The notes under the pieces were generated by a model. The model was not told the DNA's origin and searched no databases. It saw nothing but the letters and a program-made list of their open reading frames with translations. Both the position numbers and the translations under genes were made by a program. Positions 1 to 64,000 of a stretch of DNA of 64,000 bases are shown piece after piece; positions within the stretch are counted from its first letter, which is position 1, and every line of letters begins with the position of its first letter. Source of the stretch: Akkermansia sp. (lineage in GTDB: Bacteria; Verrucomicrobiota; Verrucomicrobiia; Verrucomicrobiales; Akkermansiaceae); the NCBI GenBank assembly GCA_045653545.1, contig JAZOMC010000014.1, forward strand, positions 3,880 to 67,879, in the 5' to 3' direction.

Positions 1-223
1 CATCAAAAGAAGAAGGATTGAAAAGCGTGGGAGATTCATCACCGTAACCCCACTCTCTGTTCGTATACGTATTCAGGCCAAAGTGGACGAATGCGTACCA
101 CTCCATACGCAACCAATTAACCTGCTGTTCCGTAGGAAGCGGACCGTACGGCGCGGGAGCACTTGCAGCGCTCACAACACCTGTACCCAGACAAAGTGCG
201 GACAGTATGATTTTTCTGAACAT
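1..223 (-). CDS. Alpha-L-fucosidase (GH29), N-terminal part; runs off the window edge
   Basis: Not in the ORF track. Manual translation from ATG at 223: MFRKIILSALCLGTGVVSAASAPAPYGPLPTEQQVNWLRMEWYAFVHFGLNTYTNREWGYGDESPTLFNPSSFD, i.e. a signal peptide plus the GH29 N-terminal F-x-HFG-x-NT...EWG.G.E...FNP motif. Confidence 0.85.
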   Translation of the reverse strand, partial: MFRKIILSALCLGTGVVSAASAPAPYGPLPTEQQVNWLRMEWYAFVHFGLNTYTNREWGYGDESPTLFNPSSFD

Positions 224-259
224 GGTACTAAACTAGCAAAAATCCACCGTAAGCGCAAG

Positions 260-312
260 AAAAAAAACGGCCACCCCACCTGCCCTGTAGCGAGCGGATG
301 GGGTGCCGTTTT
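260..312 (-). terminator. Imperfect hairpin with T-tract downstream of gyrA
   Basis: aaaacggccaccccacc...ggatggggtgccgtttt, followed on the minus strand by a T run. Confidence 0.55.
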
Positions 313-337
313 GTATGACTTTATGAGTTCTGAGGAA

Positions 338-3013
338 TTACTCCTGCGGAGTTTCTTCAGCGGCGGAGCCTTCCTCGCCCTCCACGGGCTCAGAGGCGTC
401 CTCGTCATCCTCATCAGGAATAACAAGGGTGATTTCCTGAATAGCCTCCTTGCCATTGAGCGTGATGAGCTTCACGCCCTGAGTGGCACGACCGGTCTCA
501 CGGATAGAATCCACCTTCATGCGTACGGACTGACCGCCGGAGGTCATAATCATGAGCTCATCAGCATCCGTAACCGTGGTAGCGGAAACGACAAGGCCCG
601 TCTTATCCGTGCAATTCATGGTCTTAATACCGATACCACCGCGGCTCTGCAGGCGATACTCACCAAAGCGAGTGCGCTTGCCAAGGCCGTTCTCGGAAAC
701 CACGAGCAGCGAGTGGGCGGCGGGTGCGCCATCGGTCGGGGATTCGGTCTCAGCGGGTACGTCGTCGGCGGCGTCATCAGCTACGATAGATGTCTCACCC
801 TCAGGCACCACGGCCATGGCGACCACGTAGTCACCCTCGCGCAGCTTAATACCACGCACACCGATGGTGTTACGGCCCTGAGTACGCATATCGCTCTCAT
901 TGAAGCGGATACTCATACCATTATGAGTGACGATGATGACATCCTGCTCGCCGGTAGTAAGCACGGCGTTCACGAGGGAGTTACCCTCCTCAAGGTTGAT
1001 GGCGATAATGCCGGCCTTGCGATAGTTCACGAAGTCATTGAGTGCGGTCTTCTTCACCGTACCATCCTTGGTGGCAAATACCACATTACCGGAGCCCTCG
1101 GCGAAGGTAATATCCTTACCGTCCTCGCTGACTTTACGCTCCAATCGCAGAATAGCGGCTATGCGCTCCTCGGCCTGCATATCCAGCAGGTTCTTAATGG
1201 AGCGGCCCTGAGCACTGCGAGCTGCTTCATCAATCTCATACACACGCTCCACATACACACGGCCGGTGTTCGTGAAGAACATGATGTAGTCATGATTCTG
1301 AGCGGCGAACAGGTGCTCCACGTAGTCATTAGAGTCCTTCTTGCTCTTCGTGGTAGCGGCCTTGATGCCCTTGCCACCGCGAGCCTGCAGGCGGTACTCA
1401 TCAGAGTTCGTGCGCTTAATGTAACCACTGTGGGAGATGGTCACAATCATGGAATCATTCGGGATGAGGTCCTCAATGGCCATATCACCCTCAAAGGGAA
1501 TGATGTGGGTCATACGCGGGGTGGCATACTTCTCCTTAATGGTGCGGAGCTCGTCCTTCACGATGCCGAGCACGCGGGCGTCATTAGCAAGGATATCAAG
1601 ATAGTCCTCGATAACCTCCAGCAGCTTCTTGTACTCGTCAGAAATCTTATCATTCTCAAGAGCAGTGAGCTGGTAGAGGCGCAGGTCCAGAATGGCGTTC
1701 ACCTGACGCTCCGTGAAGACGTAAGAATCCCCCTGCACGGAAGGCTGGCTGTGGATGAGAATGCCGAGGCCCTTAGCCAGCTCCACGGGGAAGCGGAAGG
1801 CCATCAGTTTGTTGCGGGCCTCCTCACGGTTGCGGGACTCACGAATGATGCGAATGAACTCATCCAGATTAGCCAAGGCAATAAGGTAAGCCTCCAACAC
1901 CTCAGCGCGGTCCTCAGCCTTGCGCAGCAAGAACTTCGTGCGGCGAATCACCACTTCGCGGCGGTGCTCCACATAGAAATTGATGGCATCCTTCATGGTG
2001 AGCACCTTGGGGCGGCCCTCATGAATAGCCAGCATATTCACAGCAAAGGAAGTATCCATGCTGGTGAGCTTATAAAGCTGGTTGATAACCACCTGCGGGC
2101 GGGCATCACGCTTCAGCTCGATTTCGATGTAATCCGTCAGGTCGCGCATGCCGGCGATATCAGTAATCACCTTATCACGCACAAGCTCAGCGATTCGCTC
2201 CTGCAGCACGGCGCGGTTCACGCCGTAAGGCACATCAGAGATGTGGATGAACTCGCGGCCATTCTCGTTTGACACCACCTCCATCTTACCGCGCATACGC
2301 ACGCTGCCACGGCCTGTGCGGAAGTAACTATCAATTCCCTTGTACCCGAGGATGTAGCCACCAGTGGGGAAATCCGGCCCCTTAATGTATGCACGCAGGG
2401 CCTCGCTGGTGATGAGGGGATTATCGATGTAAGCGCAGATGCCGTCCACCACCTCGCCGAGGTTATGCGGAGCCATATTTGTGGCCATACCCACAGCAAT
2501 ACCCGTGCCACCGTTCACCAGCAGGTTCGGGAAAGCGGAGGGGAACACCACAGGCTCCGTGAGGCGGTTGTCATAGTTCGGCTGGAAGTCCACAGTGTCC
2601 TTATCCAGGTCATCCATGAGCGCCACACCCAGGTGGCTGAGCTTAGCCCCGGTGTATCGCATAGCGGCGGGAGGGTCACCTTCAGGAGTACCGAAGTTAC
2701 CCTGCCCCTGCACCAGCACATCACGCATATTCCAAGGCTGAGCCATCGTCACAAGCGTACCATAAGCGGACTGGTCACCATGCGGGTGGTAGTTACCGAT
2801 GGTGTCACCCACGATTTTACCGCACTTGATGGTACCCTTAGTGGGTACGGGGCCCAGCTCATGCATGGCATAGAGCACACGGCGCTGAGAGGGCTTCAGG
2901 CCATCGCGGGCATCCGGCAGAGCACGGGAGATGATAACGGACATGGAGTAGTCCAGGAAGCTGCGAGAGACCTCCTCTGCCACGTCCACCGGGCGAATTC
3001 TTGTTTCACTCAT
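338..3013 (-). CDS. gyrA: DNA gyrase subunit A
   Basis: RALPDARDGLKP, YHPHGD, catalytic AAMRYT, GyrA-box QARGGKG, beta-pinwheel repeats and an acidic tail. Confidence 0.97.
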   Translation of the reverse strand: MSETRIRPVDVAEEVSRSFLDYSMSVIISRALPDARDGLKPSQRRVLYAMHELGPVPTKGTIKCGKIVGDTIGNYHPHGDQSAYGTLVTMAQPWNMRDVLVQGQGNFGTPEGDPPAAMRYTGAKLSHLGVALMDDLDKDTVDFQPNYDNRLTEPVVFPSAFPNLLVNGGTGIAVGMATNMAPHNLGEVVDGICAYIDNPLITSEALRAYIKGPDFPTGGYILGYKGIDSYFRTGRGSVRMRGKMEVVSNENGREFIHISDVPYGVNRAVLQERIAELVRDKVITDIAGMRDLTDYIEIELKRDARPQVVINQLYKLTSMDTSFAVNMLAIHEGRPKVLTMKDAINFYVEHRREVVIRRTKFLLRKAEDRAEVLEAYLIALANLDEFIRIIRESRNREEARNKLMAFRFPVELAKGLGILIHSQPSVQGDSYVFTERQVNAILDLRLYQLTALENDKISDEYKKLLEVIEDYLDILANDARVLGIVKDELRTIKEKYATPRMTHIIPFEGDMAIEDLIPNDSMIVTISHSGYIKRTNSDEYRLQARGGKGIKAATTKSKKDSNDYVEHLFAAQNHDYIMFFTNTGRVYVERVYEIDEAARSAQGRSIKNLLDMQAEERIAAILRLERKVSEDGKDITFAEGSGNVVFATKDGTVKKTALNDFVNYRKAGIIAINLEEGNSLVNAVLTTGEQDVIIVTHNGMSIRFNESDMRTQGRNTIGVRGIKLREGDYVVAMAVVPEGETSIVADDAADDVPAETESPTDGAPAAHSLLVVSENGLGKRTRFGEYRLQSRGGIGIKTMNCTDKTGLVVSATTVTDADELMIMTSGGQSVRMKVDSIRETGRATQGVKLITLNGKEAIQEITLVIPDEDDEDASEPVEGEEGSAAEETPQE

Positions 3014-3037
3014 AATTCAGGAAAAATCGGTTAGGGG

Positions 3038-5636
<2,599 letters not shown>

Positions 5637-5667
5637 TTATATAATATGTCAGTATAGTGAAAAAAAC

Positions 5668-5922
5668 TCACAAAAATGCACCTATAGCAGCCCAACCGCA
5701 GGAAAACATCATAAGCCCCATAACATACCGCCAAAAGCGCCTACAGCCCATTACAGAGGCCTTTATGAGCATTTTACAAGATTCACAGCGAGACAGCGAT
5801 TCCGAGTTAAGATAATATAAGGGCAGCACATTACAGGTAAAAAGATACCAGAGCCATACAAACCTAAGACGAGCCATTTCCTCCACCGACATATTTGAAA
5901 CAGCTTTTTGCCGCTTAGACAT
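5668..5922 (-). CDS. Possible small membrane protein (84 aa)
   Basis: Fills the gyrB-mpl gap and has two hydrophobic stretches and a CxxC; no family recognised. Confidence 0.3.
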   Translation of the reverse strand: MSKRQKAVSNMSVEEMARLRFVWLWYLFTCNVLPLYYLNSESLSRCESCKMLIKASVMGCRRFWRYVMGLMMFSCGWAAIGAFL

Positions 5923-5990
5923 ACATAAAAAACGCTTGCCAAATACCGCGGAATAAGTTACTCTAACTCACCTCTCATTCTCAAACGTAT

Positions 5991-7385
5991 ATGAAGCACG
6001 TACACTTCCTCGGAATCTGCGGCACCGCGATGGGTGCTGTGGCATCAGCCATGGCTCGCAAGGGCTACACTGTTACCGGCACTGATGCCAACGTCTATCC
6101 GCCCATGTCCACGTTCTTGGAGAGTGAGGGCATTCAGATTTTTCAGGGGTACAAGCCTGAGAATCTTCCCGAAGACGCGGATTTAGTGGTCATCGGTAAT
6201 GCCATGAGCCGTGGCAATGTGGAAGTGGAAGCTGTACTGGAGCGCAACATGCGCTATATGAGCCTTCCGGAGACGATGAAGGAGTTCTTCCTCTGGGGCA
6301 AGCACAATTACGTTGTAACCGGCACGCACGGCAAGACCACCACCACGAGTATGCTGGCTTGGCTTATGGAAGCCAACGAGATGAACCCGAGCTTCATGAT
6401 TGGCGGCATTGCCCGTAATCTGGGCCGCGGTGGCCGCTTTACGGATTCTGACTACTGCGTGCTGGAGGGTGATGAGTACGATACGGCTTTCTTTGACAAA
6501 CGCTCCAAGTTCCTGCACTATCTGCCTGAGGTTGTTATCATCAACAACATCGAGATGGATCACGCGGACATTTACTCAAACGTGGAGGAAATTAAGCTTT
6601 CCTTCAAGCGCCTGCTGCGCGTGGTGCCCCGCACAGGCGTGGTATTCATCAATTCTGACTGCCCGAACTGTGCAGATGTACGAGAACACGCTGCAACCGA
6701 GCTGAAAATGGTGAAGATTGTGGGCGTAGGCATGGAAGAAAATGCTGACCTGCGCATTACCGACATCGAGCGCCGCACGGATGGCAGTTCCTTCACGCTG
6801 GAAGGTGAGACCTACAGCATCCCCATGATTGGCGACTTCAACATTCGGAATGCCGCCATGGCTACCTGCGCTGCCCGTAATGCAGGGCTGACGCCGGACC
6901 AGATTCGCAGCGCATTCCTGAGCTTCACCGGCGTGGCTCGCCGCCAGGAGGTGCGTGGCACCGTGAACAGCGTAACCGTAGTGGATGACTTTGCCCACCA
7001 CCCCACAGCCATTCGTCAGGCCGTGGAAGGCCTGCGCCAGCGCTTCCCCAAGAGCCGCTTGTGGGTAATCTTTGACCCCCGCAGCAACACCACCATCCGT
7101 AACCTTTTCCAGCAGGAGCTGGCAGCAGCCCTCTCCACCGCGGACTTCGCCGTCATCTCCCCCGTGGAGAACCACAAGCGCCTTCGCCCCGAGGAAAGGC
7201 TGGATGTGGAGCAGCTTCGCAATGATATCAGCGAAAAAGGCACAGAGAGCTATCTGGGAACGGATGTGGACGACATCGTGGCGCACGTGGTGTCACGCGT
7301 ACACCCCGGCGATGTGCTGCTGGTGATGAGCAACGGTGGTTTTGGCGGCATACACAGCAAGCTGCTGAGCGCACTCGCCCAGTAA
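5991..7385 (+). CDS. mpl: UDP-MurNAc:L-Ala-gamma-D-Glu-mDAP ligase (Mpl/MurC family)
   Basis: N-terminal HFLGICGTAMG, GTHGKTTT, EGDEYD...FDKRSKF, DDFAHHPT, MSNGGFGGIH. Confidence 0.88.
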   Translation: MKHVHFLGICGTAMGAVASAMARKGYTVTGTDANVYPPMSTFLESEGIQIFQGYKPENLPEDADLVVIGNAMSRGNVEVEAVLERNMRYMSLPETMKEFFLWGKHNYVVTGTHGKTTTTSMLAWLMEANEMNPSFMIGGIARNLGRGGRFTDSDYCVLEGDEYDTAFFDKRSKFLHYLPEVVIINNIEMDHADIYSNVEEIKLSFKRLLRVVPRTGVVFINSDCPNCADVREHAATELKMVKIVGVGMEENADLRITDIERRTDGSSFTLEGETYSIPMIGDFNIRNAAMATCAARNAGLTPDQIRSAFLSFTGVARRQEVRGTVNSVTVVDDFAHHPTAIRQAVEGLRQRFPKSRLWVIFDPRSNTTIRNLFQQELAAALSTADFAVISPVENHKRLRPEERLDVEQLRNDISEKGTESYLGTDVDDIVAHVVSRVHPGDVLLVMSNGGFGGIHSKLLSALAQ

Positions 7386-7402
7386 TAAAACTTTATCAAA
7401 GG

Positions 7403-7445
7403 AAAAAGCACCCCGGCTAACCAAATACAGCCGGGGTGCTTTTTT
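7403..7445. terminator. Bidirectional intrinsic terminator
   Basis: aaaaagcaccccggct...agccggggtgcttttt between convergent genes. Confidence 0.85.
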
Positions 7446-7463
7446 ATCTCAAGAGAAAGCTCG

Positions 7464-8099
7464 TTATGCTGATTTTTTACTTTCCTTTAAGAGCTCTTTC
7501 AGCTCCTGCACGGAGGCCATGAGTTTGCGGTTAGAGCGTTTCAGATACAACAGACTGAAAAGCACAATGATTGTAACCAGCGTCAGATACAGAATAATCC
7601 CCCAGCACATTAACTGCAACGAGTAAAGAGAACCGGAAATTCTCGGGCTATCCACCACTCGGTTAACAATGATATCTCCGACCTCCCTGGCATATTCCCG
7701 CCCCTCCAGTTTGTATTGCTCCTTATATTCAGCCAGAAAATGGTCAAGCGCATCTTTCAACGTAGAAGAAATCACCTCAGATATGGAGCGATCCCCCAAG
7801 CGCTCAGAGGTAGCCTCCCTCACCCGGTTAAGCATATCCCTGCCCCGGTCACGCCAACGGCGGCCATCGGTGGCGGGCTCTTCTGCCGCGGCAGGTTCCT
7901 GCTCCGCCTCGGAAGTGAGCGCTTGCTCCGCCTCATCAGCGGAATGACGAGCCGCGCGGCGCTCCTGCTCAGCCTGCAGAACTCGGCTACCGGCAGAAAG
8001 AAGGCCATCTATAATCCGGTCGCTACGAGAAGAATCCGCCCAGGATTCACCAATAAGAAAGGAAAACAGAACAGAAAAAGAAAGAAGGAGATGCTTCAT
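7464..8099 (-). CDS. Hypothetical exported/membrane protein
   Basis: Signal peptide, helical charged middle, C-terminal TM helix then a coiled-coil-like tail. Confidence 0.7.
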   Translation of the reverse strand: MKHLLLSFSVLFSFLIGESWADSSRSDRIIDGLLSAGSRVLQAEQERRAARHSADEAEQALTSEAEQEPAAAEEPATDGRRWRDRGRDMLNRVREATSERLGDRSISEVISSTLKDALDHFLAEYKEQYKLEGREYAREVGDIIVNRVVDSPRISGSLYSLQLMCWGIILYLTLVTIIVLFSLLYLKRSNRKLMASVQELKELLKESKKSA

Positions 8100-8148
8100 G
8101 TAATCATGATAGCATCCCCTTCTTTACTTTGCAAGATTAAAGCAGCCC

Positions 8149-10488
8149 TCAGAGGACATTCCCCTGCGACTGAGGAGCAGCCGCAGCTGCGGGAAGCGCC
8201 GGTACTGCCGGGGCCACAGGAGTCACAGGAGCGGCAGGCTGCGGCTCAGGACGGGCGGCAGGACGTGTAGCGGGAGCAGAGCTGCGGCTCTGGCTGGTGG
8301 AGCGGCTCACAGCAGAAGAGGCACCACCACGGTTCGTGCAGCCCTCAAAAGCAGCCGGGAAGAATGCCCTAGCCGGAGCCTCAGCGGAAGCAATCGCCGC
8401 ACGAGTAGGCACCACACCGGCCTCGCCATCAAAGTTCACAGCGCGGCGGAAAATCTCATGATCCGTACCGAACACCATATATCGGTGCACAAGGAAGGGC
8501 TCCTCCTCGCACTCCACTTTGCGCTCCAGTACAGTAAAGGCGGCCTGATACCCGGCCTCTCGAAGAGTATCTATCATAGGCTGTGTATTATAGCCACCGG
8601 GATAACAATACGTAGAGCAGTTGCCGAACATATTCATCAGGCGTGTCCGGGAATCCACCAGCTCCGTGCGAAGCTGAGCGGCATACTCAGAAGAAGCCTG
8701 ATTATAACGCCTCCACTTACTGGGGTAAAGGTGATTAGAGGAATGGCTGCCGATGGTGGCGCCATTTGCCATCATCTCCTGAATCTGCGCGGTGGTCATG
8801 GAATCACCCTGCACATTGATGTAGCGAGTGTACAGGAAAAGCGTGAAAGGATAGCCGTACGCACGAAGCACCGGATAAGCCTCAGAATACACACTCTTCC
8901 AGCCATCATCGATAGTGATAAGAACACAGCGTTCCGGCAGACAGCGCTGGCCATGGCGCCACTCCAGAAAATCCTGCATGGAAATCACACAGATGTCAGA
9001 ATCCTTCAGGAACTGCATCTGGCGGCAGAAATCAGCCGTGCTCATGCGCATATCCGTGCAGGGACGCGTCTTGCTGAAGTTATGATACCCCAGAACAGCC
9101 ACGCGAGTCTGCTCACGCGACACGAGAGGTTGCTTAAACTGTGCGCTCACCCAATCCCCCTCCGGAGTGCGGCGACCGAGTACACCGAGGCTAGGCTCCA
9201 CAGGAGCCAGCTCGGGGCGGGATTCAGCGGCTTCAGGCTCAGCAGGCGCAACGGGCTCAGCGGGTGCAGCAGGAGCAACGGGCTCAGCAGGTGCAGCGGG
9301 CTCAGCAGGTGCAGCGGGTGCAACGGGAGCAACGGGCTCAGCGGAAGCAGCGGGCTCAGCGGGAGCGGCGGGCTCAGCGGGTGCAGCAGGTGCAGCAGGT
9401 GCAACGAGCTCAGCGGGTGCAACGGGCTCAGCGGGAGCAGCAGGTGCAGCGGGTGCAACGGGCTCAGCGGGAGCAGCGGGAGCAACGGGCTCAGCAGGCG
9501 CGGCGGGAAGCGGGCTCACAGCCGGATTCGCAGCCACACCGGAGGGGTCAGCCACAGCAAGCAGATCTTCTTCACTCACCTCCTCTGCCAAATCATCATC
9601 AGTAAACTCAGGCAACACCACAGGCGTATTAGCTGCGGTCACAGCAGGAGTAACAGACGAAGCCGGAACAACGGCCACAGCAGGAGCTGCTTCCACAGCC
9701 GGAGCACAGGCAGCCAGAACATCCTCCACTTCAGCCACGCTTGCCTCAGAGCCAAAAGAAACAGCCTGAGCAAAGACGTGGTTATCACTCACTGCATAGC
9801 GAGGATAAGCATGGGCATGCGTAGCCACGGTGCCCTTTTCCGGTTCTTTTGTGAAAGCCACTTCAAAGTGACTCTGCCCAAGAGCTCGCTGAAGCTCAGG
9901 AGATATCTCACCAGTAGTACAGGAAAACGCACGACAAGCACCGAACACGGACGTCACGCGCAGCGCAGCGGATGTCAACAGTTCAGATGAGACATCACCG
10001 GCCGCACAGCTACCGATTTCCGCGCCCTCGTACTGGAGTGTCAGCAACTGCGGCGCCAGCAAAGCATCCTCAGCCTCAGCAGGCTGCTCAGCATCAGTAA
10101 AAACAACAAAAGGGAATCCGCAGCGCTGCAGCACAGGCAAAGCGACCTCCAAAAAGGTCTGATTGGGAGAATCAAAGGTCAGCAGCACAGAGCAGGCAGG
10201 AAGAGCTCGCTGGCCTTTTCGCCATGCGAGAAAATCCGCGCAGGAAATGACATTCGCCCCGCTATCCCGGAGAAAGTTCATCTGCTGCTCAAAATCTGCG
10301 GCAGATAACGTCCCTTCACCGGAGGCAATACGGCCATACCCCAGCACCGCCACACGGCACTGTACAATCTGAGCTCCCAGAGCGGGATCAGAAGCGCTTT
10401 GGGCAGCTACAGCCGGCTCAGCGTACTGAGCAAATGAATGATTAACGAGAAAAGAAAACGCAGTAATGCAGGTTACAATATGCTTCAT
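8149..10488 (-). CDS. Polysaccharide deacetylase (CE4/NodB-type) with two deacetylase-like domains and a Pro/Ala linker
   Basis: C-terminal domain has LITIDDGW, GSHSSNH and YCYPGG; N-terminal copy is degenerate (LTFDSPN); signal peptide present. Confidence 0.85.
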   Translation of the reverse strand: MKHIVTCITAFSFLVNHSFAQYAEPAVAAQSASDPALGAQIVQCRVAVLGYGRIASGEGTLSAADFEQQMNFLRDSGANVISCADFLAWRKGQRALPACSVLLTFDSPNQTFLEVALPVLQRCGFPFVVFTDAEQPAEAEDALLAPQLLTLQYEGAEIGSCAAGDVSSELLTSAALRVTSVFGACRAFSCTTGEISPELQRALGQSHFEVAFTKEPEKGTVATHAHAYPRYAVSDNHVFAQAVSFGSEASVAEVEDVLAACAPAVEAAPAVAVVPASSVTPAVTAANTPVVLPEFTDDDLAEEVSEEDLLAVADPSGVAANPAVSPLPAAPAEPVAPAAPAEPVAPAAPAAPAEPVAPAELVAPAAPAAPAEPAAPAEPAASAEPVAPVAPAAPAEPAAPAEPVAPAAPAEPVAPAEPEAAESRPELAPVEPSLGVLGRRTPEGDWVSAQFKQPLVSREQTRVAVLGYHNFSKTRPCTDMRMSTADFCRQMQFLKDSDICVISMQDFLEWRHGQRCLPERCVLITIDDGWKSVYSEAYPVLRAYGYPFTLFLYTRYINVQGDSMTTAQIQEMMANGATIGSHSSNHLYPSKWRRYNQASSEYAAQLRTELVDSRTRLMNMFGNCSTYCYPGGYNTQPMIDTLREAGYQAAFTVLERKVECEEEPFLVHRYMVFGTDHEIFRRAVNFDGEAGVVPTRAAIASAEAPARAFFPAAFEGCTNRGGASSAVSRSTSQSRSSAPATRPAARPEPQPAAPVTPVAPAVPALPAAAAAPQSQGNVL
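9232..9520 (-). repeat. Degenerate 9-nt-unit tandem repeat encoding (A/V)AP and AEP tripeptides
   Basis: Many copies of gggctcagc interleaved with aggtgcagc/gggtgcaac; the protein has 10 AEP units plus one AEL. Confidence 0.9.
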
Positions 10489-10523
10489 GTGATTTTGCTA
10501 TACAGTCTAGAACAGCCGGCAAA

Positions 10524-11708
10524 TCAACGGCCGGGTACCATTTCAAAGGTGAATCCCTTAAGGTATTCAGTTTCGGGAATATTCAACAGCACGGGATGAT
10601 CCGGGCTCTGGCCATGATTCGCCACTAAGCGCAGCGTGCAGTGACCATCCACTGCGGCGTCCGCAATCGTCTCCTTAAACACACCGGCACTGGCATGGTG
10701 AGAGCAGCAGAATGTGGAGAGCACGCCACCTACGGGCAGCATCTGCATGGCACGCAGGTGAATCTCCTTATAACCGCGCATGGCGCCGCTAAGGCTCTTC
10801 TTGTTACGGGTAAAGCTGGGCGGATCAAGAATGATGAGGTCCCACTTCGGGTCTGCGCCCTTACGCACAGCATCACTCTCACGCTTCAGGAAATCGAAGG
10901 CATTCTCAGCAATAGCCTCTATCTGCACGCCATTCAGCTCAGCATTACGACGCACGGAAGCAATAGCCTCCTCAGAGATATCCACAGCGGTCACGCTGGC
11001 AGCACCGGCCTTAGCACAGGCAAGAGCGAAACCACCCTGATTGCAGAAGCAATCCAGCACGCGGCGGCCACGAGCAAACTTCGCCACGTCAGCATAGTTC
11101 TGCAGCTGGTCCAAGTACAGGCCGGTCTTCTGCCCGGTGGCGAGGTCAATCATGAACTTCAGGCCACGGCCCGTAGCGATGAACGGTTCAGGCATCTCAC
11201 CGGCAGCCACATACGTCTCTGGCTCAATACCTTCCGCCAGCAACATAGGAGAATCATTACGCACAATGATGGCACGAGGCTCAAGCAAATCTCCGAGGAT
11301 ATCGCGGATAAGCCCCAAGCGCTGGTGCATTGCCAGCGTAAGCGTCTGCACCACCAGCACATCACGGTAGCGGTCTACAATCAGGCCGGGCAAGCCATCA
11401 CTCTCACTCCACACCAAGCGCATCAGCTCCTCACCGGGAAGCCAGCGCTCACGCAGCATCATAGCCTGAGATATGCGGCGAGCAAAAAAGTCGCGGTCCA
11501 AATCCTGCTTACGTCGGGAAAAGCGGCGAGCCACAATCTGCGAGTGAGGATTATACATGGCAGAACCCAGATAATGGTCCCGCTGATCCTTCAGCAGCAC
11601 CACATCGCCCGGTGCCGGATTTCCGAACACAGTGCGCACCTCAGTGCCGTATACCCAGTCATGCCCGTGGAAAATGCGCGCCTTCGGCGCTATGATAAGA
11701 CCTGCCAT
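10524..11708 (-). CDS. rlmI: Class I SAM-dependent rRNA methyltransferase, RlmI/YccW family
   Basis: PUA-like N-terminus (GHDWVY), ESDGLPGLIVDRY, GQKTGLYLDQ, VLDCFCNQGGF, DLIILDPPSF, PETEYLKG. Start moved to MAGLII (11708) because the ORF-track ATG lies inside the -10 box. Confidence 0.85.
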   Translation of the reverse strand: MAGLIIAPKARIFHGHDWVYGTEVRTVFGNPAPGDVVLLKDQRDHYLGSAMYNPHSQIVARRFSRRKQDLDRDFFARRISQAMMLRERWLPGEELMRLVWSESDGLPGLIVDRYRDVLVVQTLTLAMHQRLGLIRDILGDLLEPRAIIVRNDSPMLLAEGIEPETYVAAGEMPEPFIATGRGLKFMIDLATGQKTGLYLDQLQNYADVAKFARGRRVLDCFCNQGGFALACAKAGAASVTAVDISEEAIASVRRNAELNGVQIEAIAENAFDFLKRESDAVRKGADPKWDLIILDPPSFTRNKKSLSGAMRGYKEIHLRAMQMLPVGGVLSTFCCSHHASAGVFKETIADAAVDGHCTLRLVANHGQSPDHPVLLNIPETEYLKGFTFEMVPGR

Positions 11709-11813
11709 AACGCGGCCCACCATACTACAAATTCATTATTTTGTCAATCAGTAATAATTTAAGAATACTTTAGTATTGACAATCATCAACTAATCTGACA
11801 CAATGCAGGTGTC

Positions 11814-12689
11814 ATGAGTGCACGAACCCTCTTCACCGCGACAACAGCTGCCATTCTCATGGTAGCCGGCAGCCTCAGCGCTGCCACCCGAGTAGTCCTG
11901 CAGGACACCCACTGCCGGACCAATGCCGTGACCTACACCCTGCCGAATGACTGGGCCGGTGGCGGCGAAGTAACATGGAATACTGAAAGTGAGCGACTTG
12001 GAAACTTCTGCATTAGAACTATGCAGTTAGTAAACCGGAAGGACGCCATCATCGCGAACTACATTTCAGCATACGAAGTACCTCTGAGAACCTCCAACCC
12101 CGGCGCTATGGCTCTGGCAGAAATGCTGGTAAGCGTAGCCAGACAACTGCCGGGCAATCAGAACATCACCCCGGTAGATGCCGTCATCTATCAGGCACCG
12201 CAGGACGTACAGGATTTCCGCATGGCGCGGGATAACCTCAGCGCCCAGCTTGGCAAGAGAATCACAGGCCGAGTCTACATCGTGAACGCCACCTATTCTG
12301 ATGGAACCATGGTAGGAGCCATTGTTCACGAGCGCAGCATGCGCAGAAACTTCCGCAGCGAGAGAAGCATTACTTTCCACGATATTTTCGTACTGGGTAG
12401 CACCGGTGAAACACGCCCGAACGAACAGGCGCTGCACCAGGCCCTCGTGGATGTAAGCCGCGCCGCCCGCCGAGCAGACTTCAACTCGAACTGGATTACC
12501 GAAAACATCCGCCAGACCGCTAACGCATTCTACGGAATGCGTCGTCTGGATGAGCGTGCCCTGCCCCAGATTACCCAAAAGGCAATCGAAGGCATGCGCC
12601 GCGGCCTCCCCTCCGTGCTGGATTGCCTTTACACCAGCCGGTTCTGCCAACGAGCAGAACAGGGAGCCACACCCGTTGCGCGCAACTAA
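11814..12689 (+). CDS. Hypothetical secreted protein
   Basis: Signal peptide (MSART...SLSA); own TTGACA promoter at 11776; no family recognised. Confidence 0.7.
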   Translation: MSARTLFTATTAAILMVAGSLSAATRVVLQDTHCRTNAVTYTLPNDWAGGGEVTWNTESERLGNFCIRTMQLVNRKDAIIANYISAYEVPLRTSNPGAMALAEMLVSVARQLPGNQNITPVDAVIYQAPQDVQDFRMARDNLSAQLGKRITGRVYIVNATYSDGTMVGAIVHERSMRRNFRSERSITFHDIFVLGSTGETRPNEQALHQALVDVSRAARRADFNSNWITENIRQTANAFYGMRRLDERALPQITQKAIEGMRRGLPSVLDCLYTSRFCQRAEQGATPVARN

Positions 12690-12806
12690 AGCAACTGATT
12701 GAAGCAAGATTTTCCGAGAGCAAGCGTCCCACGGGGCACTTGCTCTCGTTGCATTTTCATCAATTCAAAAATTAGCCATTCACAGAGGACAAAGCAGCCT
12801 TACTGC

Positions 12807-12835
12807 TTGCCATAGGGCCGTATATTTGATACACT
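12807..12835 (+). promoter_or_regulatory. Sigma70 promoter (TTGCCA-17-TACACT, extended -10 TG), 7 nt before the ECF ATG
   Basis: ttgcca tagggccgtatatttga tacact acagtca ATG. Confidence 0.65.
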
Positions 12836-12842
12836 ACAGTCA

Positions 12843-13529
12843 ATGGACGCGAGTGATGAAAAGAACACACCGGATGACAGCGCACTGGAAAAGTACGCTG
12901 CCAGAACCCGGCGTAGCCTCATCGCCCGCTTACAAGACTGGAAAGACCAGCGCAGCTGGGACGAGTTTTACCGCACCTATTGGCGCCTCATTTACAGCGT
13001 GGCCACAAAATCCGGCCTAAGCCCGGACGAAGCATGGGACACCGTGCAGGAAACAGTCCTTTCCGTAGCCCGACAGACACGCGAGAAGCAATACGACCCG
13101 GCGAAAGGCTCCTTCAAAATGTGGCTGTGGCACATCATACGCTGGCGTATCAAAGACCAGTTCCGCAAAAGGCTACCGATGACGGCAGAAGAGGCAGATT
13201 CTACAGACACCCCTGCCACAGATGTGGAAAATCTGGCAGACATCAGCGGTGATACTTTTGACAAAATATGGGAGCGAGAATGGCAACAGAATATTCTGAA
13301 AGCCGCCACAGAACGCGTCAAAATGAAAACATCTCCGCGGCAGTTTCAGATATTTGACTACCTCGTTCTGCGCGGCATGAGCACGGCTGACGTTCGCAGT
13401 AAACTCGGCGTAAGCCTAGCCCAAGTATATCTAGCGAAACACCGCATAGGCGGCCTGCTGCGCCGCGAAATTGAATACATCCGCGCCCAAGGAGACGCAC
13501 CGGCCTCCCCTAACGAAGCCAACAAATAG
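12843..13529 (+). CDS. ECF sigma-70 factor (Planctomycetes/Verrucomicrobia type)
   Basis: SLIARLQDWKDQRSWDEF..Y, DTVQETVLSV, GSFKMWL in region 2; region 4 HTH. Confidence 0.85.
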   Translation: MDASDEKNTPDDSALEKYAARTRRSLIARLQDWKDQRSWDEFYRTYWRLIYSVATKSGLSPDEAWDTVQETVLSVARQTREKQYDPAKGSFKMWLWHIIRWRIKDQFRKRLPMTAEEADSTDTPATDVENLADISGDTFDKIWEREWQQNILKAATERVKMKTSPRQFQIFDYLVLRGMSTADVRSKLGVSLAQVYLAKHRIGGLLRREIEYIRAQGDAPASPNEANK

Positions 13530-13551
13530 AGAGCTGAAAAGAAAATACGGC

Positions 13552-13580
13552 TTGCCAAAGTCGGAAAAAAAGAGTATAAT
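13552..13580 (+). promoter_or_regulatory. purMF promoter TTGCCA-17-TATAAT
   Basis: Near-consensus hexamers with 17-bp spacing, 34 nt before the purM ATG. Confidence 0.75.
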
Positions 13581-13614
13581 CCGCGCGAATCCACGTGATA
13601 TCACTCCAAATCAT

Positions 13615-14613
13615 ATGTCCGGCAACCTCACATACAAGCAATCCGGCGTCGATACCATCGAGGCACAGTCTTTCGTGAATGACATCAGCGCGCACGTTAA
13701 GCGCACGCAGAAAAACCGTCAGCTTTGCAATGCTTTCGGTCTCTTTGCTGCAGCTTACGACCTCTCCGCCTACAAGGAGCCCGTCATCGTGACCGGCACC
13801 GACGGCGTGGGCACCAAGACGGAAATTCTTTTCGATCTTGACATGCTCGAAACCGCAGGCAAAGACCTGGTAGCCATGAACGTGAACGACATTCTCACCA
13901 CTGGTGGTGACCCGCTCGTTTTCCTTGATTACCTGGGAATCTCCAATCTTGAGACTGAAAAGCCCCGCATCACCCGCCTGGTGGCCGGCATGTGTGACAA
14001 CCTGGAGAGCTGCAACTGCATCCTCGCGGGTGGCGAGACCGCTGAGATGCCCGGCGTTGTACCCGAGAATCTCGTTGAGATGGCCGGTTTCAGCATTGGC
14101 TGTGTAGAGAAGAGCCAGATGATTGATCCCTCTCAGGTTGAAGTGGGTGATGTGCTCATCGGTTACCCCAGTGATGGTTTCCACGCCAACGGCTGGAGCC
14201 TCGTGCGCCGCATTCTGAAGCAGAATCCTGACCTCCTCACCGAGGAAGAGCTGCGCAGCCTGCTGGCTCCCACTCGCCTGTACCATGACGTGGTATACGA
14301 CATGCGCAAGCTCGGCATCACCCCCAAGGCATATGCCCACATCACCGGTGGCGGCCTGCCCGAAAACCTTGAGCGTTTCCTTGGTGATAAGGGCGCTGAC
14401 CTCGAAATCCCCTACTGGGATAACGCTGCCGTACAGAAAGTGCTCACCTTCGTGGACGCTGAAGACCGCTTCCACACCTTCAACATGGGCATCGGTTGGG
14501 TAGCCATCGTGAAGCCCGAGCAGGTGGAACAGGCCTGCACAGCCGGCCCCGGTGGTACCGTTATCGGCACCATGCGTGAGGGCAAGGGCATCCATGTGAC
14601 TGTACGCAAGTAA
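13615..14613 (+). CDS. purM: Phosphoribosylformylglycinamidine cyclo-ligase
   Basis: TYKQSGVD, GTDGVGTK, AGGETAEMPG, AHITGGGLPEN, TFNMGIG. Start set at MSGNLTY. Confidence 0.95.
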   Translation: MSGNLTYKQSGVDTIEAQSFVNDISAHVKRTQKNRQLCNAFGLFAAAYDLSAYKEPVIVTGTDGVGTKTEILFDLDMLETAGKDLVAMNVNDILTTGGDPLVFLDYLGISNLETEKPRITRLVAGMCDNLESCNCILAGGETAEMPGVVPENLVEMAGFSIGCVEKSQMIDPSQVEVGDVLIGYPSDGFHANGWSLVRRILKQNPDLLTEEELRSLLAPTRLYHDVVYDMRKLGITPKAYAHITGGGLPENLERFLGDKGADLEIPYWDNAAVQKVLTFVDAEDRFHTFNMGIGWVAIVKPEQVEQACTAGPGGTVIGTMREGKGIHVTVRK

Positions 14614-14632
14614 ACGCAATTTTTAAGACTAT

Positions 14633-16522
14633 ATGTCCGCAGCAATCAGACTGCTTAAGCCGCTCTCCTATTTTGCGGAGAAGTACGGCTCGCCCGAGTG
14701 GGCCTTCAACAAGCTTTTCCTGCTCATGGAAAAGCAGCACAACCGCGGGCAAGACGGCGCAGGCATCGGCTGTATCAAGCTGAATATGCCGCTGGGAGAG
14801 CCCTACATCTTCCGCGCTCGTGATGCCTCCGCCTCTGCCGTGACGAAAATGTTCTCACAGCAGCAGCACACCCTGCGCCGCCTGAAAGACGAAGGGCTCG
14901 TACGCGGCGCGGATGCAGATACCTACAAGCGCCATTTCAACTTCGGCGGTGAGGTACTGCTCGGCCACCTGCTGTACGGCACAAGCGGAACCACAGCGGA
15001 GGAAGGCATCTGCCACCCCTACATGCGCCGCACCAACTGGCCCACTCGTACCCTCATGATGCAGGGTAACATGGGTATCACCAACATCTCCGAGCTTCAC
15101 CAGAAGCTCATCTCCCGTGGCCAGCACCCCGTCTTCGGCACAGATATCCAGACCCTCATGGAAGAGGTTGGTTATTACTTGGATGAGGCCCACACGGATC
15201 TCTACCGCCAGCTGCGTGATAAGAACGTGGATGGCCGCGAGATTCCCAACATCATCTCCGCTGAGCTGGATCTCTTTGATATCATCGGCAAGGCCAGCAA
15301 GGACTGGGATGGCGGCTACACCATCATGGGTGGCGTGGGTAATGGTGACTTCTTCTGCCTGAGAGACCCGCACGGCATCCGCTACTGCTACTACGTTCTC
15401 ACGGACGAATATCTGGCCGTGGCCAGCGAACGCGTGCCGCTCATGAGCGTGATGGAAGTGGAGGAGCACGAGGTGAAGGAACTTGCCCCGGCTAACATGA
15501 TTGTGGTGAAGTATGACGGTGCGGTGACCATCAAGGAATACACCAAGCCCGAGAAACACACCCCCTGCTGCTTCGAGGACGTGTACACCTCCCGCGGCAA
15601 TGACCCCGTCATCTACCGCGAGCGTAAGGCACTGGGTGCCAACCTCACAGAGCAGGTAGTGGAGAGTCTGGACGGCAACTTCTCCAAGGCTGCCATCACC
15701 TTCATTCCGAACACGGCTGAAGTTTCATACTATGGTCTTCTGGAAGGCCTGCGCGCCTACCGCCGCAATAAGGTAACAGAGGCCATGATTAATGCTTTCC
15801 GAGAAGGCACCATGAGTGAGGAGCTCATCAATGAGCTTATCCTCCGCCGCTGGCCCCGCGCTGAAAAGATTGCTCATAAGGACATTAAGCTCCGCACCTT
15901 CATCTCAGAAGAAAGTAGCCGTAAGCAGCTTGCTGCCATGGTGTATGACCTCACATACGGCGCTGTAAACAGCGATGAAGTGCTGGTAGCAATCGACGAC
16001 TCCATCGTACGCGGCACCACTCTGAAGATGAGCCTCCTGCGCCTTCTGGCCCGCACTCAGGCACGTAAGATTGTCATCGTATCCTCTGCCCCGCAGGTTC
16101 GTTACCCGGACTGCTACGGCATTGATATGAGTGAGATGGGCAAGTTCATCGCCTTCCAAGCAGCCATAACCCTGCTGAAGAAGCGCGGCATGTACACACA
16201 CATCATTGACGTGTATGAAGAATGTAAGCGCCAGCTCACTTTGCCGCCGGCAGAGCGCACCAACCCGGTGAAGAAGATTTACGAACCCTTCACGGATGAT
16301 GAAATCACAGCGGAGGTTTCCCGCATGGTCACGCCGGACAACAGCCCCTGCGCCATTCAGGTGATTTACCAGACCTTGGAAGGCCTTCGTGATGCAATCG
16401 AAGGTCCCTGCGGAGACTGGTACTTCAGCGGTGATTATCCGACCCCCGGTGGTTTCACTGTGGTCAACCAAGCCTTCATTCAGTGGTTTGAGAGTCGCGA
16501 CAAGCGAGACTACAATCTCTGA
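14633..16522 (+). CDS. purF: Amidophosphoribosyltransferase, long (Bacteroidota/PVC-type) form lacking the N-terminal Cys
   Basis: HNRGQDGAG, RDPHGIR, PRT motif VAIDDSIVRGTT, PQVRYPDCYGIDM, WYFSGDYPT. Confidence 0.9.
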   Translation: MSAAIRLLKPLSYFAEKYGSPEWAFNKLFLLMEKQHNRGQDGAGIGCIKLNMPLGEPYIFRARDASASAVTKMFSQQQHTLRRLKDEGLVRGADADTYKRHFNFGGEVLLGHLLYGTSGTTAEEGICHPYMRRTNWPTRTLMMQGNMGITNISELHQKLISRGQHPVFGTDIQTLMEEVGYYLDEAHTDLYRQLRDKNVDGREIPNIISAELDLFDIIGKASKDWDGGYTIMGGVGNGDFFCLRDPHGIRYCYYVLTDEYLAVASERVPLMSVMEVEEHEVKELAPANMIVVKYDGAVTIKEYTKPEKHTPCCFEDVYTSRGNDPVIYRERKALGANLTEQVVESLDGNFSKAAITFIPNTAEVSYYGLLEGLRAYRRNKVTEAMINAFREGTMSEELINELILRRWPRAEKIAHKDIKLRTFISEESSRKQLAAMVYDLTYGAVNSDEVLVAIDDSIVRGTTLKMSLLRLLARTQARKIVIVSSAPQVRYPDCYGIDMSEMGKFIAFQAAITLLKKRGMYTHIIDVYEECKRQLTLPPAERTNPVKKIYEPFTDDEITAEVSRMVTPDNSPCAIQVIYQTLEGLRDAIEGPCGDWYFSGDYPTPGGFTVVNQAFIQWFESRDKRDYNL

Positions 16523-16540
16523 TTTGGTTAATCTCATTAA

Positions 16541-16572
16541 AGCACCTGCCATTGCATGCAGTGGCAGGTGCT
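16541..16572. terminator. Long inverted repeat after purF
   Basis: agcacctgccattgca/tgcagtggcaggtgct; no clear T-tract on the + strand. Confidence 0.5.
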
Positions 16573-16595
16573 AAGTCCAGAATCCCTCCCCATAT

Positions 16596-17204
16596 ATGAG
16601 CAAGCAGTATAAAAAGGCTGAACTTAATAATCTTGAAGAGACTGAGCTGGTAAAGCTGAGTCAGGAGGGGATTCTCGCTGCTTTTGACGAACTGCTAAAG
16701 CGCAACATCCGCCGTATCGTCGGCATGCTCACGCAGATGCTGAAATCTGAGATGGATGCCTACGATGTGGCCCAGACTGCTGCTATCAAAGCATATCGCT
16801 CCATTAAGAGCTTTAATGGCACAAGCCAGTTCTACACGTGGATGTATACCATCGCACTGAACGAGGCCCGCAATTTCCTGCGCAAGGAAAATAAGCACCG
16901 CAACCAAACGAGCCTGAATGATGACACTAATGGCGACCCGCTGGAAAAGGATTCCCATGCTGCGGACCGCTCGCTCGTTTCCGACCCGGTGCGTCAGGCT
17001 CAGGTGTCAGACCTTAAAACAAGCCTGAAGAAAGCACTGGCTCAGCTCTCGGACGCCCACCGAGAGGTCGTCATTATGTGCGATATTGAGGGCATGAGCT
17101 ACATGGAAGTTTCACAAATTCTACAGGTACCGGAACCGACCCTACGTTCCCGCCTGCACTATGCTCACCGCTATCTCCAAAGCCTACTAAGGGATGAGAG
17201 ATAA
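16596..17204 (+). CDS. ECF sigma factor, RpoE-like
   Basis: AFDELL, DAYDVAQTAAIKAYRSIKSF, SQFYTWMYTIALN, SYMEVSQILQVPEPTLRSRLHYA. Confidence 0.88.
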   Translation: MSKQYKKAELNNLEETELVKLSQEGILAAFDELLKRNIRRIVGMLTQMLKSEMDAYDVAQTAAIKAYRSIKSFNGTSQFYTWMYTIALNEARNFLRKENKHRNQTSLNDDTNGDPLEKDSHAADRSLVSDPVRQAQVSDLKTSLKKALAQLSDAHREVVIMCDIEGMSYMEVSQILQVPEPTLRSRLHYAHRYLQSLLRDER

Positions 17205-17222
17205 AGCTTATTAAATAAGCAT

Positions 17223-17666
17223 ATGGCTCAAGCCTCAGAACAATCTCCCGAGCGGCGCGAAACGCCGCTCCCTTTCTTTGAGGAAGGCGTGGCCGCCGGC
17301 TTCCCTTCTCCGGTCATGGGCGAGCTAAGCAGCTCCCTGAACCTAGATTCCCTCTGCGTGGCCCATCCAGCCACCACATATTATGTGAAAGCAAGGGGAG
17401 AAAGCATGCGCGGCGCCGGCATAGATGACGGGGATTTGCTCGTAGTAGACCGCAGCCTACAGCCGCAGAATGGTGACATCATCATCGCAGCCATTGATGG
17501 AGAGTTCACCGTCAAACGCCTACGGATTTCTGCTTCCTGCGTGGAATTGGTACCGGAAAATCCTGCATTCAAAGCACGAGTTCTCACGGCTGAAGAGCAG
17601 TCCGAATTCTTCGGGGTGGTTACTTGGGTTGTAAAGCCCCTGCACCGCGGCTGCAAGACGCGCTAA
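17223..17666 (+). CDS. umuD: UmuD-like S24 peptidase (Pol V accessory subunit)
   Basis: VAAGFPSP cleavage site, GESM (Ser) and FTVKRL (Lys) catalytic dyad. Confidence 0.88.
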   Translation: MAQASEQSPERRETPLPFFEEGVAAGFPSPVMGELSSSLNLDSLCVAHPATTYYVKARGESMRGAGIDDGDLLVVDRSLQPQNGDIIIAAIDGEFTVKRLRISASCVELVPENPAFKARVLTAEEQSEFFGVVTWVVKPLHRGCKTR

Positions 17667-17680
17667 GCCCCATTAAATGA

Positions 17681-17710
17681 AAAACGCAGGCCCTTCATCA
17701 GAGCCTGCGT
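17681..17710. terminator. Terminator between convergent umuD and infC
   Basis: aaaacgcaggc...gcctgcgt inverted repeat. Confidence 0.6.
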
Positions 17711-17741
17711 AAATGTTAAATTGCGAATGAGCTTCTATGCT

Positions 17742-18395
17742 TTATTCATCATCAGAAGCATCAAATTCCTCGGAGTCTACATCAAAGTCTTCCTCCTGGA
17801 ACTTCTTGAACTTCTTCACGCGCTGACCGGTCGGCAGAGGAGTCAGCACCATAGTTACAGTATTACCGGCCAGCTTAGCAGCCTGATCCACCTTACCCAT
17901 GGTCTTCATATCTTCCACCACCTTGGCCATCACCTCGAGCCCCAGCTGCTGGTGAGCATTCTCACGACCGCGGAAACGCAGCTGGAAACGCACCTTGTGA
18001 CCGTGGTCCAGGAACTGCTCGGTACGGGCCATCTTGACGTTATAGTCATTCACATCCGTACCAATACGCAGCTTAATTCCCTTCATGCGCACGGTCTTGG
18101 CCTTGTTATTCTTCTGCATCTTGGCCTGCATGTACTTGAACTTACCGTAATCGATAAGTCGGCACACGGGCGGATCAGCGTTCGGGGCCACCTCTACGAG
18201 GTCCAGGCCGATTTCCTTAGCACGAGCGAGAGCGTCACGCGTGGCCATAACGCCGAGCTGGTCACCATTAGCGGTTACAACACGGACACGGGGAGCGCGG
18301 ATGCGGTCATTGACACGAATCTGCGGGGTTTTATTGTTCTGCTCACGGCGGTTACCGCGGTTTGCAGGGTTAGTGTTTTTCTGTGGGGCTGGCAC
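17742..18395 (-). CDS. infC: Translation initiation factor IF-3
   Basis: RVNDRIRAPRVRVV, GLDLVEVAPNADPPVCRLIDYGKFKY, FRGRENAH; GTG start; follows thrS. Confidence 0.95.
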   Translation of the reverse strand: MPAPQKNTNPANRGNRREQNNKTPQIRVNDRIRAPRVRVVTANGDQLGVMATRDALARAKEIGLDLVEVAPNADPPVCRLIDYGKFKYMQAKMQKNNKAKTVRMKGIKLRIGTDVNDYNVKMARTEQFLDHGHKVRFQLRFRGRENAHQQLGLEVMAKVVEDMKTMGKVDQAAKLAGNTVTMVLTPLPTGQRVKKFKKFQEEDFDVDSEEFDASDDE

Positions 18396-18481
18396 TTGAG
18401 TAGTACTTGGTTATGGTCGATATGGTATATTTGGAATAAACCCCGGAGCGCGGAGAACTTCCACGCTCCGGAAAGGGGATA

Positions 18482-20410
18482 TTAGTTCTGCGGGGTCTCC
18501 TTCTGTTCGGGGGTAAACGCAGGCTTAATAAGGCGCTGGCTGATTTCGGCTGTGATGGCATTGACGAACTCTTCCACGGTCATGGTGCCAACGACGTCCA
18601 GCTCGCGGTGACGAATGGAAACCTTGCCTTCCTCAGCTTCACGCTGGCCCACCACTACCATGTACGGCACGCGGTCAAGGCGGGCATTACGAATCTTGGC
18701 ACCAATCTTATCAGGAGCATCATCCAGCTTCACACGCACGCTCTTGGCAGCAAGAGCCGTACGCACCTGCTCAGCGAACTCAGCCACCTTGTCAGAGATG
18801 GGCAGCACGCGCACCTGCTCGGGAGCAAGCCATGTGGGGAACTTGCCACCAAAGTGCTCAATCAGCAGGCCGGAGAAGCGCTCCATAGAGCCGAAGGGCG
18901 CACGGTGGATCATGACGGGACGGTGCGGCTTGTTATCTGCACCGGTGTAGTTCAGATCGAAACGCTCAGGCAGGTTGTAGTCCACCTGCACAGTGCCGAG
19001 CTGCCAGTCACGGCCAATAACGTCACGCACAATGAAGTCAATCTTGGGACCATAGAAAGCAGCCTCATTCTCTGCCTCGATGTAGTCAAAACCATTCTCC
19101 GCAAGCACCTCACGAAGAGCCTGCTCAGCAAGCTTCCAGTTCTCAACAGTGCCCACGTACTTGGCATCCGTATAATCCTTATCACGCAGGGAAAGGCGTA
19201 CACGGTAATCATTCATCTGAAGAGTACCGAGAATGTGCTTCACAATACCAATGCACTGCTGCACTTCTTCCTTAATCTGGTCCGGGCGGCAGAAGATGTG
19301 AGCATCATCCTGAGTAAAGCCACGCACACGGGTCATACCGCCCAGCTCACCGCTCTGCTCCCAGCGGTACACGGTACCGAACTCTGCCAGACGCACGGGC
19401 AAATCACGGTAGGAGTGGGGGTCACTGGAGTAAATACGGATGTGGTGCGGGCAGTTCATGGGCTTAAGCATGAAGCCCATGATGGAGCGAGTATCAAGTG
19501 AGTTGAAAAGCTCAGCACAGCTGGCGTTCTCGTCACGCAGCTTCTTGAAATCATCCGGATCCGGGATGGGGGTGAACTGGCTCTCCTTATAGTGCTCCCA
19601 GTGGCCGGAGGTCATGTAAAGATCCAGCTTACCGATGTGGGGAGTGTACACCTGAGAGTAACCGATGCGGTCCAGCTCTTCCGTGATGAAATCCTGCAGC
19701 TCACGGCGGATAATGGCACCCTTGGGCTTCCAGAGCACAAGGCCCTGCCCCACCATCTCATCAATGGTGAACAGGCCCATCTCACGCCCGAGCTTGCGGT
19801 GGTCACGCTTGCGAGCCTCCTCCAGACGGGCGAGGTGCTCATCCAGCTGGGTGCGGTTCGGGAAACAGGTGCCATACACACGCTGCAGGCGGGGACCATT
19901 GGCATCACCCTGATAGTAGGCGGAAGCCACGCTCATCACCTTGAAAGCCTTGCAGTTACCGGTGCGGCCCACATGAGGCCCGGCGCACAGGTCCGTGAAA
20001 TCACCGTTGCGATAGATGGAAATTTCCTCATCGTCAGGAATACGATTCAGCAAATCCACCTTAAACTTGGAAGGCACGTCACGCGGACCAATGGAGCCAA
20101 GCTCACCGCTCTGAGCCATAGCCATAGCCTCAGCGCGGGTCACGGTAGTTCGCTCAAATGTCTGATTCTCCTTAACAATCTTCTTCATCTCAGCCTCAAT
20201 CAGCTCAAACTCGGCCGAAGAGATGTTATGATCCAGTTCAATATCATAGTAGAAGCCGTTCTCCACAGCGGGACCAGCAGCAAGCTGAGCCTGCGGCCAG
20301 ATACGGCAGATGGCAGCGGCCAGAACGTGCGCACAGGAGTGGCGCAGGCGCTCCAGGTCACTAGCCTGATTACGTTCCTCAAGAGTCTTTCTTTCTTTCT
20401 GTTCAGACAT
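18482..20410 (-). CDS. thrS: Threonyl-tRNA synthetase (no N-terminal TGS domain)
   Basis: RHSCAHVLA, GFYYD, DLCAGPH, RDHRKLG, KPMNCP, RVRGFTQDDAH, AFYGPKID, HRAPFGSMERF. Confidence 0.97.
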   Translation of the reverse strand: MSEQKERKTLEERNQASDLERLRHSCAHVLAAAICRIWPQAQLAAGPAVENGFYYDIELDHNISSAEFELIEAEMKKIVKENQTFERTTVTRAEAMAMAQSGELGSIGPRDVPSKFKVDLLNRIPDDEEISIYRNGDFTDLCAGPHVGRTGNCKAFKVMSVASAYYQGDANGPRLQRVYGTCFPNRTQLDEHLARLEEARKRDHRKLGREMGLFTIDEMVGQGLVLWKPKGAIIRRELQDFITEELDRIGYSQVYTPHIGKLDLYMTSGHWEHYKESQFTPIPDPDDFKKLRDENASCAELFNSLDTRSIMGFMLKPMNCPHHIRIYSSDPHSYRDLPVRLAEFGTVYRWEQSGELGGMTRVRGFTQDDAHIFCRPDQIKEEVQQCIGIVKHILGTLQMNDYRVRLSLRDKDYTDAKYVGTVENWKLAEQALREVLAENGFDYIEAENEAAFYGPKIDFIVRDVIGRDWQLGTVQVDYNLPERFDLNYTGADNKPHRPVMIHRAPFGSMERFSGLLIEHFGGKFPTWLAPEQVRVLPISDKVAEFAEQVRTALAAKSVRVKLDDAPDKIGAKIRNARLDRVPYMVVVGQREAEEGKVSIRHRELDVVGTMTVEEFVNAITAEISQRLIKPAFTPEQKETPQN

Positions 20411-20510
20411 AAGTTATTCGTTGAGCCATTAATATGCCCTCAAATGGCCTGAAATGCAAGCCTAATCCATGAAATAAGCGGAAAATTACCCATTTTATTC
20501 AGAAAGGCAG

Positions 20511-21392
20511 TCAGTGACGCGGCTTTCTAGCCCCCGGCAAGCCCCATGTCCGTGCGCGCAGATGAGTTCTCAACGAGTTCAGCTTTATTTTCAATCGGCG
20601 GAAGGGAGTCGTCAATACATGCCACATTCCCGCTAAGGTATAATAACTATACGGCTCTTGGGATTTTGAGTATGATTCCGTACAAGTGAACGTATTAGCA
20701 ATACTCGACATACCATCGACATGCACAATAAGATCAGGTTGAACCACATATACCTTCACTCCATACAAAGCTGCCACATTATCTCGATAGAAAGAATCCA
20801 CAGCTCGGTATATAGACAACCACTCCCAGATATTCTCCTCCGTCGGCATCATCGATAAGATACGGTCATACATGCTCTCTGGCACCATGTAACCAAACCC
20901 TGCCAACACACCTTCAGTCTGCCACAGTCCATGGTCGCCATGCTTATACACCTTACGTCCATAGGGGGTGGGACGGCTATATCCTAAATAGAGAAGATAT
21001 TGCCCCTTAAGAGAATCCAACGCATACTCAAATACATCAGCAGCGTCAGAATCCGCCAAAACACGGACATCATCCTCAAGAATCAACACATTACGCCAGC
21101 CTTCCTTCTTGGCACGTTCAATGGCATAACGATGAGAAAGCACACACCCGGCCGTTCCTCCCCAAAAGTGAGCTCGCTCCATAGTGCGTGCTGTAAACCA
21201 AGGACTCTCTCCGTACCCGGCTAATTTTCGACCATCTACAGCAACGAATCTATGCACTTTCTCAATCGGCAAGGTCGACCGATTATCCTCCATAAAACGC
21301 GTCATTCGTTCCGGAAAAGAATCTAGATTAATCACTAGAATTCCATCTACCTTATCCCACGCTTTGTGGAGCTGCTGGCTTTCATCTTTCAT
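20511..21392 (-). CDS. Glycosyltransferase family 25-like
   Basis: VINLDSFPERM, AVDG, GCVLSH..A, ILEDD; ATG start at MKDES. Confidence 0.8.
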   Translation of the reverse strand: MKDESQQLHKAWDKVDGILVINLDSFPERMTRFMEDNRSTLPIEKVHRFVAVDGRKLAGYGESPWFTARTMERAHFWGGTAGCVLSHRYAIERAKKEGWRNVLILEDDVRVLADSDAADVFEYALDSLKGQYLLYLGYSRPTPYGRKVYKHGDHGLWQTEGVLAGFGYMVPESMYDRILSMMPTEENIWEWLSIYRAVDSFYRDNVAALYGVKVYVVQPDLIVHVDGMSSIANTFTCTESYSKSQEPYSYYTLAGMWHVLTTPFRRLKIKLNSLRTHLRARTWGLPGARKPRH

Positions 21393-21406
21393 ACCTGTAC
21401 CGAAAA

Positions 21407-21784
21407 TCAATCTTCAACACGGCCGTAATCGTCCTTATATCTCTCAATATCGTCCTCAGAGAGATAATCTCCCATCTGGATTTCTATCAAAGAGAGCGGC
21501 GCTTCAGCTTCATTACTCAGGCGGTGCAGGCTTCCCCGCGGAATCAGAACGGATTCTCCAACACCTAACCTCTTAACTACTCCGTCACAACAAATAACCG
21601 CCTCACCTTCAGTCACCACCCAGCGCTCCATGCGATGCGCATGACTCTGCAGAGAAATTCGTCCGCCCGGCATTACATTTATCTTCTTAACCACAACACG
21701 TGGTTGAACATCAAGCACCTGCCAGCCACCCCACGGGCGGTCCTCCATTTCACCGGGCTCGTATGTTGGAGTATCAGTACTCAT
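21407..21784 (-). CDS. Cupin, stand-alone type II phosphomannose-isomerase C-terminal domain
   Basis: DRPWGGW, ISLQSHAHRMERWVV, HRLSN, IEIQMGDYLSEDDIERYKDDYGR. Confidence 0.88.
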   Translation of the reverse strand: MSTDTPTYEPGEMEDRPWGGWQVLDVQPRVVVKKINVMPGGRISLQSHAHRMERWVVTEGEAVICCDGVVKRLGVGESVLIPRGSLHRLSNEAEAPLSLIEIQMGDYLSEDDIERYKDDYGRVED

Positions 21785-22200
21785 TTTCCAAGAGATTCAC
21801 GTATACTGGTAGTCGAACGCTGAGGAAGATTTCCATGAGGTATGCGAGTACTAGTCACATAACGAATCCCCTTAGCTTCGACAAAAGCTCGCTTTTCATC
21901 ACTAGTGCCATCACCATTCACGAAGAAAATATCAGGCTTCACCTCATCAAGTAGTGGGGCAAAATCAAGAATCTTACCAGTATCAGGGCCGATGTAGACC
22001 TTCGTTACGTAACGAATAGCCTCCAGCATATACTTACGCTCCTGCTCATTATACATGGTCTTACGATTCTTAAGAATACGCACAGTTTCATCAGAACCGA
22101 TGGAAACGTACACATCCCCGTAACTCGCAGCCTCCTCAAGGAACGCCACATGGCCGCTGTGCAGCACATCAAAACAACCGGAAACAAAAACTTTAGGCAT
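21781..22200 (-). CDS. Cytidylyltransferase-family (HxGH) nucleotidyltransferase
   Basis: VFVSGCFDVLHSGH, ERKYM, PDIFFVNGD, RSTT. Confidence 0.85.
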   Translation of the reverse strand: MPKVFVSGCFDVLHSGHVAFLEEAASYGDVYVSIGSDETVRILKNRKTMYNEQERKYMLEAIRYVTKVYIGPDTGKILDFAPLLDEVKPDIFFVNGDGTSDEKRAFVEAKGIRYVTSTRIPHGNLPQRSTTSIRESLGK

Positions 22201-22225
22201 ATCGACAATTGGATTGTTGTTATTC

Positions 22226-23389
22226 TCAGAAGTGGTCCTTCTTCACATTCTGACTCATAATGCGTTGTAAATATTCAGGAGGCCACGGAACTTGCTCATC
22301 CTTACCAAAGGTACGGCAATAAGGCTCAATGGGATACAAGTACTCGCAGGCAGCCAGCGCCTCATCACGGGCCTCCGGAGTTTCATATAAATAAAGAGCA
22401 TAGCCGCCATGGCCACCACCGCAGTACTTACATGCAAGAGACTCCCCGATGTGTGGCAGCGGCTCCATTCCCTCAGCCAGCTGTTGTTCATATGAGAGAT
22501 GAACACCTACAGCAAGCACATTGATATCCTTTTCAAGTACACCCAAGCGGGCCACTCGTGCAGCCTTGGCTATCTTAATAAAATCACGCTTCAGCCCTGC
22601 AAGACCGGGCGTATCATGCTTAATACGCGTATCATACACCGCCATTCGCCCTTGGAGGAAATCGCCGGTGTTCTTAAAATCAAGGACAGGACGCGCCCCA
22701 GAAAGCCATACGCAAGCGCCGGTCTCCGCAATAACGGCAGGGTCCTGCCAGCCCACACCCAAACCAAGCTCAGAGCCCACCGGGTCCCAGCCATTCAACA
22801 CGCTCCAGCCACCACTGCCACCCATGCCTGCGCCTTGGCGGTAATTCCATTCCTTAAGGGATACTGTGGGTGAAATGGAACAGTTCACCACATACTCACC
22901 GGGTATAGAATTTTCAGGGACATCCAGCCAGCCACCGGCAAAATCCACGCGGAGTGGCACATGCACAGGTGCTTTAATGCGGCTCACCACCTCAGAGCTG
23001 CTGCCACTACCGCCGGAAGGATGCTTCTTTTCCAGCACCACAAACTCGGCGCCATTGCGAGCACAGAAAGCCCTCTTATGATCCTTATAGAGGTCATCCG
23101 TTGTTACAGCAAGCACATCAGGCTTTATCTCTGTAAAAGCTGTTTTAAAAGAAAGCGAAACATCATCATCCGTAGAAAGAACCACCTCATCAACCATCTC
23201 CAAAGAAGACAGAAGAGCCATCTTATCTACATCATTCAACACGGACTTTTTATCATACAACTTCCAGAGCAAGTCCGCAGGCGGAAAAGACACCACCAAA
23301 TAATCGCCCAGAGCCCGGGCATCCCGGAAAAACTGTAAATGGCCGGCATGCAAAACATTAAACGAGCCGGAAACAAAAACTTTCTTCAT
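22226..23389 (-). CDS. Cytidylyltransferase-family domain fused to a GHMP-like kinase domain
   Basis: SGSFNVLHAGH; then PLRVDFAGGWLD, GAGMGGSG and KYCGGGHGGY (GHMP motifs 1-3). Confidence 0.8.
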   Translation of the reverse strand: MKKVFVSGSFNVLHAGHLQFFRDARALGDYLVVSFPPADLLWKLYDKKSVLNDVDKMALLSSLEMVDEVVLSTDDDVSLSFKTAFTEIKPDVLAVTTDDLYKDHKRAFCARNGAEFVVLEKKHPSGGSGSSSEVVSRIKAPVHVPLRVDFAGGWLDVPENSIPGEYVVNCSISPTVSLKEWNYRQGAGMGGSGGWSVLNGWDPVGSELGLGVGWQDPAVIAETGACVWLSGARPVLDFKNTGDFLQGRMAVYDTRIKHDTPGLAGLKRDFIKIAKAARVARLGVLEKDINVLAVGVHLSYEQQLAEGMEPLPHIGESLACKYCGGGHGGYALYLYETPEARDEALAACEYLYPIEPYCRTFGKDEQVPWPPEYLQRIMSQNVKKDHF

Positions 23390-23431
23390 ATCAGAATCCT
23401 ACAAGTGCTTATTTCAGAATACCTTACCACC

Positions 23432-23860
23432 TTACTTCTCAAGCCCTACCAAACGGAAGAAAATATGGCTCGGGCTCCAACGAGCAAAAGCGCCGGTCAC
23501 ACTGCGCCCGGCCAACACCTCCCTGAGCATAGCCTTCAGCACATCCTTCACCACCGGAATTACAACCAGTGAGCTCAACTGCACTAAAAGCAACTTCACA
23601 ACACCGCGAGCTTGGGCGCGCGGAGCTTCCTGCTTCTTTCGAGAGCGACGAAGAAGCAATGAGGCTACCAGCTTCACACCTACCAATGCAGCCACACCAG
23701 CGCCAACATACTTCAAAGTACTAGGCGGCACCTGAAGAGAATCACGGCACTGCCCAGCACTGGCGCGGGCACGAGCCCCACCATCCAGAGCGCGCAGGCG
23801 AGTGGCAGCCACCTCTGTCAGGATTTGCTGCTTTCTTTGCTGATAAGTATTTTCAGACAT
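23432..23860 (-). CDS. YqjK-like small membrane protein
   Basis: RKQQIL...R.R helix plus a TM segment; third gene of a yqjDEK-like triad. Confidence 0.55.
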   Translation of the reverse strand: MSENTYQQRKQQILTEVAATRLRALDGGARARASAGQCRDSLQVPPSTLKYVGAGVAALVGVKLVASLLLRRSRKKQEAPRAQARGVVKLLLVQLSSLVVIPVVKDVLKAMLREVLAGRSVTGAFARWSPSHIFFRLVGLEK

Positions 23861-24261
23861 TCCAAATCATGCTGAATCTCCTGCCTAGTGGCCGGCGCTA
23901 CCGGGCCGGGAGAGCTCTTAAAGCCAATCAAAAGAATTACAAGCCCCACGATGAGATGCACGGCGCACACCAAGCCCGTGGCCCACAGCCACGACCCCAG
24001 CCATGCGTGCGCCGCAACGCAGGCACATGCGCAGAAAACGAGATAGCCGACAAACAGCAACAAGCCGCCCACAGCCATCAGCACCACGCGTCTCATCTGA
24101 AGCGCAGCGTACTGCTGCAGCTCCAGCCGCAGCAGCCGCACAAGCGCATCTATATGAGCAAACGTGCTCACAGCCACTTCCTTCATTCCACCGACTATCT
24201 CTGCACCTTGCTCTTGCACAACAAGGAGCGGCCGCGGTTTTCTGAAGGAAAAAAGTGACAT
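23818..24261 (-). CDS. YqjE/phage-holin-like family membrane protein
   Basis: L.RLELQ followed by two TM helices and PATRQEIQHD. Confidence 0.7.
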   Translation of the reverse strand: MSLFSFRKPRPLLVVQEQGAEIVGGMKEVAVSTFAHIDALVRLLRLELQQYAALQMRRVVLMAVGGLLLFVGYLVFCACACVAAHAWLGSWLWATGLVCAVHLIVGLVILLIGFKSSPGPVAPATRQEIQHDLECLKILISKESSKS

Positions 24262-24301
24262 ATGAAGCAGATTATAATCAGAGAGAAGAGGGAGTATTTA
24301 C

Positions 24302-24634
24302 TTAGCGGCGAGTTACACCGATAAGCAGGCCAAGCACGAAGCCCAGACCAAGAGCCCCCATAACAGAGCCAGTGGGATTAGCCTTCACGTACTCTGCACC
24401 GGCTTCATGCAAATCCTTAGCCTTAGCGCAGGTCACATCCCAACCGGCATGCAGCTGCTCACGAGCTTCACCGGTATAACGGCGCACATTCTCCATCTGC
24501 TCAGCGGTAACGCGGCGCAGCTTTTCATACTGAGCGCAGGCATAATCACGGGCGGCCTGAAGGCGGTCCTGAGTATCAGCAGAGGCGGTAGGAGCCTCGT
24601 TTCCAGTTTTCTCTACATTGTCCATAGCGTCCAA
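24302..24634 (-). CDS. DUF883 / ElaB-YqjD family protein
   Basis: C-terminal YVKANPTGSVMGALGLGFVLGLLI. Confidence 0.8.
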   Translation of the reverse strand: MDAMDNVEKTGNEAPTASADTQDRLQAARDYACAQYEKLRRVTAEQMENVRRYTGEAREQLHAGWDVTCAKAKDLHEAGAEYVKANPTGSVMGALGLGFVLGLLIGVTRR

Positions 24635-24799
24635 GAATTGAAAGGTTTAACGTATGAAGTCCAGCTAGCGCCATTACTGCGCAGTCTGCTTCATTGCCAC
24701 ATTATAACCACAACTCTGCACACTTTGCAAGCAATCTTCTCCAAAATGACGAATTTTCTTCACATTTACGTAATTTTTCCGCCATTGTGAATTATAGCC

Positions 24800-24828
24800 T
24801 TGCATTTCACCCGTAAACTTGCTATTAT
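24800..24828 (+). promoter_or_regulatory. carA-purA promoter TTGCAT-17-TATTAT
   Basis: Hexamers with 17-bp spacing, 23 nt before the carA ATG. Confidence 0.6.
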
Positions 24829-24851
24829 CGCACGGCTCAAATAGACAAAGC

Positions 24852-26009
24852 ATGAAAGCGATTCTTGCACTAGAAGACGGAACCACATTCGAGGGCACCG
24901 CTATTGGCGTTGCCGGCACAGTAACCGGCGAGATATGCTGCGACACCTCAGTCATGGGCTATCAGGAACTCCTGACAGACCCCGCCTGCAAAGGGCGCAT
25001 CATGGCTATGACCTACACACTCATCGGTAACTACGGCGTGTGCGAGGAAGATAACGAGAGCGCAGCTCCTCAGGTAAACGGCCTCGTCGTGACCGAACTC
25101 GCCCGCCTCCACAGCAACTGGCGCGCCGAGGAAAGCATGGGTGCATGGCTCACCCGCCACAATGTCGTCGGCATCTCCGGCATCGATACGCGCAAGATTG
25201 CCACACTCCAGCGCAACAAGGGCGCCCTGCGCGGCTGCATCACCACGGAGCTGAGCGTTGAGGACGCCATTAAGACCGCTCAGAACGCTCCTGAACTTAC
25301 CGGCGCAGACCTCGTCAGCAGCGTCACCACCCCCACCACTTACCACTGGGAAGGTGAATCCCGCGCTTGGAAACTCCCGAACAAGACTCAGGGAGACCTC
25401 ACCACCTACACCGAGCTGCCCCCTGTAAGCTACAAGGTGGTAGTATATGACTTGGGCGTACGCCGCAGCACCCTGCGCCGCCTGCGCCAGATTGGCTGTG
25501 ATGTCACAGTGGTTCCCGCCACCACCCCCGCTGAAGAAGCCCTTTCCCTCCGTCCGGATGCCATCATCCTTTCTGACGGCCCCGGCGACCCCGCCGCCCT
25601 TTCCGCCGTAACGGCACAGGTGAAGAGCCTTGCCGGCAAGCTCCCCGTGGCTGGCATCGGCCTTGGCAGCCTTGTCATCGCCATCGCCGTGGGCGCCACC
25701 ACTCGCAAGCTCCGCGTGGGCCATCAGGGTTGCAACCAGCCCGTGAAGTCCCTCTGCAGCGGCAAGGTGGACATCACCACACAGAACACCATCTTCACCA
25801 TCGACTCCGCAAACATGCCCGAGACACTGGAGGTGACAGAGGTCAATCTGAATGATGACACCGTGGCCGCCTACCGCCATGCCTCTCAGCCCATGTTCGG
25901 CGTGCAGTACCTCCCCACTACACCCGCAGGCGCTGATGATACAACCAACTTCTACAACAGGCTCATCCAGACCATTAAGGACGTGAAAGCCGGTAAGTAC
26001 AACGCATAA
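24852..26009 (+). CDS. carA: Carbamoyl-phosphate synthase small subunit homolog, catalytically degenerate
   Basis: MKAILALEDGT.F.G, GYQELLTDP, IGNYG, GIDTR, SDGPGDP; catalytic motifs altered (GIGLGSL, QYLPT). Confidence 0.9.
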   Translation: MKAILALEDGTTFEGTAIGVAGTVTGEICCDTSVMGYQELLTDPACKGRIMAMTYTLIGNYGVCEEDNESAAPQVNGLVVTELARLHSNWRAEESMGAWLTRHNVVGISGIDTRKIATLQRNKGALRGCITTELSVEDAIKTAQNAPELTGADLVSSVTTPTTYHWEGESRAWKLPNKTQGDLTTYTELPPVSYKVVVYDLGVRRSTLRRLRQIGCDVTVVPATTPAEEALSLRPDAIILSDGPGDPAALSAVTAQVKSLAGKLPVAGIGLGSLVIAIAVGATTRKLRVGHQGCNQPVKSLCSGKVDITTQNTIFTIDSANMPETLEVTEVNLNDDTVAAYRHASQPMFGVQYLPTTPAGADDTTNFYNRLIQTIKDVKAGKYNA

Positions 26010-26027
26010 ACGTCCCGCGCAAATTAT

Positions 26028-27305
26028 ATGAATACACTAGTCATTGGCTCCCAGTGGGGAGATGAAGGCAAGGGTAAGGTCATCGATTTCCTCACCGAAA
26101 CCGCTGACGTCGTAGCCCGCAGCCAGGGCGGCAGCAATGCCGGCCACACCGTCATCGCCAAGGGGCAGAAGTACGTGCTGCACCTCATCCCCTCCGGCAT
26201 TCTCTGGGAAGGCAAGGTGAACGTCATCGGTAACGGCGTGGTTATCAACCCCACTTCCCTCGTGGAAGAAATCCGCTACCTGCAGGATAAAGGCGTAACC
26301 ATCAGCCCCAAGAACCTCCTCATCTCTGACCGCGCACACGTAGTGCTGCCCATTCATAAGGAGATTGACGGCGCTCAGGAAGAAGCTCTCGGTGATCAGA
26401 AGATTGGCACCACCCGCCAAGGCATTGGGCCCACCTATGCAGACAAGGCCCGCCGCGTAGGCATCCGTATGATTGACCTCGCTGATCCCACCCGCTTGGA
26501 GAAGGTACTGAAGGCTCGCATCAAGACCGCTAACGAGGAGCTCGTGCGCCTCGGCTGGCCCGCTGCGGACCCGCAGGTTACTCTGGATGCCGTGATGGCC
26601 GCTGCCGATGTGCTGCGCCCCCACATCACGAACACCATCCCCGTTATCAATGACGCCATCAAGGCCGGCAAGACCGTCCTCTTCGAAGGCGCTCAGGGCG
26701 CCATGCTGGACATCGACTTCGGCACCTACCCCTTCGTGACCAGCTCCAACACCAGCGCCGGCGGCTGCTGCACCGGCTCAGGCGTAGCCCCCACCCGTAT
26801 CGATAAGATTATCGGCGTGTGCAAGGCTTACACCACCCGCGTGGGTGAAGGCCCCTTCGTGACGGAAGACGCAGAAATCAGCGATTACCTCCACGGCCTT
26901 GGCCGCGAGTTCGGTGCCACCACAGGCCGCCCCCGCCGCTGCGGCTGGACGGACGGCGTTGTGCTCCGCTTCTCCGCCATGTTCAACGGCTTTGACGAAA
27001 TGGCCATGACCAACCTCGATGGCCTGGACGAGCTGGATTCCATCAAGATTTGCACCGGCTATCGCATGGGTGACCAGGTGCTCGAGTACCCCCCTGCCCT
27101 CATGGAGGAGTGGTACCAGTGCGAGCCCATTTACGAAACCCTCCCCGGCTGGAAGAAGGACATCTCCTCCTGCACCACCTGGGACGAGCTGCCCGAGAAC
27201 TGCAAGGCATATGTCAAGCGCTTCGGCGAAGTCGTAGGCTGCCCCGTTGGCACCGTTGGCGTAGGCCCGGACCGCGAGCACACCATCAGCGTGCCCCCCT
27301 GTTAG
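26028..27305 (+). CDS. purA: Adenylosuccinate synthetase
   Basis: QWGDEGKGK, GGSNAGHT, IGTTRQGIGP, EGAQG..LD.DFGTYPFVTSS, GATTGRPRRCGW. Confidence 0.97.
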   Translation: MNTLVIGSQWGDEGKGKVIDFLTETADVVARSQGGSNAGHTVIAKGQKYVLHLIPSGILWEGKVNVIGNGVVINPTSLVEEIRYLQDKGVTISPKNLLISDRAHVVLPIHKEIDGAQEEALGDQKIGTTRQGIGPTYADKARRVGIRMIDLADPTRLEKVLKARIKTANEELVRLGWPAADPQVTLDAVMAAADVLRPHITNTIPVINDAIKAGKTVLFEGAQGAMLDIDFGTYPFVTSSNTSAGGCCTGSGVAPTRIDKIIGVCKAYTTRVGEGPFVTEDAEISDYLHGLGREFGATTGRPRRCGWTDGVVLRFSAMFNGFDEMAMTNLDGLDELDSIKICTGYRMGDQVLEYPPALMEEWYQCEPIYETLPGWKKDISSCTTWDELPENCKAYVKRFGEVVGCPVGTVGVGPDREHTISVPPC

Positions 27306-27327
27306 GAAAAACAGCACATCTCATCCC

Positions 27328-27355
27328 AAAAGCCCGCTTCCAAGCGGGCTTTTTT
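27328..27355 (+). terminator. Intrinsic terminator after purA
   Basis: aaaagcccgcttccaagcgggcttttt. Confidence 0.85.
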
Positions 27356-27418
27356 GTACCCCGAGCCCTCCCAAAACGCCAAAAATTAAAAAAAATCACA
27401 AAAAATCAAATTTAAAGC

Positions 27419-27447
27419 TTGCCATATCTCAAAAAATCATGTATAAT
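27419..27447 (+). promoter_or_regulatory. tRNA promoter TTGCCA-17-TATAAT with A-tract UP element
   Basis: Near-consensus hexamers with upstream A-tracts. Confidence 0.8.
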
Positions 27448-27465
27448 GCTCCCGCACACAGCAAA

Positions 27466-27537
27466 GCACGAGTAGCTCAGTGGTAGAGCGGCTGTCTTAC
27501 ACACAGTTGGTCAGGAGTTCGAATCTCTTCTCGTGTA
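27466..27537 (+). tRNA. tRNA-Val(TAC); CCA not encoded
   Basis: Acceptor stem GCACGAG/CTCGTGT, D-arm AGCTCAGTGGTAGAGC, anticodon loop CT-TAC-AC, T-loop GTTCGAATC. Confidence 0.93.
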
Positions 27538-27554
27538 TCAACCAATGAAATACG

Positions 27555-27587
27555 AATCCGTTAAGGAATATAACTCCTTAACGGATT
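27555..27587 (+). terminator. Hairpin after tRNA-Val
   Basis: aatccgttaagga...tccttaacggatt. Confidence 0.7.
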
Positions 27588-27624
27588 TCCCTTTTACCCC
27601 TTTCAAAAAAAACTACCCACCCTA

Positions 27625-28896
27625 ATGCAATCTACGTATGAAGCCCGGTGCCAATCGGCACAGTACAACACATCGTACCCTCTAGCCCCGGAACACTGGC
27701 AACCATACCGCTCTTCTGAGCCCCTTCACTACGGCTCAGAAATATCCATTTATTTGCACATACCGTTTTGCCCACAGTTATGTACATTCTGTGAGTACAC
27801 CCGCATGGCTACACCAAGCGAAGAGTTGCAATCTCATTATGTACAAACGTTGCTGAATGAGCTCTATAGTTTCGGGGCACAACATAACGATTTGTCGCTT
27901 GCCGGATTTGATATCGGCGGAGGCACCCCTACCGCCCTCAGCCCTAAATTGCTGGAGAAACTTGCACAAGGTTATCAAGAGTTCCTGCATAACAGGAATA
28001 TAGCAGATGATTTTGAAGCAAGCATTGAAAGCACATTTCAGACCGCTACAGCTGAAAAGCTGCAAATCATCGGGCAAGCCGGCATCAAAAGATTATCGCT
28101 AGGAGTTCAATCCAGCTCTACAGAATTGCTGCGCAATCACGCCCGGCGGCAAGAAAAGGAAGACATCATGCAGAGTGTGCTGTATTCTGCCCATGCCGCC
28201 GGCATACAGAAGGTGAACCTTGATTTTATGTATGGTCTGCCCGGTCAATCAACTGAAAGCATCATTGCAGACCTGGAACTTGTACAAAAGCTAAATCCTG
28301 AACAGGTAACCTTGTACGAACTTCGTACAAACATGATTCACCTGCCCGCCAGCACCGCAGAACATAGAACAGCCGCCTATAAAACTTGGTACAAAGGCTT
28401 ACAGGAGCTCGGATACCGTGCTCCATTTGGCCGAAATACATTTAGCCTGAATCCGGCAGATGAAGGATGCTCATCCTATCTGCGCAAGAGAATGTTTAAC
28501 GGCACAGCATACCGTGGCTTCGGCGTCTCAGCCCAAAGCATGGGAAGCAATGGTGTAAGCTACAATTCAGGAAAAGGCATGCACGGTGATGCGCTGCGGT
28601 GCTGCGTATCTGCTCAAAGCTATTCTCCGCATGACATTTACCACCTGCCACCGGCAGAGCTGGCCGCTAAATACATAGCCGTGGCCGGCTATAGCGGAGA
28701 GTTCTCACTGTCCACCGCCAGCCGCATTTTAAACTGCAATGCAGCGGAATATTACGCTGAGGCTATCCTGTTCTGCTTAGACAGAGAATTACTGGAAGCC
28801 TTACCTAACAACATTTTACGCATTACACCCCATGGCTTCAAACACATAGGAGCCGTATTTTCACTTTTTTATTCACCCACCAACAACCCATCCTAA
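27625..28896 (+). CDS. HemN-like radical SAM protein
   Basis: YLHIPFCPQLCTFCEY (CxxxCxxC), GGGTPT, RLSLGVQS, NLDFMYGLPGQS. Confidence 0.88.
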   Translation: MQSTYEARCQSAQYNTSYPLAPEHWQPYRSSEPLHYGSEISIYLHIPFCPQLCTFCEYTRMATPSEELQSHYVQTLLNELYSFGAQHNDLSLAGFDIGGGTPTALSPKLLEKLAQGYQEFLHNRNIADDFEASIESTFQTATAEKLQIIGQAGIKRLSLGVQSSSTELLRNHARRQEKEDIMQSVLYSAHAAGIQKVNLDFMYGLPGQSTESIIADLELVQKLNPEQVTLYELRTNMIHLPASTAEHRTAAYKTWYKGLQELGYRAPFGRNTFSLNPADEGCSSYLRKRMFNGTAYRGFGVSAQSMGSNGVSYNSGKGMHGDALRCCVSAQSYSPHDIYHLPPAELAAKYIAVAGYSGEFSLSTASRILNCNAAEYYAEAILFCLDRELLEALPNNILRITPHGFKHIGAVFSLFYSPTNNPS

Positions 28897-28898
28897 AT

Positions 28899-30044
28899 AT
28901 GAACTATCGTTATCCCTGCACAGGCTATCTCGCCATGAATGGTTTCGGGGCTTGGTTAGAACAAGAATGCACCACCCCCAGAAGAAACATTAACCTCTTT
29001 TCGCAAGAACTAGGTAACCGTTTTGATGCGCCGTTGATAACTCTTGTCAATTCCGGTTCCTCTGCTAACATGGTAGCGGCCCTCGCGCTCGCAGAGAAAG
29101 TAAAACTGCAAGGCAAGCCGCTCACAGCTGCTATCAGCGCATTTACCTTTCCTACCACAGTAAGCGCCTTGGAACTTGCAGGCTTTTCACTAACCGTTGT
29201 CGATACGGAACCGGGCGGGTTCAACATTAATCCTAACGCCTTGCAAGAGCTAACACCATTCCCCTCTGTACTGGCCGTTACCCACTTTTTGGGCTTTCCC
29301 TGTGCCATTGAACAAATCTGCACTTTAGCCAAACAAAGAGGAGCCTATGTGCTCCAGGATGCCTGTGAAACCCTCGGCATGAAAGTAAAAGGGCTCCCCG
29401 TTCACCAGTACGGAGATTTGACCACATGGTCCTTTTATCACCCGCACCACCTTTCCTCATATGGTGGCGGCGCCGTGATTTCCTTAACGGAAGAGGACTA
29501 TATACTTACCGACAGCGTAGCCCATTGGGGCCGAGCCTGCCGTTGCCATACCACCCCGCATAAATGCACCGTACCGCCTGGCCAGGCCCACCAATTCACA
29601 TACGAACGCCTTGGGTTAAATGTTGAAATGTCGGAGCTGAACGCGTGTTTCGGCCGCTGGCAATTACAACAGTGGGAACAAATAGAACAGGCTAGATCAA
29701 CCCGATATAACCTACTTTTCGACACGCTTCAGCATGCCACCGGCGCCCGCATCTGGGCAGCGCCGGAAATAGAAGCCTCACCCTTCATCTTCCCTATCCA
29801 GTTAACAGACGGCCGCACCTTAAACGATATCTACCCTCTGCTCAAAGCAGAAAGCATAGAAATCCGCACCCTCATGGGTGGTGTGTGTAGCGACCAAGCC
29901 GCCTTCTCCCACCTTCAATCTCCCCTGCCCAATGCCCAAGAACTAGCCCGTACAACATTCTTCGTTGGCATTCACCACACCCTCCCCATAGAGGATGTAC
30001 AACATGTCGCCACAAGACTCCTGCACCATTTATCAGGGCACTAA
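28899..30044 (+). CDS. DegT/DnrJ fold-type I enzyme resembling NDP-4-keto-6-deoxyhexose 3-dehydrase (E1/RfbH)
   Basis: VNSGSSAN, SAFTFPTT, QDACETLG, SFYHPHH (His at the Lys position), WGRACRC...C..H.FTY.RLG.N. Confidence 0.8.
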   Translation: MNYRYPCTGYLAMNGFGAWLEQECTTPRRNINLFSQELGNRFDAPLITLVNSGSSANMVAALALAEKVKLQGKPLTAAISAFTFPTTVSALELAGFSLTVVDTEPGGFNINPNALQELTPFPSVLAVTHFLGFPCAIEQICTLAKQRGAYVLQDACETLGMKVKGLPVHQYGDLTTWSFYHPHHLSSYGGGAVISLTEEDYILTDSVAHWGRACRCHTTPHKCTVPPGQAHQFTYERLGLNVEMSELNACFGRWQLQQWEQIEQARSTRYNLLFDTLQHATGARIWAAPEIEASPFIFPIQLTDGRTLNDIYPLLKAESIEIRTLMGGVCSDQAAFSHLQSPLPNAQELARTTFFVGIHHTLPIEDVQHVATRLLHHLSGH

Positions 30045-30075
30045 GCAACCGCTTTTTCACAATCGATTCTCACGC

Positions 30076-30110
30076 ACAAAGGCTGACTTCGTTTGAAGTC
30101 AGCCTTTTGT
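30076..30110. terminator. Bidirectional terminator
   Basis: acaaaggctgacttc gttt gaagtcagccttttgt. Confidence 0.85.
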
Positions 30111-30196
30111 ATTTACGCCGACAGTAGTCGGCCATCCCCTCAATAACGTGCATTTTTTGCACTTTATTGTTCTTTTTTACCCATGACAACAAAAAA

Positions 30197-30943
30197 TCAT
30201 CTAAACAAATGCCTTACCTCATCCGGCAAGGTATCACCTTGTTTTCTGAGGTGGTAAGATGAAAGCGCCGGGCCGCGTTGATGGGTCACGGTTATTTTGT
30301 CGGAATAGGCGGTAACGGTCATGTAGCCGGAGTCAGTTTCGTAATATAATCTAATGTGTCCCGGTCGGGCTAAGGAGGGGAAGAGGTTGTTGATATTATT
30401 AAACTCATGGTAAATGGCATGGAGATTCGGAGAATCTTCAGCAAGCAGGTCGGCAATACGCTTTTGATTTTCTGCAATACTGGCCATACCGGGCATATCA
30501 TGGCGGCGGAGAGTCGCATGCGCAACGACAACGGGTTCCGGCAAAGCTTCAACTCGGATAGCGACGGGGCATCTTTGCCCTTGCCGCAAGATATCAACGT
30601 GTATGCACTCCCCCGGGCGAGTATTACGAACGCTCAGTAGCAAATCTTCCATAGTTGCAATGCGGGCACCATTGTTTTTCAAAATTAAATCCCCGGCCTG
30701 CACCCCGGCTTTTTCAGCCGGACTGTGCGGCATAACTCGTTTGACACGCAAGCCTTGGCGCCGCGGTAACAGCGTACCATATTGCAGCCTTTCCTCCGCT
30801 GTAAGAGGCTCCGTCTGAACGCCAATGTAGATATCCGTAACAATTTCCCAGCGTTCGGCAACAGGAAGCTCCGACTGCACCACCGGTTGGGCGTACAGAC
30901 AAAGCATCATCAATGCGATACAAATTGCCGAAAAGCTTTTCAT
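30197..30943 (-). CDS. Exported PDZ-domain protein (no protease domain)
   Basis: Signal peptide; YIGV...GLRVKRVMPHSPAEKAGVQAGDLIL..NG. Confidence 0.8.
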   Translation of the reverse strand: MKSFSAICIALMMLCLYAQPVVQSELPVAERWEIVTDIYIGVQTEPLTAEERLQYGTLLPRRQGLRVKRVMPHSPAEKAGVQAGDLILKNNGARIATMEDLLLSVRNTRPGECIHVDILRQGQRCPVAIRVEALPEPVVVAHATLRRHDMPGMASIAENQKRIADLLAEDSPNLHAIYHEFNNINNLFPSLARPGHIRLYYETDSGYMTVTAYSDKITVTHQRGPALSSYHLRKQGDTLPDEVRHLFR

Positions 30944-30954
30944 ATTAAAACTCT

Positions 30955-31440
30955 TTATAAGGTATCAGTACAGGCCGTATATTCATAAGTACCATGCACA
31001 CTCACGCCATAGCGACGTTTATCTCGGCCCTCGTATGTTTCTTGTGGAGCCGGGCTAAAGCCGGATTCGGTCGTAGCATCCAAATGGCTCAGCAAGGTGC
31101 GGTTCGCCACTTTAAGGCTCCTTGCTTGGGGGGACGCCATCGTAGACGCCTCCCGCACCGAAGCCACTTCAACCAAGTGGCTATCTAAGAGGAAGAAGCA
31201 TCCTATAGATGCCAGCAACACAACCGCAGCGCAAGAAGCCAAAAGCTTATAGTATGAAGTGCGTGTAGTACGGACACCTTCATTATCAATGACTGCCAAA
31301 AGGCGTTGCGTCATAGCATCATCCATCTCACACTCATGAGGTTCAGCCAGGTTCTCGCGAGTGCACGAGTACTTCCGCTCCTGCGCGGCGATTTCGCGCA
31401 GCAGTTTTTCAACATCGGCACATGTATATTTTTCTTTCAT
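30955..31440 (-). CDS. Single-pass membrane protein, putative anti-sigma factor
   Basis: One TM helix (AAVVLLASIGCFFLL); overlaps the stop of the upstream ECF gene. Confidence 0.6.
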   Translation of the reverse strand: MKEKYTCADVEKLLREIAAQERKYSCTRENLAEPHECEMDDAMTQRLLAVIDNEGVRTTRTSYYKLLASCAAVVLLASIGCFFLLDSHLVEVASVREASTMASPQARSLKVANRTLLSHLDATTESGFSPAPQETYEGRDKRRYGVSVHGTYEYTACTDTL

Positions 31441-32009
31441 CAGCGTTTGTCCGGGGTAATGTGTTTTCTGAGTTGATTTAACGCGGCTTGGTAGCGGGCT
31501 CTGACCGTTGACTCCGGCATTCCCAATTGCCTTGCAATTTCCGCTATCGGCAACTCATCCCATATTTTCATACGGATGATACATTGGTTCAGCGGGGGTA
31601 ATGAATCTAAAAGATTCCGGATTTGCTCTTGTTCATCAGATACGGGAAAGCGGAATTCCACGGCCTCGCTCTTTTCGCCATATTGCAACTCGGTCGCAAG
31701 CCTTTTAGCGTTTTTATAGCGAAATCTAATGGCTTCATGGCGAATTGCAGTATACGTATACGGCAGCCACGCCTGCTCCGGGAGATTCCCTTTATCCACC
31801 ACCTTCACAATCTTCTTCAGAACAACGGAAAGCAGGTGTTCAGCATCCGTCACACCGTCCACGTGCCGCTGGGTATATGCCAGCAGCAAGTGTCTGTACG
31901 CAAGAAACCACTCCGACAATTTCTGTCGAAGCTGATTACTGCGTCTGGAAAAGGGATGTAGCATGCTGTCTTCATTATATATAACCGCATTTGCTGAAAA
32001 ATCCTCCAC
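31440..32009 (-). CDS. ECF-type sigma factor (divergent region 2)
   Basis: Region 4: LLDSLPPLNQCIIRMKIWDELPIAEIARQLGMPESTVRARY. The true start may be MLHPF (31964). Confidence 0.75.
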   Translation of the reverse strand: MEDFSANAVIYNEDSMLHPFSRRSNQLRQKLSEWFLAYRHLLLAYTQRHVDGVTDAEHLLSVVLKKIVKVVDKGNLPEQAWLPYTYTAIRHEAIRFRYKNAKRLATELQYGEKSEAVEFRFPVSDEQEQIRNLLDSLPPLNQCIIRMKIWDELPIAEIARQLGMPESTVRARYQAALNQLRKHITPDKR

Positions 32010-32348
32010 TTATTTTGAAAAAAACATGAAAAATATTTTTTTCTTGCGATTTCTCGCCCCATCTGACTTAATATGGGTAAAGAGGAAGCCATATTATGAA
32101 TATCGCAGAATCCATCATCATAATAGGCTGTGGCCTGCTGTATAGCCTCCCGCATTCTTGCTTTTTCTATAAGCGTGAGGCGGCAGAAAGGGTGTAGCTT
32201 ATACGCTCAGTCCCCCCCCCGGAGCGCCTGCTCTTCTCTGCACAGAAATGGAGATACTCGCGCTTTATAACACATATGGAAGAAGCAGCATGAGAAATAT
32301 GCAGCCTCCATCTAATCGCTTTTTTGCGACATTTGCTCCACTTTAAAC

Positions 32349-32377
32349 TTGACAACAGCCCTATAGAAGTCTAGACT
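32349..32377 (+). promoter_or_regulatory. Promoter TTGACA-17-TAGACT upstream of the GTPase operon
   Basis: ttgaca acagccctatagaagtc tagact. Confidence 0.65.
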
Positions 32378-32538
32378 GTTGAATAGATAATTCGCAAGCT
32401 TCTTCACATCACATGCACAGGCGCAAGCAATATTCCGCCCTGCCCGATTGCCCCCCAGCAATCAGCCCGGTGAATAAGCGCCAATTGCACTGTAAATGAA
32501 GGCATAGCTCTGAAAAATCTCTCCAAAGTTTACCACAT

Positions 32539-33123
32539 ATGTCATCGTCGAACAATAAAGCCGATATTGAAGCCAAGATAAATGCCTTCATCTCGAAAGA
32601 AAAGGAAAGTGTATTACGGCGGAAATCCCAAAGCGAGCAATTTCTCAGTTATGAAGATTTTGCCACACTCGGCAAGAGTCTCAGGGCTGAATGGTGCGAC
32701 ATAACAGGGCTGAATGAAGTTCCCCAAGAATTAGGACTAGCCTGTGATTTAAGCTTGGCGATCAGCGCGGTAGACATGCCTACGAAGGTCAGAATCCTCA
32801 AGCGAGTTTTTACTGAATATGGTCGTTCTGCCGGGATGAAGGCCATATGGAAAGTGATAGTCGCAATCATAGATGATGATCTAGAAGAGACTCCAACGGC
32901 AATAACTTATGGGGTGGCCGGGGCCGTGGCCTGGTTAATAGGTAAAGGCAAACCATCAATAATGAGCTGGACTGTAGTCTGCGCGGGGCTTGCTGTTTAC
33001 TTCTTCTGTAAAGGTGATAACCCGTATAAGATTTCTGATAAGGCCGAGCGTGCCTTGCGCGACTCCGTAAGAGAAGTTCTGCATATACAGGCTAAAACCA
33101 CATCACTACCCACTTCCTTCTAG
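32539..33123 (+). CDS. Hypothetical membrane protein (two C-terminal hydrophobic segments)
   Basis: 194-aa ORF; first gene of a co-oriented run; no family recognised. Confidence 0.7.
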   Translation: MSSSNNKADIEAKINAFISKEKESVLRRKSQSEQFLSYEDFATLGKSLRAEWCDITGLNEVPQELGLACDLSLAISAVDMPTKVRILKRVFTEYGRSAGMKAIWKVIVAIIDDDLEETPTAITYGVAGAVAWLIGKGKPSIMSWTVVCAGLAVYFFCKGDNPYKISDKAERALRDSVREVLHIQAKTTSLPTSF

Positions 33124-33146
33124 TACATTTTTCAACATAAACAGAT

Positions 33147-35504
33147 ATGTCACACTCACCGTTATACGATAAAATTGTCAGCCATCGTAAACAGCAGGCT
33201 GAGCCTTTGAAACAGATGCTTAATTCTGCCCAAGCGCTGAAGGCAGCCTTGCAGAAAGTCATGAGCTCATACCTGATTCAGCCGAAACCGGAGGTGGCCG
33301 CGGTGCTGCTACAAAAGGTGGAGGCGCTCACAAAAGACCTCACCAATAAATACACACGCTTCAGCAACGGCTTAATAACGGTATCAATTGCCGGCTTGGA
33401 AAAGTCCGGCAAGACCACCTTTTTGAAGAAGTTTACCGGCATCGAAGAACTGCCGACGGCCGCGCAGCGTTGCACCTCTGTCGCCTGCGAGATTATCTGT
33501 GTAGATAGTGCGGCCGCAGAGCGTTTTGTTATCGAGTATTACTCCAGAGAACAGCTGCTGGAGAATATCTGCAACATGCTGGGCGACATGCAGAAGTGCG
33601 GCGAAAACCTGTGGGCTGAGGGGCGCGCCAGACAGTGGGCTCCCTTGCCGGGGTCTGTTGAAGCCTTCGTCCAGTATCCCCTGCCGCAAAATACTGATAT
33701 AGACGCCTTCCAGCGAGCCCGCTACTGCAACGAGGCCAATGGCAGCGGCACGCTCCTGCAGCTCAAGTCCATTCAGGCGGCATTGGCGCTTCATTCCTCA
33801 AAACTCGGCACCGAGGAAGAGGATCGCTGCATCGCTAATCTGACACGCTTCGCCAGCCACAAGACGAAGAATAACGCAGATGTGAGCGACATGCAGCCGC
33901 TCATCCGAAAGATTTCAGTATATAAGAACTACTCAAATACACTTGGTTCCCTGCGCCTGTGTGATACTCCCGGTGTGGATGACCCGAATCCTCAGGCTCA
34001 GCGAAGAGCGCTGAACTCCATCGAGTCGGACACTGACTTGCTCATCATAGCCAGCCGTCCGGGGAACAAGCCCAGCGTAACCGGCTTAGCCGAACTGCTG
34101 GCCAACCTCAAGAAGCTGGACAAGGATGCCCCATGGCGCGAGCGCTCCCTGTTCCTGATTAACTGGGACAAGGGTGCCGACCCCACAGGTGAGCATGCCC
34201 AGACCCATAAGGACGAGGTATTGATGGATGGCACCTTTGATTCCGGCAGAGTAAAGGGCCCGTACGACGTGCGTGATGATGAATCTGCCCGCAACAACTT
34301 CATGGAAGAGGTATACAACCGCCTGCTGGCAGAATTGCCCGTTCAGGATAAATCTTTTATGGAGAGGCAGAAAAACCGTTGGGAAGAAATCATTTCCATG
34401 GTCACCCTCCAGCTGCTGCCTACCCTGAGAGACCAAGCACCGCCCTTGGAAAAAGTTCTGCACGAAAAGCTGCATACGCTTTTTGATAAATGGTTCGAGG
34501 ATACTGACAATATCGGTCGCTCGACGGATTACTTCATGGGACGCCTTAAGACAAGGTTCGGTGAAAAGACGAAACACATCGCTGAAAACAACCAGTTGAG
34601 CGAAATGCGCAACAAGGTTATAGAGGTACTGAATGATGAATTCGAACAGCTGAACGGATGGTTGGAGCGAGAGGCCTCTGAAATCCGTTGCGATGAGGAG
34701 CTTAGCCAACCGAGAAGCGCCGTGGGGCAAATCATGCCTAAGCTGAGTAGCCAGTTCAGCGAAATCGTCAAAAAACTGGTGAACGTGGTGACCAATATTA
34801 GCCCGCTTGTTCAGAGAGAAGTGCTGGACGTACTGCGCGGAGCTTTCGGTGAGGATATCGCGGATGAGTTCTGTGGTTCACCTCAAAAGCCTGAGAGCGA
34901 GCAGCTCGCCATTCTGCAGGAAAAAATGGCAAAGGCCGCTTCCGCTGTAAAGGAAGAGCCGATTCGTTTTATCGCGGAGCAGTTGCAAGAGTTCTCTAAT
35001 CTCTCACTACAAATGGCCTACATCCTTCGCCACGAGCTCAGACCCTGCCTCAACTTGCTCAACCCGCACCATTGGAAGGCAGATCGCAGAGCCAAGCTCG
35101 TGGAACGAAGCTGCGCAATATTGGAGAAATCCCCCTCACCGGAGGCTGCCGGTGATCTAGCTTGGTTGCAGCAATATGCCACCTCCGAATATCCCGGTGA
35201 AGGCTCATCCGCCGCAGCCAGCAGCGAGTTCTTGTTCCGCTTGGCTTACTGCGCCAGCTCAGTACTGGAAACCCTCGTGCGCAGCAATGAAGGGCAGCTC
35301 GCAGAATTGGTGGAAGACTATATCGAACAAGCCAGCCAGACCCTCGCCTCTCAGAGTGCCTGCCGGGCCGGCTGGAAGTGGGGCCTTGGCCACTACAAGC
35401 ACATTATCCTGCGTGAGCCTTATGCTGAGCTGGAACGCCGCTCAGCTGACAGCGCAGCTTACCATGAGCTGATTAAAGAGTTGGATCGCGCCTACAGAGA
35501 CTAA
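33147..35504 (+). CDS. Dynamin-like GTPase 1
   Basis: G1 GLEKSGKTT, G2 region PTAAQRCTS, G3 LCDTPGVDD, INWDK, long helical C-terminus. Confidence 0.8.
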   Translation: MSHSPLYDKIVSHRKQQAEPLKQMLNSAQALKAALQKVMSSYLIQPKPEVAAVLLQKVEALTKDLTNKYTRFSNGLITVSIAGLEKSGKTTFLKKFTGIEELPTAAQRCTSVACEIICVDSAAAERFVIEYYSREQLLENICNMLGDMQKCGENLWAEGRARQWAPLPGSVEAFVQYPLPQNTDIDAFQRARYCNEANGSGTLLQLKSIQAALALHSSKLGTEEEDRCIANLTRFASHKTKNNADVSDMQPLIRKISVYKNYSNTLGSLRLCDTPGVDDPNPQAQRRALNSIESDTDLLIIASRPGNKPSVTGLAELLANLKKLDKDAPWRERSLFLINWDKGADPTGEHAQTHKDEVLMDGTFDSGRVKGPYDVRDDESARNNFMEEVYNRLLAELPVQDKSFMERQKNRWEEIISMVTLQLLPTLRDQAPPLEKVLHEKLHTLFDKWFEDTDNIGRSTDYFMGRLKTRFGEKTKHIAENNQLSEMRNKVIEVLNDEFEQLNGWLEREASEIRCDEELSQPRSAVGQIMPKLSSQFSEIVKKLVNVVTNISPLVQREVLDVLRGAFGEDIADEFCGSPQKPESEQLAILQEKMAKAASAVKEEPIRFIAEQLQEFSNLSLQMAYILRHELRPCLNLLNPHHWKADRRAKLVERSCAILEKSPSPEAAGDLAWLQQYATSEYPGEGSSAAASSEFLFRLAYCASSVLETLVRSNEGQLAELVEDYIEQASQTLASQSACRAGWKWGLGHYKHIILREPYAELERRSADSAAYHELIKELDRAYRD

Positions 35505-35533
35505 AAGAACTAAAAAACTAACTCCTTTTTCAT

Positions 35534-37324
35534 ATGTTGAACATTTCCGAAGTTATAGAACAAACAATCGCCATCGCGGATAAGTTTGCTCCGAAACAGA
35601 GCAGAAAGCTGGAAAACTTACAGAAAAGCATGGCACGCCATGGCCTGAAAATCGTGGTCATGGGTGATTTCAAGAGCGGCAAATCGACGCTGATTAACAA
35701 GGTATTCCTCAAAAAGGATTTGTTGCCGATAGATTACCGAGAAGCAACAGCGGTCCCCACCCGCCTGACAGACGGTGCCCTGTGCATGCGCGCATACGCT
35801 CCGAACTCTGCGCAGCCCGCCATTGAGCTGCCGGATGTGGACGCCGCCACCTTGGCTCAGTATATCACGGCCCCGGAAGGCGCAGAGCGTGCAGAGCTGG
35901 CTGATAAGTACAGCCACATCGATGTTAGCATGCCCGGCATTCTGCCCCCCGGTATTACCTTGGTAGATACTCCGGGGTTGAACACGACCAATATCCGCGT
36001 GATAGAGGGCACCCAAAAAGAAGCACGTGACGCTGATGGCATCATCTATGTGTGCCGGGCAGCTCAGCTGAGCATGTCACAGCGAGAGACCATCCGTGAC
36101 CTCTGCGGAAACCGCGTCCAGCAGTTCCCCCTGCACGTCGTCCTCACGGCAGCAACAAGCCAAACCCCCGCTCAGGTGGAGGCCATACGGCGCGACATTG
36201 AGGCAGATTTGAGCAATCATGGCATAATAGCCCGCTGCTCCGTATTCCACATCAACGCACGAACGGAGCGCGGCATCTCTATCGCACCGGTAGCGCCTCA
36301 GGCTCCGGTGTCGCATGGTATGCGTCGCCGCTCATTTGGTACAGCGGCAGCGGAAGCTCCTGCTGCACCTGCTACGGAAGTGGCAGCTGCCCCGGGGCTG
36401 AATGACGGCCTTAAGAGCACTTTAGAAAGCTTTATCAACAACGAGGTATACCGTGGAAAGATAGCTCGTGTAGCCCGCGAGTTAAAGCCTATTCTGGAGA
36501 GCATCCTCTCGGCTCTTGAACTCCGTATAGAGACTTCAAGCAAGAGCGAAGAGCAGCTCTCTGCCATGAAGGAAGAACTGCGCCGCAAAAAGCGCCTCTA
36601 TATGGAGGTCGTGGAAGATATTCTTACAGACGTGCGCAAAGCTCAGTTGGTATACAAACAGTCTGTAACAAAAGCCATACAAGATATACAGACCGACTGC
36701 GAAAAGCGACTCGATAACACGCAGGATGCCGGTGCCCTCTGGGCGGTCGTAGATAGCATGAAAACCTCTATACCGGCTGAGATTGCGCTGAAGATAGAGT
36801 CCTTGACTCTCGATTACCAAACAGATGTGAGGCACATCAGCCGCAAATACCAACAGGATTTACAAAGTCGCCTCAAGCTCGACACCACTAGTGAAGAGAT
36901 TGTACTGGATATGGGTATCTTGTCCAAAATCCCCGGTTGGCTTGTAACCACACTGGACTACGTCCTTGTTATAAGCACGTCTCCCCTGCCCTGGTTTGCA
37001 GATATTCCGCTGCGCATCTTGGCCGGCAAGCTCGATTGGCTTAAGAAGTTCTTGCCCGCATCCGTAGCTGCCGATTTGCTGCGTAAGAAAGTTTCCGGCA
37101 CGGTGAAAACAGCTCTGGAAACATTGAAATCAAACATGCTGATACAGCAGGATAACAATTTCCGCGAGTGTCTAGAATCCCTGCAATATGAGCTAACGAA
37201 CAACTCTCAGTTTGAGCTCTCCGAAGAAATAGAGGCTGTCAGCAAGCAACAACTCAGCGCTACGGAAAAAGCCCGCCTAGAGGCCACAATTGGCAAGGTT
37301 CAGAACTGGATAGAAGAAATGTAA
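35534..37324 (+). CDS. Dynamin-like GTPase 2 (BDLP/LeoA-like)
   Basis: G1 GDFKSGKSTLIN, LP.DYREATAVPT, G3 LVDTPGLN, helical stalk with hydrophobic paddle (WLVTTLDYVLVISTSPLPWF). Confidence 0.85.
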   Translation: MLNISEVIEQTIAIADKFAPKQSRKLENLQKSMARHGLKIVVMGDFKSGKSTLINKVFLKKDLLPIDYREATAVPTRLTDGALCMRAYAPNSAQPAIELPDVDAATLAQYITAPEGAERAELADKYSHIDVSMPGILPPGITLVDTPGLNTTNIRVIEGTQKEARDADGIIYVCRAAQLSMSQRETIRDLCGNRVQQFPLHVVLTAATSQTPAQVEAIRRDIEADLSNHGIIARCSVFHINARTERGISIAPVAPQAPVSHGMRRRSFGTAAAEAPAAPATEVAAAPGLNDGLKSTLESFINNEVYRGKIARVARELKPILESILSALELRIETSSKSEEQLSAMKEELRRKKRLYMEVVEDILTDVRKAQLVYKQSVTKAIQDIQTDCEKRLDNTQDAGALWAVVDSMKTSIPAEIALKIESLTLDYQTDVRHISRKYQQDLQSRLKLDTTSEEIVLDMGILSKIPGWLVTTLDYVLVISTSPLPWFADIPLRILAGKLDWLKKFLPASVAADLLRKKVSGTVKTALETLKSNMLIQQDNNFRECLESLQYELTNNSQFELSEEIEAVSKQQLSATEKARLEATIGKVQNWIEEM

Positions 37325-37327
37325 GGT

Positions 37328-39787
37328 ATGAGTAATGCCATGAATTACACTTCAGAAGCGCAGGAAAGGTACGTTGCCCTGCGTGAAGAAACAGCACAGC
37401 TTCTGGATAAAGCGCAGGAGTTACTGAACAGAAGCTCTGAGGAAATTGCCGAATGCCAGCCGGGACAATTGGACGGCCTCGCTGAGAAACTGAGGAATGA
37501 TCGCTTCAATCTCGTATTGACCGGTGGATTCCAAACGGGCAAATCCACGATGTTCTGCTACCTTTGTGGCGGGCGTGAGCTCTCCCCCGTCGGAGCCGGC
37601 GGAGGCGGCATCCGAACCAGTGGTGTGCGAGTAGCAGCCATTCCCGTACAGAGTGGTAAACAGGAATACGCCATTGTAAAATGGCGTACGGCGGACGAGC
37701 TGCTGGCCTCTCTGGGAAGCTGGCTTGTACCGCACTATGTTGAGGCTCGCCTTAAGCGCCAAGCGCAAGATCCCCTCCGCAACTACATCACTTCAGATGA
37801 TATAGACCTGCAAAATGAGAACGCCCGCAAAAAACTAGCAGCCCTCGCCATTGAAAAGCTTAACGCTTTTGCGTCGAAAGCTCCCGGCACTGAGATAGAG
37901 CAAGCCCGCATGGCCTTGTTGATTGCTTGGTTTGCGCCCTATTTCCTGAAGCATATTTCGCAGCAGGAGAGCCAGACTTGCTACAACTCGCTAAAGGATG
38001 TGGTCAGCCTCGCTTCTTATCCCAGCGGCTGGGAACAGCGCTGGAAACAAACCCGCGAAAACGGCTGGCATGGTGGCTTCACGAAAGAAGACGTTGCCTT
38101 TATTTTCATTCACTCCATTGAGTACCATATCGATTCACCCTACCTGCGCCAGCTGGGCTGCTGCCTGATTGATTCCCCGGGGCTTTCCGCCAGCAAATGG
38201 GATTCCGACATTGCAGCGCAATGCATGAAGGAATCAGATATCGTGCTATACCTTTTCAATGGCAGCAAGGAGATATCGATTGATGATTGTGTGAATGTGA
38301 ACACTTGCGCGGAAGCTGGCGCAGAAAGCAAGCTCCTGTTCGGTGCCAATCTCCGCATGGCTCCGTTCCAGTGGAAGAAGTGCCAAGAGGCCTCCATTCC
38401 TAAACTGGAAACAGAGGGCTATAAAGTACCCGCCTTTTTCAATTTCCACGCCGGTCTTGCCCTGAGAACATCCGAGCTGTGTGCTCTGGACAATGGCGCA
38501 TTGCACTCATCATCCGAGGCCGCTATTGACAGGGCTTTGGAAGAAATCGGAGCCCCGACTACGGAAGAAAACCGCAAACAACTGCTTACAAACATATTGG
38601 AAGATTACCTGAGTACTTTCACCAAAGAAAATCAACTTTCAAGAGGAAAAACACTCAGGGATTATACGGAAGAGGCTTTTGGAGAAAAGAGCATCAAATA
38701 CCCTGAGCTCGAAGAGCTCAGCGGCATACCAACTTTTGTCAAGGCTGCCCGGCGAGAAGTACTTACACGCAAAAAGGAGAGTCTGTTGCGCCGCAATGGT
38801 TCCGCCCGCGTGAAGATGGCTCTCGAGGCTGCTCTTGACAGCATGAAAAAAGAACAAGAAGCTCTCCACAACCAGCAAAACTGCAGTGAAGAATACCTCA
38901 CAGACCTGCACCGCAAGACAGAGGATTTCGAGAAAGAAATTGAACGGGCTCGTGATGAAGTTGACAAGCAGTTCCGCAAAACGGATGAAGATTTGAAAGC
39001 TCGTTACAGTGAGAAGCTCATCAATGCCTTGGATGAAAGGCGGAATGAAATTATCTCGCTAACTGCTCAGAAATTTGTCGGTCCATGGGACGCTATTGGT
39101 GACTTCAAAAACCCGTGGGCTCCGGCTTCAAACGAGGTTATGTTAGAGTACAATCAGGCCTTAACCGATATTCTGAGAGGTATCCTGCATCAGCTTTGCA
39201 AAGTCATAGCCCATGATATATACCAAACGACGGCATACGACTTAGCCTTAAATAAATATAATGAAATTTGCGTTGAATATCATATGCCCACCATCAAGAG
39301 CCTCGTCCCGCATATGTACCAGCAGACATATATGGAGAACGCGCCTATTCCCGGATGGGGCGGTGATATCATGGAGATTATCCGGCAGGGCAATTTGGTG
39401 GCCATGGTGTTAAAATTCATACCGGGCACGACCACCGTGTGGGAACGCGCCGAAAAAGCCGTAAATGCGTGCTGGGGAACAATAATCAATGGCATGCACA
39501 GAGTTATGTGCGAAAATATTTTCTACCGTTGCTGGGAGCAAGACACTTCACGCCGCGGTCCCCTGCAACAAATGTGGGATGTGCGTGATGCTTTCGTAAA
39601 TCACTTGTACGAAATGCTGAACGGCAAAAAAGAAAGTCTGAAACGCGCTCACCGAACCGCAATCGAAAGCAAAGAACAGACGGACGCCAGAAGCAAGCGT
39701 ATTTCGGCACTCTACAGCGAAGCTGAAAGCCTGCTGCAACATACAAGAACGCTTGATAACCGTATCGAAAACGAATTAAACAATTAA
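37328..39787 (+). CDS. Dynamin-like GTPase 3
   Basis: G1 GGFQTGKST, G2 GIRTS, G3 LIDSPGLS, coiled-coil stalk. Confidence 0.82.
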   Translation: MSNAMNYTSEAQERYVALREETAQLLDKAQELLNRSSEEIAECQPGQLDGLAEKLRNDRFNLVLTGGFQTGKSTMFCYLCGGRELSPVGAGGGGIRTSGVRVAAIPVQSGKQEYAIVKWRTADELLASLGSWLVPHYVEARLKRQAQDPLRNYITSDDIDLQNENARKKLAALAIEKLNAFASKAPGTEIEQARMALLIAWFAPYFLKHISQQESQTCYNSLKDVVSLASYPSGWEQRWKQTRENGWHGGFTKEDVAFIFIHSIEYHIDSPYLRQLGCCLIDSPGLSASKWDSDIAAQCMKESDIVLYLFNGSKEISIDDCVNVNTCAEAGAESKLLFGANLRMAPFQWKKCQEASIPKLETEGYKVPAFFNFHAGLALRTSELCALDNGALHSSSEAAIDRALEEIGAPTTEENRKQLLTNILEDYLSTFTKENQLSRGKTLRDYTEEAFGEKSIKYPELEELSGIPTFVKAARREVLTRKKESLLRRNGSARVKMALEAALDSMKKEQEALHNQQNCSEEYLTDLHRKTEDFEKEIERARDEVDKQFRKTDEDLKARYSEKLINALDERRNEIISLTAQKFVGPWDAIGDFKNPWAPASNEVMLEYNQALTDILRGILHQLCKVIAHDIYQTTAYDLALNKYNEICVEYHMPTIKSLVPHMYQQTYMENAPIPGWGGDIMEIIRQGNLVAMVLKFIPGTTTVWERAEKAVNACWGTIINGMHRVMCENIFYRCWEQDTSRRGPLQQMWDVRDAFVNHLYEMLNGKKESLKRAHRTAIESKEQTDARSKRISALYSEAESLLQHTRTLDNRIENELNN

Positions 39788-39792
39788 TCCTT

Positions 39793-40908
39793 ATGTTGGG
39801 AGACTTTTTAAAAGACTTTGAAGAGGGGTGCGTGAAAAAGCTCACCCTGCAAGAGGTGAAAGAACTCGCCCCGGGCACAGCTGTGGTGGCACTGAAAGAT
39901 CCGAGTGAGTTGAGCAATGGTGGATTACCGACGGATATTCGTTTCGGTATCCGCGCAGAAGAGGAAGATGTCATCATCCTGCAAAACCCCTTATCTGATG
40001 ATTGGGATAATCCCTATTTCCAGATAACTGCATTCGACATAGATTTCCTGCAAATGCAGTTTTATCTGTACGGCGTACAGAAGAATAAGGATTTGTCAGC
40101 CACGCTGCAACGTGCAAAAGAACGGTTGTATACCGACATAGAAGTGCTTCGCAGCAAGGCGGGTGACGATTTTGTGGATGAATGTATTACCGGTCTGAGC
40201 GTCGTGGATATATTTGCACAGTATGATATCTCGTCCGGGCAGCATTGGTGGACACCGCTTATTGTGGACACCAAGTTCATTATTGAACAAGCCCAAGCTG
40301 CTCTGGATAGTGCCATTGCCGAGAAGAAGCAGCAAGGCGAAGCAACAGTTACCCTAGAAACCAGCAGTTATTTGCTGTCACACTTACCCGCTAGCAAGAA
40401 GCCTATTGCTCTGCCGGAAGTAGAGCACCATGGAATCCTGATAGAGCGAGCCAGAGTCATTCACTTTTCAGAAGGGCGAATTCGCACTAACGGTTTCGGG
40501 AAATTCCTCGAAACCACCCCCAATTCCGCTCCCGGAGGCCCAGCTGGCGGCGAGAAAGAACAGATAGAACTGGCAGGACGCCTCTATACCCGCAATCGTG
40601 CGGTGTGGGTATTCTGCACAGAAGGCGTAAAGGGCAGATACTGGGGAACATATAACCTTCTGACCAACAATTGCGAGCACTTCTCCCGCGCTTGCCGCGA
40701 GAACCGAAGAGTTTCAGCACAGGTTATCAATCAAACCATTGATGCGATAAATACTATTTTGAGTAATATTTTGCCCCTTATAGGTGCGCTGGTCGTAGGT
40801 GTTATAAGTATACTCCAAAAACTTTTCATGCCGCCAATAATTGTAGGGCCGATTGAAAATCGATGTGTCAATTATGAAGAATTAAAGAGAATCTTTGATA
40901 ACGCCTAA
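39793..40908 (+). CDS. LRAT/PLAAT-like (permuted NlpC/P60) Cys hydrolase/acyltransferase with N-terminal unknown domain and C-terminal hydrophobic helix
   Basis: EHHGI, VIHF and YNLLTNNCEHF (His-His-Cys triad order typical of the LRAT family). Confidence 0.8.
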   Translation: MLGDFLKDFEEGCVKKLTLQEVKELAPGTAVVALKDPSELSNGGLPTDIRFGIRAEEEDVIILQNPLSDDWDNPYFQITAFDIDFLQMQFYLYGVQKNKDLSATLQRAKERLYTDIEVLRSKAGDDFVDECITGLSVVDIFAQYDISSGQHWWTPLIVDTKFIIEQAQAALDSAIAEKKQQGEATVTLETSSYLLSHLPASKKPIALPEVEHHGILIERARVIHFSEGRIRTNGFGKFLETTPNSAPGGPAGGEKEQIELAGRLYTRNRAVWVFCTEGVKGRYWGTYNLLTNNCEHFSRACRENRRVSAQVINQTIDAINTILSNILPLIGALVVGVISILQKLFMPPIIVGPIENRCVNYEELKRIFDNA

Positions 40909-40912
40909 AGTC

Positions 40913-41962
40913 ATGGATATTTCGTTTACCAAAAAGACAGTAGACCCGAGGACGGGCATCACGTATTACAGCTGTAATAGGAACATTCAGTTCATGCTGG
41001 TAGGACATGTAGGCGTTGGCAAAACGTCTTTAATGGCCTCAATGTTACATCAGATTAACGCTATGGGGCTTTCCGGTTATTTTTCTCCGATTGGAGATAC
41101 CGGTCAGGCGTTGACAGATTTATGTCACCAGATGACGGCATGTCTACAAAAGACCGGAGACTTTACCGGCGTAAACGGCATTATAAAAACGGCCGATATC
41201 TTCTTTTTTGAGTTTGAGTTAAGCGAAGCTTCTCGCAATCCTCAGGATAAAAAGCGTTTTCTTTTTCCCGTTAAAATAGCAGATTTACCTGGATCTTGGT
41301 ACTCAGATTCAAAGATTACCAGCGATAAAGAGAAAGAGGACGTGAAAAATATGTTAACAGACTCACAGGTCAGTTTAATCTGCGTTGATGCCCCTTCTCT
41401 GATGGAAGGAGACAATAAGCAATTTGCCGACTTCAATGCTCCCGTTAAAATTTCATCCTGGTATCAGAACAATAGTATTCTTCATCAGTTAAAAGAGAGA
41501 GGCCATAAGGTTATATTCATTATCTCTCGCTGCGAAAAATACAGAAATAAACGCGAGGAAATGAAAGAGAAGCTTCGAAACTGTGAAGCGTATAAAGGTT
41601 TGATTTCAGCCATGCTGAAAATAGGAATCCCCGTGGAGTTGACTTATGTACACACATTGGGAGGGGTGAGTTTTGACCGTTTCACCAAAGATGAATATGG
41701 GTACTGGACTGAAGAGTTTAAAATCGACGGCTCCTATAAGCCGGAAAATTGCCATACGCCTCTGCTTCGAGCCTTGCAACATGCCTGCAACAGTGTACTC
41801 AAGAAATTAAAAAAACGCAATGCTAAAGCCGGCGTTAAAATAACTAATATGCTGGGCATGACACAACTGGACAACGCGCAGGAGGCTATGGAAACTATCT
41901 GTGACAAATTGCGCAATGACGCTGAGGAGGATAATCTCCAATACTGGGAATTAGAATCTTAA
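40913..41962 (+). CDS. TRAFAC-class GTPase-domain protein
   Basis: G1 GHVGVGKTS, G3 IADLPG, G4-like ISRCEK; ATG start 4 nt after the upstream stop. Confidence 0.75.
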   Translation: MDISFTKKTVDPRTGITYYSCNRNIQFMLVGHVGVGKTSLMASMLHQINAMGLSGYFSPIGDTGQALTDLCHQMTACLQKTGDFTGVNGIIKTADIFFFEFELSEASRNPQDKKRFLFPVKIADLPGSWYSDSKITSDKEKEDVKNMLTDSQVSLICVDAPSLMEGDNKQFADFNAPVKISSWYQNNSILHQLKERGHKVIFIISRCEKYRNKREEMKEKLRNCEAYKGLISAMLKIGIPVELTYVHTLGGVSFDRFTKDEYGYWTEEFKIDGSYKPENCHTPLLRALQHACNSVLKKLKKRNAKAGVKITNMLGMTQLDNAQEAMETICDKLRNDAEEDNLQYWELES

Positions 41963-41968
41963 CCACAA

Positions 41969-42865
41969 ATGAAAATTTACATACAATCCGCAGGAACACA
42001 TCGGGACTTCAACTGGAAAGTAGCGCCCGACCGCGGCGAACAGCCATGCGACGCGGCCATCGAGCAATACCGCAGTTTGAGCCCCTTCGCCATCAAATTG
42101 GCAATGGTGGCGGCGACCATGCCTGACGGGAGCTACAGACTGGTTATCCGCTCCTTGTATGTCCGAGATAGGAAAGATAAGATCAATAGGCTCATATACC
42201 TGAATCTCTGTATCGAAGGTCTTAGCGAACAACAACTCCGCGCCTTGGCATGCTCGTATCTTCGCGATATACCGCAAGATGGGCTGCATTACTGGCCTTT
42301 AATAACAGAGCATTACCGTGCCAGTGAAGATGACTTCACTATGGATTGGCCGGCACTACAAACGGCTGTGGAGCAAGCAGCAGCAGCTCCCGTGACCGAC
42401 AGTACCACAACGGAGGAAATGACGTTTACTTCTGTAAACGATGCGGAAGAACACCTTCGCTCTCACAAATTATCAGCCGCCGGCGTTGTTCTTTTTGCCC
42501 AGCAGAAAGAAAGCGAGGCAGCACCGCAATTGAAAGTGAGCGGAAGTCAACTAGCGAGCTCTATCCACAAGCCCACCGGACTCGCACGCGGAATCACGGC
42601 CATGACCATCGGCGCAGTGATCATGTTATTATTGGTATGGGCGCTTGTCCCCGGTTACGGCAAAGAACAGCCCTCAGTGGCTACTCTTTTACAAGCTGCA
42701 GATGGGCGAAAACTCGAGTGCAGAGACCAACAGGCGTTGCACAGTAATAAAGCTACTGTTGCCCCTTCAGGAGCCCCACAACAGCTACCTCAATTACCAG
42801 CAGCCGATGAGCGCAAACTCCGTGGCAAAAACCATCAGGCATTGCACAGAAAAAAAGAAAGCTGA
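41969..42865 (+). CDS. Hypothetical membrane-anchored protein, paralog A (KIYIQSAG..RDFNW domain)
   Basis: About 140-aa N-terminal domain shared with the next gene, linker, TM helix, duplicated C-terminal motif. Confidence 0.75.
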   Translation: MKIYIQSAGTHRDFNWKVAPDRGEQPCDAAIEQYRSLSPFAIKLAMVAATMPDGSYRLVIRSLYVRDRKDKINRLIYLNLCIEGLSEQQLRALACSYLRDIPQDGLHYWPLITEHYRASEDDFTMDWPALQTAVEQAAAAPVTDSTTTEEMTFTSVNDAEEHLRSHKLSAAGVVLFAQQKESEAAPQLKVSGSQLASSIHKPTGLARGITAMTIGAVIMLLLVWALVPGYGKEQPSVATLLQAADGRKLECRDQQALHSNKATVAPSGAPQQLPQLPAADERKLRGKNHQALHRKKES

Positions 42866-42892
42866 CACTCAATTAATAGAAAGAGAATCACG

Positions 42893-43504
42893 ATGAGCAC
42901 TCGAAAAATTTATATACAATCCGCGGGAATATATCGGGATTTTAACTGGAAATGCGCAGGCGATAACGGGGCATATACCCAAGCCGGCCCCGGCCCCGAA
43001 GGCATGCAGGCCTACCGCTCATTGTCCAATGCCCAGAGCAAAGCGGCGGTATGCCGCATTCGCTGTGCGGACGGCACATATTGTGCCGTGGCCCGCAATC
43101 TGTACGTACCCGGCAAATGGGATTATGTCAAACGCTCCATTTATTTGAACCTCTGTATCAGCGGCATTTCTAATCAAGAAGCGCGTGCCTTTGAAACAGC
43201 CTTCCACCAAAATGTCGCCGATAAAGAGGGACGATACTGGCCAGCTATTACTCGGCATTATCTGACGGCCGGGGAAGATTTCGACATGGACTGGGCGGGA
43301 CTCCACGAATCACTTGACGAGATACTAAAAACGCCGAGGAACCCTGAAATTTCACTGAGTGATGAGCTCCGTTATGAGGAGGAAGCTCCCCCCTCCCCCA
43401 CCATGAATGCGATAATCAAAGCAGGTACAAAGGCCATCCTCCACACCTCTCTGTTGTTCCTAATATACAAGGTATCGTTATTCTTAAACAAGAAAAAACC
43501 TTGA
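42893..43504 (+). CDS. Hypothetical membrane-anchored protein, paralog B
   Basis: KIYIQSAGIYRDFNWK...IYLNLCISG...YWPAITRHY...DFDMDW; C-terminal hydrophobic helix. Confidence 0.75.
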   Translation: MSTRKIYIQSAGIYRDFNWKCAGDNGAYTQAGPGPEGMQAYRSLSNAQSKAAVCRIRCADGTYCAVARNLYVPGKWDYVKRSIYLNLCISGISNQEARAFETAFHQNVADKEGRYWPAITRHYLTAGEDFDMDWAGLHESLDEILKTPRNPEISLSDELRYEEEAPPSPTMNAIIKAGTKAILHTSLLFLIYKVSLFLNKKKP

Positions 43505-44478
43505 GCGAAACTCAAACAAGAGTGCCGGAAGGCGCACTTTTCAACGGAGGGCTACTGGCAGATGCCGCTCTGGGCAGCGGCAGTGGCCACAGCTTAGCAC
43601 AGCAGCTGGCGGAGTATATCAACACGCCCAATACGACGGTGTACGACAAGGCCATCGATAGCCTGTACCTCAGCACGCACACCGGTGGCTCTCAGTTGCA
43701 CCATTTGGTGGATGGGCAGCATGATATTTTCGGCGCGTTTGAGGCAGCAGCGAAGGCCCTGCCTGATGACAGCATGTGGCAAGAAGTGATGGGCACGGCG
43801 CAGCATCTGGGAAAAGATCTATTCTCTGTATCAGGTCTACCGGTGGTGTCACTACGCCCGGATCAGTTCAGCGGCATGAGCAGCTGGCTGAGCGAGAACC
43901 TGCACATCTCAAAACGCTGGCTGGGTGATTTGCTTCAGATTAATGGGCTGGAGCTTTTCAGCGGTGTGCTCTCCGTGGTGGCCGTGGTGATTGGCTGCAA
44001 ACAGGCAGATATGCAGCAACTGGCTGAGCTGAGCGCGGCCAGCGGACTGTCAGGTATTCTTACCGCTAACCCCATCGGCATGTGCGCCGCTGCCGTCGCG
44101 CTGGCCATGGCATGGAAGCACTGCCGTTCCCCCAAGGAGCTCGGGCGAAGCCTGCTGGTAGGCGGCAGCGCCGCCGGGGCAGCCATGGCAGCAGGCAGCG
44201 CTTTTGCAGCTCTAGGGCTGGGCACCGGCTTGTTACCGGCGCTGGGTGGTATATTGCTCAGCGTAGTGGTGGGCTTTTATACGCGGCGTTTCTTGGTAAA
44301 GCGCCTGTACGGAGAAGCGCCTGCGGTGGCGACAAGTACCACGCCGGAAGCTGCTCTTTTGGAATGGGAAGTTCCGGAGTTAAGCCCTGTGCAAGTCGAT
44401 GTTTGGCGGGCCATGTTGGCATACCCCTACCCCATGGACACAGAGATTCAGCAAATGCTCCGCAAGGTGCTGAAGTAA
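43501..44478 (+). CDS. Hypothetical multi-pass, Gly/Ala-rich membrane protein
   Basis: TTG start overlapping the upstream TGA; HTGGSQLHHLVDGQHD motif; about four glycine-zipper-like hydrophobic helices. Confidence 0.72.
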   Translation: MSETQTRVPEGALFNGGLLADAALGSGSGHSLAQQLAEYINTPNTTVYDKAIDSLYLSTHTGGSQLHHLVDGQHDIFGAFEAAAKALPDDSMWQEVMGTAQHLGKDLFSVSGLPVVSLRPDQFSGMSSWLSENLHISKRWLGDLLQINGLELFSGVLSVVAVVIGCKQADMQQLAELSAASGLSGILTANPIGMCAAAVALAMAWKHCRSPKELGRSLLVGGSAAGAAMAAGSAFAALGLGTGLLPALGGILLSVVVGFYTRRFLVKRLYGEAPAVATSTTPEAALLEWEVPELSPVQVDVWRAMLAYPYPMDTEIQQMLRKVLK

Positions 44479-44665
44479 CTAGCCTCCAATTCCCCCTTAT
44501 AACCGAAAGTGCGATAATGAGATGCCATGCTCACATTATCGCACTTCTTGTTTGTATATCTTTACATGGAAGCAACTGATATGCATATGAGGGCACGCCG
44601 CTTGCAAGCCTTTCATTACGGCAGGTCATAAAACGGGGCACAACTTAATTTCTGCTTCCCCCCAC

Positions 44666-44694
44666 TTGCAAAAGTTTGCACGGTATGGTATAAG
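44666..44694 (+). promoter_or_regulatory. addBA promoter TTGCAA-17-TATAAG (extended -10 TG)
   Basis: 10 nt before the addB ATG. Confidence 0.55.
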
Positions 44695-44704
44695 ATAGAC
44701 ATAC

Positions 44705-47700
44705 ATGAGAACGCCCGATTTAAGAATTTTTCTTGGCTGGCAGAGGCCGGCTATTGAGCTGGTTGCTGAGGAACTTTACAGCCGCTTAAGCTCCAAGGAC
44801 GAGCAGACTGCAGCGCATTATCGCCGAGCCACCTTAGTAGTGCCGACGAGCGAGAGCGGCCGCCGCCTCCGCGAATATATGGCCGAGCTCGCCAAAAGAA
44901 AAACCGGCAAGCCTATTCTCATGCCTAAGATTACTCTGGCGGGGCATCTGATACCAACTGATGAAGACAAGGCGGCCACGGAAACAGAAACGCTGGCGGC
45001 GTGGCTGCACATTCTCAACACCACAAACGCGGATACCCTCAATCAATACGCACCTCTCATCCCCCGCCGCCCTGAAACCCAGTGCGAGCGCTGGGCAGTA
45101 GCCGTGGCGCACAAGCTCATAGCGCTGAGAGCACGCCTTGAAAAAGAGGAAGTTACCTATGATACTGTAACGGGGCAGCTGGCAAAGCGAGAGCAAATCA
45201 TTACCAACAAGCTCAACGCTCTCCCGGAAGATGCTGAAACGGAGAGGCGTAATCTGACCGCTAAGCGCCAAGTCATGCAAAATGAGCAACTGCGGTGGCG
45301 CACGCTGGGCCAGCTGTTTGCCCATGTAGATAAAGTCATCACACAACTTTTCCCGCATAAAATACCGGCAGAACAATATCGAGCCGGGCAAGTAGCCACC
45401 CCCACATGGCAAGGACAAAGGAGCACGCTCATTCTCGCTTGCATTCCGGAGCTTTCTCCCCAGTTGGAGCGTTACCTCCATAACCTGCACGGCACGGAAG
45501 GTGGCAGGGTCGAGGCGTGGATTCATGCCCCCGAGAGCGAAAAGCAGAATTTTGATGCTATCGGGCGTCCGCTAGAAGCCGCTTGGTTCAACCGGGAAAT
45601 TGACATTCCGCAAGCCTTTGTTTATACCGGAGAAACGCAGGAAGACATTGATAACAGCGCCTCCACCATTCACTTGGTAGATGATGATGAGATGCTGGCA
45701 GCGGAAGCCCTCCGCTTGGCAGCAGGCTATGACTCACGGGATGTCGTTCTATCCGTATGTGATGATGAGTTTGCCCCGGCTATCCTGAACACCTTTGCAG
45801 CAGAGGGGTGGCAGCTTAATATCCCGGAAGGCCGGAATGCCCAAAATACAGACATCGGGCGCTTAGCGGCACAGCTGGCAGATGCCTGCGAAGCGCGCGA
45901 ACAGCCGCCTACTTGGAACGATGAAACCGGTGAGCTGGCCAACAATGGCACCCAAGGGCTGGACGCCTTCATGGCCCTGCTCAGCAACACGGCGCTTCAG
46001 CAGGCTCTGGCAAAGAACCCAGAGGAGCTTCTCGGCTTGCAAAAACACATAGAAAGACTCCGCATGCTGCTGCTTCCCGGCAGTGAGAAAGCCTTACTGC
46101 AAATGCTGAAGGAAATCCCCCGCGTGGATGATGGGTACAAATCCATTACGAGGCTCAAAGCGAACCAGAGCTCAGCCTATTACGACTTCGCGGAAGCTGT
46201 CTCCAAGCTTCTTGATGACTTGGGGAATGAGCATACCATCTCCCCGGCCCTCAGTGAGCTGGCAAAGAAACTGGAAAAACGCCTCAGCTCAGGCTGCGCC
46301 AAGCTTCTGTCCTCATCCCTTGCTAATCAGCTGAAAGCCTGCGCTGCTTTACACGCTTATTTACCCTCCAAGCGCTACACCATCGAACTACTCCGCCGAA
46401 GGGTGGAAGATGGGCTCATCTCGCCCGTCTTTGCGGAGCGCACCCGCACCGTAGGAGACCTACTGGGCTGGAAAGAGCTCCCCTACACCCGAGGGAAACG
46501 CGTTATCCTAACCGCCATGCATGATGGGTGCATCCCTGAGCCTGTGCAGGAGGATGATTTCCTGCCGGAATCTCTTTGTGAGGAATTAGGAATCCGCCAT
46601 GAAAAGTTCCGCATAGCGCGTGACAGCTACTTGCTGACGGCGCTTCTGGCCAGCAGACAGCGTGATGACGAACGGGTGGATTTCGTCCTGGCCCGCCAAA
46701 AGAAAGATGGCTCCGTGCTGGCACCCTCCTCCCTGCTCATGCGCTGTGGAGATTCTTTGCCCAAGAGAGCCCTCGCCCTGTTTACCGAGAGCAAAACTCC
46801 CAAGCAGCTCCCCACAGCGGCCCCCTGCCCCCTGCGGAGAGCAGAAGGCTGCAAAAAGGTGGTAGCTCCGGGCGAGCTGGAATCCATCAGCCTGATAGCC
46901 CCCGGCAAGACGAATCCTTTCACCAAGAGTCACACTGATGAACATGGGAATTCTTACCAGAAGAGCTTCTCGCCCTCATCTCTTTCCACCTTCCTACAGT
47001 GTCCGCTCACTTTCTGGATTAAGAACCTGCTCTACATAGACTTAGGGAATAGCTATAAAGAAAACAAAAGTGAGCTGGAGAGCAATGAATACGGCACCGT
47101 CATGCATGCTGTGCTGGATAAACTCGTGGAACGTTTCCCTGATGAAGAAACCCTGCTCCAAGCTTGCCCCGCCGCCGCAACAGACCCGGCAGCCGGCTTG
47201 GAACACATGATGGCCGCCGGTAGAACGATAGCCGAGGCAGAATGGCAAGCCGTGTACAACAGCACCACCACAAGAAACAAGCAAGCTCTCGCCATGGAAG
47301 TGCAGCTGCAAGCCATTCACCGCACCCTGCAAGCATTTGTTGATCAGCACATAAAAGACCTAGCCGACGGCTGGTACAATGTCGCAAGAGAATACACCTT
47401 CACCCCCACCATGGAGCTGCCGAATCAGGAAATCGCCCGCTTCTCCATGAATGCGGACCGAATCGACCGCAACCGAGATGGGCGCTGGCGCATCATTGAC
47501 TACAAAACATCCACCTCAGAAAAGAAGCCGCACAAGATACACCTGGATGAGCTAGAAGACGCGGAAGATTCCCTCTTCTGTAAGTTCATGAACGTGCAGG
47601 GCTATGAGTTCGGCACCGTCATGTTCGGGGCTAAAATGTACCGCTGGAATGATGTCCAGCTTCCGCTCTATGCCTATGGACTGCGCCACCCCTCATCTGA

Positions 47701-48082
47701 GGACCGCGAAAAGCTGGGCATCCCGGCAGGGGAAGACATGTCCACAGTGATACCGGACTTAATCTACTACAATCTGCAAAGCAAGACGGAGAAACTAAAA
47801 GACTTCCCGCTTGTAAAGAATGGAGAAGTCGAACCGATATCGCATCGAATTAAAGAAGTGCCGGAAGCAGAAGAGCTGTTCAGCTCTGCCATGAAAACGG
47901 TAAAAGCAGCCATCAGCATGATTCGGGCCGGCAAGTGCCTCTTCTCAGCAGAGTCACTGGAGTACAAGAACAAGCCATACTCAGCCATCGTAACACCGGG
48001 CACAAACGCGGCACGCTTCGGCGCGCTCACCCTGCAGAGTGACCCCCGCCAGTTATTTAATCTGCCCGCGCTCCAAAAATAA
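44705..48082 (+). CDS. addB: AddB/RecC-like helicase-nuclease subunit (PD-(D/E)xK C-terminus)
   Basis: LVVPTSESGRRL, FSPSSLSTFLQCP, EYGTVMH, ADRID...IIDYKT, QLPLY. Confidence 0.82.
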   Translation: MRTPDLRIFLGWQRPAIELVAEELYSRLSSKDEQTAAHYRRATLVVPTSESGRRLREYMAELAKRKTGKPILMPKITLAGHLIPTDEDKAATETETLAAWLHILNTTNADTLNQYAPLIPRRPETQCERWAVAVAHKLIALRARLEKEEVTYDTVTGQLAKREQIITNKLNALPEDAETERRNLTAKRQVMQNEQLRWRTLGQLFAHVDKVITQLFPHKIPAEQYRAGQVATPTWQGQRSTLILACIPELSPQLERYLHNLHGTEGGRVEAWIHAPESEKQNFDAIGRPLEAAWFNREIDIPQAFVYTGETQEDIDNSASTIHLVDDDEMLAAEALRLAAGYDSRDVVLSVCDDEFAPAILNTFAAEGWQLNIPEGRNAQNTDIGRLAAQLADACEAREQPPTWNDETGELANNGTQGLDAFMALLSNTALQQALAKNPEELLGLQKHIERLRMLLLPGSEKALLQMLKEIPRVDDGYKSITRLKANQSSAYYDFAEAVSKLLDDLGNEHTISPALSELAKKLEKRLSSGCAKLLSSSLANQLKACAALHAYLPSKRYTIELLRRRVEDGLISPVFAERTRTVGDLLGWKELPYTRGKRVILTAMHDGCIPEPVQEDDFLPESLCEELGIRHEKFRIARDSYLLTALLASRQRDDERVDFVLARQKKDGSVLAPSSLLMRCGDSLPKRALALFTESKTPKQLPTAAPCPLRRAEGCKKVVAPGELESISLIAPGKTNPFTKSHTDEHGNSYQKSFSPSSLSTFLQCPLTFWIKNLLYIDLGNSYKENKSELESNEYGTVMHAVLDKLVERFPDEETLLQACPAAATDPAAGLEHMMAAGRTIAEAEWQAVYNSTTTRNKQALAMEVQLQAIHRTLQAFVDQHIKDLADGWYNVAREYTFTPTMELPNQEIARFSMNADRIDRNRDGRWRIIDYKTSTSEKKPHKIHLDELEDAEDSLFCKFMNVQGYEFGTVMFGAKMYRWNDVQLPLYAYGLRHPSSEDREKLGIPAGEDMSTVIPDLIYYNLQSKTEKLKDFPLVKNGEVEPISHRIKEVPEAEELFSSAMKTVKAAISMIRAGKCLFSAESLEYKNKPYSAIVTPGTNAARFGALTLQSDPRQLFNLPALQK

Positions 48083-48103
48083 TCCCAAGCCCTACTTGTT
48101 CAG

Positions 48104-51100
48104 ATGATGAATCAGCAAAAACAAAACACTTCTTCCACCGCGGCGGAGTTTCACGTTACGAGCAATCGTATCGCCGCTTCCGCCGGTACGGGCAAAACAT
48201 ACCAGCTGGCCTCTCGCTATATCACCCTGTTGCTTCTCGGCGCTAAACCGGAAGAAATCATAGCGCTCACCTTCACCCGCAAAGCAGCCGGCGAGTTCCG
48301 CAATCGTATTCTGCATGCTCTAGCGGAAGGTGCTGATGACAAACGTGATAAAAAAACAGGCCGCAATGAACTTGCCGTCCGTGTGTGGGACGTCCTGAGT
48401 GGCCTTTCCGTGGTTCCCACAGAATACGGCCCGTGGGAAGTAGTACCGGCCTCCAACCCCATTCCCCTGCTGCCGGTCACAGAGGCCATCGTGCGGCTGG
48501 CGGCGGAATCCCGCCAATACCCGGAAGAGCTTTACAATGGCAGCGAAGAGCTGCAGGCTTATTATCAGTTCAGACCGGCCACAGCTGCCACCTTTGCGGA
48601 TTTGCTGAAGGATATGGTCACCGTACTCAGCAAACTTCAGCTTTCAACGATTGACAGCTTCTTCTCCACCTTGGTATCAACCAACAGTCTGGAGCTGGGG
48701 ATGAACAATGTCACTCCGGTAGACCCGACGGAAGAAGCTAACATCCGTACCCAAGACGTCCTGCGTTATCTAGATAGCAAAAATAAGGATGAAGGCTCCC
48801 GCGCAGACTTCCTTGCCATGTTCAGCCATATCACGGGAGGCGTGGGGAATACCACACAATCCCGGATTGAAGCAGACGTAAAAGCATTCTTGCACCTCTA
48901 CCGGGAACTACCTCACACTCAATGGGGTAACATTTCCACCTTCTCAGGCGGCAAAAACTTCCGCTTGGCTACGGATGAAGAAATGGAAACATACCGCCAT
49001 GCAGCGGCAGAGCTCAATGAGCTGCTGACGCTTCACGGAAGCGAGCTACTGAAAGACCGAGCTCTCGGTCAATTCAAGGCGCTGGCAAACGGTGCCTTGG
49101 AGCTCAAACGTGAGTCCAAGGCAGTCATGAAGAATGTACCGGAAGGCTCCAACAGTCAAAATCCCCTCAGCCGCATCGCGATGCTGGCAACCCCCCTGCT
49201 AAAGCTCGCAGTCCCCTTCAAACTTCGCAACGCCGCCGATCGCAGCGCTAATCTGCAAAAACTCATCGCCGACTATGCGAAAATCTACGATACCCGCATG
49301 AAAGCGGAAGGCCGCCTTACCTTCAATGATATTTCACGCATGGCGCAAGAGCTCATGCTCCGAGATGAGGCGGATGAACACCTGCTGCGCCACCACATCG
49401 CTTACCGCATGGGGGGCAAGCTGGCGCACTGGATGCTGGATGAGTTCCAAGACACGTCAGAGTCACAGTTCAGCACGCTCACACCGCTGCTCCAACCCAT
49501 CGCGGAAGAGGCCGGCGGCAACACCTTCGACTTCTCGGAAGAACGCTGGACGGCAGCCATGCCGCCGGAGTTGAAAGACAAACTCACGCCTGGCCGCCGG
49601 CACGCCGTAGCCAGAGAGAGCATGTTCATCGTGGGTGATACAAAACAGAGCATCTATGGTTTCCGTACCGGCAAGACGGATGTTTTTGAGCGCCTCGCCA
49701 GTGAGGAGCCTTGGAAAACACCGCTGCAACCCTCCCCCTTGCAGCGCAGTTTCCGTTCCTCGCCCGTCATCATGGATTTCACGAACCAACTTTTCTCCGC
49801 GTTGGAAAAAGTGGAATGCCCTGAAATAGCGGCGGATGGCTGCATTGAGACGGCCCCGGTTACGTTCTCCGCAGATTTCACCAAGCACAGCTCAGCAAAA
49901 AATATACCGGGCTATGTGGAAATGTGCTTCGTTCCCCCGCCTGATAAAAATGAGGAGGAGGACGCCAGCATGAAAACACGGATTTTTGATAAAATCGTAG
50001 ACGTGCTGAAAAAGCTCACCGTTAATGAGGAATCCCCCAAAAACGGCATGAGCATAGCCATTCTGGTGCGTTCTAATAGCGACGCTGACGAAATACAAAA
50101 TCACCTTCGAGATTCTTTACCTAATCTCCGCACCGTACTGGTTAAGGACAGTCTGGCTGCTGTAGCCTGCCCCATGGGCGAGATGCTGCTTTATTTCTTC
50201 AAATGGCTGTTACACCCCGGTGATGAAGCCGCGCTCAGCGTGGCTAGGGCCTCATTCCTCGGGGAACATATCGGACGGGATACGGCAATTTCCCATGCTG
50301 AATGGTTGCAAGAGCTGCAAAATATCGGCTTCCTCGGAGTGGTGCACAAGCTGCTGACCACCTTACCGGCTGAGGATGCTGCTAATAACCAAGCCATTAT
50401 CCGTTGCTGGGAGAATGAAGCGCTCTCGTTTGACACAAGCGGCGGTTCACTGGCGGATTGGGTGCTGCACATGAAAAACCTTAGTGTTCAGGCAGCAGGG
50501 GCAGCCGGAGCCGTTCAGATTATGACCATGCACAAGAGCAAGGGCCTGGAGTTTGATGCTGTCATCCTGCCCTATATCGGCGTGAAGTCTACGGATTCCG
50601 TGTCTGACATCAAATACTTCATTTCCGAAGACAATCAATCCTTCCTCCTTCCCCCCGGTGGTAAAGATGATTGGTCCTATTTCGGCAGCACCTTCACAGA
50701 TTTGGCCACCCAATGGCAACACCAACAACGCAAGGAAGCCTACAACCTCCTGTATGTAGCCATCACCCGCGCCAAACACGCCAATTACATCATCTGCCAT
50801 GGTGCCAAGCTGATGGAGCTGAAAGAAAATAAAAACACAGGGGTTATTACCAAGAGCTGGAAGGCCCCGGCACGTTCCGTGGGCGGCCTTCTTCGCCAGG
50901 CCTGCGCCCTGATGAAGCCCGAGGAGCAGCTCTCGCTTGGCACCCTTACCGAAGAGCAAATCTTCCCCCTCATGGGTGAGGCGCAGTGGTACGAGTCCAT
51001 GGAAAAGAAAACAGCCGCCGCGGCGGAATCTACCACCCCGGCCACACTGGGCGCGGGAATCCCACGCCGCAAGCGTGTGAACCCGTCCGCGCTCGCAAGC

Positions 51101-51691
51101 GCTGAGGATAAAAAGCCGCAGGAGGCAGAGGAAAAGCCTTCTCGCGCCGCCACGCCCTCCACATCCGCCCGAGGCGGGGCAGACTTCGGCACAGCTGTTC
51201 ACGAAGCGTGGGAGCAAGTGGAGTGGCTGACCGGGCAAGAACTCCCCTACTCAGCCCCGCTAAACGATGAACAGGCCGTGGTGAACAAGGCCCTGCAGCA
51301 AGCGGATGTAGCCGCACTCTTCACCCGACAAGCGGGACAAGTAGCCTACAATGAGCAATCAGTAGAAGCCATTAATGATAAAAACGAATGGGTATCCGCC
51401 GTTATTGACCGCCTCGTGCTCACGCATGATGACACCGGCCAAGTGGTAGCCGCCCACATCATCGACTTCAAAACCAACCGCCCCGTCCCCCGTGATGGCT
51501 ACACTGTTTTTGAAGAATGGCTTATGGCCCACTATGCCGGACAAATGCTCGGCTACAGAGAGCTCATCAGCGCCGCCTTCTCCCTTCCGCATGAGGCTAT
51601 CACCTTATCCCTTGTCTCCTGCCCAAGTGAGGGCACAGCCCAAGTTCTCACCTATACGGAGAAAAAGCTGCAAGGCTACACACAACAATAA
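48104..51691 (+). CDS. addA: AddA/RecB-like UvrD helicase-nuclease
   Basis: ASAGTGKT, LTFTRKAAGE, DEFQDTS, VGDTKQSIYGFR, MTMHKSKGLEF, LLYVAITRAK, IDRL...IIDFKT. Confidence 0.9.
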   Translation: MMNQQKQNTSSTAAEFHVTSNRIAASAGTGKTYQLASRYITLLLLGAKPEEIIALTFTRKAAGEFRNRILHALAEGADDKRDKKTGRNELAVRVWDVLSGLSVVPTEYGPWEVVPASNPIPLLPVTEAIVRLAAESRQYPEELYNGSEELQAYYQFRPATAATFADLLKDMVTVLSKLQLSTIDSFFSTLVSTNSLELGMNNVTPVDPTEEANIRTQDVLRYLDSKNKDEGSRADFLAMFSHITGGVGNTTQSRIEADVKAFLHLYRELPHTQWGNISTFSGGKNFRLATDEEMETYRHAAAELNELLTLHGSELLKDRALGQFKALANGALELKRESKAVMKNVPEGSNSQNPLSRIAMLATPLLKLAVPFKLRNAADRSANLQKLIADYAKIYDTRMKAEGRLTFNDISRMAQELMLRDEADEHLLRHHIAYRMGGKLAHWMLDEFQDTSESQFSTLTPLLQPIAEEAGGNTFDFSEERWTAAMPPELKDKLTPGRRHAVARESMFIVGDTKQSIYGFRTGKTDVFERLASEEPWKTPLQPSPLQRSFRSSPVIMDFTNQLFSALEKVECPEIAADGCIETAPVTFSADFTKHSSAKNIPGYVEMCFVPPPDKNEEEDASMKTRIFDKIVDVLKKLTVNEESPKNGMSIAILVRSNSDADEIQNHLRDSLPNLRTVLVKDSLAAVACPMGEMLLYFFKWLLHPGDEAALSVARASFLGEHIGRDTAISHAEWLQELQNIGFLGVVHKLLTTLPAEDAANNQAIIRCWENEALSFDTSGGSLADWVLHMKNLSVQAAGAAGAVQIMTMHKSKGLEFDAVILPYIGVKSTDSVSDIKYFISEDNQSFLLPPGGKDDWSYFGSTFTDLATQWQHQQRKEAYNLLYVAITRAKHANYIICHGAKLMELKENKNTGVITKSWKAPARSVGGLLRQACALMKPEEQLSLGTLTEEQIFPLMGEAQWYESMEKKTAAAAESTTPATLGAGIPRRKRVNPSALASAEDKKPQEAEEKPSRAATPSTSARGGADFGTAVHEAWEQVEWLTGQELPYSAPLNDEQAVVNKALQQADVAALFTRQAGQVAYNEQSVEAINDKNEWVSAVIDRLVLTHDDTGQVVAAHIIDFKTNRPVPRDGYTVFEEWLMAHYAGQMLGYRELISAAFSLPHEAITLSLVSCPSEGTAQVLTYTEKKLQGYTQQ

Positions 51692-51712
51692 GATTCTCCC
51701 CCCCTTTTCATT

Positions 51713-51751
51713 CCCGCGCAGCCGCTAGCGCCCGGCTGCGCGGGATTTTTT
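51713..51751 (+). terminator. Intrinsic terminator after addA
   Basis: cccgcgcagccg...cggctgcgcggg followed by a T run. Confidence 0.85.
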
Positions 51752-51853
51752 ATGTGAATGTTGACAACAATGGAAAACTAAGGTATAAGGAAACTGCGCG
51801 AGGCATATACCAAGCATAACTGTCTATCAAATCCAAAACTGTTTATCATCATT

Positions 51854-52477
51854 ATGAATACGACCACCGGCGTGGCTGTAGCCACCTTATTGCCGAAACT
51901 ACCCGAGCATTCCGCAACCAGACCGGCAACTGACGCCCCCATCCCCTACCATGGCTATCGCATGCTGACGGTAGTAGTGCCGCTCAACTCTCACGAGAGC
52001 CCGCTGAATCGACAGCGCAATATGAAAATACACTACGTGTTGCGCCTGCATTTCTGCCAATTAAACGGAGCTAGCCATTACGTCCGCATATCGCCGCAAA
52101 GCGAGTCGACCTTGCGACATGGAGCCCTGTGTTTCAGGTCCAAGCGCCAGTTTAAGCCGGAAAATCTACACAAGCAAGAGTGGCTGCCCCGACTCATCAA
52201 AAATCTCCAAGCAGAAGAACTCAGCCCCTACCTTTTTGTCTATGATGACGAGGGCGTGGGAGAGGCTACTCTCCTCGACACCATCCGCGTATCCTCTAAC
52301 GAAGCTTTACCTAAAGCACCCGTCCTCAAAGTCGTCACACTGCAAAATGGCTTTAATATGCATCCCACGCACGTTCCTCACTTTGCTTTCCAAATGCTGA
52401 TTACTCCGGCCAACCAACCGGTAAAGGATATCCGGGTCTCCCCCGAAAGTTACCGCTCGTACTTCGGCACGACGTAG
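51854..52477 (+). CDS. Hypothetical protein
   Basis: 207-aa ORF between terminator-bounded genes with a candidate TTGACA promoter at about 51761; no family recognised. Confidence 0.55.
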   Translation: MNTTTGVAVATLLPKLPEHSATRPATDAPIPYHGYRMLTVVVPLNSHESPLNRQRNMKIHYVLRLHFCQLNGASHYVRISPQSESTLRHGALCFRSKRQFKPENLHKQEWLPRLIKNLQAEELSPYLFVYDDEGVGEATLLDTIRVSSNEALPKAPVLKVVTLQNGFNMHPTHVPHFAFQMLITPANQPVKDIRVSPESYRSYFGTT

Positions 52478-52608
52478 TAAGCTCCCGGCCACCTATGATT
52501 TTTCCATTCTAGAGGGCGAGTTCCGCTGAGATTGTCCTCATCATAGAAAAACGGCGCTGCTCGTATCACGAAGCAGCGGCGTTTGTGTCAACTGTAAAAA
52601 AGAGCTTC

Positions 52609-53376
52609 TTACTTGCGGCGGCGGCGTGCAGCCAGACCAGCCAAGGCCAACAGGCTCAGTGTAGCCGTGGTGGGCTCGGGTACGGCGGGAGAAGGCTCAG
52701 GATCCGGAGTAATAGTATCCGGGTCTACCTCAGCTAAACTCACGGCCGGAGCGACTTCTTCATTGAAGAACACCAAGCCACCCATGGTGGAATAGGTATT
52801 GGGAACCATCAAACCGGGAATGTGCTCATCTTCTTTCAGTCTGTCACATGCGTCATCGATAACGTAGGCCAGATAATCGCCATTAGTAAATCGAGCGATA
52901 ATGGGCACCTCATTCGCAGAATACCATTCAGCGAAATCATTACCGAAAGCATCTCGTGTGCGGAACATGAGAACCATATATTCAGTTTCCGTCGGGCCTC
53001 CCAGAGTCAAAGCACCTGATGTAAAATCAAGCACAAGGGTATCACCTTCCGTTATCCTTATCGCAGAATCAGCCGCTGTTTCAGCAACATCCTCCAAAGA
53101 AAGCGGTTCATTGTATTTGTTTGCTAGATTAAGGCCCCATTGAATCTGCCCCTTCCTATCGTCGAAAGGAGGCTCTACCTTAGGATTGTCATTGAGGTCA
53201 TACACCACAACATTGCCGGTTTCCGAGTTGATAAGAGTTGCACCGGGGGCGATAACCTGAGACACAACGGGGGACTGCAAGTCGCCGTACGGCTTCAGAA
53301 TGATTTCCTTCGCGTAGCTCGTGGTAACGCCCAAGGAGAGCGCTGCTACTGCAAGAACTGACAGAGTCTTTTTCAT
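52609..53376 (-). CDS. PEP-CTERM sorting-domain surface protein
   Basis: Signal peptide; C-terminal VPEPTTATLSLLALAGLAARRRRK. Confidence 0.92.
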   Translation of the reverse strand: MKKTLSVLAVAALSLGVTTSYAKEIILKPYGDLQSPVVSQVIAPGATLINSETGNVVVYDLNDNPKVEPPFDDRKGQIQWGLNLANKYNEPLSLEDVAETAADSAIRITEGDTLVLDFTSGALTLGGPTETEYMVLMFRTRDAFGNDFAEWYSANEVPIIARFTNGDYLAYVIDDACDRLKEDEHIPGLMVPNTYSTMGGLVFFNEEVAPAVSLAEVDPDTITPDPEPSPAVPEPTTATLSLLALAGLAARRRRK

Positions 53377-53757
53377 TGTATATTAACAGTTTGTAATGTT
53401 TGACACGAAAGGAAAGAAAACCGAAGCGTTCGATTACACCCTCCTGACTGGTAGGATATTAGCAAAACGAAATTGGCAGGTCAAGCGCAAATATGCTAAA
53501 AATTAGATTTTTTTTCGGCAGAGGGGTATTCCTCGCGCTGGGGCGCTGTTATGTGGCCCACACGGAATGAGAGAACCAAGCGGGCATAGAAGCCAGCTTA
53601 TGGCAGTAAAGCAAGCGGAAGCAGAGGGTAAGACGAAAAAAATGCATAGAAAAGTGAAATTTGTCTTTACAAACGGTCACAACGGAGTATAATGCGCGTC
53701 CCGACGCAAATGCTTCGCGACCGAAAATCTTAATAACACACAACCAAACCAGAGATC

Positions 53758-53922
53758 ATGAAAGTTCTTTCCTCACTCGCCTCCATGAAGCGCCGTCACG
53801 CTGATTGCCAGATCGTGAAGCGTAAGGGCACGCTCTACGTTATCTGCAAGAGCAACCCGAAGTTCAAGGCTCGACAGGGCACGACTGCCGGCACGCGCCT
53901 GAGCAAGAAGGGTGTTAAGTAA
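53758..53922 (+). CDS. rpmJ: 50S ribosomal protein L36, type B (Zn-ribbon-deficient), 54 aa
   Basis: Not in the ORF track. [54 protein letters not shown]. Confidence 0.92.
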
Positions 53923-53948
53923 ACCCGCGCGGGTATAACCGCACGCAG

Positions 53949-53989
53949 AAAAAGGAGACCGGTGTGTTAATGAACCCCGGTCCTTTTTT
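53949..53989 (+). terminator. Terminator after rpmJ
   Basis: aaaaaggagaccgg...ccggtcctttttt. Confidence 0.75.
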
Positions 53990-54020
53990 CTTTTCCCCCT
54001 TGCCCCGCCTCAGCAGCACC

Positions 54021-55157
54021 ATGGAAAACACCGTCCGCACAGAAATCTTCCCCATTGGCGAGTTCACCTTTGATAGTGGTGAAACCCTGCCGGATATGCA
54101 GCTGGCCTATGAGACCTACGGCACGCTGGCCCCGGATAAAAATAATGCCATCCTCCTCTTCCACGCCCTCACCGGCAGCCACCACGCCCACGGGTACAAC
54201 GATGATGTACCGGAGGCCGGCAGCTTCTGGCAGCCGGAGTATTACGAGGGGTGGTGGGACCGCATGCTGGGCCCGGGCAAGCCGCTGGACACGGACAAGT
54301 ACTTCATCGTGTGCGTGAACTTCCTGGGCAGCTGCTATGGTTCCAGTGGACCTGCCAGCATCGCCCCGGACGGCGAGCCGTGGGGCAGCCGCTTCCCCAT
54401 GGTGAATGCGAATGATCAGGCCCGTGCGCAGATTAAGCTGTTTGACCACTTGGGGATAGACCGCTTTGTACTGGTGGGGCCGAGCGTGGGCGGCATGCTC
54501 TCGCTGGCTTTTGCAAACCTGTACCCGGAGCGCATTAAGAGCATTATTATCATCGGTGCAAACTACAAGCCGACCATCGCGCACCAGCTGAGCAGCTTCG
54601 AGCAGTTCTGCGCCATTGAAATGGATGAGAAGTACCGCGAAGGGCGTTACCCTCTGAATGATCCGCCCCTGCGCGGCGTGGCTCTTGCACGCATTATCTG
54701 CCACAAGCACTTCATCTACCAGCGAGGGCTGGCCAAGCGCGCACGCAAAGGCTGCTCACCGGACCGCAAGGGACTGCTCACTTGGTACACCCCTGCCCGC
54801 AGCACGGAGAGCTACATGCTGCAACAAGGCACCAAGGTCGCGACGCGCTTTGATGCGAATGCGTACATCCGCATCATCAACATGTGGACCTCCTTTGATT
54901 TGGAGGCCATCACCGGGCGCAGCACGGATGAATGCTTCCGCCGCTACGCGGAATACGGCATCCCCTTTATCCTCTTCTCCATTGACACAGACTGCTGCTT
55001 CAGTGCACGCGAAATCTCCCTGTTCCACCGCCGCCTCGTGAAGAACGGCGTGCAGGCTGAGTACAGGTGCATTAAATCCGCTAAGGGACATGATTCCTTC
55101 CTTCTGGAGCCCGAGCTTTATGAAGAAGGCGTCAAGGCTTACCTTGGCCGAAGCTAA
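54021..55157 (+). CDS. metX: Homoserine O-acetyltransferase (MetX family)
   Basis: LAYETYG, FHALTG, GWW..M.GPGK.LDTDKYF, GPSVGGM, RFDAN, GHDSFL; start at MENTV. Confidence 0.88.
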   Translation: MENTVRTEIFPIGEFTFDSGETLPDMQLAYETYGTLAPDKNNAILLFHALTGSHHAHGYNDDVPEAGSFWQPEYYEGWWDRMLGPGKPLDTDKYFIVCVNFLGSCYGSSGPASIAPDGEPWGSRFPMVNANDQARAQIKLFDHLGIDRFVLVGPSVGGMLSLAFANLYPERIKSIIIIGANYKPTIAHQLSSFEQFCAIEMDEKYREGRYPLNDPPLRGVALARIICHKHFIYQRGLAKRARKGCSPDRKGLLTWYTPARSTESYMLQQGTKVATRFDANAYIRIINMWTSFDLEAITGRSTDECFRRYAEYGIPFILFSIDTDCCFSAREISLFHRRLVKNGVQAEYRCIKSAKGHDSFLLEPELYEEGVKAYLGRS

Positions 55158-55338
55158 AGCATTATTTTTAACATCATACATTCCGCGCGGAAGTTCCCAT
55201 GCTCCGCGCGGATTTTTCTTTTTAACACATGCCTCCTGAATACAGCAAAAAGCTGTTTTTTAAGTAAAAAATGCATTTACCGCTTGCAACGGCGTGGGGT
55301 TCATGGTATACATAAGAAGTCAACACAACGCATATAGC

Positions 55339-56094
55339 ATGAAAATTCAACTTAACAGACAGAAAAAAGGTTTCACCCTGATTGAGCTTATGGTGGTTAT
55401 CGCCATTCTTGCCTCTCTGGCAGCAGTGGGTTATGGCCCCATCATGGAGCACATGAACGACGGTGACCGTCAGCAGGCCAGCTCCAACTTGGGTCAGCTG
55501 CAGAAGATGCTCTTCACCTTCGGTCAGGAGAACGGCCAGTATCCCTGCGATGCTACCGCTGAAAACCTCCGCACAGAGCATGCAGATTTGGACTTCGGTG
55601 AGCTCACCGGCTCTAAGTCCAACGCCTACCTGCGCCAGCTCTTCTACGGCAGCAGCACCTCTGAGACAACCTTCTTTGCCAAGCACGCCGGCACCCGTGA
55701 GCCCGATGGCCGTATCGCCAATGGCCAGTGCCTTGCCCGCGGTGAGAACGCATTTGCCTACGTTCTCCGCAAGGAAAGCGGCAATGCAGAGGACGCTCCC
55801 GGTCTCCGCTCCGTGGCTGATACTCCCAGCGGCGTACCGCTCGCTCTTTCCTGCGTGCCCTCCACCGCTAACCCCATCCCCGGTGACAAGCTTTACTTCA
55901 ACCGCGACCTCTTCTACGCTCACGCCTTCATGGTACGCATCGACGGTTCTACCGTTGACCTGAAGGACAAGCTGACTGAGGATGCCGAGGACGAATCCCG
56001 CAGCGTATTTACCGATAACTACTCTCCCTTCCCTGAGAGCCGCCGCGGTAACGCTACAGCCCCGAACTACGTCATCGTGACTCCCGAGCTGTAA
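55339..56094 (+). CDS. Type IV pilin / T2SS pseudopilin-like protein
   Basis: Prepilin motif KKGFTLIELMVVIAIL; start at MKIQ. Confidence 0.85.
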   Translation: MKIQLNRQKKGFTLIELMVVIAILASLAAVGYGPIMEHMNDGDRQQASSNLGQLQKMLFTFGQENGQYPCDATAENLRTEHADLDFGELTGSKSNAYLRQLFYGSSTSETTFFAKHAGTREPDGRIANGQCLARGENAFAYVLRKESGNAEDAPGLRSVADTPSGVPLALSCVPSTANPIPGDKLYFNRDLFYAHAFMVRIDGSTVDLKDKLTEDAEDESRSVFTDNYSPFPESRRGNATAPNYVIVTPEL

Positions 56095-56120
56095 AGCACA
56101 CCTTACACCATTCATCAAAG

Positions 56121-56152
56121 AACGCGCAGAGAGGCCTCTCTGCGCGTTTTTT
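56121..56152 (+). terminator. Terminator after the pilin-like gene
   Basis: aacgcgcagagagg cctctctgcgcgtt followed by a T run. Confidence 0.85.
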
Positions 56153-56345
56153 ATATGCTTGCCTATAGCGTCCAGAAATAAGCAGTGCGGATATTCCCCA
56201 GCCCATCTGAAAGCGTTGCACGAGGCGCTCCCCTCCTCTGTATTCCACGCGCTCTATGCCCGCCCTGAGGCATTACCTGCTGGAGGCGGCAATGGGAATA
56301 GCTCAGTCTCCTCAAAGGGCGCAGGAAGAGGCGCAGAATACCCAT

Positions 56346-56386
56346 AAAAAAGCAGAGCCCCGAAAGCCGGAGCTCTGCTTTATTTT
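56346..56386 (-). terminator. Terminator after the efflux operon
   Basis: aaagcagagc...gctctgcttt with an A-run on + (T-run on -). Confidence 0.7.
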
Positions 56387-56405
56387 CAGGTGGTAGAAAA
56401 AGCGC

Positions 56406-57800
56406 TTAATTCTGCCAGCCGCCACCCAGCTGCGTGTACAGAGTGGGAATGCAAGCGGCATACTGATAACGATAAGAAGCTAGCTGCTTCTGAGCCGGGA
56501 AGAGGCGCAGCTGATTATCCAGCACCTCAAAGTAGGCGGAATAGCCAGCGGTGTAGCGATCCTTAGCCAGATTCACGCTCTGCTGATAAGCGGCCACAGC
56601 GGCCTCCTGACGAGAAATGGCTTCACGAAGCTTCTCACGCTGCACCAGAGTGGTGGCCACCTCAGCCATGGCGTTCAGCACAGTCTGCTCATATTCAGCC
56701 TTGGCAGCAAGGAATGACTCGCGGCGAGCATTCTCCGTGGCACTGAGGCGACCGGCCTGGAAGAGCGGGCCTGTAAGATTGGCACCGATACCCCAGCCGT
56801 GGCTGCGGCCGAAGACGGAATGACGCAAATCAGAGGAGGCATAACCGGCGGCACCGGTAAGGCTGATGGTGGGGAAGTAGCTGGCGATTGCCACGCCGAT
56901 ATCAGCATTCGCAGCGCGCATGGCCTGCTCCTTGGCGCGGATATCCGGGCGGCGGGAAAGAACATCAGCCGGGATGCCGGGAGCCACACGGGAGGCATTC
57001 ATATAGGACTGCAGAGAGCCACTGCGGGCAATACGGCCGGGCATGCGACCGGCAAGCACGGAGAGGGAGTTCTCCAGCGCTGCAATCTGCATTTCCAACG
57101 CAGGAGCCTCAGCCTGAGCAGAGGCGAGAGCGGCCTGAGCACTGGCCACCTGCAGGCGGTCTACCACACCTTCCTGCAGCTGGTCGTTGAAGAGCTTCAG
57201 CGTATCACTGTAGGACTCCACGCTATTACGGGTAATGCGCAGCTGCTCATCCAGCATAAGAAGCTGGAGATAGCCTGTGGCCACCTGGCGCATCAGGGAA
57301 ATGCGGAGGTTGTTAAGCTGCTCTTGGGCTTCCTGAGCGGAGGCCTCAGCGCCTTCCACCTCACGGCGAGTCTTACCCCAAATATCAATCTCCCAGCTGG
57401 CGCTCAGCGCTGCAGAGCCGGGGTTCGTGGTAACGCTGCCGGTATTCGTGATGTTGGCACCGCCGGCAGAGTTCATACCCTTGGAGGTAGAAGCACTGTA
57501 CCCAAACCAAGGGAAGATGGGCGCACGAGCTACGGTGACATACTGGCGAGCAACTTCCACATTATGCTGAAGGGAAACGAGATCACGGTTATTATTAAAA
57601 ACATCCGTCAGCAGAGCCTGAAGGTTATGGTCTTTCATGACAGCCTGCCAAGGCAGGTCCGCCATATTACCATCACCTACACCGGCTCCGCGGAATACGG
57701 CAGGTACTTCCATCTGCGGTTTTTCCCAGCTCGGGCCGAGTGTACAGGCCGTAGTGAGCACCACAGCACCGGCAAGGGTCATTAATGCGCTTTTTCTCAT
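56406..57800 (-). CDS. RND outer-membrane factor lipoprotein (OprM/NodT family)
   Basis: Lipobox LTTAC, SWEIDIWG, RRPDIRA.E, ASYFPTISLTG, LYTQLGGGW. Confidence 0.92.
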   Translation of the reverse strand: MRKSALMTLAGAVVLTTACTLGPSWEKPQMEVPAVFRGAGVGDGNMADLPWQAVMKDHNLQALLTDVFNNNRDLVSLQHNVEVARQYVTVARAPIFPWFGYSASTSKGMNSAGGANITNTGSVTTNPGSAALSASWEIDIWGKTRREVEGAEASAQEAQEQLNNLRISLMRQVATGYLQLLMLDEQLRITRNSVESYSDTLKLFNDQLQEGVVDRLQVASAQAALASAQAEAPALEMQIAALENSLSVLAGRMPGRIARSGSLQSYMNASRVAPGIPADVLSRRPDIRAKEQAMRAANADIGVAIASYFPTISLTGAAGYASSDLRHSVFGRSHGWGIGANLTGPLFQAGRLSATENARRESFLAAKAEYEQTVLNAMAEVATTLVQREKLREAISRQEAAVAAYQQSVNLAKDRYTAGYSAYFEVLDNQLRLFPAQKQLASYRYQYAACIPTLYTQLGGGWQN

Positions 57801-57847
57801 ATTTTATTATGGGGGATTAAGAGTTAAGAAAAGAAGATTTACGGGGA

Positions 57848-60800
57848 TTAGATTTCATCATGTTCATGCTCCACGAGGTAACGGCGAGCGCCTTCCTCAT
57901 CCGGATCCTCTGCAAGAGTCTTCTTCTTGAAGGTAATGCGGAAGAGGCGCATGATGAAGACATAAGAACAGGGAATGAGGAACACACCCACAAGAGTGGC
58001 CACCGTCATACCAGTCCCCACCACCGCGCCGATGGCGTTTCGGGCCAAGGCACCGGAACCACTGGAGAGCAGGAGCGGCACACAGCCCAGAATGAAGGCA
58101 AAGGAAGTCATGATAATGGGACGCAGGCGCAGGCGTGCAGCCGTGAGCGTGGACTCCATCAGGCTCTTGCCACGCTCCATTTCAAGATTAGCAAACTCCA
58201 CGATAAGAATGGCATTCTTAGCGGCAAGCCCCACCAGCATGATGAGGCCCACCTGAGCATACAGCGTAAGGTCAAGCTCCCAGACATAGAGGCCCATGTA
58301 GGCACCAAGCACGGCGATGGGCACCGTCATGAACACAGAGATGGGCAGCGTCCACTTCTCATACAGAGCCACGAGAATGAGGAAGGCGAAGAAGCCGGAC
58401 ATGAGGAAAATAGTGCCGAGGCCGGTACTGTTACGCACCTTGTTTTCCTGGAAGGACATATCCTGATAGTCCATGCCCACCTTGGTCTTATCCATCGTTT
58501 CCTCGAAAACTTCCTCCATGGCAACCATGAGCTGCTGGGTGGACACACCCGGTCGAGGCATGACATTGAGCTTAGCCGCGTTATAACCGTTGTGGTGCAT
58601 CACGAACTCAGTATCAGCGATTTCTGAGATACTTACGATAGCATCCAGCGGTACTCTCTCACCGCGATTGTTAATCACGAAGAAGCCCTTCATCTGGTCC
58701 AGACTTACGCGGTCCTCACCACGAGCCTGCATAAACACCTGCCATTGCTGGCCGAAGGCATTGAAGAAGTTCACGAATGATGAACCATAGTAAGAGGCCA
58801 GCACGCCATAAGCATCACTAATGTTCACGCCAAACTTCTGACACTTAGCGCGGTCCAGCGAGATGTGGCGCTGGGGCACATCCGCCATCATCATATGGCG
58901 GCACATGGCCACCTCGCTTCGGGCTGAGGCTGCCTGATTAAACTTCTGCACCTGCTGATACAGGAACTCCACGCCCTGGCCTTCCAAGTCCGTCAGCACC
59001 ATGGTAACACCATTTGCCGTACCTACGCCGGGAATAGCCGGGGGAATGAGCACCATGCTGATGCCATCAAGACCGGCCTGAGCACAGCGGGCACTGAGGC
59101 GCTTCTGTACATCCTCAGCGCTTTCTTCACGCTCGCTCCAATCCTTCAGCTGCACGAAGGCGATGGCAGCACCGGGGGTCTGCACCATGTTCAGGATGTT
59201 GATACCCACCACGGAGGTGAGGTTCTGAATTGCAGGGTCAGGATTATCAGCCGGGCCGCCAAGGGCATCCTCAAAGCGCTGGGCCTGCACCATGGCACGC
59301 TGCAGGGATGTCTCAGGCTTCATGACAAGTGCAGCCAGCAGGAAGCCCTGATCTTCATCGGGAAGGAAGGCGCCGGGCACTTTATCACTCACAGGCTTAA
59401 TAGCCGCCCAGAAGAGCAGCAGCAAAGGCATGGAGATGATAAGCTTGCGAGCCAGACCACCGCAGATGCGGGTGTAAACACTGGCCGTGCTATCATAGCA
59501 CTTGTTGAACAAGCGGAAGAACGGCTTGGCTATCCCATGATTGAGCTTAAACACAATGCGGCGCAGCACATTCTTGGGCATTGTATTATTCTCCTCCTTG
59601 CTCTTGAGCATAAGTGCGCAGAGTGCGGGAGAAAGAGTAAGAGCATTGAATGCTGAGATGAGCATCGATATAGCAATGGTGATGGCAAACTGCTTAAAGA
59701 GCGTACCGGTGATACCTTCCAGCATCAGCGAGGGAAGGAACACGGCAGCCAGCACCAGAGCAATGGCGATTACAGGGCCGCTCACTTCCTGCATGGCAGC
59801 AAAGGAGGCCATGCGGGGATTCAGCCCCTTCTCAATGTGGTGCTGCACAGCTTCCACCACCACGATGGCATCATCCACCACCAGACCGATAGCGAGCACC
59901 ATGCCCAGCAGGGAGATAGTGTTCAGCGTGAAGCCCAGCAAGGGGAACACACAGAAGGTGGAAATAAGAGACACCGGCACGGCAATGAGCGGAATGGCCG
60001 TAGCGCGCCAGCTCTGCAGGAAAAGGAACACCACCAGAGCCACCAGCACGATAGCCTCAATGAAGGTCTGCTTAATCTCCTCAATGGAGTAACGCACAGA
60101 GGTAGTCGTATCAAGCGATACGTTGCCCTCGATGCCCGGAGGAAGGGCCTTACTCGCCAATAGGGCACTCACGCGGTCCACCGTCTCAATAGCATTCGAG
60201 CCGGGGGACTGGAAAATCACCACACTGGCAGACGGGCGACGATTCAAACGGCCGGTGACGGAATAGTCCGCCGAGCCGAGCTCAATGGTGGCGATATCCT
60301 TCAGGTACACCACTTCATCACCGCGCTGACGCACAATAATCTGCTCAAATTGCTCGGGGGTGGAGAGGCGGCCCTCCGTGCGGATAGTGATGGTGCATTC
60401 CTGACCATCGGGCACGGGGTCTGCGCCCACCTTACCGCCGGGGTTCGTAACGTTCTGCTGGCGGATAGCGCCCTGCACTTCGTTAACAGAAATACCGAAG
60501 TGAGACATCTTCACCGTGTTCAGCCAGATACGGATAGCATAGCGACCGGCACCATACACCGTCACCTCACCCACGCCGGGTACGCGCTTAATCTCATCCA
60601 AAAGCTTAACCTGAGCGTAGTTAGCGAGGTCCACGGAATCATAGGAGCCATCCGGGGAGGTAAGTGAATAGAGCATCAACGGCAGACCGGGCTGCTGGCG
60701 AATAGTGATGCCTGAGTTCAGCACTTCCGTGGGCACCTGAGACTGAGCCTGACCATAGCGCATGTTGGTAAGCACCTGGTCCAAGTCCGTATCAGAGCCG

Positions 60801-61087
60801 GGTTCAAACACAATCTGGAGGTTATAGACACCGTTGTTCGAAGAAACGGATGTCATGTAATCCATGTGATTCACACCGTTCATCTGGCGCTCAATGGGTG
60901 TACCAACGGAATCAGCCACGGCCTGAGCATCAGCGCCCGGATACACCGCGGTGAGATTAATGGTGCGAGGGGTAATCTCCGGGTACTGCTCGATGGGAAG
61001 ATTCATCATGCAGACCACACCCAGCATGGTAGTCAGCACTGCGATAACAGTAGCTATAACCGGGTGTTTAATGAAGTAGGCACTCAT
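57848..61087 (-). CDS. RND permease, HAE1 family
   Basis: FIKHPV, LPIEQYPEI, AIGLVVDDAIVVVE, GLAAKNAILIVEFA, RLRPIIMTS. Confidence 0.95.
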   Translation of the reverse strand: MSAYFIKHPVIATVIAVLTTMLGVVCMMNLPIEQYPEITPRTINLTAVYPGADAQAVADSVGTPIERQMNGVNHMDYMTSVSSNNGVYNLQIVFEPGSDTDLDQVLTNMRYGQAQSQVPTEVLNSGITIRQQPGLPLMLYSLTSPDGSYDSVDLANYAQVKLLDEIKRVPGVGEVTVYGAGRYAIRIWLNTVKMSHFGISVNEVQGAIRQQNVTNPGGKVGADPVPDGQECTITIRTEGRLSTPEQFEQIIVRQRGDEVVYLKDIATIELGSADYSVTGRLNRRPSASVVIFQSPGSNAIETVDRVSALLASKALPPGIEGNVSLDTTTSVRYSIEEIKQTFIEAIVLVALVVFLFLQSWRATAIPLIAVPVSLISTFCVFPLLGFTLNTISLLGMVLAIGLVVDDAIVVVEAVQHHIEKGLNPRMASFAAMQEVSGPVIAIALVLAAVFLPSLMLEGITGTLFKQFAITIAISMLISAFNALTLSPALCALMLKSKEENNTMPKNVLRRIVFKLNHGIAKPFFRLFNKCYDSTASVYTRICGGLARKLIISMPLLLLFWAAIKPVSDKVPGAFLPDEDQGFLLAALVMKPETSLQRAMVQAQRFEDALGGPADNPDPAIQNLTSVVGINILNMVQTPGAAIAFVQLKDWSEREESAEDVQKRLSARCAQAGLDGISMVLIPPAIPGVGTANGVTMVLTDLEGQGVEFLYQQVQKFNQAASARSEVAMCRHMMMADVPQRHISLDRAKCQKFGVNISDAYGVLASYYGSSFVNFFNAFGQQWQVFMQARGEDRVSLDQMKGFFVINNRGERVPLDAIVSISEIADTEFVMHHNGYNAAKLNVMPRPGVSTQQLMVAMEEVFEETMDKTKVGMDYQDMSFQENKVRNSTGLGTIFLMSGFFAFLILVALYEKWTLPISVFMTVPIAVLGAYMGLYVWELDLTLYAQVGLIMLVGLAAKNAILIVEFANLEMERGKSLMESTLTAARLRLRPIIMTSFAFILGCVPLLLSSGSGALARNAIGAVVGTGMTVATLVGVFLIPCSYVFIMRLFRITFKKKTLAEDPDEEGARRYLVEHEHDEI

Positions 61088-61127
61088 ATATAAACCTTAC
61101 AGTTTTTCAGACAAAAAAGGTGATGAA

Positions 61128-62564
61128 TTACTCAGACTTAGCGGTGACGGAGGGGGTCGTCGTGCGGGGTTCCGTGTAGCTATACGTGGCGGGATTCGGT
61201 GCAATCTGTGCGAATCCGGCAGTGACGCCGGCGCGCTTCATACCGATGTTGGCATTCGCATAAATCTGGGCCATCTGCCCACCCTCTACGATAACGGGTG
61301 CATCTAGCGGGTTATCATAGCCGATATTCTTCAGAATGGCGGCCATATCCAGCGTCTCGCCGGCCTCATTCGTTATCGGGCGGGCAGTCACCACAACCAT
61401 GGGCATCATACCTGTGCCACCATCAGCCGTGGGAACCTCCACATCAATTTCCTGACCGACGATAACATCAATACCATAAGGCTGATTATCAGTTCCCACC
61501 ACATAAATGAAGCGGTGATTCATGGAAGAAAGCAGTGAAGCACGGGGCACCAGCAGAGCATTCTCAATCTCAGCTACCTTAGCACGAATCTGCACAGAAG
61601 CACCGGAGCGCAGGCGCAGCTCATCGTTCGGAATGGAGCCTATAAAGTTCACAGTACCGGTGGAGGTGTTCACCTGACTATCCATGGTACGCACGACACC
61701 CCTGTGCGGATACAGAGTGCCATCCTCCAGAATGACGTCAAACTCCGTGAAGGGAGAGTCCATATTCTCCCCGGCGCGGAAGCCGGTCTGGGTCACAATA
61801 TCCAGCACATTCTTGCCGGTCACCACAAAGTCCACACGGATGGGAGTAATGGCGCTCATGTGAGTCAGCACCACAGCACCGGGGCTCACGTGGTCACCCA
61901 CACTCACAGCAGCAGCGGAGGCGTAACCGGAGAAAGGAGCTCGAATAGTACAACGATCCAGGTTAATGCGGGCATTATCCAGCGCGGCCTCAGCCTGGCG
62001 CACCTGTGCATTAGCAGCTGCCAGAGCAGCCCCCGTGCGGCGCTTAGCCAGCTCGGCGTCCTGGAAAACTTTTTCAGATACGGAGCCGTTACGAACGAGC
62101 GCAGCATTACGATCCAAATCCTGCTGGGCCTGAGCATCAGCGGCCTCAGCCTGCAGCACCGTGGCGCGAGCAGCCTCAAGGTTAGCAAGAGCCATATTCA
62201 CCGCGGCCTGATATGTCACATCATCTATACGGAAAAGCACGTCGTCCTTCTCGCAAGGGGAACCGTCTATATACACCTGCTCCACGATACGACCACTCAC
62301 TTCAGGACGAATATCCGCCTGCTCCGTACCGCGCAGCTGGCCAAACCATGTAGCATACACAGGCACGTTCTGGCGGCGCATCTTCATCACCGTCACCTGC
62401 AGGGGCGGCATAGGCTGGCGAGCCTCTTCCTGCTCACCTCCAATAAAATCATTATAAACACGTGTCAGAAAGCCGGGCTTACCATCCTCACTCTCTCCAC
62501 AACCGGTCAGACCGATTACTACCGCCGTACTCAGCGCCATTGTAACTATATGTTTTGCTTTCAT
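61128..62564 (-). CDS. RND periplasmic adaptor (MFP)
   Basis: IRPEVSG, lipoyl/alpha-hairpin region, IRAPFSG, TGTV. Confidence 0.9.
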   Translation of the reverse strand: MKAKHIVTMALSTAVVIGLTGCGESEDGKPGFLTRVYNDFIGGEQEEARQPMPPLQVTVMKMRRQNVPVYATWFGQLRGTEQADIRPEVSGRIVEQVYIDGSPCEKDDVLFRIDDVTYQAAVNMALANLEAARATVLQAEAADAQAQQDLDRNAALVRNGSVSEKVFQDAELAKRRTGAALAAANAQVRQAEAALDNARINLDRCTIRAPFSGYASAAAVSVGDHVSPGAVVLTHMSAITPIRVDFVVTGKNVLDIVTQTGFRAGENMDSPFTEFDVILEDGTLYPHRGVVRTMDSQVNTSTGTVNFIGSIPNDELRLRSGASVQIRAKVAEIENALLVPRASLLSSMNHRFIYVVGTDNQPYGIDVIVGQEIDVEVPTADGGTGMMPMVVVTARPITNEAGETLDMAAILKNIGYDNPLDAPVIVEGGQMAQIYANANIGMKRAGVTAGFAQIAPNPATYSYTEPRTTTPSVTAKSE

Positions 62565-62583
62565 TGCTAACCTAATCTAAAAA

Positions 62584-63015
62584 TTACTTGATATTCCTGA
62601 ACACTCGCCTCAGCAGCTCGAAAAGCTGCTCTTCTTCTTCGGGGGCTAACCCTGCCATCATTCGCTCGGTCAGGGCATTAATGAGACTGGAGAGCTCTTC
62701 ACGGCACTGGCTAGCCTTATCCGTGAGGTAGGCATTCTTCACTCGCCCATCCTTGCTATCAAACGCAGTACGCACATACCCCTTCTCTTCCAACCGCTGC
62801 AGTAGGCCTTTCGCTGTGGTATGCGATACGTTAAGATACTCCTCCAGTTCACGCTGAGACATAGGGCCGCCGCCCTTCACCTCCAAGTACATCAACACGC
62901 GGCTTTGTGCTGCAGTCACCGGCATGTCGGCGTGCAGAGAAAACAGCGTGGATACCCGATCCGCTATCAGCTTCATCAGGAATGATATAGCCTGTCTTCT
63001 TTGCATCGTTTCCAT
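62584..63015 (-). CDS. MarR-family regulator
   Basis: VTAAQSRVL..L, SQRELEEYL.VSHTT..GLL.RLEEKGYV.......DGR....LT. Confidence 0.9.
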   Translation of the reverse strand: METMQRRQAISFLMKLIADRVSTLFSLHADMPVTAAQSRVLMYLEVKGGGPMSQRELEEYLNVSHTTAKGLLQRLEEKGYVRTAFDSKDGRVKNAYLTDKASQCREELSSLINALTERMMAGLAPEEEEQLFELLRRVFRNIK

Positions 63016-63025
63016 AACTTAACTC

Positions 63026-63047
63026 AATATGAAGCAAGCTTCATATT
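63026..63047. promoter_or_regulatory. Palindromic operator AATATGAAGC-AA-GCTTCATATT (probable MarR site)
   Basis: Lies between the marR promoter (minus strand TTGACT-16-TATACT) and the ATG. Confidence 0.75.
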
Positions 63048-63122
63048 ACAGCGACAAGTATAGCCTTCCTGGCCGAAAAGTCAAGAAAAATTGTCAAACT
63101 TTTTAAAGCATTTTCTGCCATT

Positions 63123-63380
63123 TCAACACTCATTCCCCATGCGGCGATAGCGGTTGAAAATCTCCTTCCAGTCGGCATTCTCGACTGCCAGCTCACGCAG
63201 GATGGCATCACGCATTTCCAGAGCCTGCGCTAACCCTTTTTCCGAGCCGCCACTCTTCAAATCAGAAAAATAACGCACGAAACGATTACCTCCTCTCGTG
63301 ATACACAAGCGCCACCCCTTAAAGGTGTAGCCTTGTCCTTTCTCCTGCCCGTAGCGGGTAATATGTTTCTCTTTGGTCAT
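63123..63380 (-). CDS. Small AP2-like domain protein
   Basis: ITR......GW.LCI.RGG..FVRYFSD...GG.EK.L..A...RD; start at MTKEK. Confidence 0.6.
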   Translation of the reverse strand: MTKEKHITRYGQEKGQGYTFKGWRLCITRGGNRFVRYFSDLKSGGSEKGLAQALEMRDAILRELAVENADWKEIFNRYRRMGNEC

Positions 63381-63398
63381 AACGTATAGCCCTATTTT

Positions 63399-63414
63399 AT
63401 GAAGCATGCTTCAT
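63399..63414. promoter_or_regulatory. Second copy of the operator, ATGAAGC-AT-GCTTCAT
   Basis: Perfect palindrome occupying the spacer of a minus-strand TTGACA-16-TAAAAT promoter. Confidence 0.7.
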
Positions 63415-63506
63415 TTGTCAAGTCTTTTTCGCCCCATGAAAATGTTATAAAAATGTTAATCGTATAACATTTTGACATTTGGAAAACAAAGAGTTATAAA
63501 CACATC

Positions 63507-63800
63507 ATGAAAAATACCCCTCACTCACCCATGGCTAGGCAACTACAGCAGGCACAGGCTGAAAGCAGCCCCTTAACCATAAGCGAACAACAGCTCCTAA
63601 AGCAATTATCAGCAGCTGAGGGACACTGCTCCCTGCGCCAACTGAGCACAGGATTACAACAGAATTTCAGCCGAACCCGCCATCTTCTGGCTCAACTTGA
63701 ACAAAAAGGGCTGGTGCAAGTCCACACGAGTGAACCAGACGACTCCACCCTGGTATACAATCTCACTGCAGCCGGCACGCGCTCTGCTGCACAGTTGTAA
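63507..63800 (+). CDS. Small winged-helix DNA-binding protein
   Basis: LTISEQQLLKQL...SLRQLS......SRTRHLLAQLEQKGLV. Confidence 0.6.
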   Translation: MKNTPHSPMARQLQQAQAESSPLTISEQQLLKQLSAAEGHCSLRQLSTGLQQNFSRTRHLLAQLEQKGLVQVHTSEPDDSTLVYNLTAAGTRSAAQL

Positions 63801-63861
63801 GCAGCCCTCAGCTAAGCACACGCGAGTACCCACTTCACAAAACAAAGAAAAAAAACCAAGC

Positions 63862-63885
63862 CTGCTGTACCCGTAAGTACAGCAG
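63862..63885 (-). terminator. Terminator after rpsP
   Basis: ctgctgtac...gtacagcag with a T-run on the minus strand. Confidence 0.7.
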
Positions 63886-63929
63886 ACTCAATTAGAAACA
63901 ACCAAGAAAATCTTTGGTCAGTGGTGGGC

Positions 63930-64000
63930 TCAGGCCTTAGCAGCGCGAGCCTTCTTGATCATGGAAGCCACAGTCTCGCTGGGCTGGGCGCCGTTGGAAA
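63930..64000 (-). CDS. rpsP: 30S ribosomal protein S16, C-terminal fragment
   Basis: Manual translation SNGAQPSETVASMIKKARAAKA* matches the S16 GAQPS.TV motif. Confidence 0.8.
   Translation of the reverse strand, partial: SNGAQPSETVASMIKKARAAKA

Follow-up and report, generated by a model that had tools for sequence, protein, structure and literature searches.

A naturally cysteine-less long-form PurF in an Akkermansia sub-lineage, most likely an ammonia-dependent phosphoribosylamine synthase

The window analyzed here is a stretch of 64,000 nucleotides from Akkermansia sp. (contig JAZOMC010000014.1). It carries a long-form purF gene, whose product comprises an N-terminal former glutaminase (Ntn-fold) domain and a C-terminal PRTase domain. 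Textbooks present PurF as the glutamine amidotransferase through which carbon is committed to purine synthesis. The purM stop codon is located at 14611–14613, leaving a gap of 19 nt before the purF ATG. The purM-purF gene order is common to the relatives, and the two genes are probably one operon. In the T run of the intergenic sequence, one nucleotide (14620) is missing from the metatranscriptome contig X4. The features of the locus are as follows:

13615–14613, + strand: purM (AIR synthetase), directly 5′ of purF, start codon approximate
14624–14626, + strand: in-frame TAA, three codons 5′ of the purF ATG
14633–16522, + strand: long-form PurF ORF, 629 aa, Ntn catalytic Cys segment absent
14633–14650, + strand: purF start (MSAAIR), with the site of the 27-nt deletion between codon 2 (TCC) and codon 3 (GCA)
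14963–14977, + strand: GHLLY, residues 111–115, where L114 replaces the Arg that binds the glutamine α-carboxylate
15062–15085, + strand: QGNMGITN, residues 144–151, where the family motif is (L/A)GNFN(M/L)TN
15143–15145, + strand: D171, the equivalent of the α-amino-binding Asp127 of E. coli, kept
15587–15589, + strand: T319, in place of Phe (Phe259 of E. coli) in the alignment
15995–16021, + strand: DDSIVRGTT, residues 455–463, intact PRPP-binding loop in the PRTase domain
24849–26009, + strand: CarA in which the Cys-His-Glu triad is replaced (GIGLGS, QYLPT), a glutaminase loss parallel to that of PurF

The purF product begins with MSAAIRLLKPL, and the upstream TAA makes a longer reading frame impossible, as the sequence-only reading of this DNA had stated. 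The Cys-bearing Akkermansia homologues begin with MSDPLHHECGVAAIRLLKPL. Comparison with their start showed that exactly 9 codons (27 nt) are absent between codon 2 and the AAIRLL strand. The relatives have MS-DPLHHECGV-AAIRLL and the window PurF has MSAAIRLL, so that DPLHHECGV is missing. In the full-length relative L014, the gene starts with ATG TCC, continues with GAC CCC CTG CAC CAT GAA TGC GGC GTA, and resumes with GCC GCC ATT. The deletion of the propeptide and the Cys segment, which had been proposed earlier, was borne out as a clean in-frame loss. The identical MSAA start was found in 81 protein clusters (76–100% identity) and in 36 translated genome loci. Each of these loci has a stop within approximately 8 codons upstream, and the sequence upstream of the start is variable and non-coding. 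The truncated start occurs in approximately 75 of the 154 species genomes of the genus Akkermansia.

Wrongly called start codons explained published archaeal cases of an apparently missing Cys (PMC3261824), and an artifact of assembly, binning or start-codon calling was considered here as well. A longer ORF or an alternative start is ruled out by the TAA three codons upstream and by the upstream sequence, which varies among the relatives. An assembly error is ruled out by independent contigs that span the purM/purF junction. These are the DNA-run contig X1 (14389–14704) and the metatranscriptome contigs X2 (14532–14689) and X4 (14562–14746); none of them has an insertion, and HECG is not restored. 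Contigs of purF are present in two metatranscriptome runs. The spanning contigs, the upstream stop and the recurrence of the same structure across genomes and protein clusters already refute the artifact reading, to which we assign a negligible probability.

The glutamine site has lost more than the nucleophile. L114, the second Leu of GHLLY, aligns with Arg73 of GHVRY in E. coli PurF, which agrees with the earlier claim of an altered GH.RY motif. The Arg73 equivalent is Leu in 81/81 truncated sequences, Arg in 35/39 Cys-bearing relatives, and Arg in every distant long-form representative shown. N146 of the window PurF is the equivalent of the oxyanion-hole Asn101 of E. coli. The Asn101 position is N in 39/39 relatives and N, D or T in 40, 33 and 8 truncated sequences, whereas the Asp127 position is D, A or N in 51, 27 and 3 of them. 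Judged from these counts, constraint on the Asn101 and Asp127 equivalents has been lifted in the truncated clade. At position 319, Thr is present in 81/81 truncated sequences and Phe in 39/39 relatives, and this Phe is invariant across the other PurFs compared. Another clade-fixed change at an otherwise invariant position is the Pro189 equivalent, which became Tyr or His. Among the hallmarks of a glutamine-hydrolyzing class II (Ntn) amidotransferase, the N-terminal catalytic Cys, which removal of Met or of a propeptide would expose, is missing together with DPLHHECGV, and the Arg73/Asn101/Asp127 set of the window PurF has Leu for Arg73 and keeps N146 and D171. The PRTase site is different in this respect. 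The PRPP motif had been read as intact and is so, with D455, D456, S457, V459, R460, G461 and T463 invariant in a 74-sequence alignment. The NRGQDGAG and DDSIVRGTT motifs are invariant in the truncated clade.

The window PurF retains the PRPP loop, the conserved PRTase core and the two-domain architecture (Ntn-fold and type I PRTase) of the PurF superfamily, and the TIGR01134 HMM matches in both halves. The AlphaFold model (pLDDT 87.4, pTM 0.85) has its best structural matches in E. coli and B. subtilis PurF, with a TM of approximately 0.8 normalized to the target. It matches 1ECB, 1ECF and 1AO0 across both domains with E of approximately 1e-26. The TIGR01134 score is 98 bits, below the equivalog cut-off of 350. 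The Cys-bearing paralogue purF2 is also below this cut-off with 141 bits, so the low score reflects a divergent long-form branch and not the deletion. The Pfam scan of the window ORF gave only a sub-threshold GATase_7 match, and the Cys-bearing relatives match PF13522 and PF13537.

In a tree built without the N-terminus, the truncated PurFs form a single clade with an SH-aLRT of 100. Among the sisters of this clade are four sequences that have kept the Cys but already show Arg73→Leu and Asp127→Gly, a pattern that suggests stepwise decay. This points to an order of loss in which Arg73 was lost first and the nucleophile was deleted afterwards. The clade thus offers a natural experiment placeable on a tree, in which glutamine chemistry was lost stepwise within one much-studied gut genus. 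Over 685 pairs, dN/dS is 0.088 in the Ntn domain and 0.077 in the PRTase domain. Both domains are under strong purifying selection, and decay of the Ntn domain as a whole is ruled out by its dN/dS.

The genome of the window contains purD, purH, purL (with its glutaminase domain), purM, purN, purE, purC and purB, and a single purF; this check of the remaining pathway covered the genome of the window only. The sequence-only reading had advised looking for a second purF. None was found in the 91%-complete assembly of the window with the TIGR01134 profile, with tblastn using E. coli PurF or with a purF2 query. A blastn comparison of the same assembly with the complete 11.6-kb island contig from a relative (98% PurF identity) also yielded no match. 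The truncated purF is thus the only candidate found there for step 1 of a pathway whose remaining de novo steps are present. A second purF is also absent in 58 of the approximately 75 truncated-clade genomes, of which approximately 25 are at least 95% complete. Although its glutamine chemistry is lost, PurF has remained strongly selected in the clade, in most genomes as the sole purF.

The remaining 17 genomes do have an intact purF2, located in an accessory island that contains gltB, a GS-like gene, the Cys-bearing purF2, an intact carA2, nadE and carB2. This island was found in 0 genomes with intact native PurF and CarA. The purF2 gene occurs only where the native CarA is triad-dead, namely in the 17 truncated-PurF genomes and in G173. 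For the same genome pairs, dS is 0.18–0.69 for purF2 and 0.8–1.7 for purF1, and the G173 copy of purF2 shares only 62% identity with the others. The lower dS and the divergence of the G173 copy suggest a later, repeated lateral arrival and not an ancestral copy. The closest relatives of purF2, the sole island gene searched, are Lentisphaeria/Victivallales genes.

The loss of the CarA triad coincides with the loss in PurF across 28 sampled genomes. The triad is lost in 15/15 sampled truncated-PurF genomes and intact in 12/12 with intact PurF; in A. muciniphila, both PurF and CarA are intact. On the contig that encodes P0112 of the "intermediate" lineage, carA was not found within 10 kb of purF. 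GuaA, PyrG and PurL keep their Cys-His-Glu triads, which rules out a general loss of amidotransferases. Loss of glutamine synthetase as the cause is also ruled out, as a GS-III-type gene is present in 16/16 genomes tested, truncated and full-length.

We consider it probable that the window purF is the native, vertically inherited copy of one Akkermansia sub-lineage, that its glutaminase is permanently off, and that its product most likely synthesizes phosphoribosylamine from PRPP with free NH3 as the nitrogen donor. With the 27-nt in-frame deletion, the gene lost the propeptide, the Cys that serves as Ntn nucleophile and the next two residues. Leu stands in place of the glutamine-binding Arg, and constraint no longer acts on the oxyanion-hole Asn or the α-amino-binding Asp. 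The Ntn-fold domain may survive as the structural partner of the intact PRTase domain, and the phosphoribosylamine would feed the otherwise complete purine pathway. The PurF of this sub-lineage, which has lost its Cys and is yet strongly conserved, most likely runs on free ammonia. When canonical PurF works with NH3, its Km is millimolar, so the flux may be marginal. Ammonia is abundant in the animal gut, where ammonium of up to tens of mM is reported (PMC5902328). NH3-dependent catalysis is most likely on the basis of the sequence and of published E. coli mutants. In the account given in PMC3261824, which cites Mei & Zalkin 1989, replacement of Cys1 by Ala or Ser in E. coli PurF abolished glutamine use and preserved ammonia use, which is the state proposed for the window PurF. 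The literature search found no enzymology for the window protein or any long-form PurF, and the literature on Akkermansia and amidophosphoribosyltransferase contained nothing on a Cys-less PurF. This reading has consequences for metabolic models of Akkermansia other than A. muciniphila and for their defined media; these organisms may need high ammonium and may differ from A. muciniphila in nitrogen handling.

The ecological reason may be that nucleotide synthesis can draw on ammonia directly at its two committed steps. The parallel CarA loss, together with an island that restores both glutamine-dependent enzymes, argues for adaptation to ammonia availability and not for random decay. We tentatively extend this to a wider proposal, whose chance we put at somewhat below even. 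The sub-lineage may have rewired both PurF, the committed step for purines, and CarA/CarB, the committed step for pyrimidines and arginine, to free ammonia. The mobile glutamine module would then circulate only within this sub-lineage, as a switchable backup for low-ammonia conditions. The changes of the Phe259 equivalent to Thr and of the Pro189 equivalent to Tyr/His may have remodeled the former ammonia channel so that ammonia can enter from the solvent.

A different cause with the same current activity is relaxed selection. An ancestor could have gained purF2 and carA2B2, after which the redundant native copies lost their glutaminase sites, and the island-less genomes of today would be survivors that depend on purines or ammonia and not adapted lineages. 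The confinement of purF2 to genomes with a triad-dead native CarA fits this history. The several-fold lower dS of purF2, the divergent copy in G173 and the strong constraint on the native purF speak against it, and we regard it as unlikely. It is more doubtful still that the protein makes no phosphoribosylamine and has a regulatory or scaffolding role, such as nucleotide sensing or partnership with PurD, with purines obtained from salvage or from purF2 where present. The glutaminase site is dead, an intact purF2 is present in 17 genomes of the clade, and salvageable purines are on offer in the gut; the strong conservation of the dead Ntn domain would also fit a new role. However, the PRPP loop and the other PRTase motifs are invariant, the PRTase domain is constrained as strongly as its dN/dS indicates, and the position beside purM is kept. 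In addition, the genome of the window keeps the complete downstream pathway with no other source of phosphoribosylamine found, and most clade genomes have no purF2 to replace it.

Continued dependence on glutamine, through a new nucleophile (Ser2, exposed after Met removal) or through a separate glutaminase acting in trans, is very improbable. Ntn hydrolases with an N-terminal Ser or Thr exist and give this idea a precedent, and MSAA is invariant in 81/81 sequences. Since MS and AA were already present in the full-length ancestors, this conservation is inherited and not new. In the alignment, Ser2 lies two residues past Cys1. No member of the clade has kept the Arg73 equivalent, variation is seen at the Asn101 and Asp127 equivalents, and no partner gene is evident beside purF. 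The C1S mutant of E. coli PurF, as described in PMC3261824, also had no glutamine activity.

The ammonia-dependent synthase proposed here was compared with known systems. E. coli (1ECF/1ECB) and B. subtilis (1AO0/1GPH) PurF (EC 2.4.2.14) share with the window PurF the two-domain fold, the NRGQDGAG and DDSIVRGTT motifs and the same place in the purine pathway. The window PurF differs in belonging to the long-form branch (approximately 630–640 aa), far below the TIGR01134 cut-off, and in being naturally without the nucleophile and Arg73, with relaxed Asn101 and Asp127 equivalents. Crenarchaeal PurF′ paralogues, the closest precedent in nature, are also natural PurF homologues near purine genes in which the N-terminal Cys is absent (Brown et al. 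2011, PMC3261824), and their ammonia dependence is a hypothesis of those authors only. Genomes with PurF′ always have a true PurF as well, and the Cys of PurF′ is substituted by Ala or Val, whereas the Akkermansia PurF is a native orthologue, usually the sole copy, whose Cys was lost by deletion. This deletion is recent, can be placed on the tree of one bacterial genus, and concerns a different PurF subfamily. The long-standing idea of natural Cys-less PurFs that depend on ammonia becomes easily testable here, because closely related truncated, intermediate and full-length PurF1 as well as purF2 exist. Mammalian CPS1 is an ammonia-dependent carbamoyl-phosphate synthetase in which the glutaminase domain is dead and the amidotransferase fold is kept without its nucleophile. 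It is another enzyme, of the class I fold, and its parallel to the triad-less CarA of the window concerns this companion event only. The AsnB-derived β-lactam synthetase and carbapenam synthetase keep a class II (Ntn) N-domain without the catalytic Cys. These enzymes gained a new reaction, whereas the Akkermansia PurF presumably performs the same synthase reaction with another nitrogen donor.

The purF gene of the window encodes a protein that starts with MSAAIRLLKPL and has an in-frame TAA upstream, as the sequence-only reading had described. The junction contains:

purM, + strand: stop at 14613, leaving a 19-nt gap to purF
14624-14626, + strand: in-frame stop TAA, 5′ of the purF ATG
14633-16522, + strand: purF, 629-aa ORF

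The same start was found in 81 of the 120 best homologue clusters. These were 76–100% identical, 629–632 aa long (one 625 aa), and named Akkermansia sp. where a name was given. The remaining 39 were 636–640 aa long, approximately 75% identical, and started with MSD(P/Q/S)LHHECGVAA(I/V)RLLKPL. Comparison of a full-length relative (ATG TCC GAC CCC CTG CAC CAT GAA TGC GGC GTA GCC GCC ATT) with the window (ATG TCC GCA GCA ATC) showed that exactly 27 nt are absent between purF codons 2 and 3, and the claimed loss of the propeptide and Cys segment therefore holds. The truncated start was invariant in 36 translated genome loci, where the 5′ sequence was short, variable and closed by stops. Contigs from one independent DNA run and two metatranscriptome runs crossed the purM/purF junction without insertion, confirming the N-terminus. 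The N-terminus is a clean deletion, and the junction-spanning contigs and the 36 loci rule out an assembly or start artefact. The metatranscriptome runs contained purF contigs, with DNA carry-over into such libraries being possible. An ECF-type sigma factor gene (16596-17204, + strand) lies directly downstream of purF.

The window PurF is a divergent, long-form PurF. Both of its halves matched TIGR01134, at a score of 98 bits (cut-off 350), and it also matched the E. coli and B. subtilis PurF entries in the PDB. Its AlphaFold model (pLDDT 87.4, pTM 0.85) superposed on 1ECB, 1ECF and 1AO0 across both domains (TM approximately 0.8 to the target, E approximately 1e-26). HMMER and MAFFT alignments agreed with the earlier assignment of GHLLY (residues 111–115) as the counterpart of E. 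coli GHVRY (Arg73), and the PRPP loop DDSIVRGTT (455–463) was found intact, as stated. E. coli PurF and long-form PurFs down to approximately 35% identity conserve the Cys, GH(L/V)RY, the Asn of (A/L)GNFN(L/M)TN (Asn101) and the Asp of (S/T)D(T/S) (Asp127). The truncated clade showed the following:

Arg73 equivalent: Leu in 81 of 81
Asn101 equivalent: Asn in 40, Asp in 33, Thr in 8
Asp127 equivalent: Asp in 51, Ala in 27, Asn in 3
NRGQDGAG and all PRTase motifs: invariant
15587-15589: T319 of the window (Phe259 equivalent)
15383-15385: Y251 of the window (Pro189 equivalent)

Thr occupies the Phe259 equivalent in 81/81 truncated sequences, and Tyr or His the Pro189 equivalent; in all other PurFs compared, that of E. 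coli among them, neither position varies. These replacements may reflect remodelling of the former ammonia channel.

The genus survey covered 154 species-level genomes, of which 150 had a PurF match. The truncated form, recognised by alignment from residue 1, occurred in approximately 75 of the 154 (36 checked by translation). The remaining matches aligned from residue 3, as the full-length form does, and included complete genomes of 2.7–3.5 Mb at 63–64% identity. In a maximum-likelihood PurF tree, built with the N-terminal segment left out, the 42 truncated sequences sampled all grouped as a single clade (SH-aLRT 100). This clade falls within a larger group (97% support) that also contains two further lineages. 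One, sister to the truncated clade, comprises four intermediates (proteins P0099, P0100, P0112 and P0113) that keep HECG and show Arg73→Leu, Asp127→Gly and GNFN→GNFG; the other, on a long branch, is that of genome G173, with HECA. The pattern fits a stepwise decay of the glutamine site, in which Arg would have been lost before the nucleophile was deleted. The intermediate PurF is 636 aa long (locus L120, 10001-11911), and the purM-purF-ECF sigma order is also present there; carA was not found within 10 kb of that purF.

Pairwise Nei-Gojobori dN/dS in the truncated clade was 0.088 for residues 3–290 and 0.077 for residues 291–629 (685 pairs, which are non-independent and have dS near saturation), no higher than the 0.13–0.18 of full-length relatives. 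Strong purifying selection on both domains is robust, and a decaying pseudogene was rejected on these values. The dead glutaminase domain has been maintained in folded form.

We propose that the PRTase domain would join PRPP and free NH3 to give phosphoribosylamine. The former glutaminase domain, judging from its conserved fold and low dN/dS, would persist because its packing against the PRTase site contributes to forming that site. Direct use of NH3 would spare the cell the ATP cost of glutamine synthetase for each nitrogen. Gut ammonium reaches tens of mM (PMC5902328), which makes this route plausible. E. coli PurF with Cys1 replaced is described as carrying out the same NH3 reaction (Mei & Zalkin 1989, as cited in PMC3261824). 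Alternatively, the N-terminal Ser2 could take over from Cys as the nucleophile. This is unlikely, since Ser2 aligns two residues past the Cys1 position, the glutamine-pocket residues are gone, and the E. coli C1S enzyme is described as inactive with glutamine (PMC3261824). The sequence-only reading, with its putative NH3-dependent synthase, is supported to the limit of sequence evidence.

Queries with TIGR01134, E. coli PurF and purF2 returned only the 14633-16522 locus from the 48 contigs of the window's genome (2.27 Mb, 91.5% complete), and revealed no second purF, a possibility raised by the sequence-only reading. This genome encodes purD, purH, purL with its glutaminase domain, purM, purN, purE, purC and purB. 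Some relatives carry purF2, a 572-aa paralogue starting MSDALKHECAVAMVRL, with intact GHLRY, GNFN and the Asp127 equivalent. The genus-wide search found purF2 in 18 of 154 genomes, namely 17 of the approximately 75 with truncated PurF and G173, and in none with intact native PurF and CarA. The truncated PurF is thus the only copy in 58 of the approximately 75 clade genomes, and completeness reaches 95% or more in approximately 25 of the 58. Among four GTDB species genomes with PurF 98–99% identical to the window's, purF2 was absent in three and present in G149; no part of the 11.6-kb G149 island contig matched the window's assembly.

A parallel loss was found in CarA:

24849-26009, + strand: carA, triad-dead (Cys269→Gly, His353→Leu, Glu355→Thr, E. 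coli numbering)
26028-27305: purA, after carA

Among 28 genomes sampled, triad-dead CarA coincided exactly with truncated or decaying PurF. The Cys was absent in 15/15 truncated-PurF genomes, G173 and G169; His was also absent except in G137, and Glu in most. GICLGHQ and HPE were present in 12/12 genomes with intact PurF. The G173/G169 lineage keeps the PurF Cys and Arg73, so CarA loss may predate PurF loss. The triad-dead carA matches of G169 (L096, G169:C25:112714-113865) and G176 (L108, G176:C80:48793-49941) contain an internal TAA, which may mark a further step toward a pseudogene; an intact carA2 is also present in G176.

The GuaA, PyrG and PurL triads are intact in the window's genome, which has a GS-III-type gene at C9:11040-13094; such a gene occurs in truncated and full-length genomes alike, indicating that glutamine is still made and used. 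E. coli AsnB, GlmS, GltB and GltD gave no tblastn match (E<1e-8) in the whole assembly, and the search thus revealed no further class II (Ntn) amidotransferase. By gene content, glutamine appears to be abandoned only at two committed steps of nucleotide synthesis, PurF and CarA.

In relatives, purF2 lies in an island of gltB (glutamate synthase large subunit), a 710-aa GS-like gene, purF2, carA2, nadE and carB2:

L078 (G175:C15:99000-112000); also loci L077 and L079-L082: island

The carA2 product exceeded the score cut-off set for the glutamine-hydrolysing small subunit, with the triad intact in 3/3 copies. The island occurred only in genomes with triad-dead native CarA (the 17 truncated-PurF genomes and G173). 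The closest purF2 relatives outside Akkermansia are annotated Lentisphaeria or Victivallales (58–68% identity). Between genomes whose native PurFs are 75–77% identical (dS 1.0–1.7), purF2 is 94–96% identical (dS 0.57–0.69); that of G173 is 62% identical to the others. From these divergences we infer that the island is younger than the deletion. It probably spread laterally within the clade, and looks like a later add-on rather than a redundancy that permitted decay.

Cys-less PurF is already known as a kind. The crenarchaeal PurF′ homologues naturally lack the Cys, always accompany a true PurF, and have only been hypothesised to use ammonia (PMC3261824). In contrast, the Akkermansia protein is the native orthologue of a prominent gut genus and the sole copy in most genomes. 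What is new is a recent loss within the long-form branch, independent of other cases and traceable on a tree, with surviving intermediates, a matching loss in CarA, and a compensating glutamine-module island confined to the affected lineage. Long-form representatives outside the clade also have degenerate glutaminase sites (P0152, with HEGG for HECG; P0161, P0162, P0165, P0202 and P0232). The degenerate forms include HEGG, HPSG, GH(V/L)LY or absence of the Cys segment, and glutaminase loss appears to recur sporadically in the long-form family.

Follow-up and report, generated by a model that had tools for sequence, protein, structure and literature searches.

Putative ammonia-dependent PurF, CarA and NadE in an animal-hindgut clade of Akkermansia

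Glutamine amidotransferases are the textbook case of channelled nitrogen transfer, and to our knowledge selected losses of this half in nature have been documented mainly for vertebrate CPS1, whose glutaminase part is dead. In CPS1 a Ser takes the place of the catalytic Cys and the enzyme uses external ammonia (PMC4655335). NadE also accepts free ammonia (PMC6946656), and E. coli PurF mutated at Cys1 is cited, from Mei and Zalkin 1989, as retaining NH3-dependent activity (PMC3261824). In the Crenarchaeota, PurF-like proteins lacking the N-terminal Cys, designated PurF', are encoded among purine genes (Brown et al. 2011, PMC3261824).

Here we describe an Akkermansia clade in which three unrelated glutaminase classes are dead, namely the Ntn class (PurF), the Cys-His-Glu triad class (CarA) and the nitrilase class (NadE); literature searches found no earlier account of these dead sites in the genus. 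The genome that holds the window (the whole stretch of DNA analysed, 64,000 nucleotides) was compared with 41 related species-level Akkermansia genomes, giving a clade of at least 42, all of them MAGs of uncultured bacteria. A sequence-only reading of the window had claimed that the glutamine sites of PurF and CarA were inactivated in two independent events, and had suggested lineage-wide selection, for example in an ammonia-rich gut or rumen niche. The inactivations were borne out: the residue losses were confirmed, the synthase parts are kept and under selection, both losses are present in 41/41 relatives, and the titles of the sequence records give animal hindguts as the source of the clade. 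Since the glutamine sites are destroyed while the proteins stay under strong selection, operation with free ammonia is the most likely explanation, and PurF, CarA and NadE are probably ammonia-only amidotransferases in this clade.

PurF without its N-terminal nucleophile

With purM lying only 19 nt upstream (spacer read directly from the sequence), purF is placed within a purine operon (Table 1). The translated frame begins MSAAIRLLKP, and the start MSAAIRLL is common to about 80 protein clusters of 76-100% identity; the nearest Cys-bearing PurF relatives start with MSDPLHHECGVAAIRLLKP. In the DNA alignment the 27 nt missing between ATG TCC and GCA GCA form an exact in-frame deletion, and the peptide lost with them, DPLHHECGV, comprises the propeptide and the Cys1 nucleophile, leaving the protein without the exposed N-terminal Cys of its Ntn class. 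Mis-called PurF starts have been documented in archaea (PMC3261824), and a wrong purF start codon or consensus errors in MAGs might imitate such a loss. The chance of this is practically negligible, as a longer frame or alternative start is ruled out by an in-frame TAA at 14624-14626, three codons before the ATG and with no Cys codon between them, a stop lies within about 25 codons in 41/41 relatives with no in-frame HECG, assemblies made independently in many studies and from many hosts concur, and contigs from RNA runs span the deletion junction. That the PurF and CarA features both occur in all 41 related genomes likewise argues against chance or assembly error.

Table 1. Features of the purF-carA region (positions within the window)
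Feature	Position	Strand	Remarks
purM (AIR synthetase)	13471..14613	+	TIGR00878 275.8 bits, cut-off 236
purF, long form without N-terminal Cys nucleophile	14633..16522	+	629 aa
CarA-like ORF, mechanical call	24819-26009	+	TTG start at 24819
carA, Cys-His-Glu triad gone	24852..26009	+	likely ATG start; 385 aa, as in homologs
purA (adenylosuccinate synthase), ordinary	26028..27305	+	PF00709 591 bits; NF002223 581 bits

The glutamine-binding and oxyanion residues of PurF (Arg73, Asn101 and Asp127 in E. coli numbering) are no longer a complete set. Leu stands at the position of Arg73 (GHLLYGTSG vs GHLRYGTSG) in 81/81 clade PurF sequences; Asn101 and Asp127 are both present in the window PurF, and across the clade these sites vary as N/D/T and D/A/N, respectively. 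The type I PRTase domain retains its PRPP motif, with DDSIVRGTT kept and VLVAIDDSIVRGTT aligning to the PRPP loop of E. coli PurF. The window PurF scored 98 bits against TIGR01134 (curated cut-off 350), a cut-off also missed by 1/14 control genomes; since a Cys-bearing long form, the island PurF2 described below, reached only 139 bits, the low score may be due to the long form and not to the loss of the Cys.

CarA, NadE and the remaining amidotransferases

The window CarA has GIGLGSL in place of the expected GICLGHQ and VQYLPTT in place of the expected VQYHPEA, and lacks the whole triad (E. coli Cys269, His353 and Glu355). It is still recognized by TIGR01368 (370 bits, above the curated cut-off of 307) and keeps the N-terminal CPSase_sm_chain domain that binds CarB (PF00988, 147.8 bits). 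CarB in the window genome is intact (1475 bits, cut-off 1027), and ORFs resembling PyrB (ATCase) and ArgF (OTCase) are present; purA begins 18 nt 3' of carA. A dead GATase domain is thus combined with an intact synthetase, as in CPS1, in two proteins that are not fused, their genes lying on separate contigs (carA on C14, carB on C35).

Ntn hydrolases may use Ser, Thr or Cys as nucleophile, and one could suppose that glutamine use persists with a substitute nucleophile: Ser would be the mature N-terminus of PurF after removal of Met, and many clade CarAs read G[IM]GLGCQ, with a Cys at +3 that might serve the same end. We regard this as very improbable. The PurF Ser is displaced by two residues from the position of the lost Cys, Arg73 has become Leu throughout and its companion residues now vary, and in E. 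coli PurF the exchange of Cys1 for Ser left glutamine activity undetectable (PMC3261824). The window genome has Ser in place of the +3 Cys of CarA, most subclades lack this Cys, and the His and Glu of the triad are gone.

The third dead site was found in NadE, the two-domain layout of which was recognized by NF002730 (750 bits). The nitrilase-type catalytic Cys (M. tuberculosis Cys176) is Gly, with GVELGDD aligned to HVEI[C/A]EDMF, so the Glu-Lys-Cys triad is broken, although Glu52 and Lys121 (M. tuberculosis numbering) are kept in FPEL and VPKS. The loss is probably clade-wide, as judged from 91 protein clusters of at least 78% identity. NadE was one of the enzymes in which the sequence-only reading had predicted the same pattern. 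The prediction failed for GuaA, PyrG, HisH, PurQ and GatA, the catalytic residues of which are kept in the window genome, and a genome-wide loss of glutaminase sites was accordingly rejected; GlmS, AsnB and TrpG were absent from the window genome in a genome-wide search. The same reading was to give way if all other amidotransferases proved intact and functional purF and carA duplicates existed; most of the others are indeed intact, but intact duplicates of purF and carA occur only on an island in 7/41 relatives and not in the window genome.

Distribution, selection and nitrogen supply

Outside the clade, the HEC[GA] motif of PurF is kept in 16/16 other Akkermansia sampled and in 39 further Verrucomicrobiales genomes. 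The Cys-less PurF proteins are monophyletic (SH-aLRT 100), as are the triad-less CarA proteins (98), and on these gene trees each loss therefore has a single origin. The synteny of purF and carA is kept only in the closest species, and their pairing across genomes was scored by whole-genome searches instead. In one genome (G174) CarA is dead and the PurF Cys is still there, and a lineage with a 636-aa PurF has kept the Cys, yet Arg73 is Leu and Asp127 is Gly; such surviving intermediates suggest that glutaminase decay has been stepwise. No second purF, second carA or other class II GATase was found in the window genome (91% complete), and in another clade genome (G133, 99% complete) purF and carA are single-copy and GOGAT was not found.

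PurF and CarA are under purifying selection (dN/dS 0.02-0.2). Both PurF domains give a dN/dS of 0.02-0.07, no different from Cys-bearing relatives; for CarA it is 0.03-0.20 in the clade, with medians of about 0.06 in the N-terminal domain and about 0.13 in the dead GATase domain, against about 0.05 in intact relatives. Metatranscriptome contigs of at least 95% identity cover purM-purF, carA and purA, although contigs from RNA runs may contain DNA. It might be argued that PurF, CarA and NadE are dead relics, or regulatory or scaffold pseudoenzymes, in cells that meet their needs for purines, pyrimidines, arginine and NAD precursors by salvage from the gut. Genome size is small (2.0-2.9 Mb), the genus is already without GlmS, AsnB, TrpG and AmtB (PMC5902328), carA is wholly missing in two further Akkermansia genomes, each of 99% completeness, and CarA has evolved about twice as fast once the triad was lost. 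Nonetheless, such decay is unlikely, given that dN/dS in the PRTase half of PurF is 0.00-0.08 with its DDSIVRGTT intact, that PurF is free of frameshifts and stops and CarA is open in 39/41 species, with one TAA in the other two, and that CarB, the ATCase- and OTCase-like ORFs and the downstream purine genes have all been kept (PurM, PurC, PurL, PurQ, PurA and GuaA are present in the window genome).

In 7/41 relatives an accessory island was found that carries GOGAT, GS-III (type III glutamine synthetase), a Cys-bearing PurF (PurF2), an intact CarA, a one-domain NadE and CarB, and also encodes a sigma-54 activator; it holds replacements for exactly the three enzymes with dead glutaminase sites. 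Cys-bearing PurF2 was found nowhere outside the island of these seven. Parts of the island occur in 9/41 clade genomes (CarA2 in 7, GltB in 7, both in 5), and the island is laterally exchanged. The genes gltB / glnA-carB-carA are similarly arranged in an A. muciniphila-like genome, but descent of the island from an ancestral Akkermansia locus is doubtful, as the proteins of the island share only 50-64% identity with the A. muciniphila-like ones and its CarA forms a long branch of its own. Bin contamination as the source of the second carA copies was rejected on the evidence of one genome (G015), where the island was assembled within a 177-kb core contig and has on either side core genes with 88-94% identity to the window genome.

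Among the contigs carrying the island, several have a length of only 2.8-17 kb, and the island could be under-binned in MAGs and commoner than 7-9/41. Taken to its end, this would mean that PurF2, CarA2/CarB2, GS-III and GOGAT are in every cell and that the native copies are redundant, for which the nine genomes already carrying island parts might speak. We find this quite unlikely, since redundant genes would not hold a dN/dS of 0.02-0.2 over 42 species, since the G+C of the island, which is the genome's own (0.53-0.58), and its place in the 177-kb core contig mean that it should bin well, and since it was not found in the 99%-complete G133 or in the window genome.

The window genome has GDH and GS-III, and GOGAT was not found in it. 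AmtB, which like glnA had been suggested as a check, was not found in any of 58 Akkermansia genomes searched, and its loss as a clade marker was rejected because the absence is genus-wide. A glutamine-poor cytoplasm, offered earlier as one possible driver, finds no support, given GS-III and the five glutamine-dependent enzymes that remain. The Km for NH3 of related enzymes is typically in the mM range, and given this, sufficient NH3 in vivo is an assumption; the NH3-dependent activity of the enzymes and the origin of the NH3 are what we infer. Ammonium in the gut rises to tens of mM, and the NagB of A. muciniphila is an efficient GlcN6P deaminase (PMC5902328). With free ammonia as the donor, the PRTase domain of PurF would make phosphoribosylamine from PRPP and NH3, CarA would persist as a structural, non-catalytic partner of intact CarB, which, like vertebrate CPS1, would use free NH3 to form carbamoyl phosphate, and NadE would amidate NaAD with free NH3. 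As AmtB is absent from the genus, ammonia of the hindgut lumen would enter by diffusion, and the deamination of mucin amino sugars may be a second source. As GOGAT is absent, bulk nitrogen assimilation would be handled by GDH, and GS-III would supply glutamine for the five enzymes still dependent on it. More tentatively, and with rather more doubt than belief, we suggest that nitrogen-donor use may be a switchable pan-genome trait, in which a core "ammonia mode" (GDH together with the dead glutaminase sites of PurF, CarA and NadE) is complemented by a lateral island that would bring back a high-affinity "glutamine mode" under ammonia shortage.

Significance and comparison with known systems

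Three unrelated glutaminase folds are dead in one bacterial lineage, where the order of events can be dated, intermediates are alive and replacements are carried on an island. If the enzymes are ammonia-dependent, the first reactions of nucleotide and cofactor synthesis can be rewired by ammonia present in the hindgut or set free from the amino sugars of mucin, and the clade would offer natural variants for the study of ammonia entry into amidotransferase tunnels. The annotation of deposits that read "glutamine-hydrolyzing" CarA or "amidophosphoribosyltransferase" would also be corrected, and the finding would bear on metabolic models and cultivation media for animal-associated Akkermansia. 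Should the trait be switchable, the island would be a natural genetic complementation experiment, and the clade the first bacterial case of a coordinated reversion from the glutamine amide to free ammonia in three unrelated folds.

The clade PurF shares its two-domain layout, PRPP motif and purM adjacency with the long, about 630-aa PurF of Bacteroidota and Verrucomicrobiota (EC 2.4.2.14; E. coli PurF structures 1ECB/1ECF), and the Cys-bearing Akkermansia PurF is 75-78% identical to the window PurF. The clade protein differs from standard PurF by the deleted propeptide and Cys1, the exchange of Arg73 for Leu and the unconserved Asn101 and Asp127. Crenarchaeal PurF' resembles the clade PurF in the missing N-terminal Cys and the setting among purine genes. 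However, PurF' proteins are second copies beside a true PurF, whereas the Cys-less protein is the sole PurF-like one in the window genome, and unlike in PurF' its Cys loss is recent and datable and took place inside a single genus. The clade NadE has the two-domain layout, Glu52 and Lys121 of the M. tuberculosis enzyme (3DLA), and its change of Cys176 to Gly is a natural counterpart of the laboratory C176A variant (6OFC).

The closest likeness of CarA is to vertebrate CPS1 (PMC4655335), in which the class I GATase domain is also kept but dead, with its nucleophile Cys replaced. CPS1 has only exchanged this Cys for Ser, whereas Akkermansia CarA is without all three triad residues; CPS1 is a fused polypeptide, and in Akkermansia the dead GATase forms a subunit of its own, with a gene located away from carB. 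CPS1 takes free ammonia with its dead domain conserved (PMC4655335), has N-acetylglutamate as an obligatory activator and serves ammonia detoxification in ureotelic vertebrates, whereas the CPS of Akkermansia, for which ammonia use is proposed, is bacterial and biosynthetic. On the best reading of the sequences, the ammonia-dependent CPS of this clade would thus be a bacterial parallel to vertebrate CPS1.

The glutaminase sites of PurF, CarA and NadE

Three amidotransferases of the window genome lack residues for glutamine hydrolysis. The codons 5' of the PurF start read, in frame, TAA-GAC-TAT, which rules out a longer frame, and the protein matched TIGR01134 weakly (98 bits) and none of the Pfam GATase models. 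Among its best 120 database relatives, 81 clusters (76-100% identity) shared the MSAAIRLL start and the remaining 39 began with MS-D-[PQS]-LHHECGVAA[IV]RLL. When the purF DNA was aligned, ATG TCC was followed by a 27-nt gap and GCA GCA: the propeptide, Cys1, Gly and Val have been deleted exactly and in frame. In the alignment with E. coli PurF (1ECB), where GHLRY corresponds to Arg73-Tyr74 and GNF to Asn101, Arg73 was replaced by Leu in 81/81 Cys-less sequences, and the positions of Asn101 (N/D/T) and Asp127 (D/A/N) were variable; all three positions were nearly invariant among the Cys-bearing relatives. The PRPP loop, DDSIVRGTT, was intact. Genes for an ECF sigma factor and a UmuD/LexA-like autoproteolytic protein follow purF, and a further ECF sigma-like ORF precedes purM.

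The window CarA retained both Pfam domains and scored above the curated CarA cut-off, and it has GIGLGSL and VQYLPTT where intact relatives have GICLGHQ and VQYHPEA. Many triad-less CarA proteins of the clade (loci L094-L106) carry a recurrent new Cys three residues past the lost nucleophile (G[IM]GLGCQ). This Cys is probably not catalytic, as it is not conserved and is Ser in the window CarA, and it is very improbable that replacement nucleophiles have taken over from the lost residues.

The third enzyme, a two-domain NadE, aligned over its full length with that of M. tuberculosis and retained FPEL (Glu52) and VPKS (Lys121). It has GVELGDD opposite HVEICEDMF, and thus the catalytic Cys of the nitrilase-type domain, Cys176 in M. 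tuberculosis, is Gly; the best-matching chain was 6OFC, itself a C176A variant. Scored per protein among 120 relatives (66-96% identity), Gly occupied the Cys176 position in 91/91 of those with at least 78% identity, and EICED was kept by only four, at 66-68%. In some relatives, from Akkermansia lineages at about 67% identity, the triad Lys was additionally lost (VPAS or VPAG).

Only four class I GATase domains were found in the window genome, and those of PyrG (GICLGMQ, YHPEF), GuaA (GVCYGMQ, FHPEV) and HisH (GICIGYQ, FHPEKS) are intact. PurQ (GICNGFQ, HPERF) is intact as well. GatA scored above the TIGR00132 cut-off and has the amidase signature. PurF was the only class II GATase found, and the genome is therefore without GlmS and AsnB; the former agrees with a report that GlmS is missing in A. 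muciniphila (PMC5902328). A single, intact CarB was present, as were PurC, PurL, ATCase-like and OTCase-like ORFs.

Coordinates of the features (window positions unless a contig or locus is named)
Feature	Location	Remarks
PurF ORF	14633-16522 (+)	19 nt 3' of purM (TIGR00878); 629 aa, N-terminus MSAAIRLLKP
ECF sigma factor	16596-17204	directly 3' of purF
UmuD/LexA-like autoproteolytic protein	17223-17666	next after the ECF sigma factor
ECF sigma-like ORF	12843-13529	upstream of purM
CarA ORF	24819-26009	ATG at 24852 is the probable start, as in 385-aa homologs
NadE, two-domain	contig C9, about 114.6-116.5 kb (about 114600-116523)	outside the window; NF002730, 750 bits
Island locus	L131:1-9000	contig C31 of clade genome G014
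Island loci	L133, L138, L139, about 96-129 kb	contig C15 of clade genome G015
gltB/glnA-carB-carA cluster	L189 (G095:C1:1600001-1620000)	A. muciniphila-like complete genome

Distribution, order and maintenance of the losses

The species scan took one genome per species, with PurF as the query. In 41/41 genomes with a PurF 80-99% identical, the protein starts MSAAIRLL behind a nearby stop, and 39/39 more distant Verrucomicrobiales in the same scan retain HECG. The source records of the homologs ("MAG: Akkermansia sp.") name cecum, colon or rectum of sheep, goat, cattle, water buffalo or roe deer. A whole-genome search gave one native CarA in each of the 41, open in 39 and with one TAA in two; all 41 are without the HPE motif and have the catalytic Cys replaced by Gly, Ser or Ala. 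The window, C14:3880-67879, comes from a draft assembly (2.27 Mb, 48 contigs, 91.5% complete) that falls in one genus with complete genomes of 2.7-3.2 Mb, taken as Akkermansia from the names of the homologs. With both losses recurring in every one of these genomes it is scarcely conceivable that they are an artefact.

HEC[GA] was retained in PurF by 16/16 other sampled members of the genus. CarA is intact in 13 of these and triad-less in one, G174, and carA is missing from two. In G085 and G166, both 99% complete, carA gave no match at E <= 1e-20, and some Akkermansia species may be without the CPS small subunit altogether. In the PurF tree the Cys-less proteins formed one clade (SH-aLRT 100), nested in a wider clade (98) that also includes G174 and a 636-aa lineage in which the Cys is present, yet Arg73 is already Leu and Asp127 Gly. 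In the CarA tree all triad-less proteins, including that of G174, formed one clade (98), whose sister is an intact group. By these groupings CarA died first, the glutamine-binding residues of PurF then decayed and the Cys was deleted last, each event occurring once.

Selection was measured as pairwise Nei-Gojobori dN/dS in 16 close pairs within the clade. The values for PurF were 0.02-0.07 in both halves, the same range as in Cys-bearing pairs, and those for CarA were 0.03-0.20, with medians of about 0.06 for the N-terminal domain and about 0.13 for the dead GATase domain, which in intact A. muciniphila-like pairs has about 0.05. PurF and CarA are thus maintained, dead domains included. The CarA tree has long internal branches after the triad loss, consistent with partial relaxation, and the native triad-less carA matches of two clade genomes (G028:C80, G030:C45; G028 carries the island) have one in-frame TAA, which may mark early pseudogenisation within a sublineage. 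It was also found that purM-purF, carA and purA were covered, at 95% identity or more, by contigs of three gut metatranscriptome runs; as such runs can contain DNA, this is only suggestive of expression. That the enzymes are relic pseudoenzymes in cells living on salvage would suit the long branches, and is unlikely beside the low dN/dS.

An accessory island with glutamine-type enzymes

A second, intact carA was present in 7/41 clade genomes, and parts of the island to which it belongs in 7-9/41. The island encodes GS-III, a 572-aa PurF, CarA, a one-domain NadE and CarB, and a sigma-54 activator and the large subunit of GOGAT are divergently transcribed from this cluster. The Cys is present in the island PurF, as seen from its sequence, MSDALKHECAVAM, and the island CarA has GICLGHQ and FHPEA. 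Substitutes for exactly the three enzymes with dead glutaminase sites are thus encoded on the island, as is the high-affinity GS-GOGAT route. DapF and then an aminotransferase come after the island CarB, and in G015 genes for Sel1, ankyrin, TIR-domain and autotransporter proteins come after the island.

Contamination of the bins was rejected: a 177-kb contig of G015 has the cluster at about 96-112 kb and, to either side of it, core genes 88-94% identical to those of the window genome, and the island is therefore chromosomal. Its DNA is 85-97% identical among carriers, against 78-87% for the native purF of the same carriers, which shows lateral exchange. No part of the island was found in the window genome, nor any in the 99%-complete clade genome G133. 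An island present universally but left unbinned could be imagined for an incomplete assembly; with G133 also lacking it, we consider this rather improbable.

A similar layout was observed in G095, where gltB is divergent from glnA (GS-III)-carB-carA. Unlike the island, this cluster is missing purF and nadE; between its proteins and those of the island, identity is just 50-64%.

Free ammonia and the retained domains

GDH and a type III glutamine synthetase were present in the window genome, and a search for GOGAT found none. Both the A. muciniphila-like genomes and the intact sister group have GOGAT, which is missing in 34/41 clade genomes. The ammonium transporter AmtB (PF00909) was found in none of 58 Akkermansia genomes, complete ones included, and in 14/14 control genomes; being missing in all 57 other genomes as well as in the window genome, its absence is a genus-level trait.

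The simplest account is that free ammonia is the nitrogen source for PurF, CPS and NadE in the clade, the three enzymes running on NH3. All three parent enzymes are known to accept NH3 once the glutaminase is disabled (PMC3261824, PMC4655335, PMC6946656). Ammonium equilibrates across cells and reaches tens of mM in the gut, and mucin amino sugars are a substrate from which Akkermansia NagB frees ammonia (PMC5902328). That the dead domains are retained points to possible structural, tunnel or allosteric roles. Like the dead glutaminase domains of the clade, that of CPS1, the ammonia-using CPS of vertebrates, is retained under selection.

Follow-up and report, generated by a model that had tools for sequence, protein, structure and literature searches.

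Reviews name glutamine as the physiological nitrogen donor for all bacterial carbamoyl phosphate synthetases (CPSases; PMC6245113). Vertebrate CPS1 (CPS I; EC 6.3.4.16; PDB 5dou/5dot) takes its nitrogen from external ammonia, and it retains a glutaminase-like domain that lacks the catalytic Cys and is inactive (PMC4655335). The E. coli enzyme (CPS II; PDB 1jdb, 1a9x, 1c30, 1m6v) consists of the small subunit CarA and the synthetase subunit CarB; engineered mutants, C269S and G359F (1m6v), have lost the use of glutamine and kept that of ammonia (work cited in PMC6245113), and CarB alone produces carbamoyl phosphate from NH3 (PMC6245113). In the gut bacterium Bacteroides thetaiotaomicron, the “high-affinity ammonium locus” carAB-dapLF is required under low ammonium, while an orphan CarB2 takes its place under high ammonium; this ammonium CPS, inferred genetically, has no small subunit (PMC8121099). 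In the literature we found no bacterial CarA-CarB described with a naturally dead but retained small subunit, and nothing on the nitrogen donor of CarA or PurF in Akkermansia.

The window considered here, a stretch of 64,000 nucleotides from an Akkermansia sp. contig (JAZOMC010000014.1), carries on its plus strand a carA ortholog encoding 385 amino acids (24852..26009), the sole carA of the source genome. Its product is CarA by descent, as profile, domains, orthology and fold all agree; in the CarA tree it nests among the sequences of its own genus and order. It matches TIGR01368 over its full length at 370.4 bits, above the curated cut-off of 307.35, and starts with M1-K2-A3 like all 36 homologs, which bears out the preliminary description of the ORF as full length. 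Both Pfam domains are found: an N-terminal CPSase_sm_chain domain (24852..25421, plus strand; PF00988, residues 5-130, 1.7e-43), by which E. coli CarA holds on to CarB, and a class I GATase-like domain (25434..25979, plus strand; PF00117, residues 198-373, 5.4e-30).

The protein had been described as lacking its whole Cys-His-Glu triad, and residue-level alignments (by HMMER against E. coli CarA of PDB 1c30/1cs0, and by MAFFT) confirmed every motif change quoted. On the plus strand and in E. coli numbering, GICLGHQ has become GIGLGSL (C269G, H272S, Q273L), with Gly270 (25659..25661) where E. coli CarA has its nucleophile, Cys269; QNHGF has become QNTIF (H312T, G313I), with Thr313-Ile314 (25788..25793) at the position of His312-Gly313 in the glutamine pocket; and QYHPE has become QYLPT, with Leu354-Pro-Thr356 (25911..25919) at the position of His353-Pro-Glu355 (H353L, codon 25911-25913; E355T, codon 25917-25919). 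SNGPG reads SDGPG (N240D), and we found two further changes, S47A and M36V. The glutamine-binding and oxyanion residues S47, N240, Q273, H312 and G313 are accordingly A, D, L, T and I in the window protein. Kept in the same half are G241, G243, G289, H290, G292 and N311, together with L270 and F314 of the pocket frame. The window CarA has neither of the attributes of a glutamine-hydrolysing class I amidotransferase, the Cys-His-Glu triad and the glutamine-binding residues, and we predict it to be a pseudo-glutaminase, unable to bind or hydrolyse glutamine.

The fold itself appears to have been preserved, as had been proposed: an AlphaFold2 model (pLDDT 87.6, pTM 0.89) has E. coli CarA chains (1cs0_B, 1a9x_B, 1jdb) as its top Foldseek matches at TM 0.89-0.91, and superposes on human CPS1, over its N-terminal moiety, at TM 0.80. 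Codon usage is indeed core-like, the gene scoring at the 81st percentile among long ORFs of the source genome. A promoter of its own had also been claimed; we found no sigma-70-like site upstream on the plus strand, but the upstream gene is divergent, and across the intergenic spacer of 217 bp this arrangement requires a promoter there. Downstream, after 18 bp, lies purA (adenylosuccinate synthase; 26028..27305, plus strand; assigned by the Pfam domain Adenylsucc_synt on the syntenic gene of a close relative, L048), which is probably co-transcribed with carA.

It is extremely improbable that a protein so altered still hydrolyses glutamine through an unconventional nucleophile, leaving the enzyme glutamine-dependent. 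Weak chemistry is conceivable in principle in the “SHA” sister lineages (five genomes), which keep a Ser-His pair, and frog CPS I, inactive despite its triad, can regain activity (PMC4655335). The window protein, however, has its triad replaced by Gly, Leu and Thr, has lost S47, Q273, H312 and G313 besides, and has no Cys, Ser or Thr at or adjoining position 269 (GIGLGSL). As for a serine at that position, the E. coli C269S mutant reportedly shows no glutamine hydrolysis. The Cys269-to-Ser change of the sister lineages is the very change engineered there (PDB 1c30). The gain by relatives of a glutamine-type carAB island, described below, is also hard to square with a native enzyme that uses glutamine.

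The loss is widespread in the genus. CarA lacks the nucleophile in 45 of 62 Akkermansia species genomes, with Gly at the site in most, Ser in five and Ala in one, and has an intact triad in 17 of the 62; the census covers 62 of 154 Akkermansia species, with a second batch that was non-randomly sampled and one genome (G053) left out. The triad is intact in six of six outgroup Verrucomicrobiales with an aligned CarA and in a closed Akkermansia genome of 2,664,102 bp, which we take to be A. muciniphila MucT, so that A. muciniphila would be canonical. In the CarA tree all 19 Cys-less sequences (19/19) fall into one clade, and the CarB tree likewise unites these genomes in one clade; this agreement indicates that the nucleophile was lost once, in a common ancestor. 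The His and Glu were lost afterwards, sublineage by sublineage: the “GTE” type keeps Glu, the “SHA” type keeps His, and the lineage of the window keeps neither. With 17 residue combinations at positions 269/353/355 within the Cys-less clade and highly variable positions 272, 312 and 313, the pattern is that expected if the other catalytic residues turned neutral after the first loss. Public metagenome protein clusters span the same range of CarA forms, including some in which Cys and His are kept without Glu. Wherever these proteins have been given a name, they are annotated “glutamine-hydrolyzing.”

Given losses on this scale, the question of whether carA is merely a decaying, unused remnant had to be addressed, with carbamoyl phosphate, or arginine and pyrimidines, coming from elsewhere (from CarB alone, by uptake, or through an unseen paralog). 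Several observations are in line with decay. NH3 is usable by E. coli CarB alone (PMC6245113), and the source genome assembly (2.27 Mb) is 91% complete, so that a paralog could be missing from that genome, though from that genome alone. Where the CarBs are about 89% identical, Cys-less CarAs share only about 58% identity (52% over the GATase half), compared with 69% CarA identity at 81% CarB identity for intact pairs; relative to CarB, CarA has evolved several times faster in the Cys-less clade than in intact lineages. Of the 186 GATase positions, only 27 do not vary within that clade, as against 95 of 186 in intact Akkermansia. For the N-terminal domain the corresponding counts are 58 and 73 of 183, a constraint near that of intact relatives, and the CarA-specific motif GH.G.N and N311 are nearly invariant among the Cys-less proteins. 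Constraint on these CarAs, as measured over the alignments, is relaxed in a domain-specific manner, and part of the protein is weakly constrained.

Relaxed constraint is not absence of constraint, and the substitution patterns speak against decay. The window carA differs from its counterpart in L048 (GCA_045652085.1; 98% protein identity) by 53 synonymous and 11 non-synonymous changes, and dN/dS (pairwise Nei-Gojobori, rough where dS > 1) comes to 0.06 for the whole gene, to 0.03 for the N-terminal domain and to 0.08 for the GATase domain; eight neighbouring genes range from 0.02 to 0.17 and so bracket the value for carA. Across 21 closer pairs inside the Cys-less clade dN/dS is 0.08-0.25, and 0.06-0.32 in the GATase half, which is thus also below neutral; pairs with an intact triad give 0.07-0.15. 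A pseudogene would show a broken frame or a dN/dS near 1. Here at least 45 species genomes carry carA as a full-length open frame, every close pair yields a dN/dS of 0.06-0.25, and the codon usage given above is not that of a relic. By these measures carA is not a pseudogene, and purifying selection acts on the dead domain as well. Contigs near-identical to parts of carA were found in a gut metatranscriptome, which is weak evidence of expression.

The search for an intact replacement points the same way. Using TIGR01368 and PF00117 we recovered no second carA from the source genome, the only other matches being GuaA, PyrG and HisH; and four relatives with 99%-complete genomes (G001, G002, G012 and G020) each have a single carA, which is dead. 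The situation that the preliminary description had named as fatal to its interpretation, an intact paralog serving CarB while this copy decays, is therefore found neither in the source genome nor in these relatives. Where a complete second carAB has been acquired, the native carA persists nonetheless. A decaying remnant is, in our judgement, very unlikely.

Selection on the dead domain could instead reflect a new occupation, such as the sensing of glutamine or another nitrogen signal, regulation of the CPS, or partnership with some other enzyme; the preliminary description had raised a repurposed ligand-binding protein in this sense. Retention of the pocket frame (G241, G243, L270, N311, F314) would suit a binding site, M36V has become fixed as a derived state (43 of 44 Cys-less sequences), and the dead copy has been retained beside a full foreign carAB in 17 species. 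What is missing is any sign of a shared site: pocket residues vary by sublineage, the diversity of triad remnants argues against a new conserved ligand site, no new conserved motif was seen in the alignment of the Cys-less clade, and S47 and Q273, which hold glutamine in the E. coli protein, are gone from the window protein. The ligand-binding proposal finds no support in these data, and we consider a new function of this kind unlikely.

The preferred reading, that the dead CarA remains the small subunit of a working CPS, requires a functional partner, and both carB and a possible second carA had been suggested as checks. The source genome encodes a single intact CarB (1475 bits). The two genes lie on different contigs (carA on C14, carB on C35), so that there is no operon evidence of partnership; carA and carB are also on different contigs in relatives with an intact triad (G015, G024). 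ArgF and PyrB are present, and no carbamate kinase was found in the source genome, the three AA_kinase matches being LysC, ArgB and PyrH. With one CPS and no carbamate kinase, this CPS is the sole visible supplier of the carbamoyl phosphate on which two essential pathways depend.

Residues of CarB that bear on the passage of ammonia are conserved. E217, Y261, N283 and N301, taken to line the tunnel in the E. coli structures, are invariant. CarB of the Cys-less clade has four clade-specific changes (Y216I/L, Q262A, I296V and I148V), two of which adjoin residues presumed to line the tunnel. Invariant too are C232, A251 and A314, named in E. coli CarB as the tunnel gate and corresponding to C648/A667/A729 in CPS1 (PMC4655335). 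Two candidate structural features were rejected. A “hole” in the tunnel wall through which ammonia might enter (alpha-P360A/H361D and beta-R265K, mirroring an E. coli perforation mutant) is not a feature of the clade: intact Akkermansia, too, have a residue other than His at alpha-361, and 14 of 18 genomes of the Cys-less clade have Arg at beta-265. G293C, considered as a CPS1-like block of the tunnel, is non-diagnostic, since the intact CarA2 of the island also has Cys there.

Other glutamine amidotransferases of the source genome, PyrG, GuaA, HisH and PurQ, keep their catalytic Cys; a global loss of such enzymes is thereby ruled out, and CarA and PurF are specifically affected. The window itself encodes the second case, a long-form PurF of 629 amino acids (14633..16522, plus strand) in which the catalytic Cys of the N-terminus and the Arg that binds glutamine are both missing. 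The protein begins MSAAIRLLKPL, where basal Akkermansia and outgroup proteins start MSDPLxHECGVAAIRLLKPL and include the Ntn nucleophile Cys. The truncated start is common to 18 examined genomes, with mutually unrelated sequences upstream of it, and in the same 18 genomes the Arg of the glutamine site is replaced (GHLRY to GHL/MLY; GHLLY in the window) and the LGNFN motif is altered. Two genomes (G001 and G003) combine a dead CarA with an intact PurF, which places the PurF loss within, and later than, that of CarA. E. coli PurF and CarB both accept NH3 instead of glutamine. For nitrogen assimilation, GDH and a type III glutamine synthetase (GSIII) are encoded in the source genome, and searches of it returned no GOGAT, GlmS or AsnB; GDH and GSIII without GOGAT is, in terms of gene content, a pattern of high-ammonium assimilation.

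Several relatives have regained what the native genes lack. Among the first 24 relatives, five have an additional, intact carA beside additional copies of carB and of purF, the latter with its Cys; in one of them (G004) the order is GOGAT large subunit (on the opposite strand), GSIII, PurF2, CarA2, NadE, CarB2, DapF and an aminotransferase. The catalytic sites of the island CarA2 and PurF2 are intact. Compared with the native proteins of the source genome, identities are 54% for GSIII, 58% for CarB2, 38% for CarA2 and 36% for PurF2, and GltB, NadE and DapF of the island have no tblastn match in that genome; by these comparisons the island genes are non-orthologous to the native ones. The closest relatives of CarA2 are proteins of Lentisphaeria/Victivallales (65-74%), which makes the island a horizontally acquired one of Lentisphaeria-like origin.

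The distribution of the island is scattered. Of 154 Akkermansia species genomes, 17 encode an island-type CarA2 (at least 89% identity); the source genome does not. In 13 of 13 island genomes examined the native CarA is dead, and these 13 represent at least four CarA sublineages, including a sister of the window species with the same GIGLGSL motif. Island copies cluster across species lines, those of G004 grouping with those of G005 when the native genes of the two lie in different subclades, a contradiction which shows that the island moves between Akkermansia species. In content the island follows the logic of the B. thetaiotaomicron high-affinity ammonium locus, and this match is the strongest indirect support for the native enzyme being a high-ammonium, NH3-using CPS.

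Taken together, the sole carA, the intact CarB, the presence of ArgF and PyrB and the purifying selection favor the first alternative of the preliminary description, a structural or ammonia-channelling subunit. The window CarA, inherited vertically in an uncultured gut species of Akkermansia, is probably a retained pseudo-glutaminase subunit of an NH3-dependent CarA-CarB that serves both ArgF and PyrB, convergent with vertebrate CPS I; we hold this with good, though not full, confidence. The dead CarA would have been kept because it still serves CarB, docking most likely via its conserved N-terminal domain, so that the ancestral ammonia tunnel and CarB's site for carboxyphosphate stay in shape and shielded. 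Free NH3 would be used directly, reaching the tunnel by way of the emptied pocket or along a side path, as has been suggested for CPS1 (PMC4655335). Arginine and pyrimidines would then most likely derive from free ammonia, as one part of a lineage-wide shift of the first nitrogen-donating steps from glutamine to ammonia, with CPS first and PurF next. Complex formation, NH3 as the donor, its route of entry and the ecological driver are all inferred here from genome sequences.

Two sources of ammonia would make such a shift plausible: the ammonium-rich gut, and internal NH3 released by NagB from mucin amino sugars. Colonic ammonium reaches up to tens of mM. A. muciniphila is without GlmS, and its NagB deaminates mucin amino sugars (PMC5902328), so that internal NH3 should be plentiful. 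Bypassing glutamine might further spare the ATP otherwise spent by glutamine synthetase. Against the NH3 reading, E. coli CPS requires very high ammonia (PMC6245113); and we also count against it that E. coli CarB is active without CarA, which makes the retention of a dead subunit puzzling.

On a broader scenario we are evenly divided. An entire radiation of uncultured Akkermansia from the gut may have rewired nitrogen entry into pyrimidines, arginine and purines to NH3, with dead CarA and PurF modules acting as ports or scaffolds and a mobile, low-ammonium island restoring the use of glutamine, the whole being a repeatedly toggled switch. Nitrogen supply may then divide niches among the species of a genus that is in probiotic development, and many non-muciniphila Akkermansia are predicted to need high ammonium, and annotation pipelines to be misnaming their CarA as “glutamine-hydrolyzing.” Were the NH3-dependent CarA-CarB confirmed, the rule that bacterial CPSases use glutamine only would be overturned; CPS I would gain its first bacterial counterpart in which a pseudo-glutaminase subunit is retained, and Akkermansia would provide an independent replay of the vertebrate transition from CPS II to CPS I. 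The purpose of an inactive glutaminase domain also becomes testable, as the genus offers intact and dead orthologs as well as genomes that combine a dead native with a live foreign enzyme.

How close, then, are the described systems? With E. coli CarA-CarB the Akkermansia proteins share the two-domain fold and subunit organization (CarA at 39% identity and TM 0.9), and the N-terminal half of CarB is highly conserved (628.6 bits over residues 1-409); unlike E. coli CarA, the window protein has none of C269, H353, E355, S47, Q273, H312 and G313. The engineered ammonia-only state of the E. coli enzyme would be, by analogy, the natural state of the Akkermansia CPS. Vertebrate CPS1 resembles the Akkermansia CarA-CarB in setting an inactive glutaminase module beside an intact synthetase, and both have the conserved CarB-type tunnel gate (PMC4655335). 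It differs in being a single fused chain of 1500 residues that needs N-acetylglutamate, whereas the Akkermansia subunits are encoded by separate genes on different contigs; in having exchanged Cys for Ser with His and Glu kept, whereas the window CarA has lost all three; and in origin, the orthology of the dead CarA with bacterial CarA making it an independent case.

Bacteroides thetaiotaomicron, likewise a gut bacterium with an ammonium-type CPS, groups its glutamine-type carAB with dapLF and nitrogen-assimilation genes, much as the Akkermansia island groups carAB with GOGAT, GSIII, DapF and an aminotransferase. Its CarB2, however, is an orphan without a small subunit, whereas every examined genome of the Cys-less Akkermansia clade keeps a dead CarA, which is under selection; and the Akkermansia island, unlike the Bacteroides locus, is a Lentisphaeria-like element of limited distribution that the source genome does not carry. 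The closest functional analogue is vertebrate CPS I, and the closest bacterial analogue is the ammonium CPS of Bacteroides.

In the genome to which the window belongs (G000), the intact synthetase subunit CarB is encoded on another contig (G000:C35:71909-75043, locus L004), and orthologs of it are present across the dead-CarA clade, the Akkermansia species that share the loss of the catalytic Cys in CarA. Four CarB substitutions are specific to this clade (Y216I/L, Q262A, I296V and I148V, in E. coli numbering), and the tunnel-gate residues are invariant; the substitutions may reflect co-evolution with the dead small subunit.

The window also encodes a long form of PurF (14633-16522, + strand), immediately downstream of the gene for PurM (13471-14613). 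The protein starts with MSAAIRLLKPL and is without the N-terminal catalytic Cys, and the Arg of its glutamine site is exchanged, the motif reading GHLLY. This Cys-less form is common to 18 Akkermansia genomes, all of which are nested within the dead-CarA clade.

Further unusual forms of the two CarA and CarB subunits were observed in other Akkermansia. In the closed 3.2-Mb genome G053, the carA match (G053:C1:812612-813172) falls within an open frame of 196 aa only, and this carA may be split or truncated. Three protein clusters from public metagenomes (P0083, P0117 and P0120) contain Akkermansia-like CarAs that retain Cys and His and have lost Glu355, Q273 and H312; these may represent steps part-way to inactivation, or inactivation steps taken independently. 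A second closed 3.2-Mb genome, G007, has an adjacent carA-carB pair of canonical type as well as a very divergent orphan carB (G007:C1:875044-878169, locus L076), with ~51-53% identity and a long branch, which may be an ammonium CPS resembling Bacteroides CarB2.

Elsewhere in the window, a GT25 glycosyltransferase (20511-21410, - strand) has 52% identity between G000 and a relative, with dS saturated, whereas flanking genes in the same pair have 92-99%; this divergence suggests either that the allele has been replaced or that the gene is a hypervariable one for surface glycans.

A nitrogen island of ~16 kb was found in 17/154 Akkermansia species and is absent from G000. In G004 (locus L108, G004:C15:97000-116900, genes at 953-16810) the order is GltB(-), GSIII, PurF2, CarA2, NadE, CarB2, DapF and an aminotransferase. 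Whole-genome tblastn searches of G000 with the island proteins (E < 1e-10) detected no DapF, NadE or GltB homologs: either the genes lie in sequence missing from the 91%-complete assembly, or other enzymes take their place; one candidate would be, for example, Ddh-type DAP synthesis, by analogy with Bacteroides at high ammonium. The island is of Lentisphaeria-like origin, and it is similar to Bacteroides' high-affinity ammonium locus.
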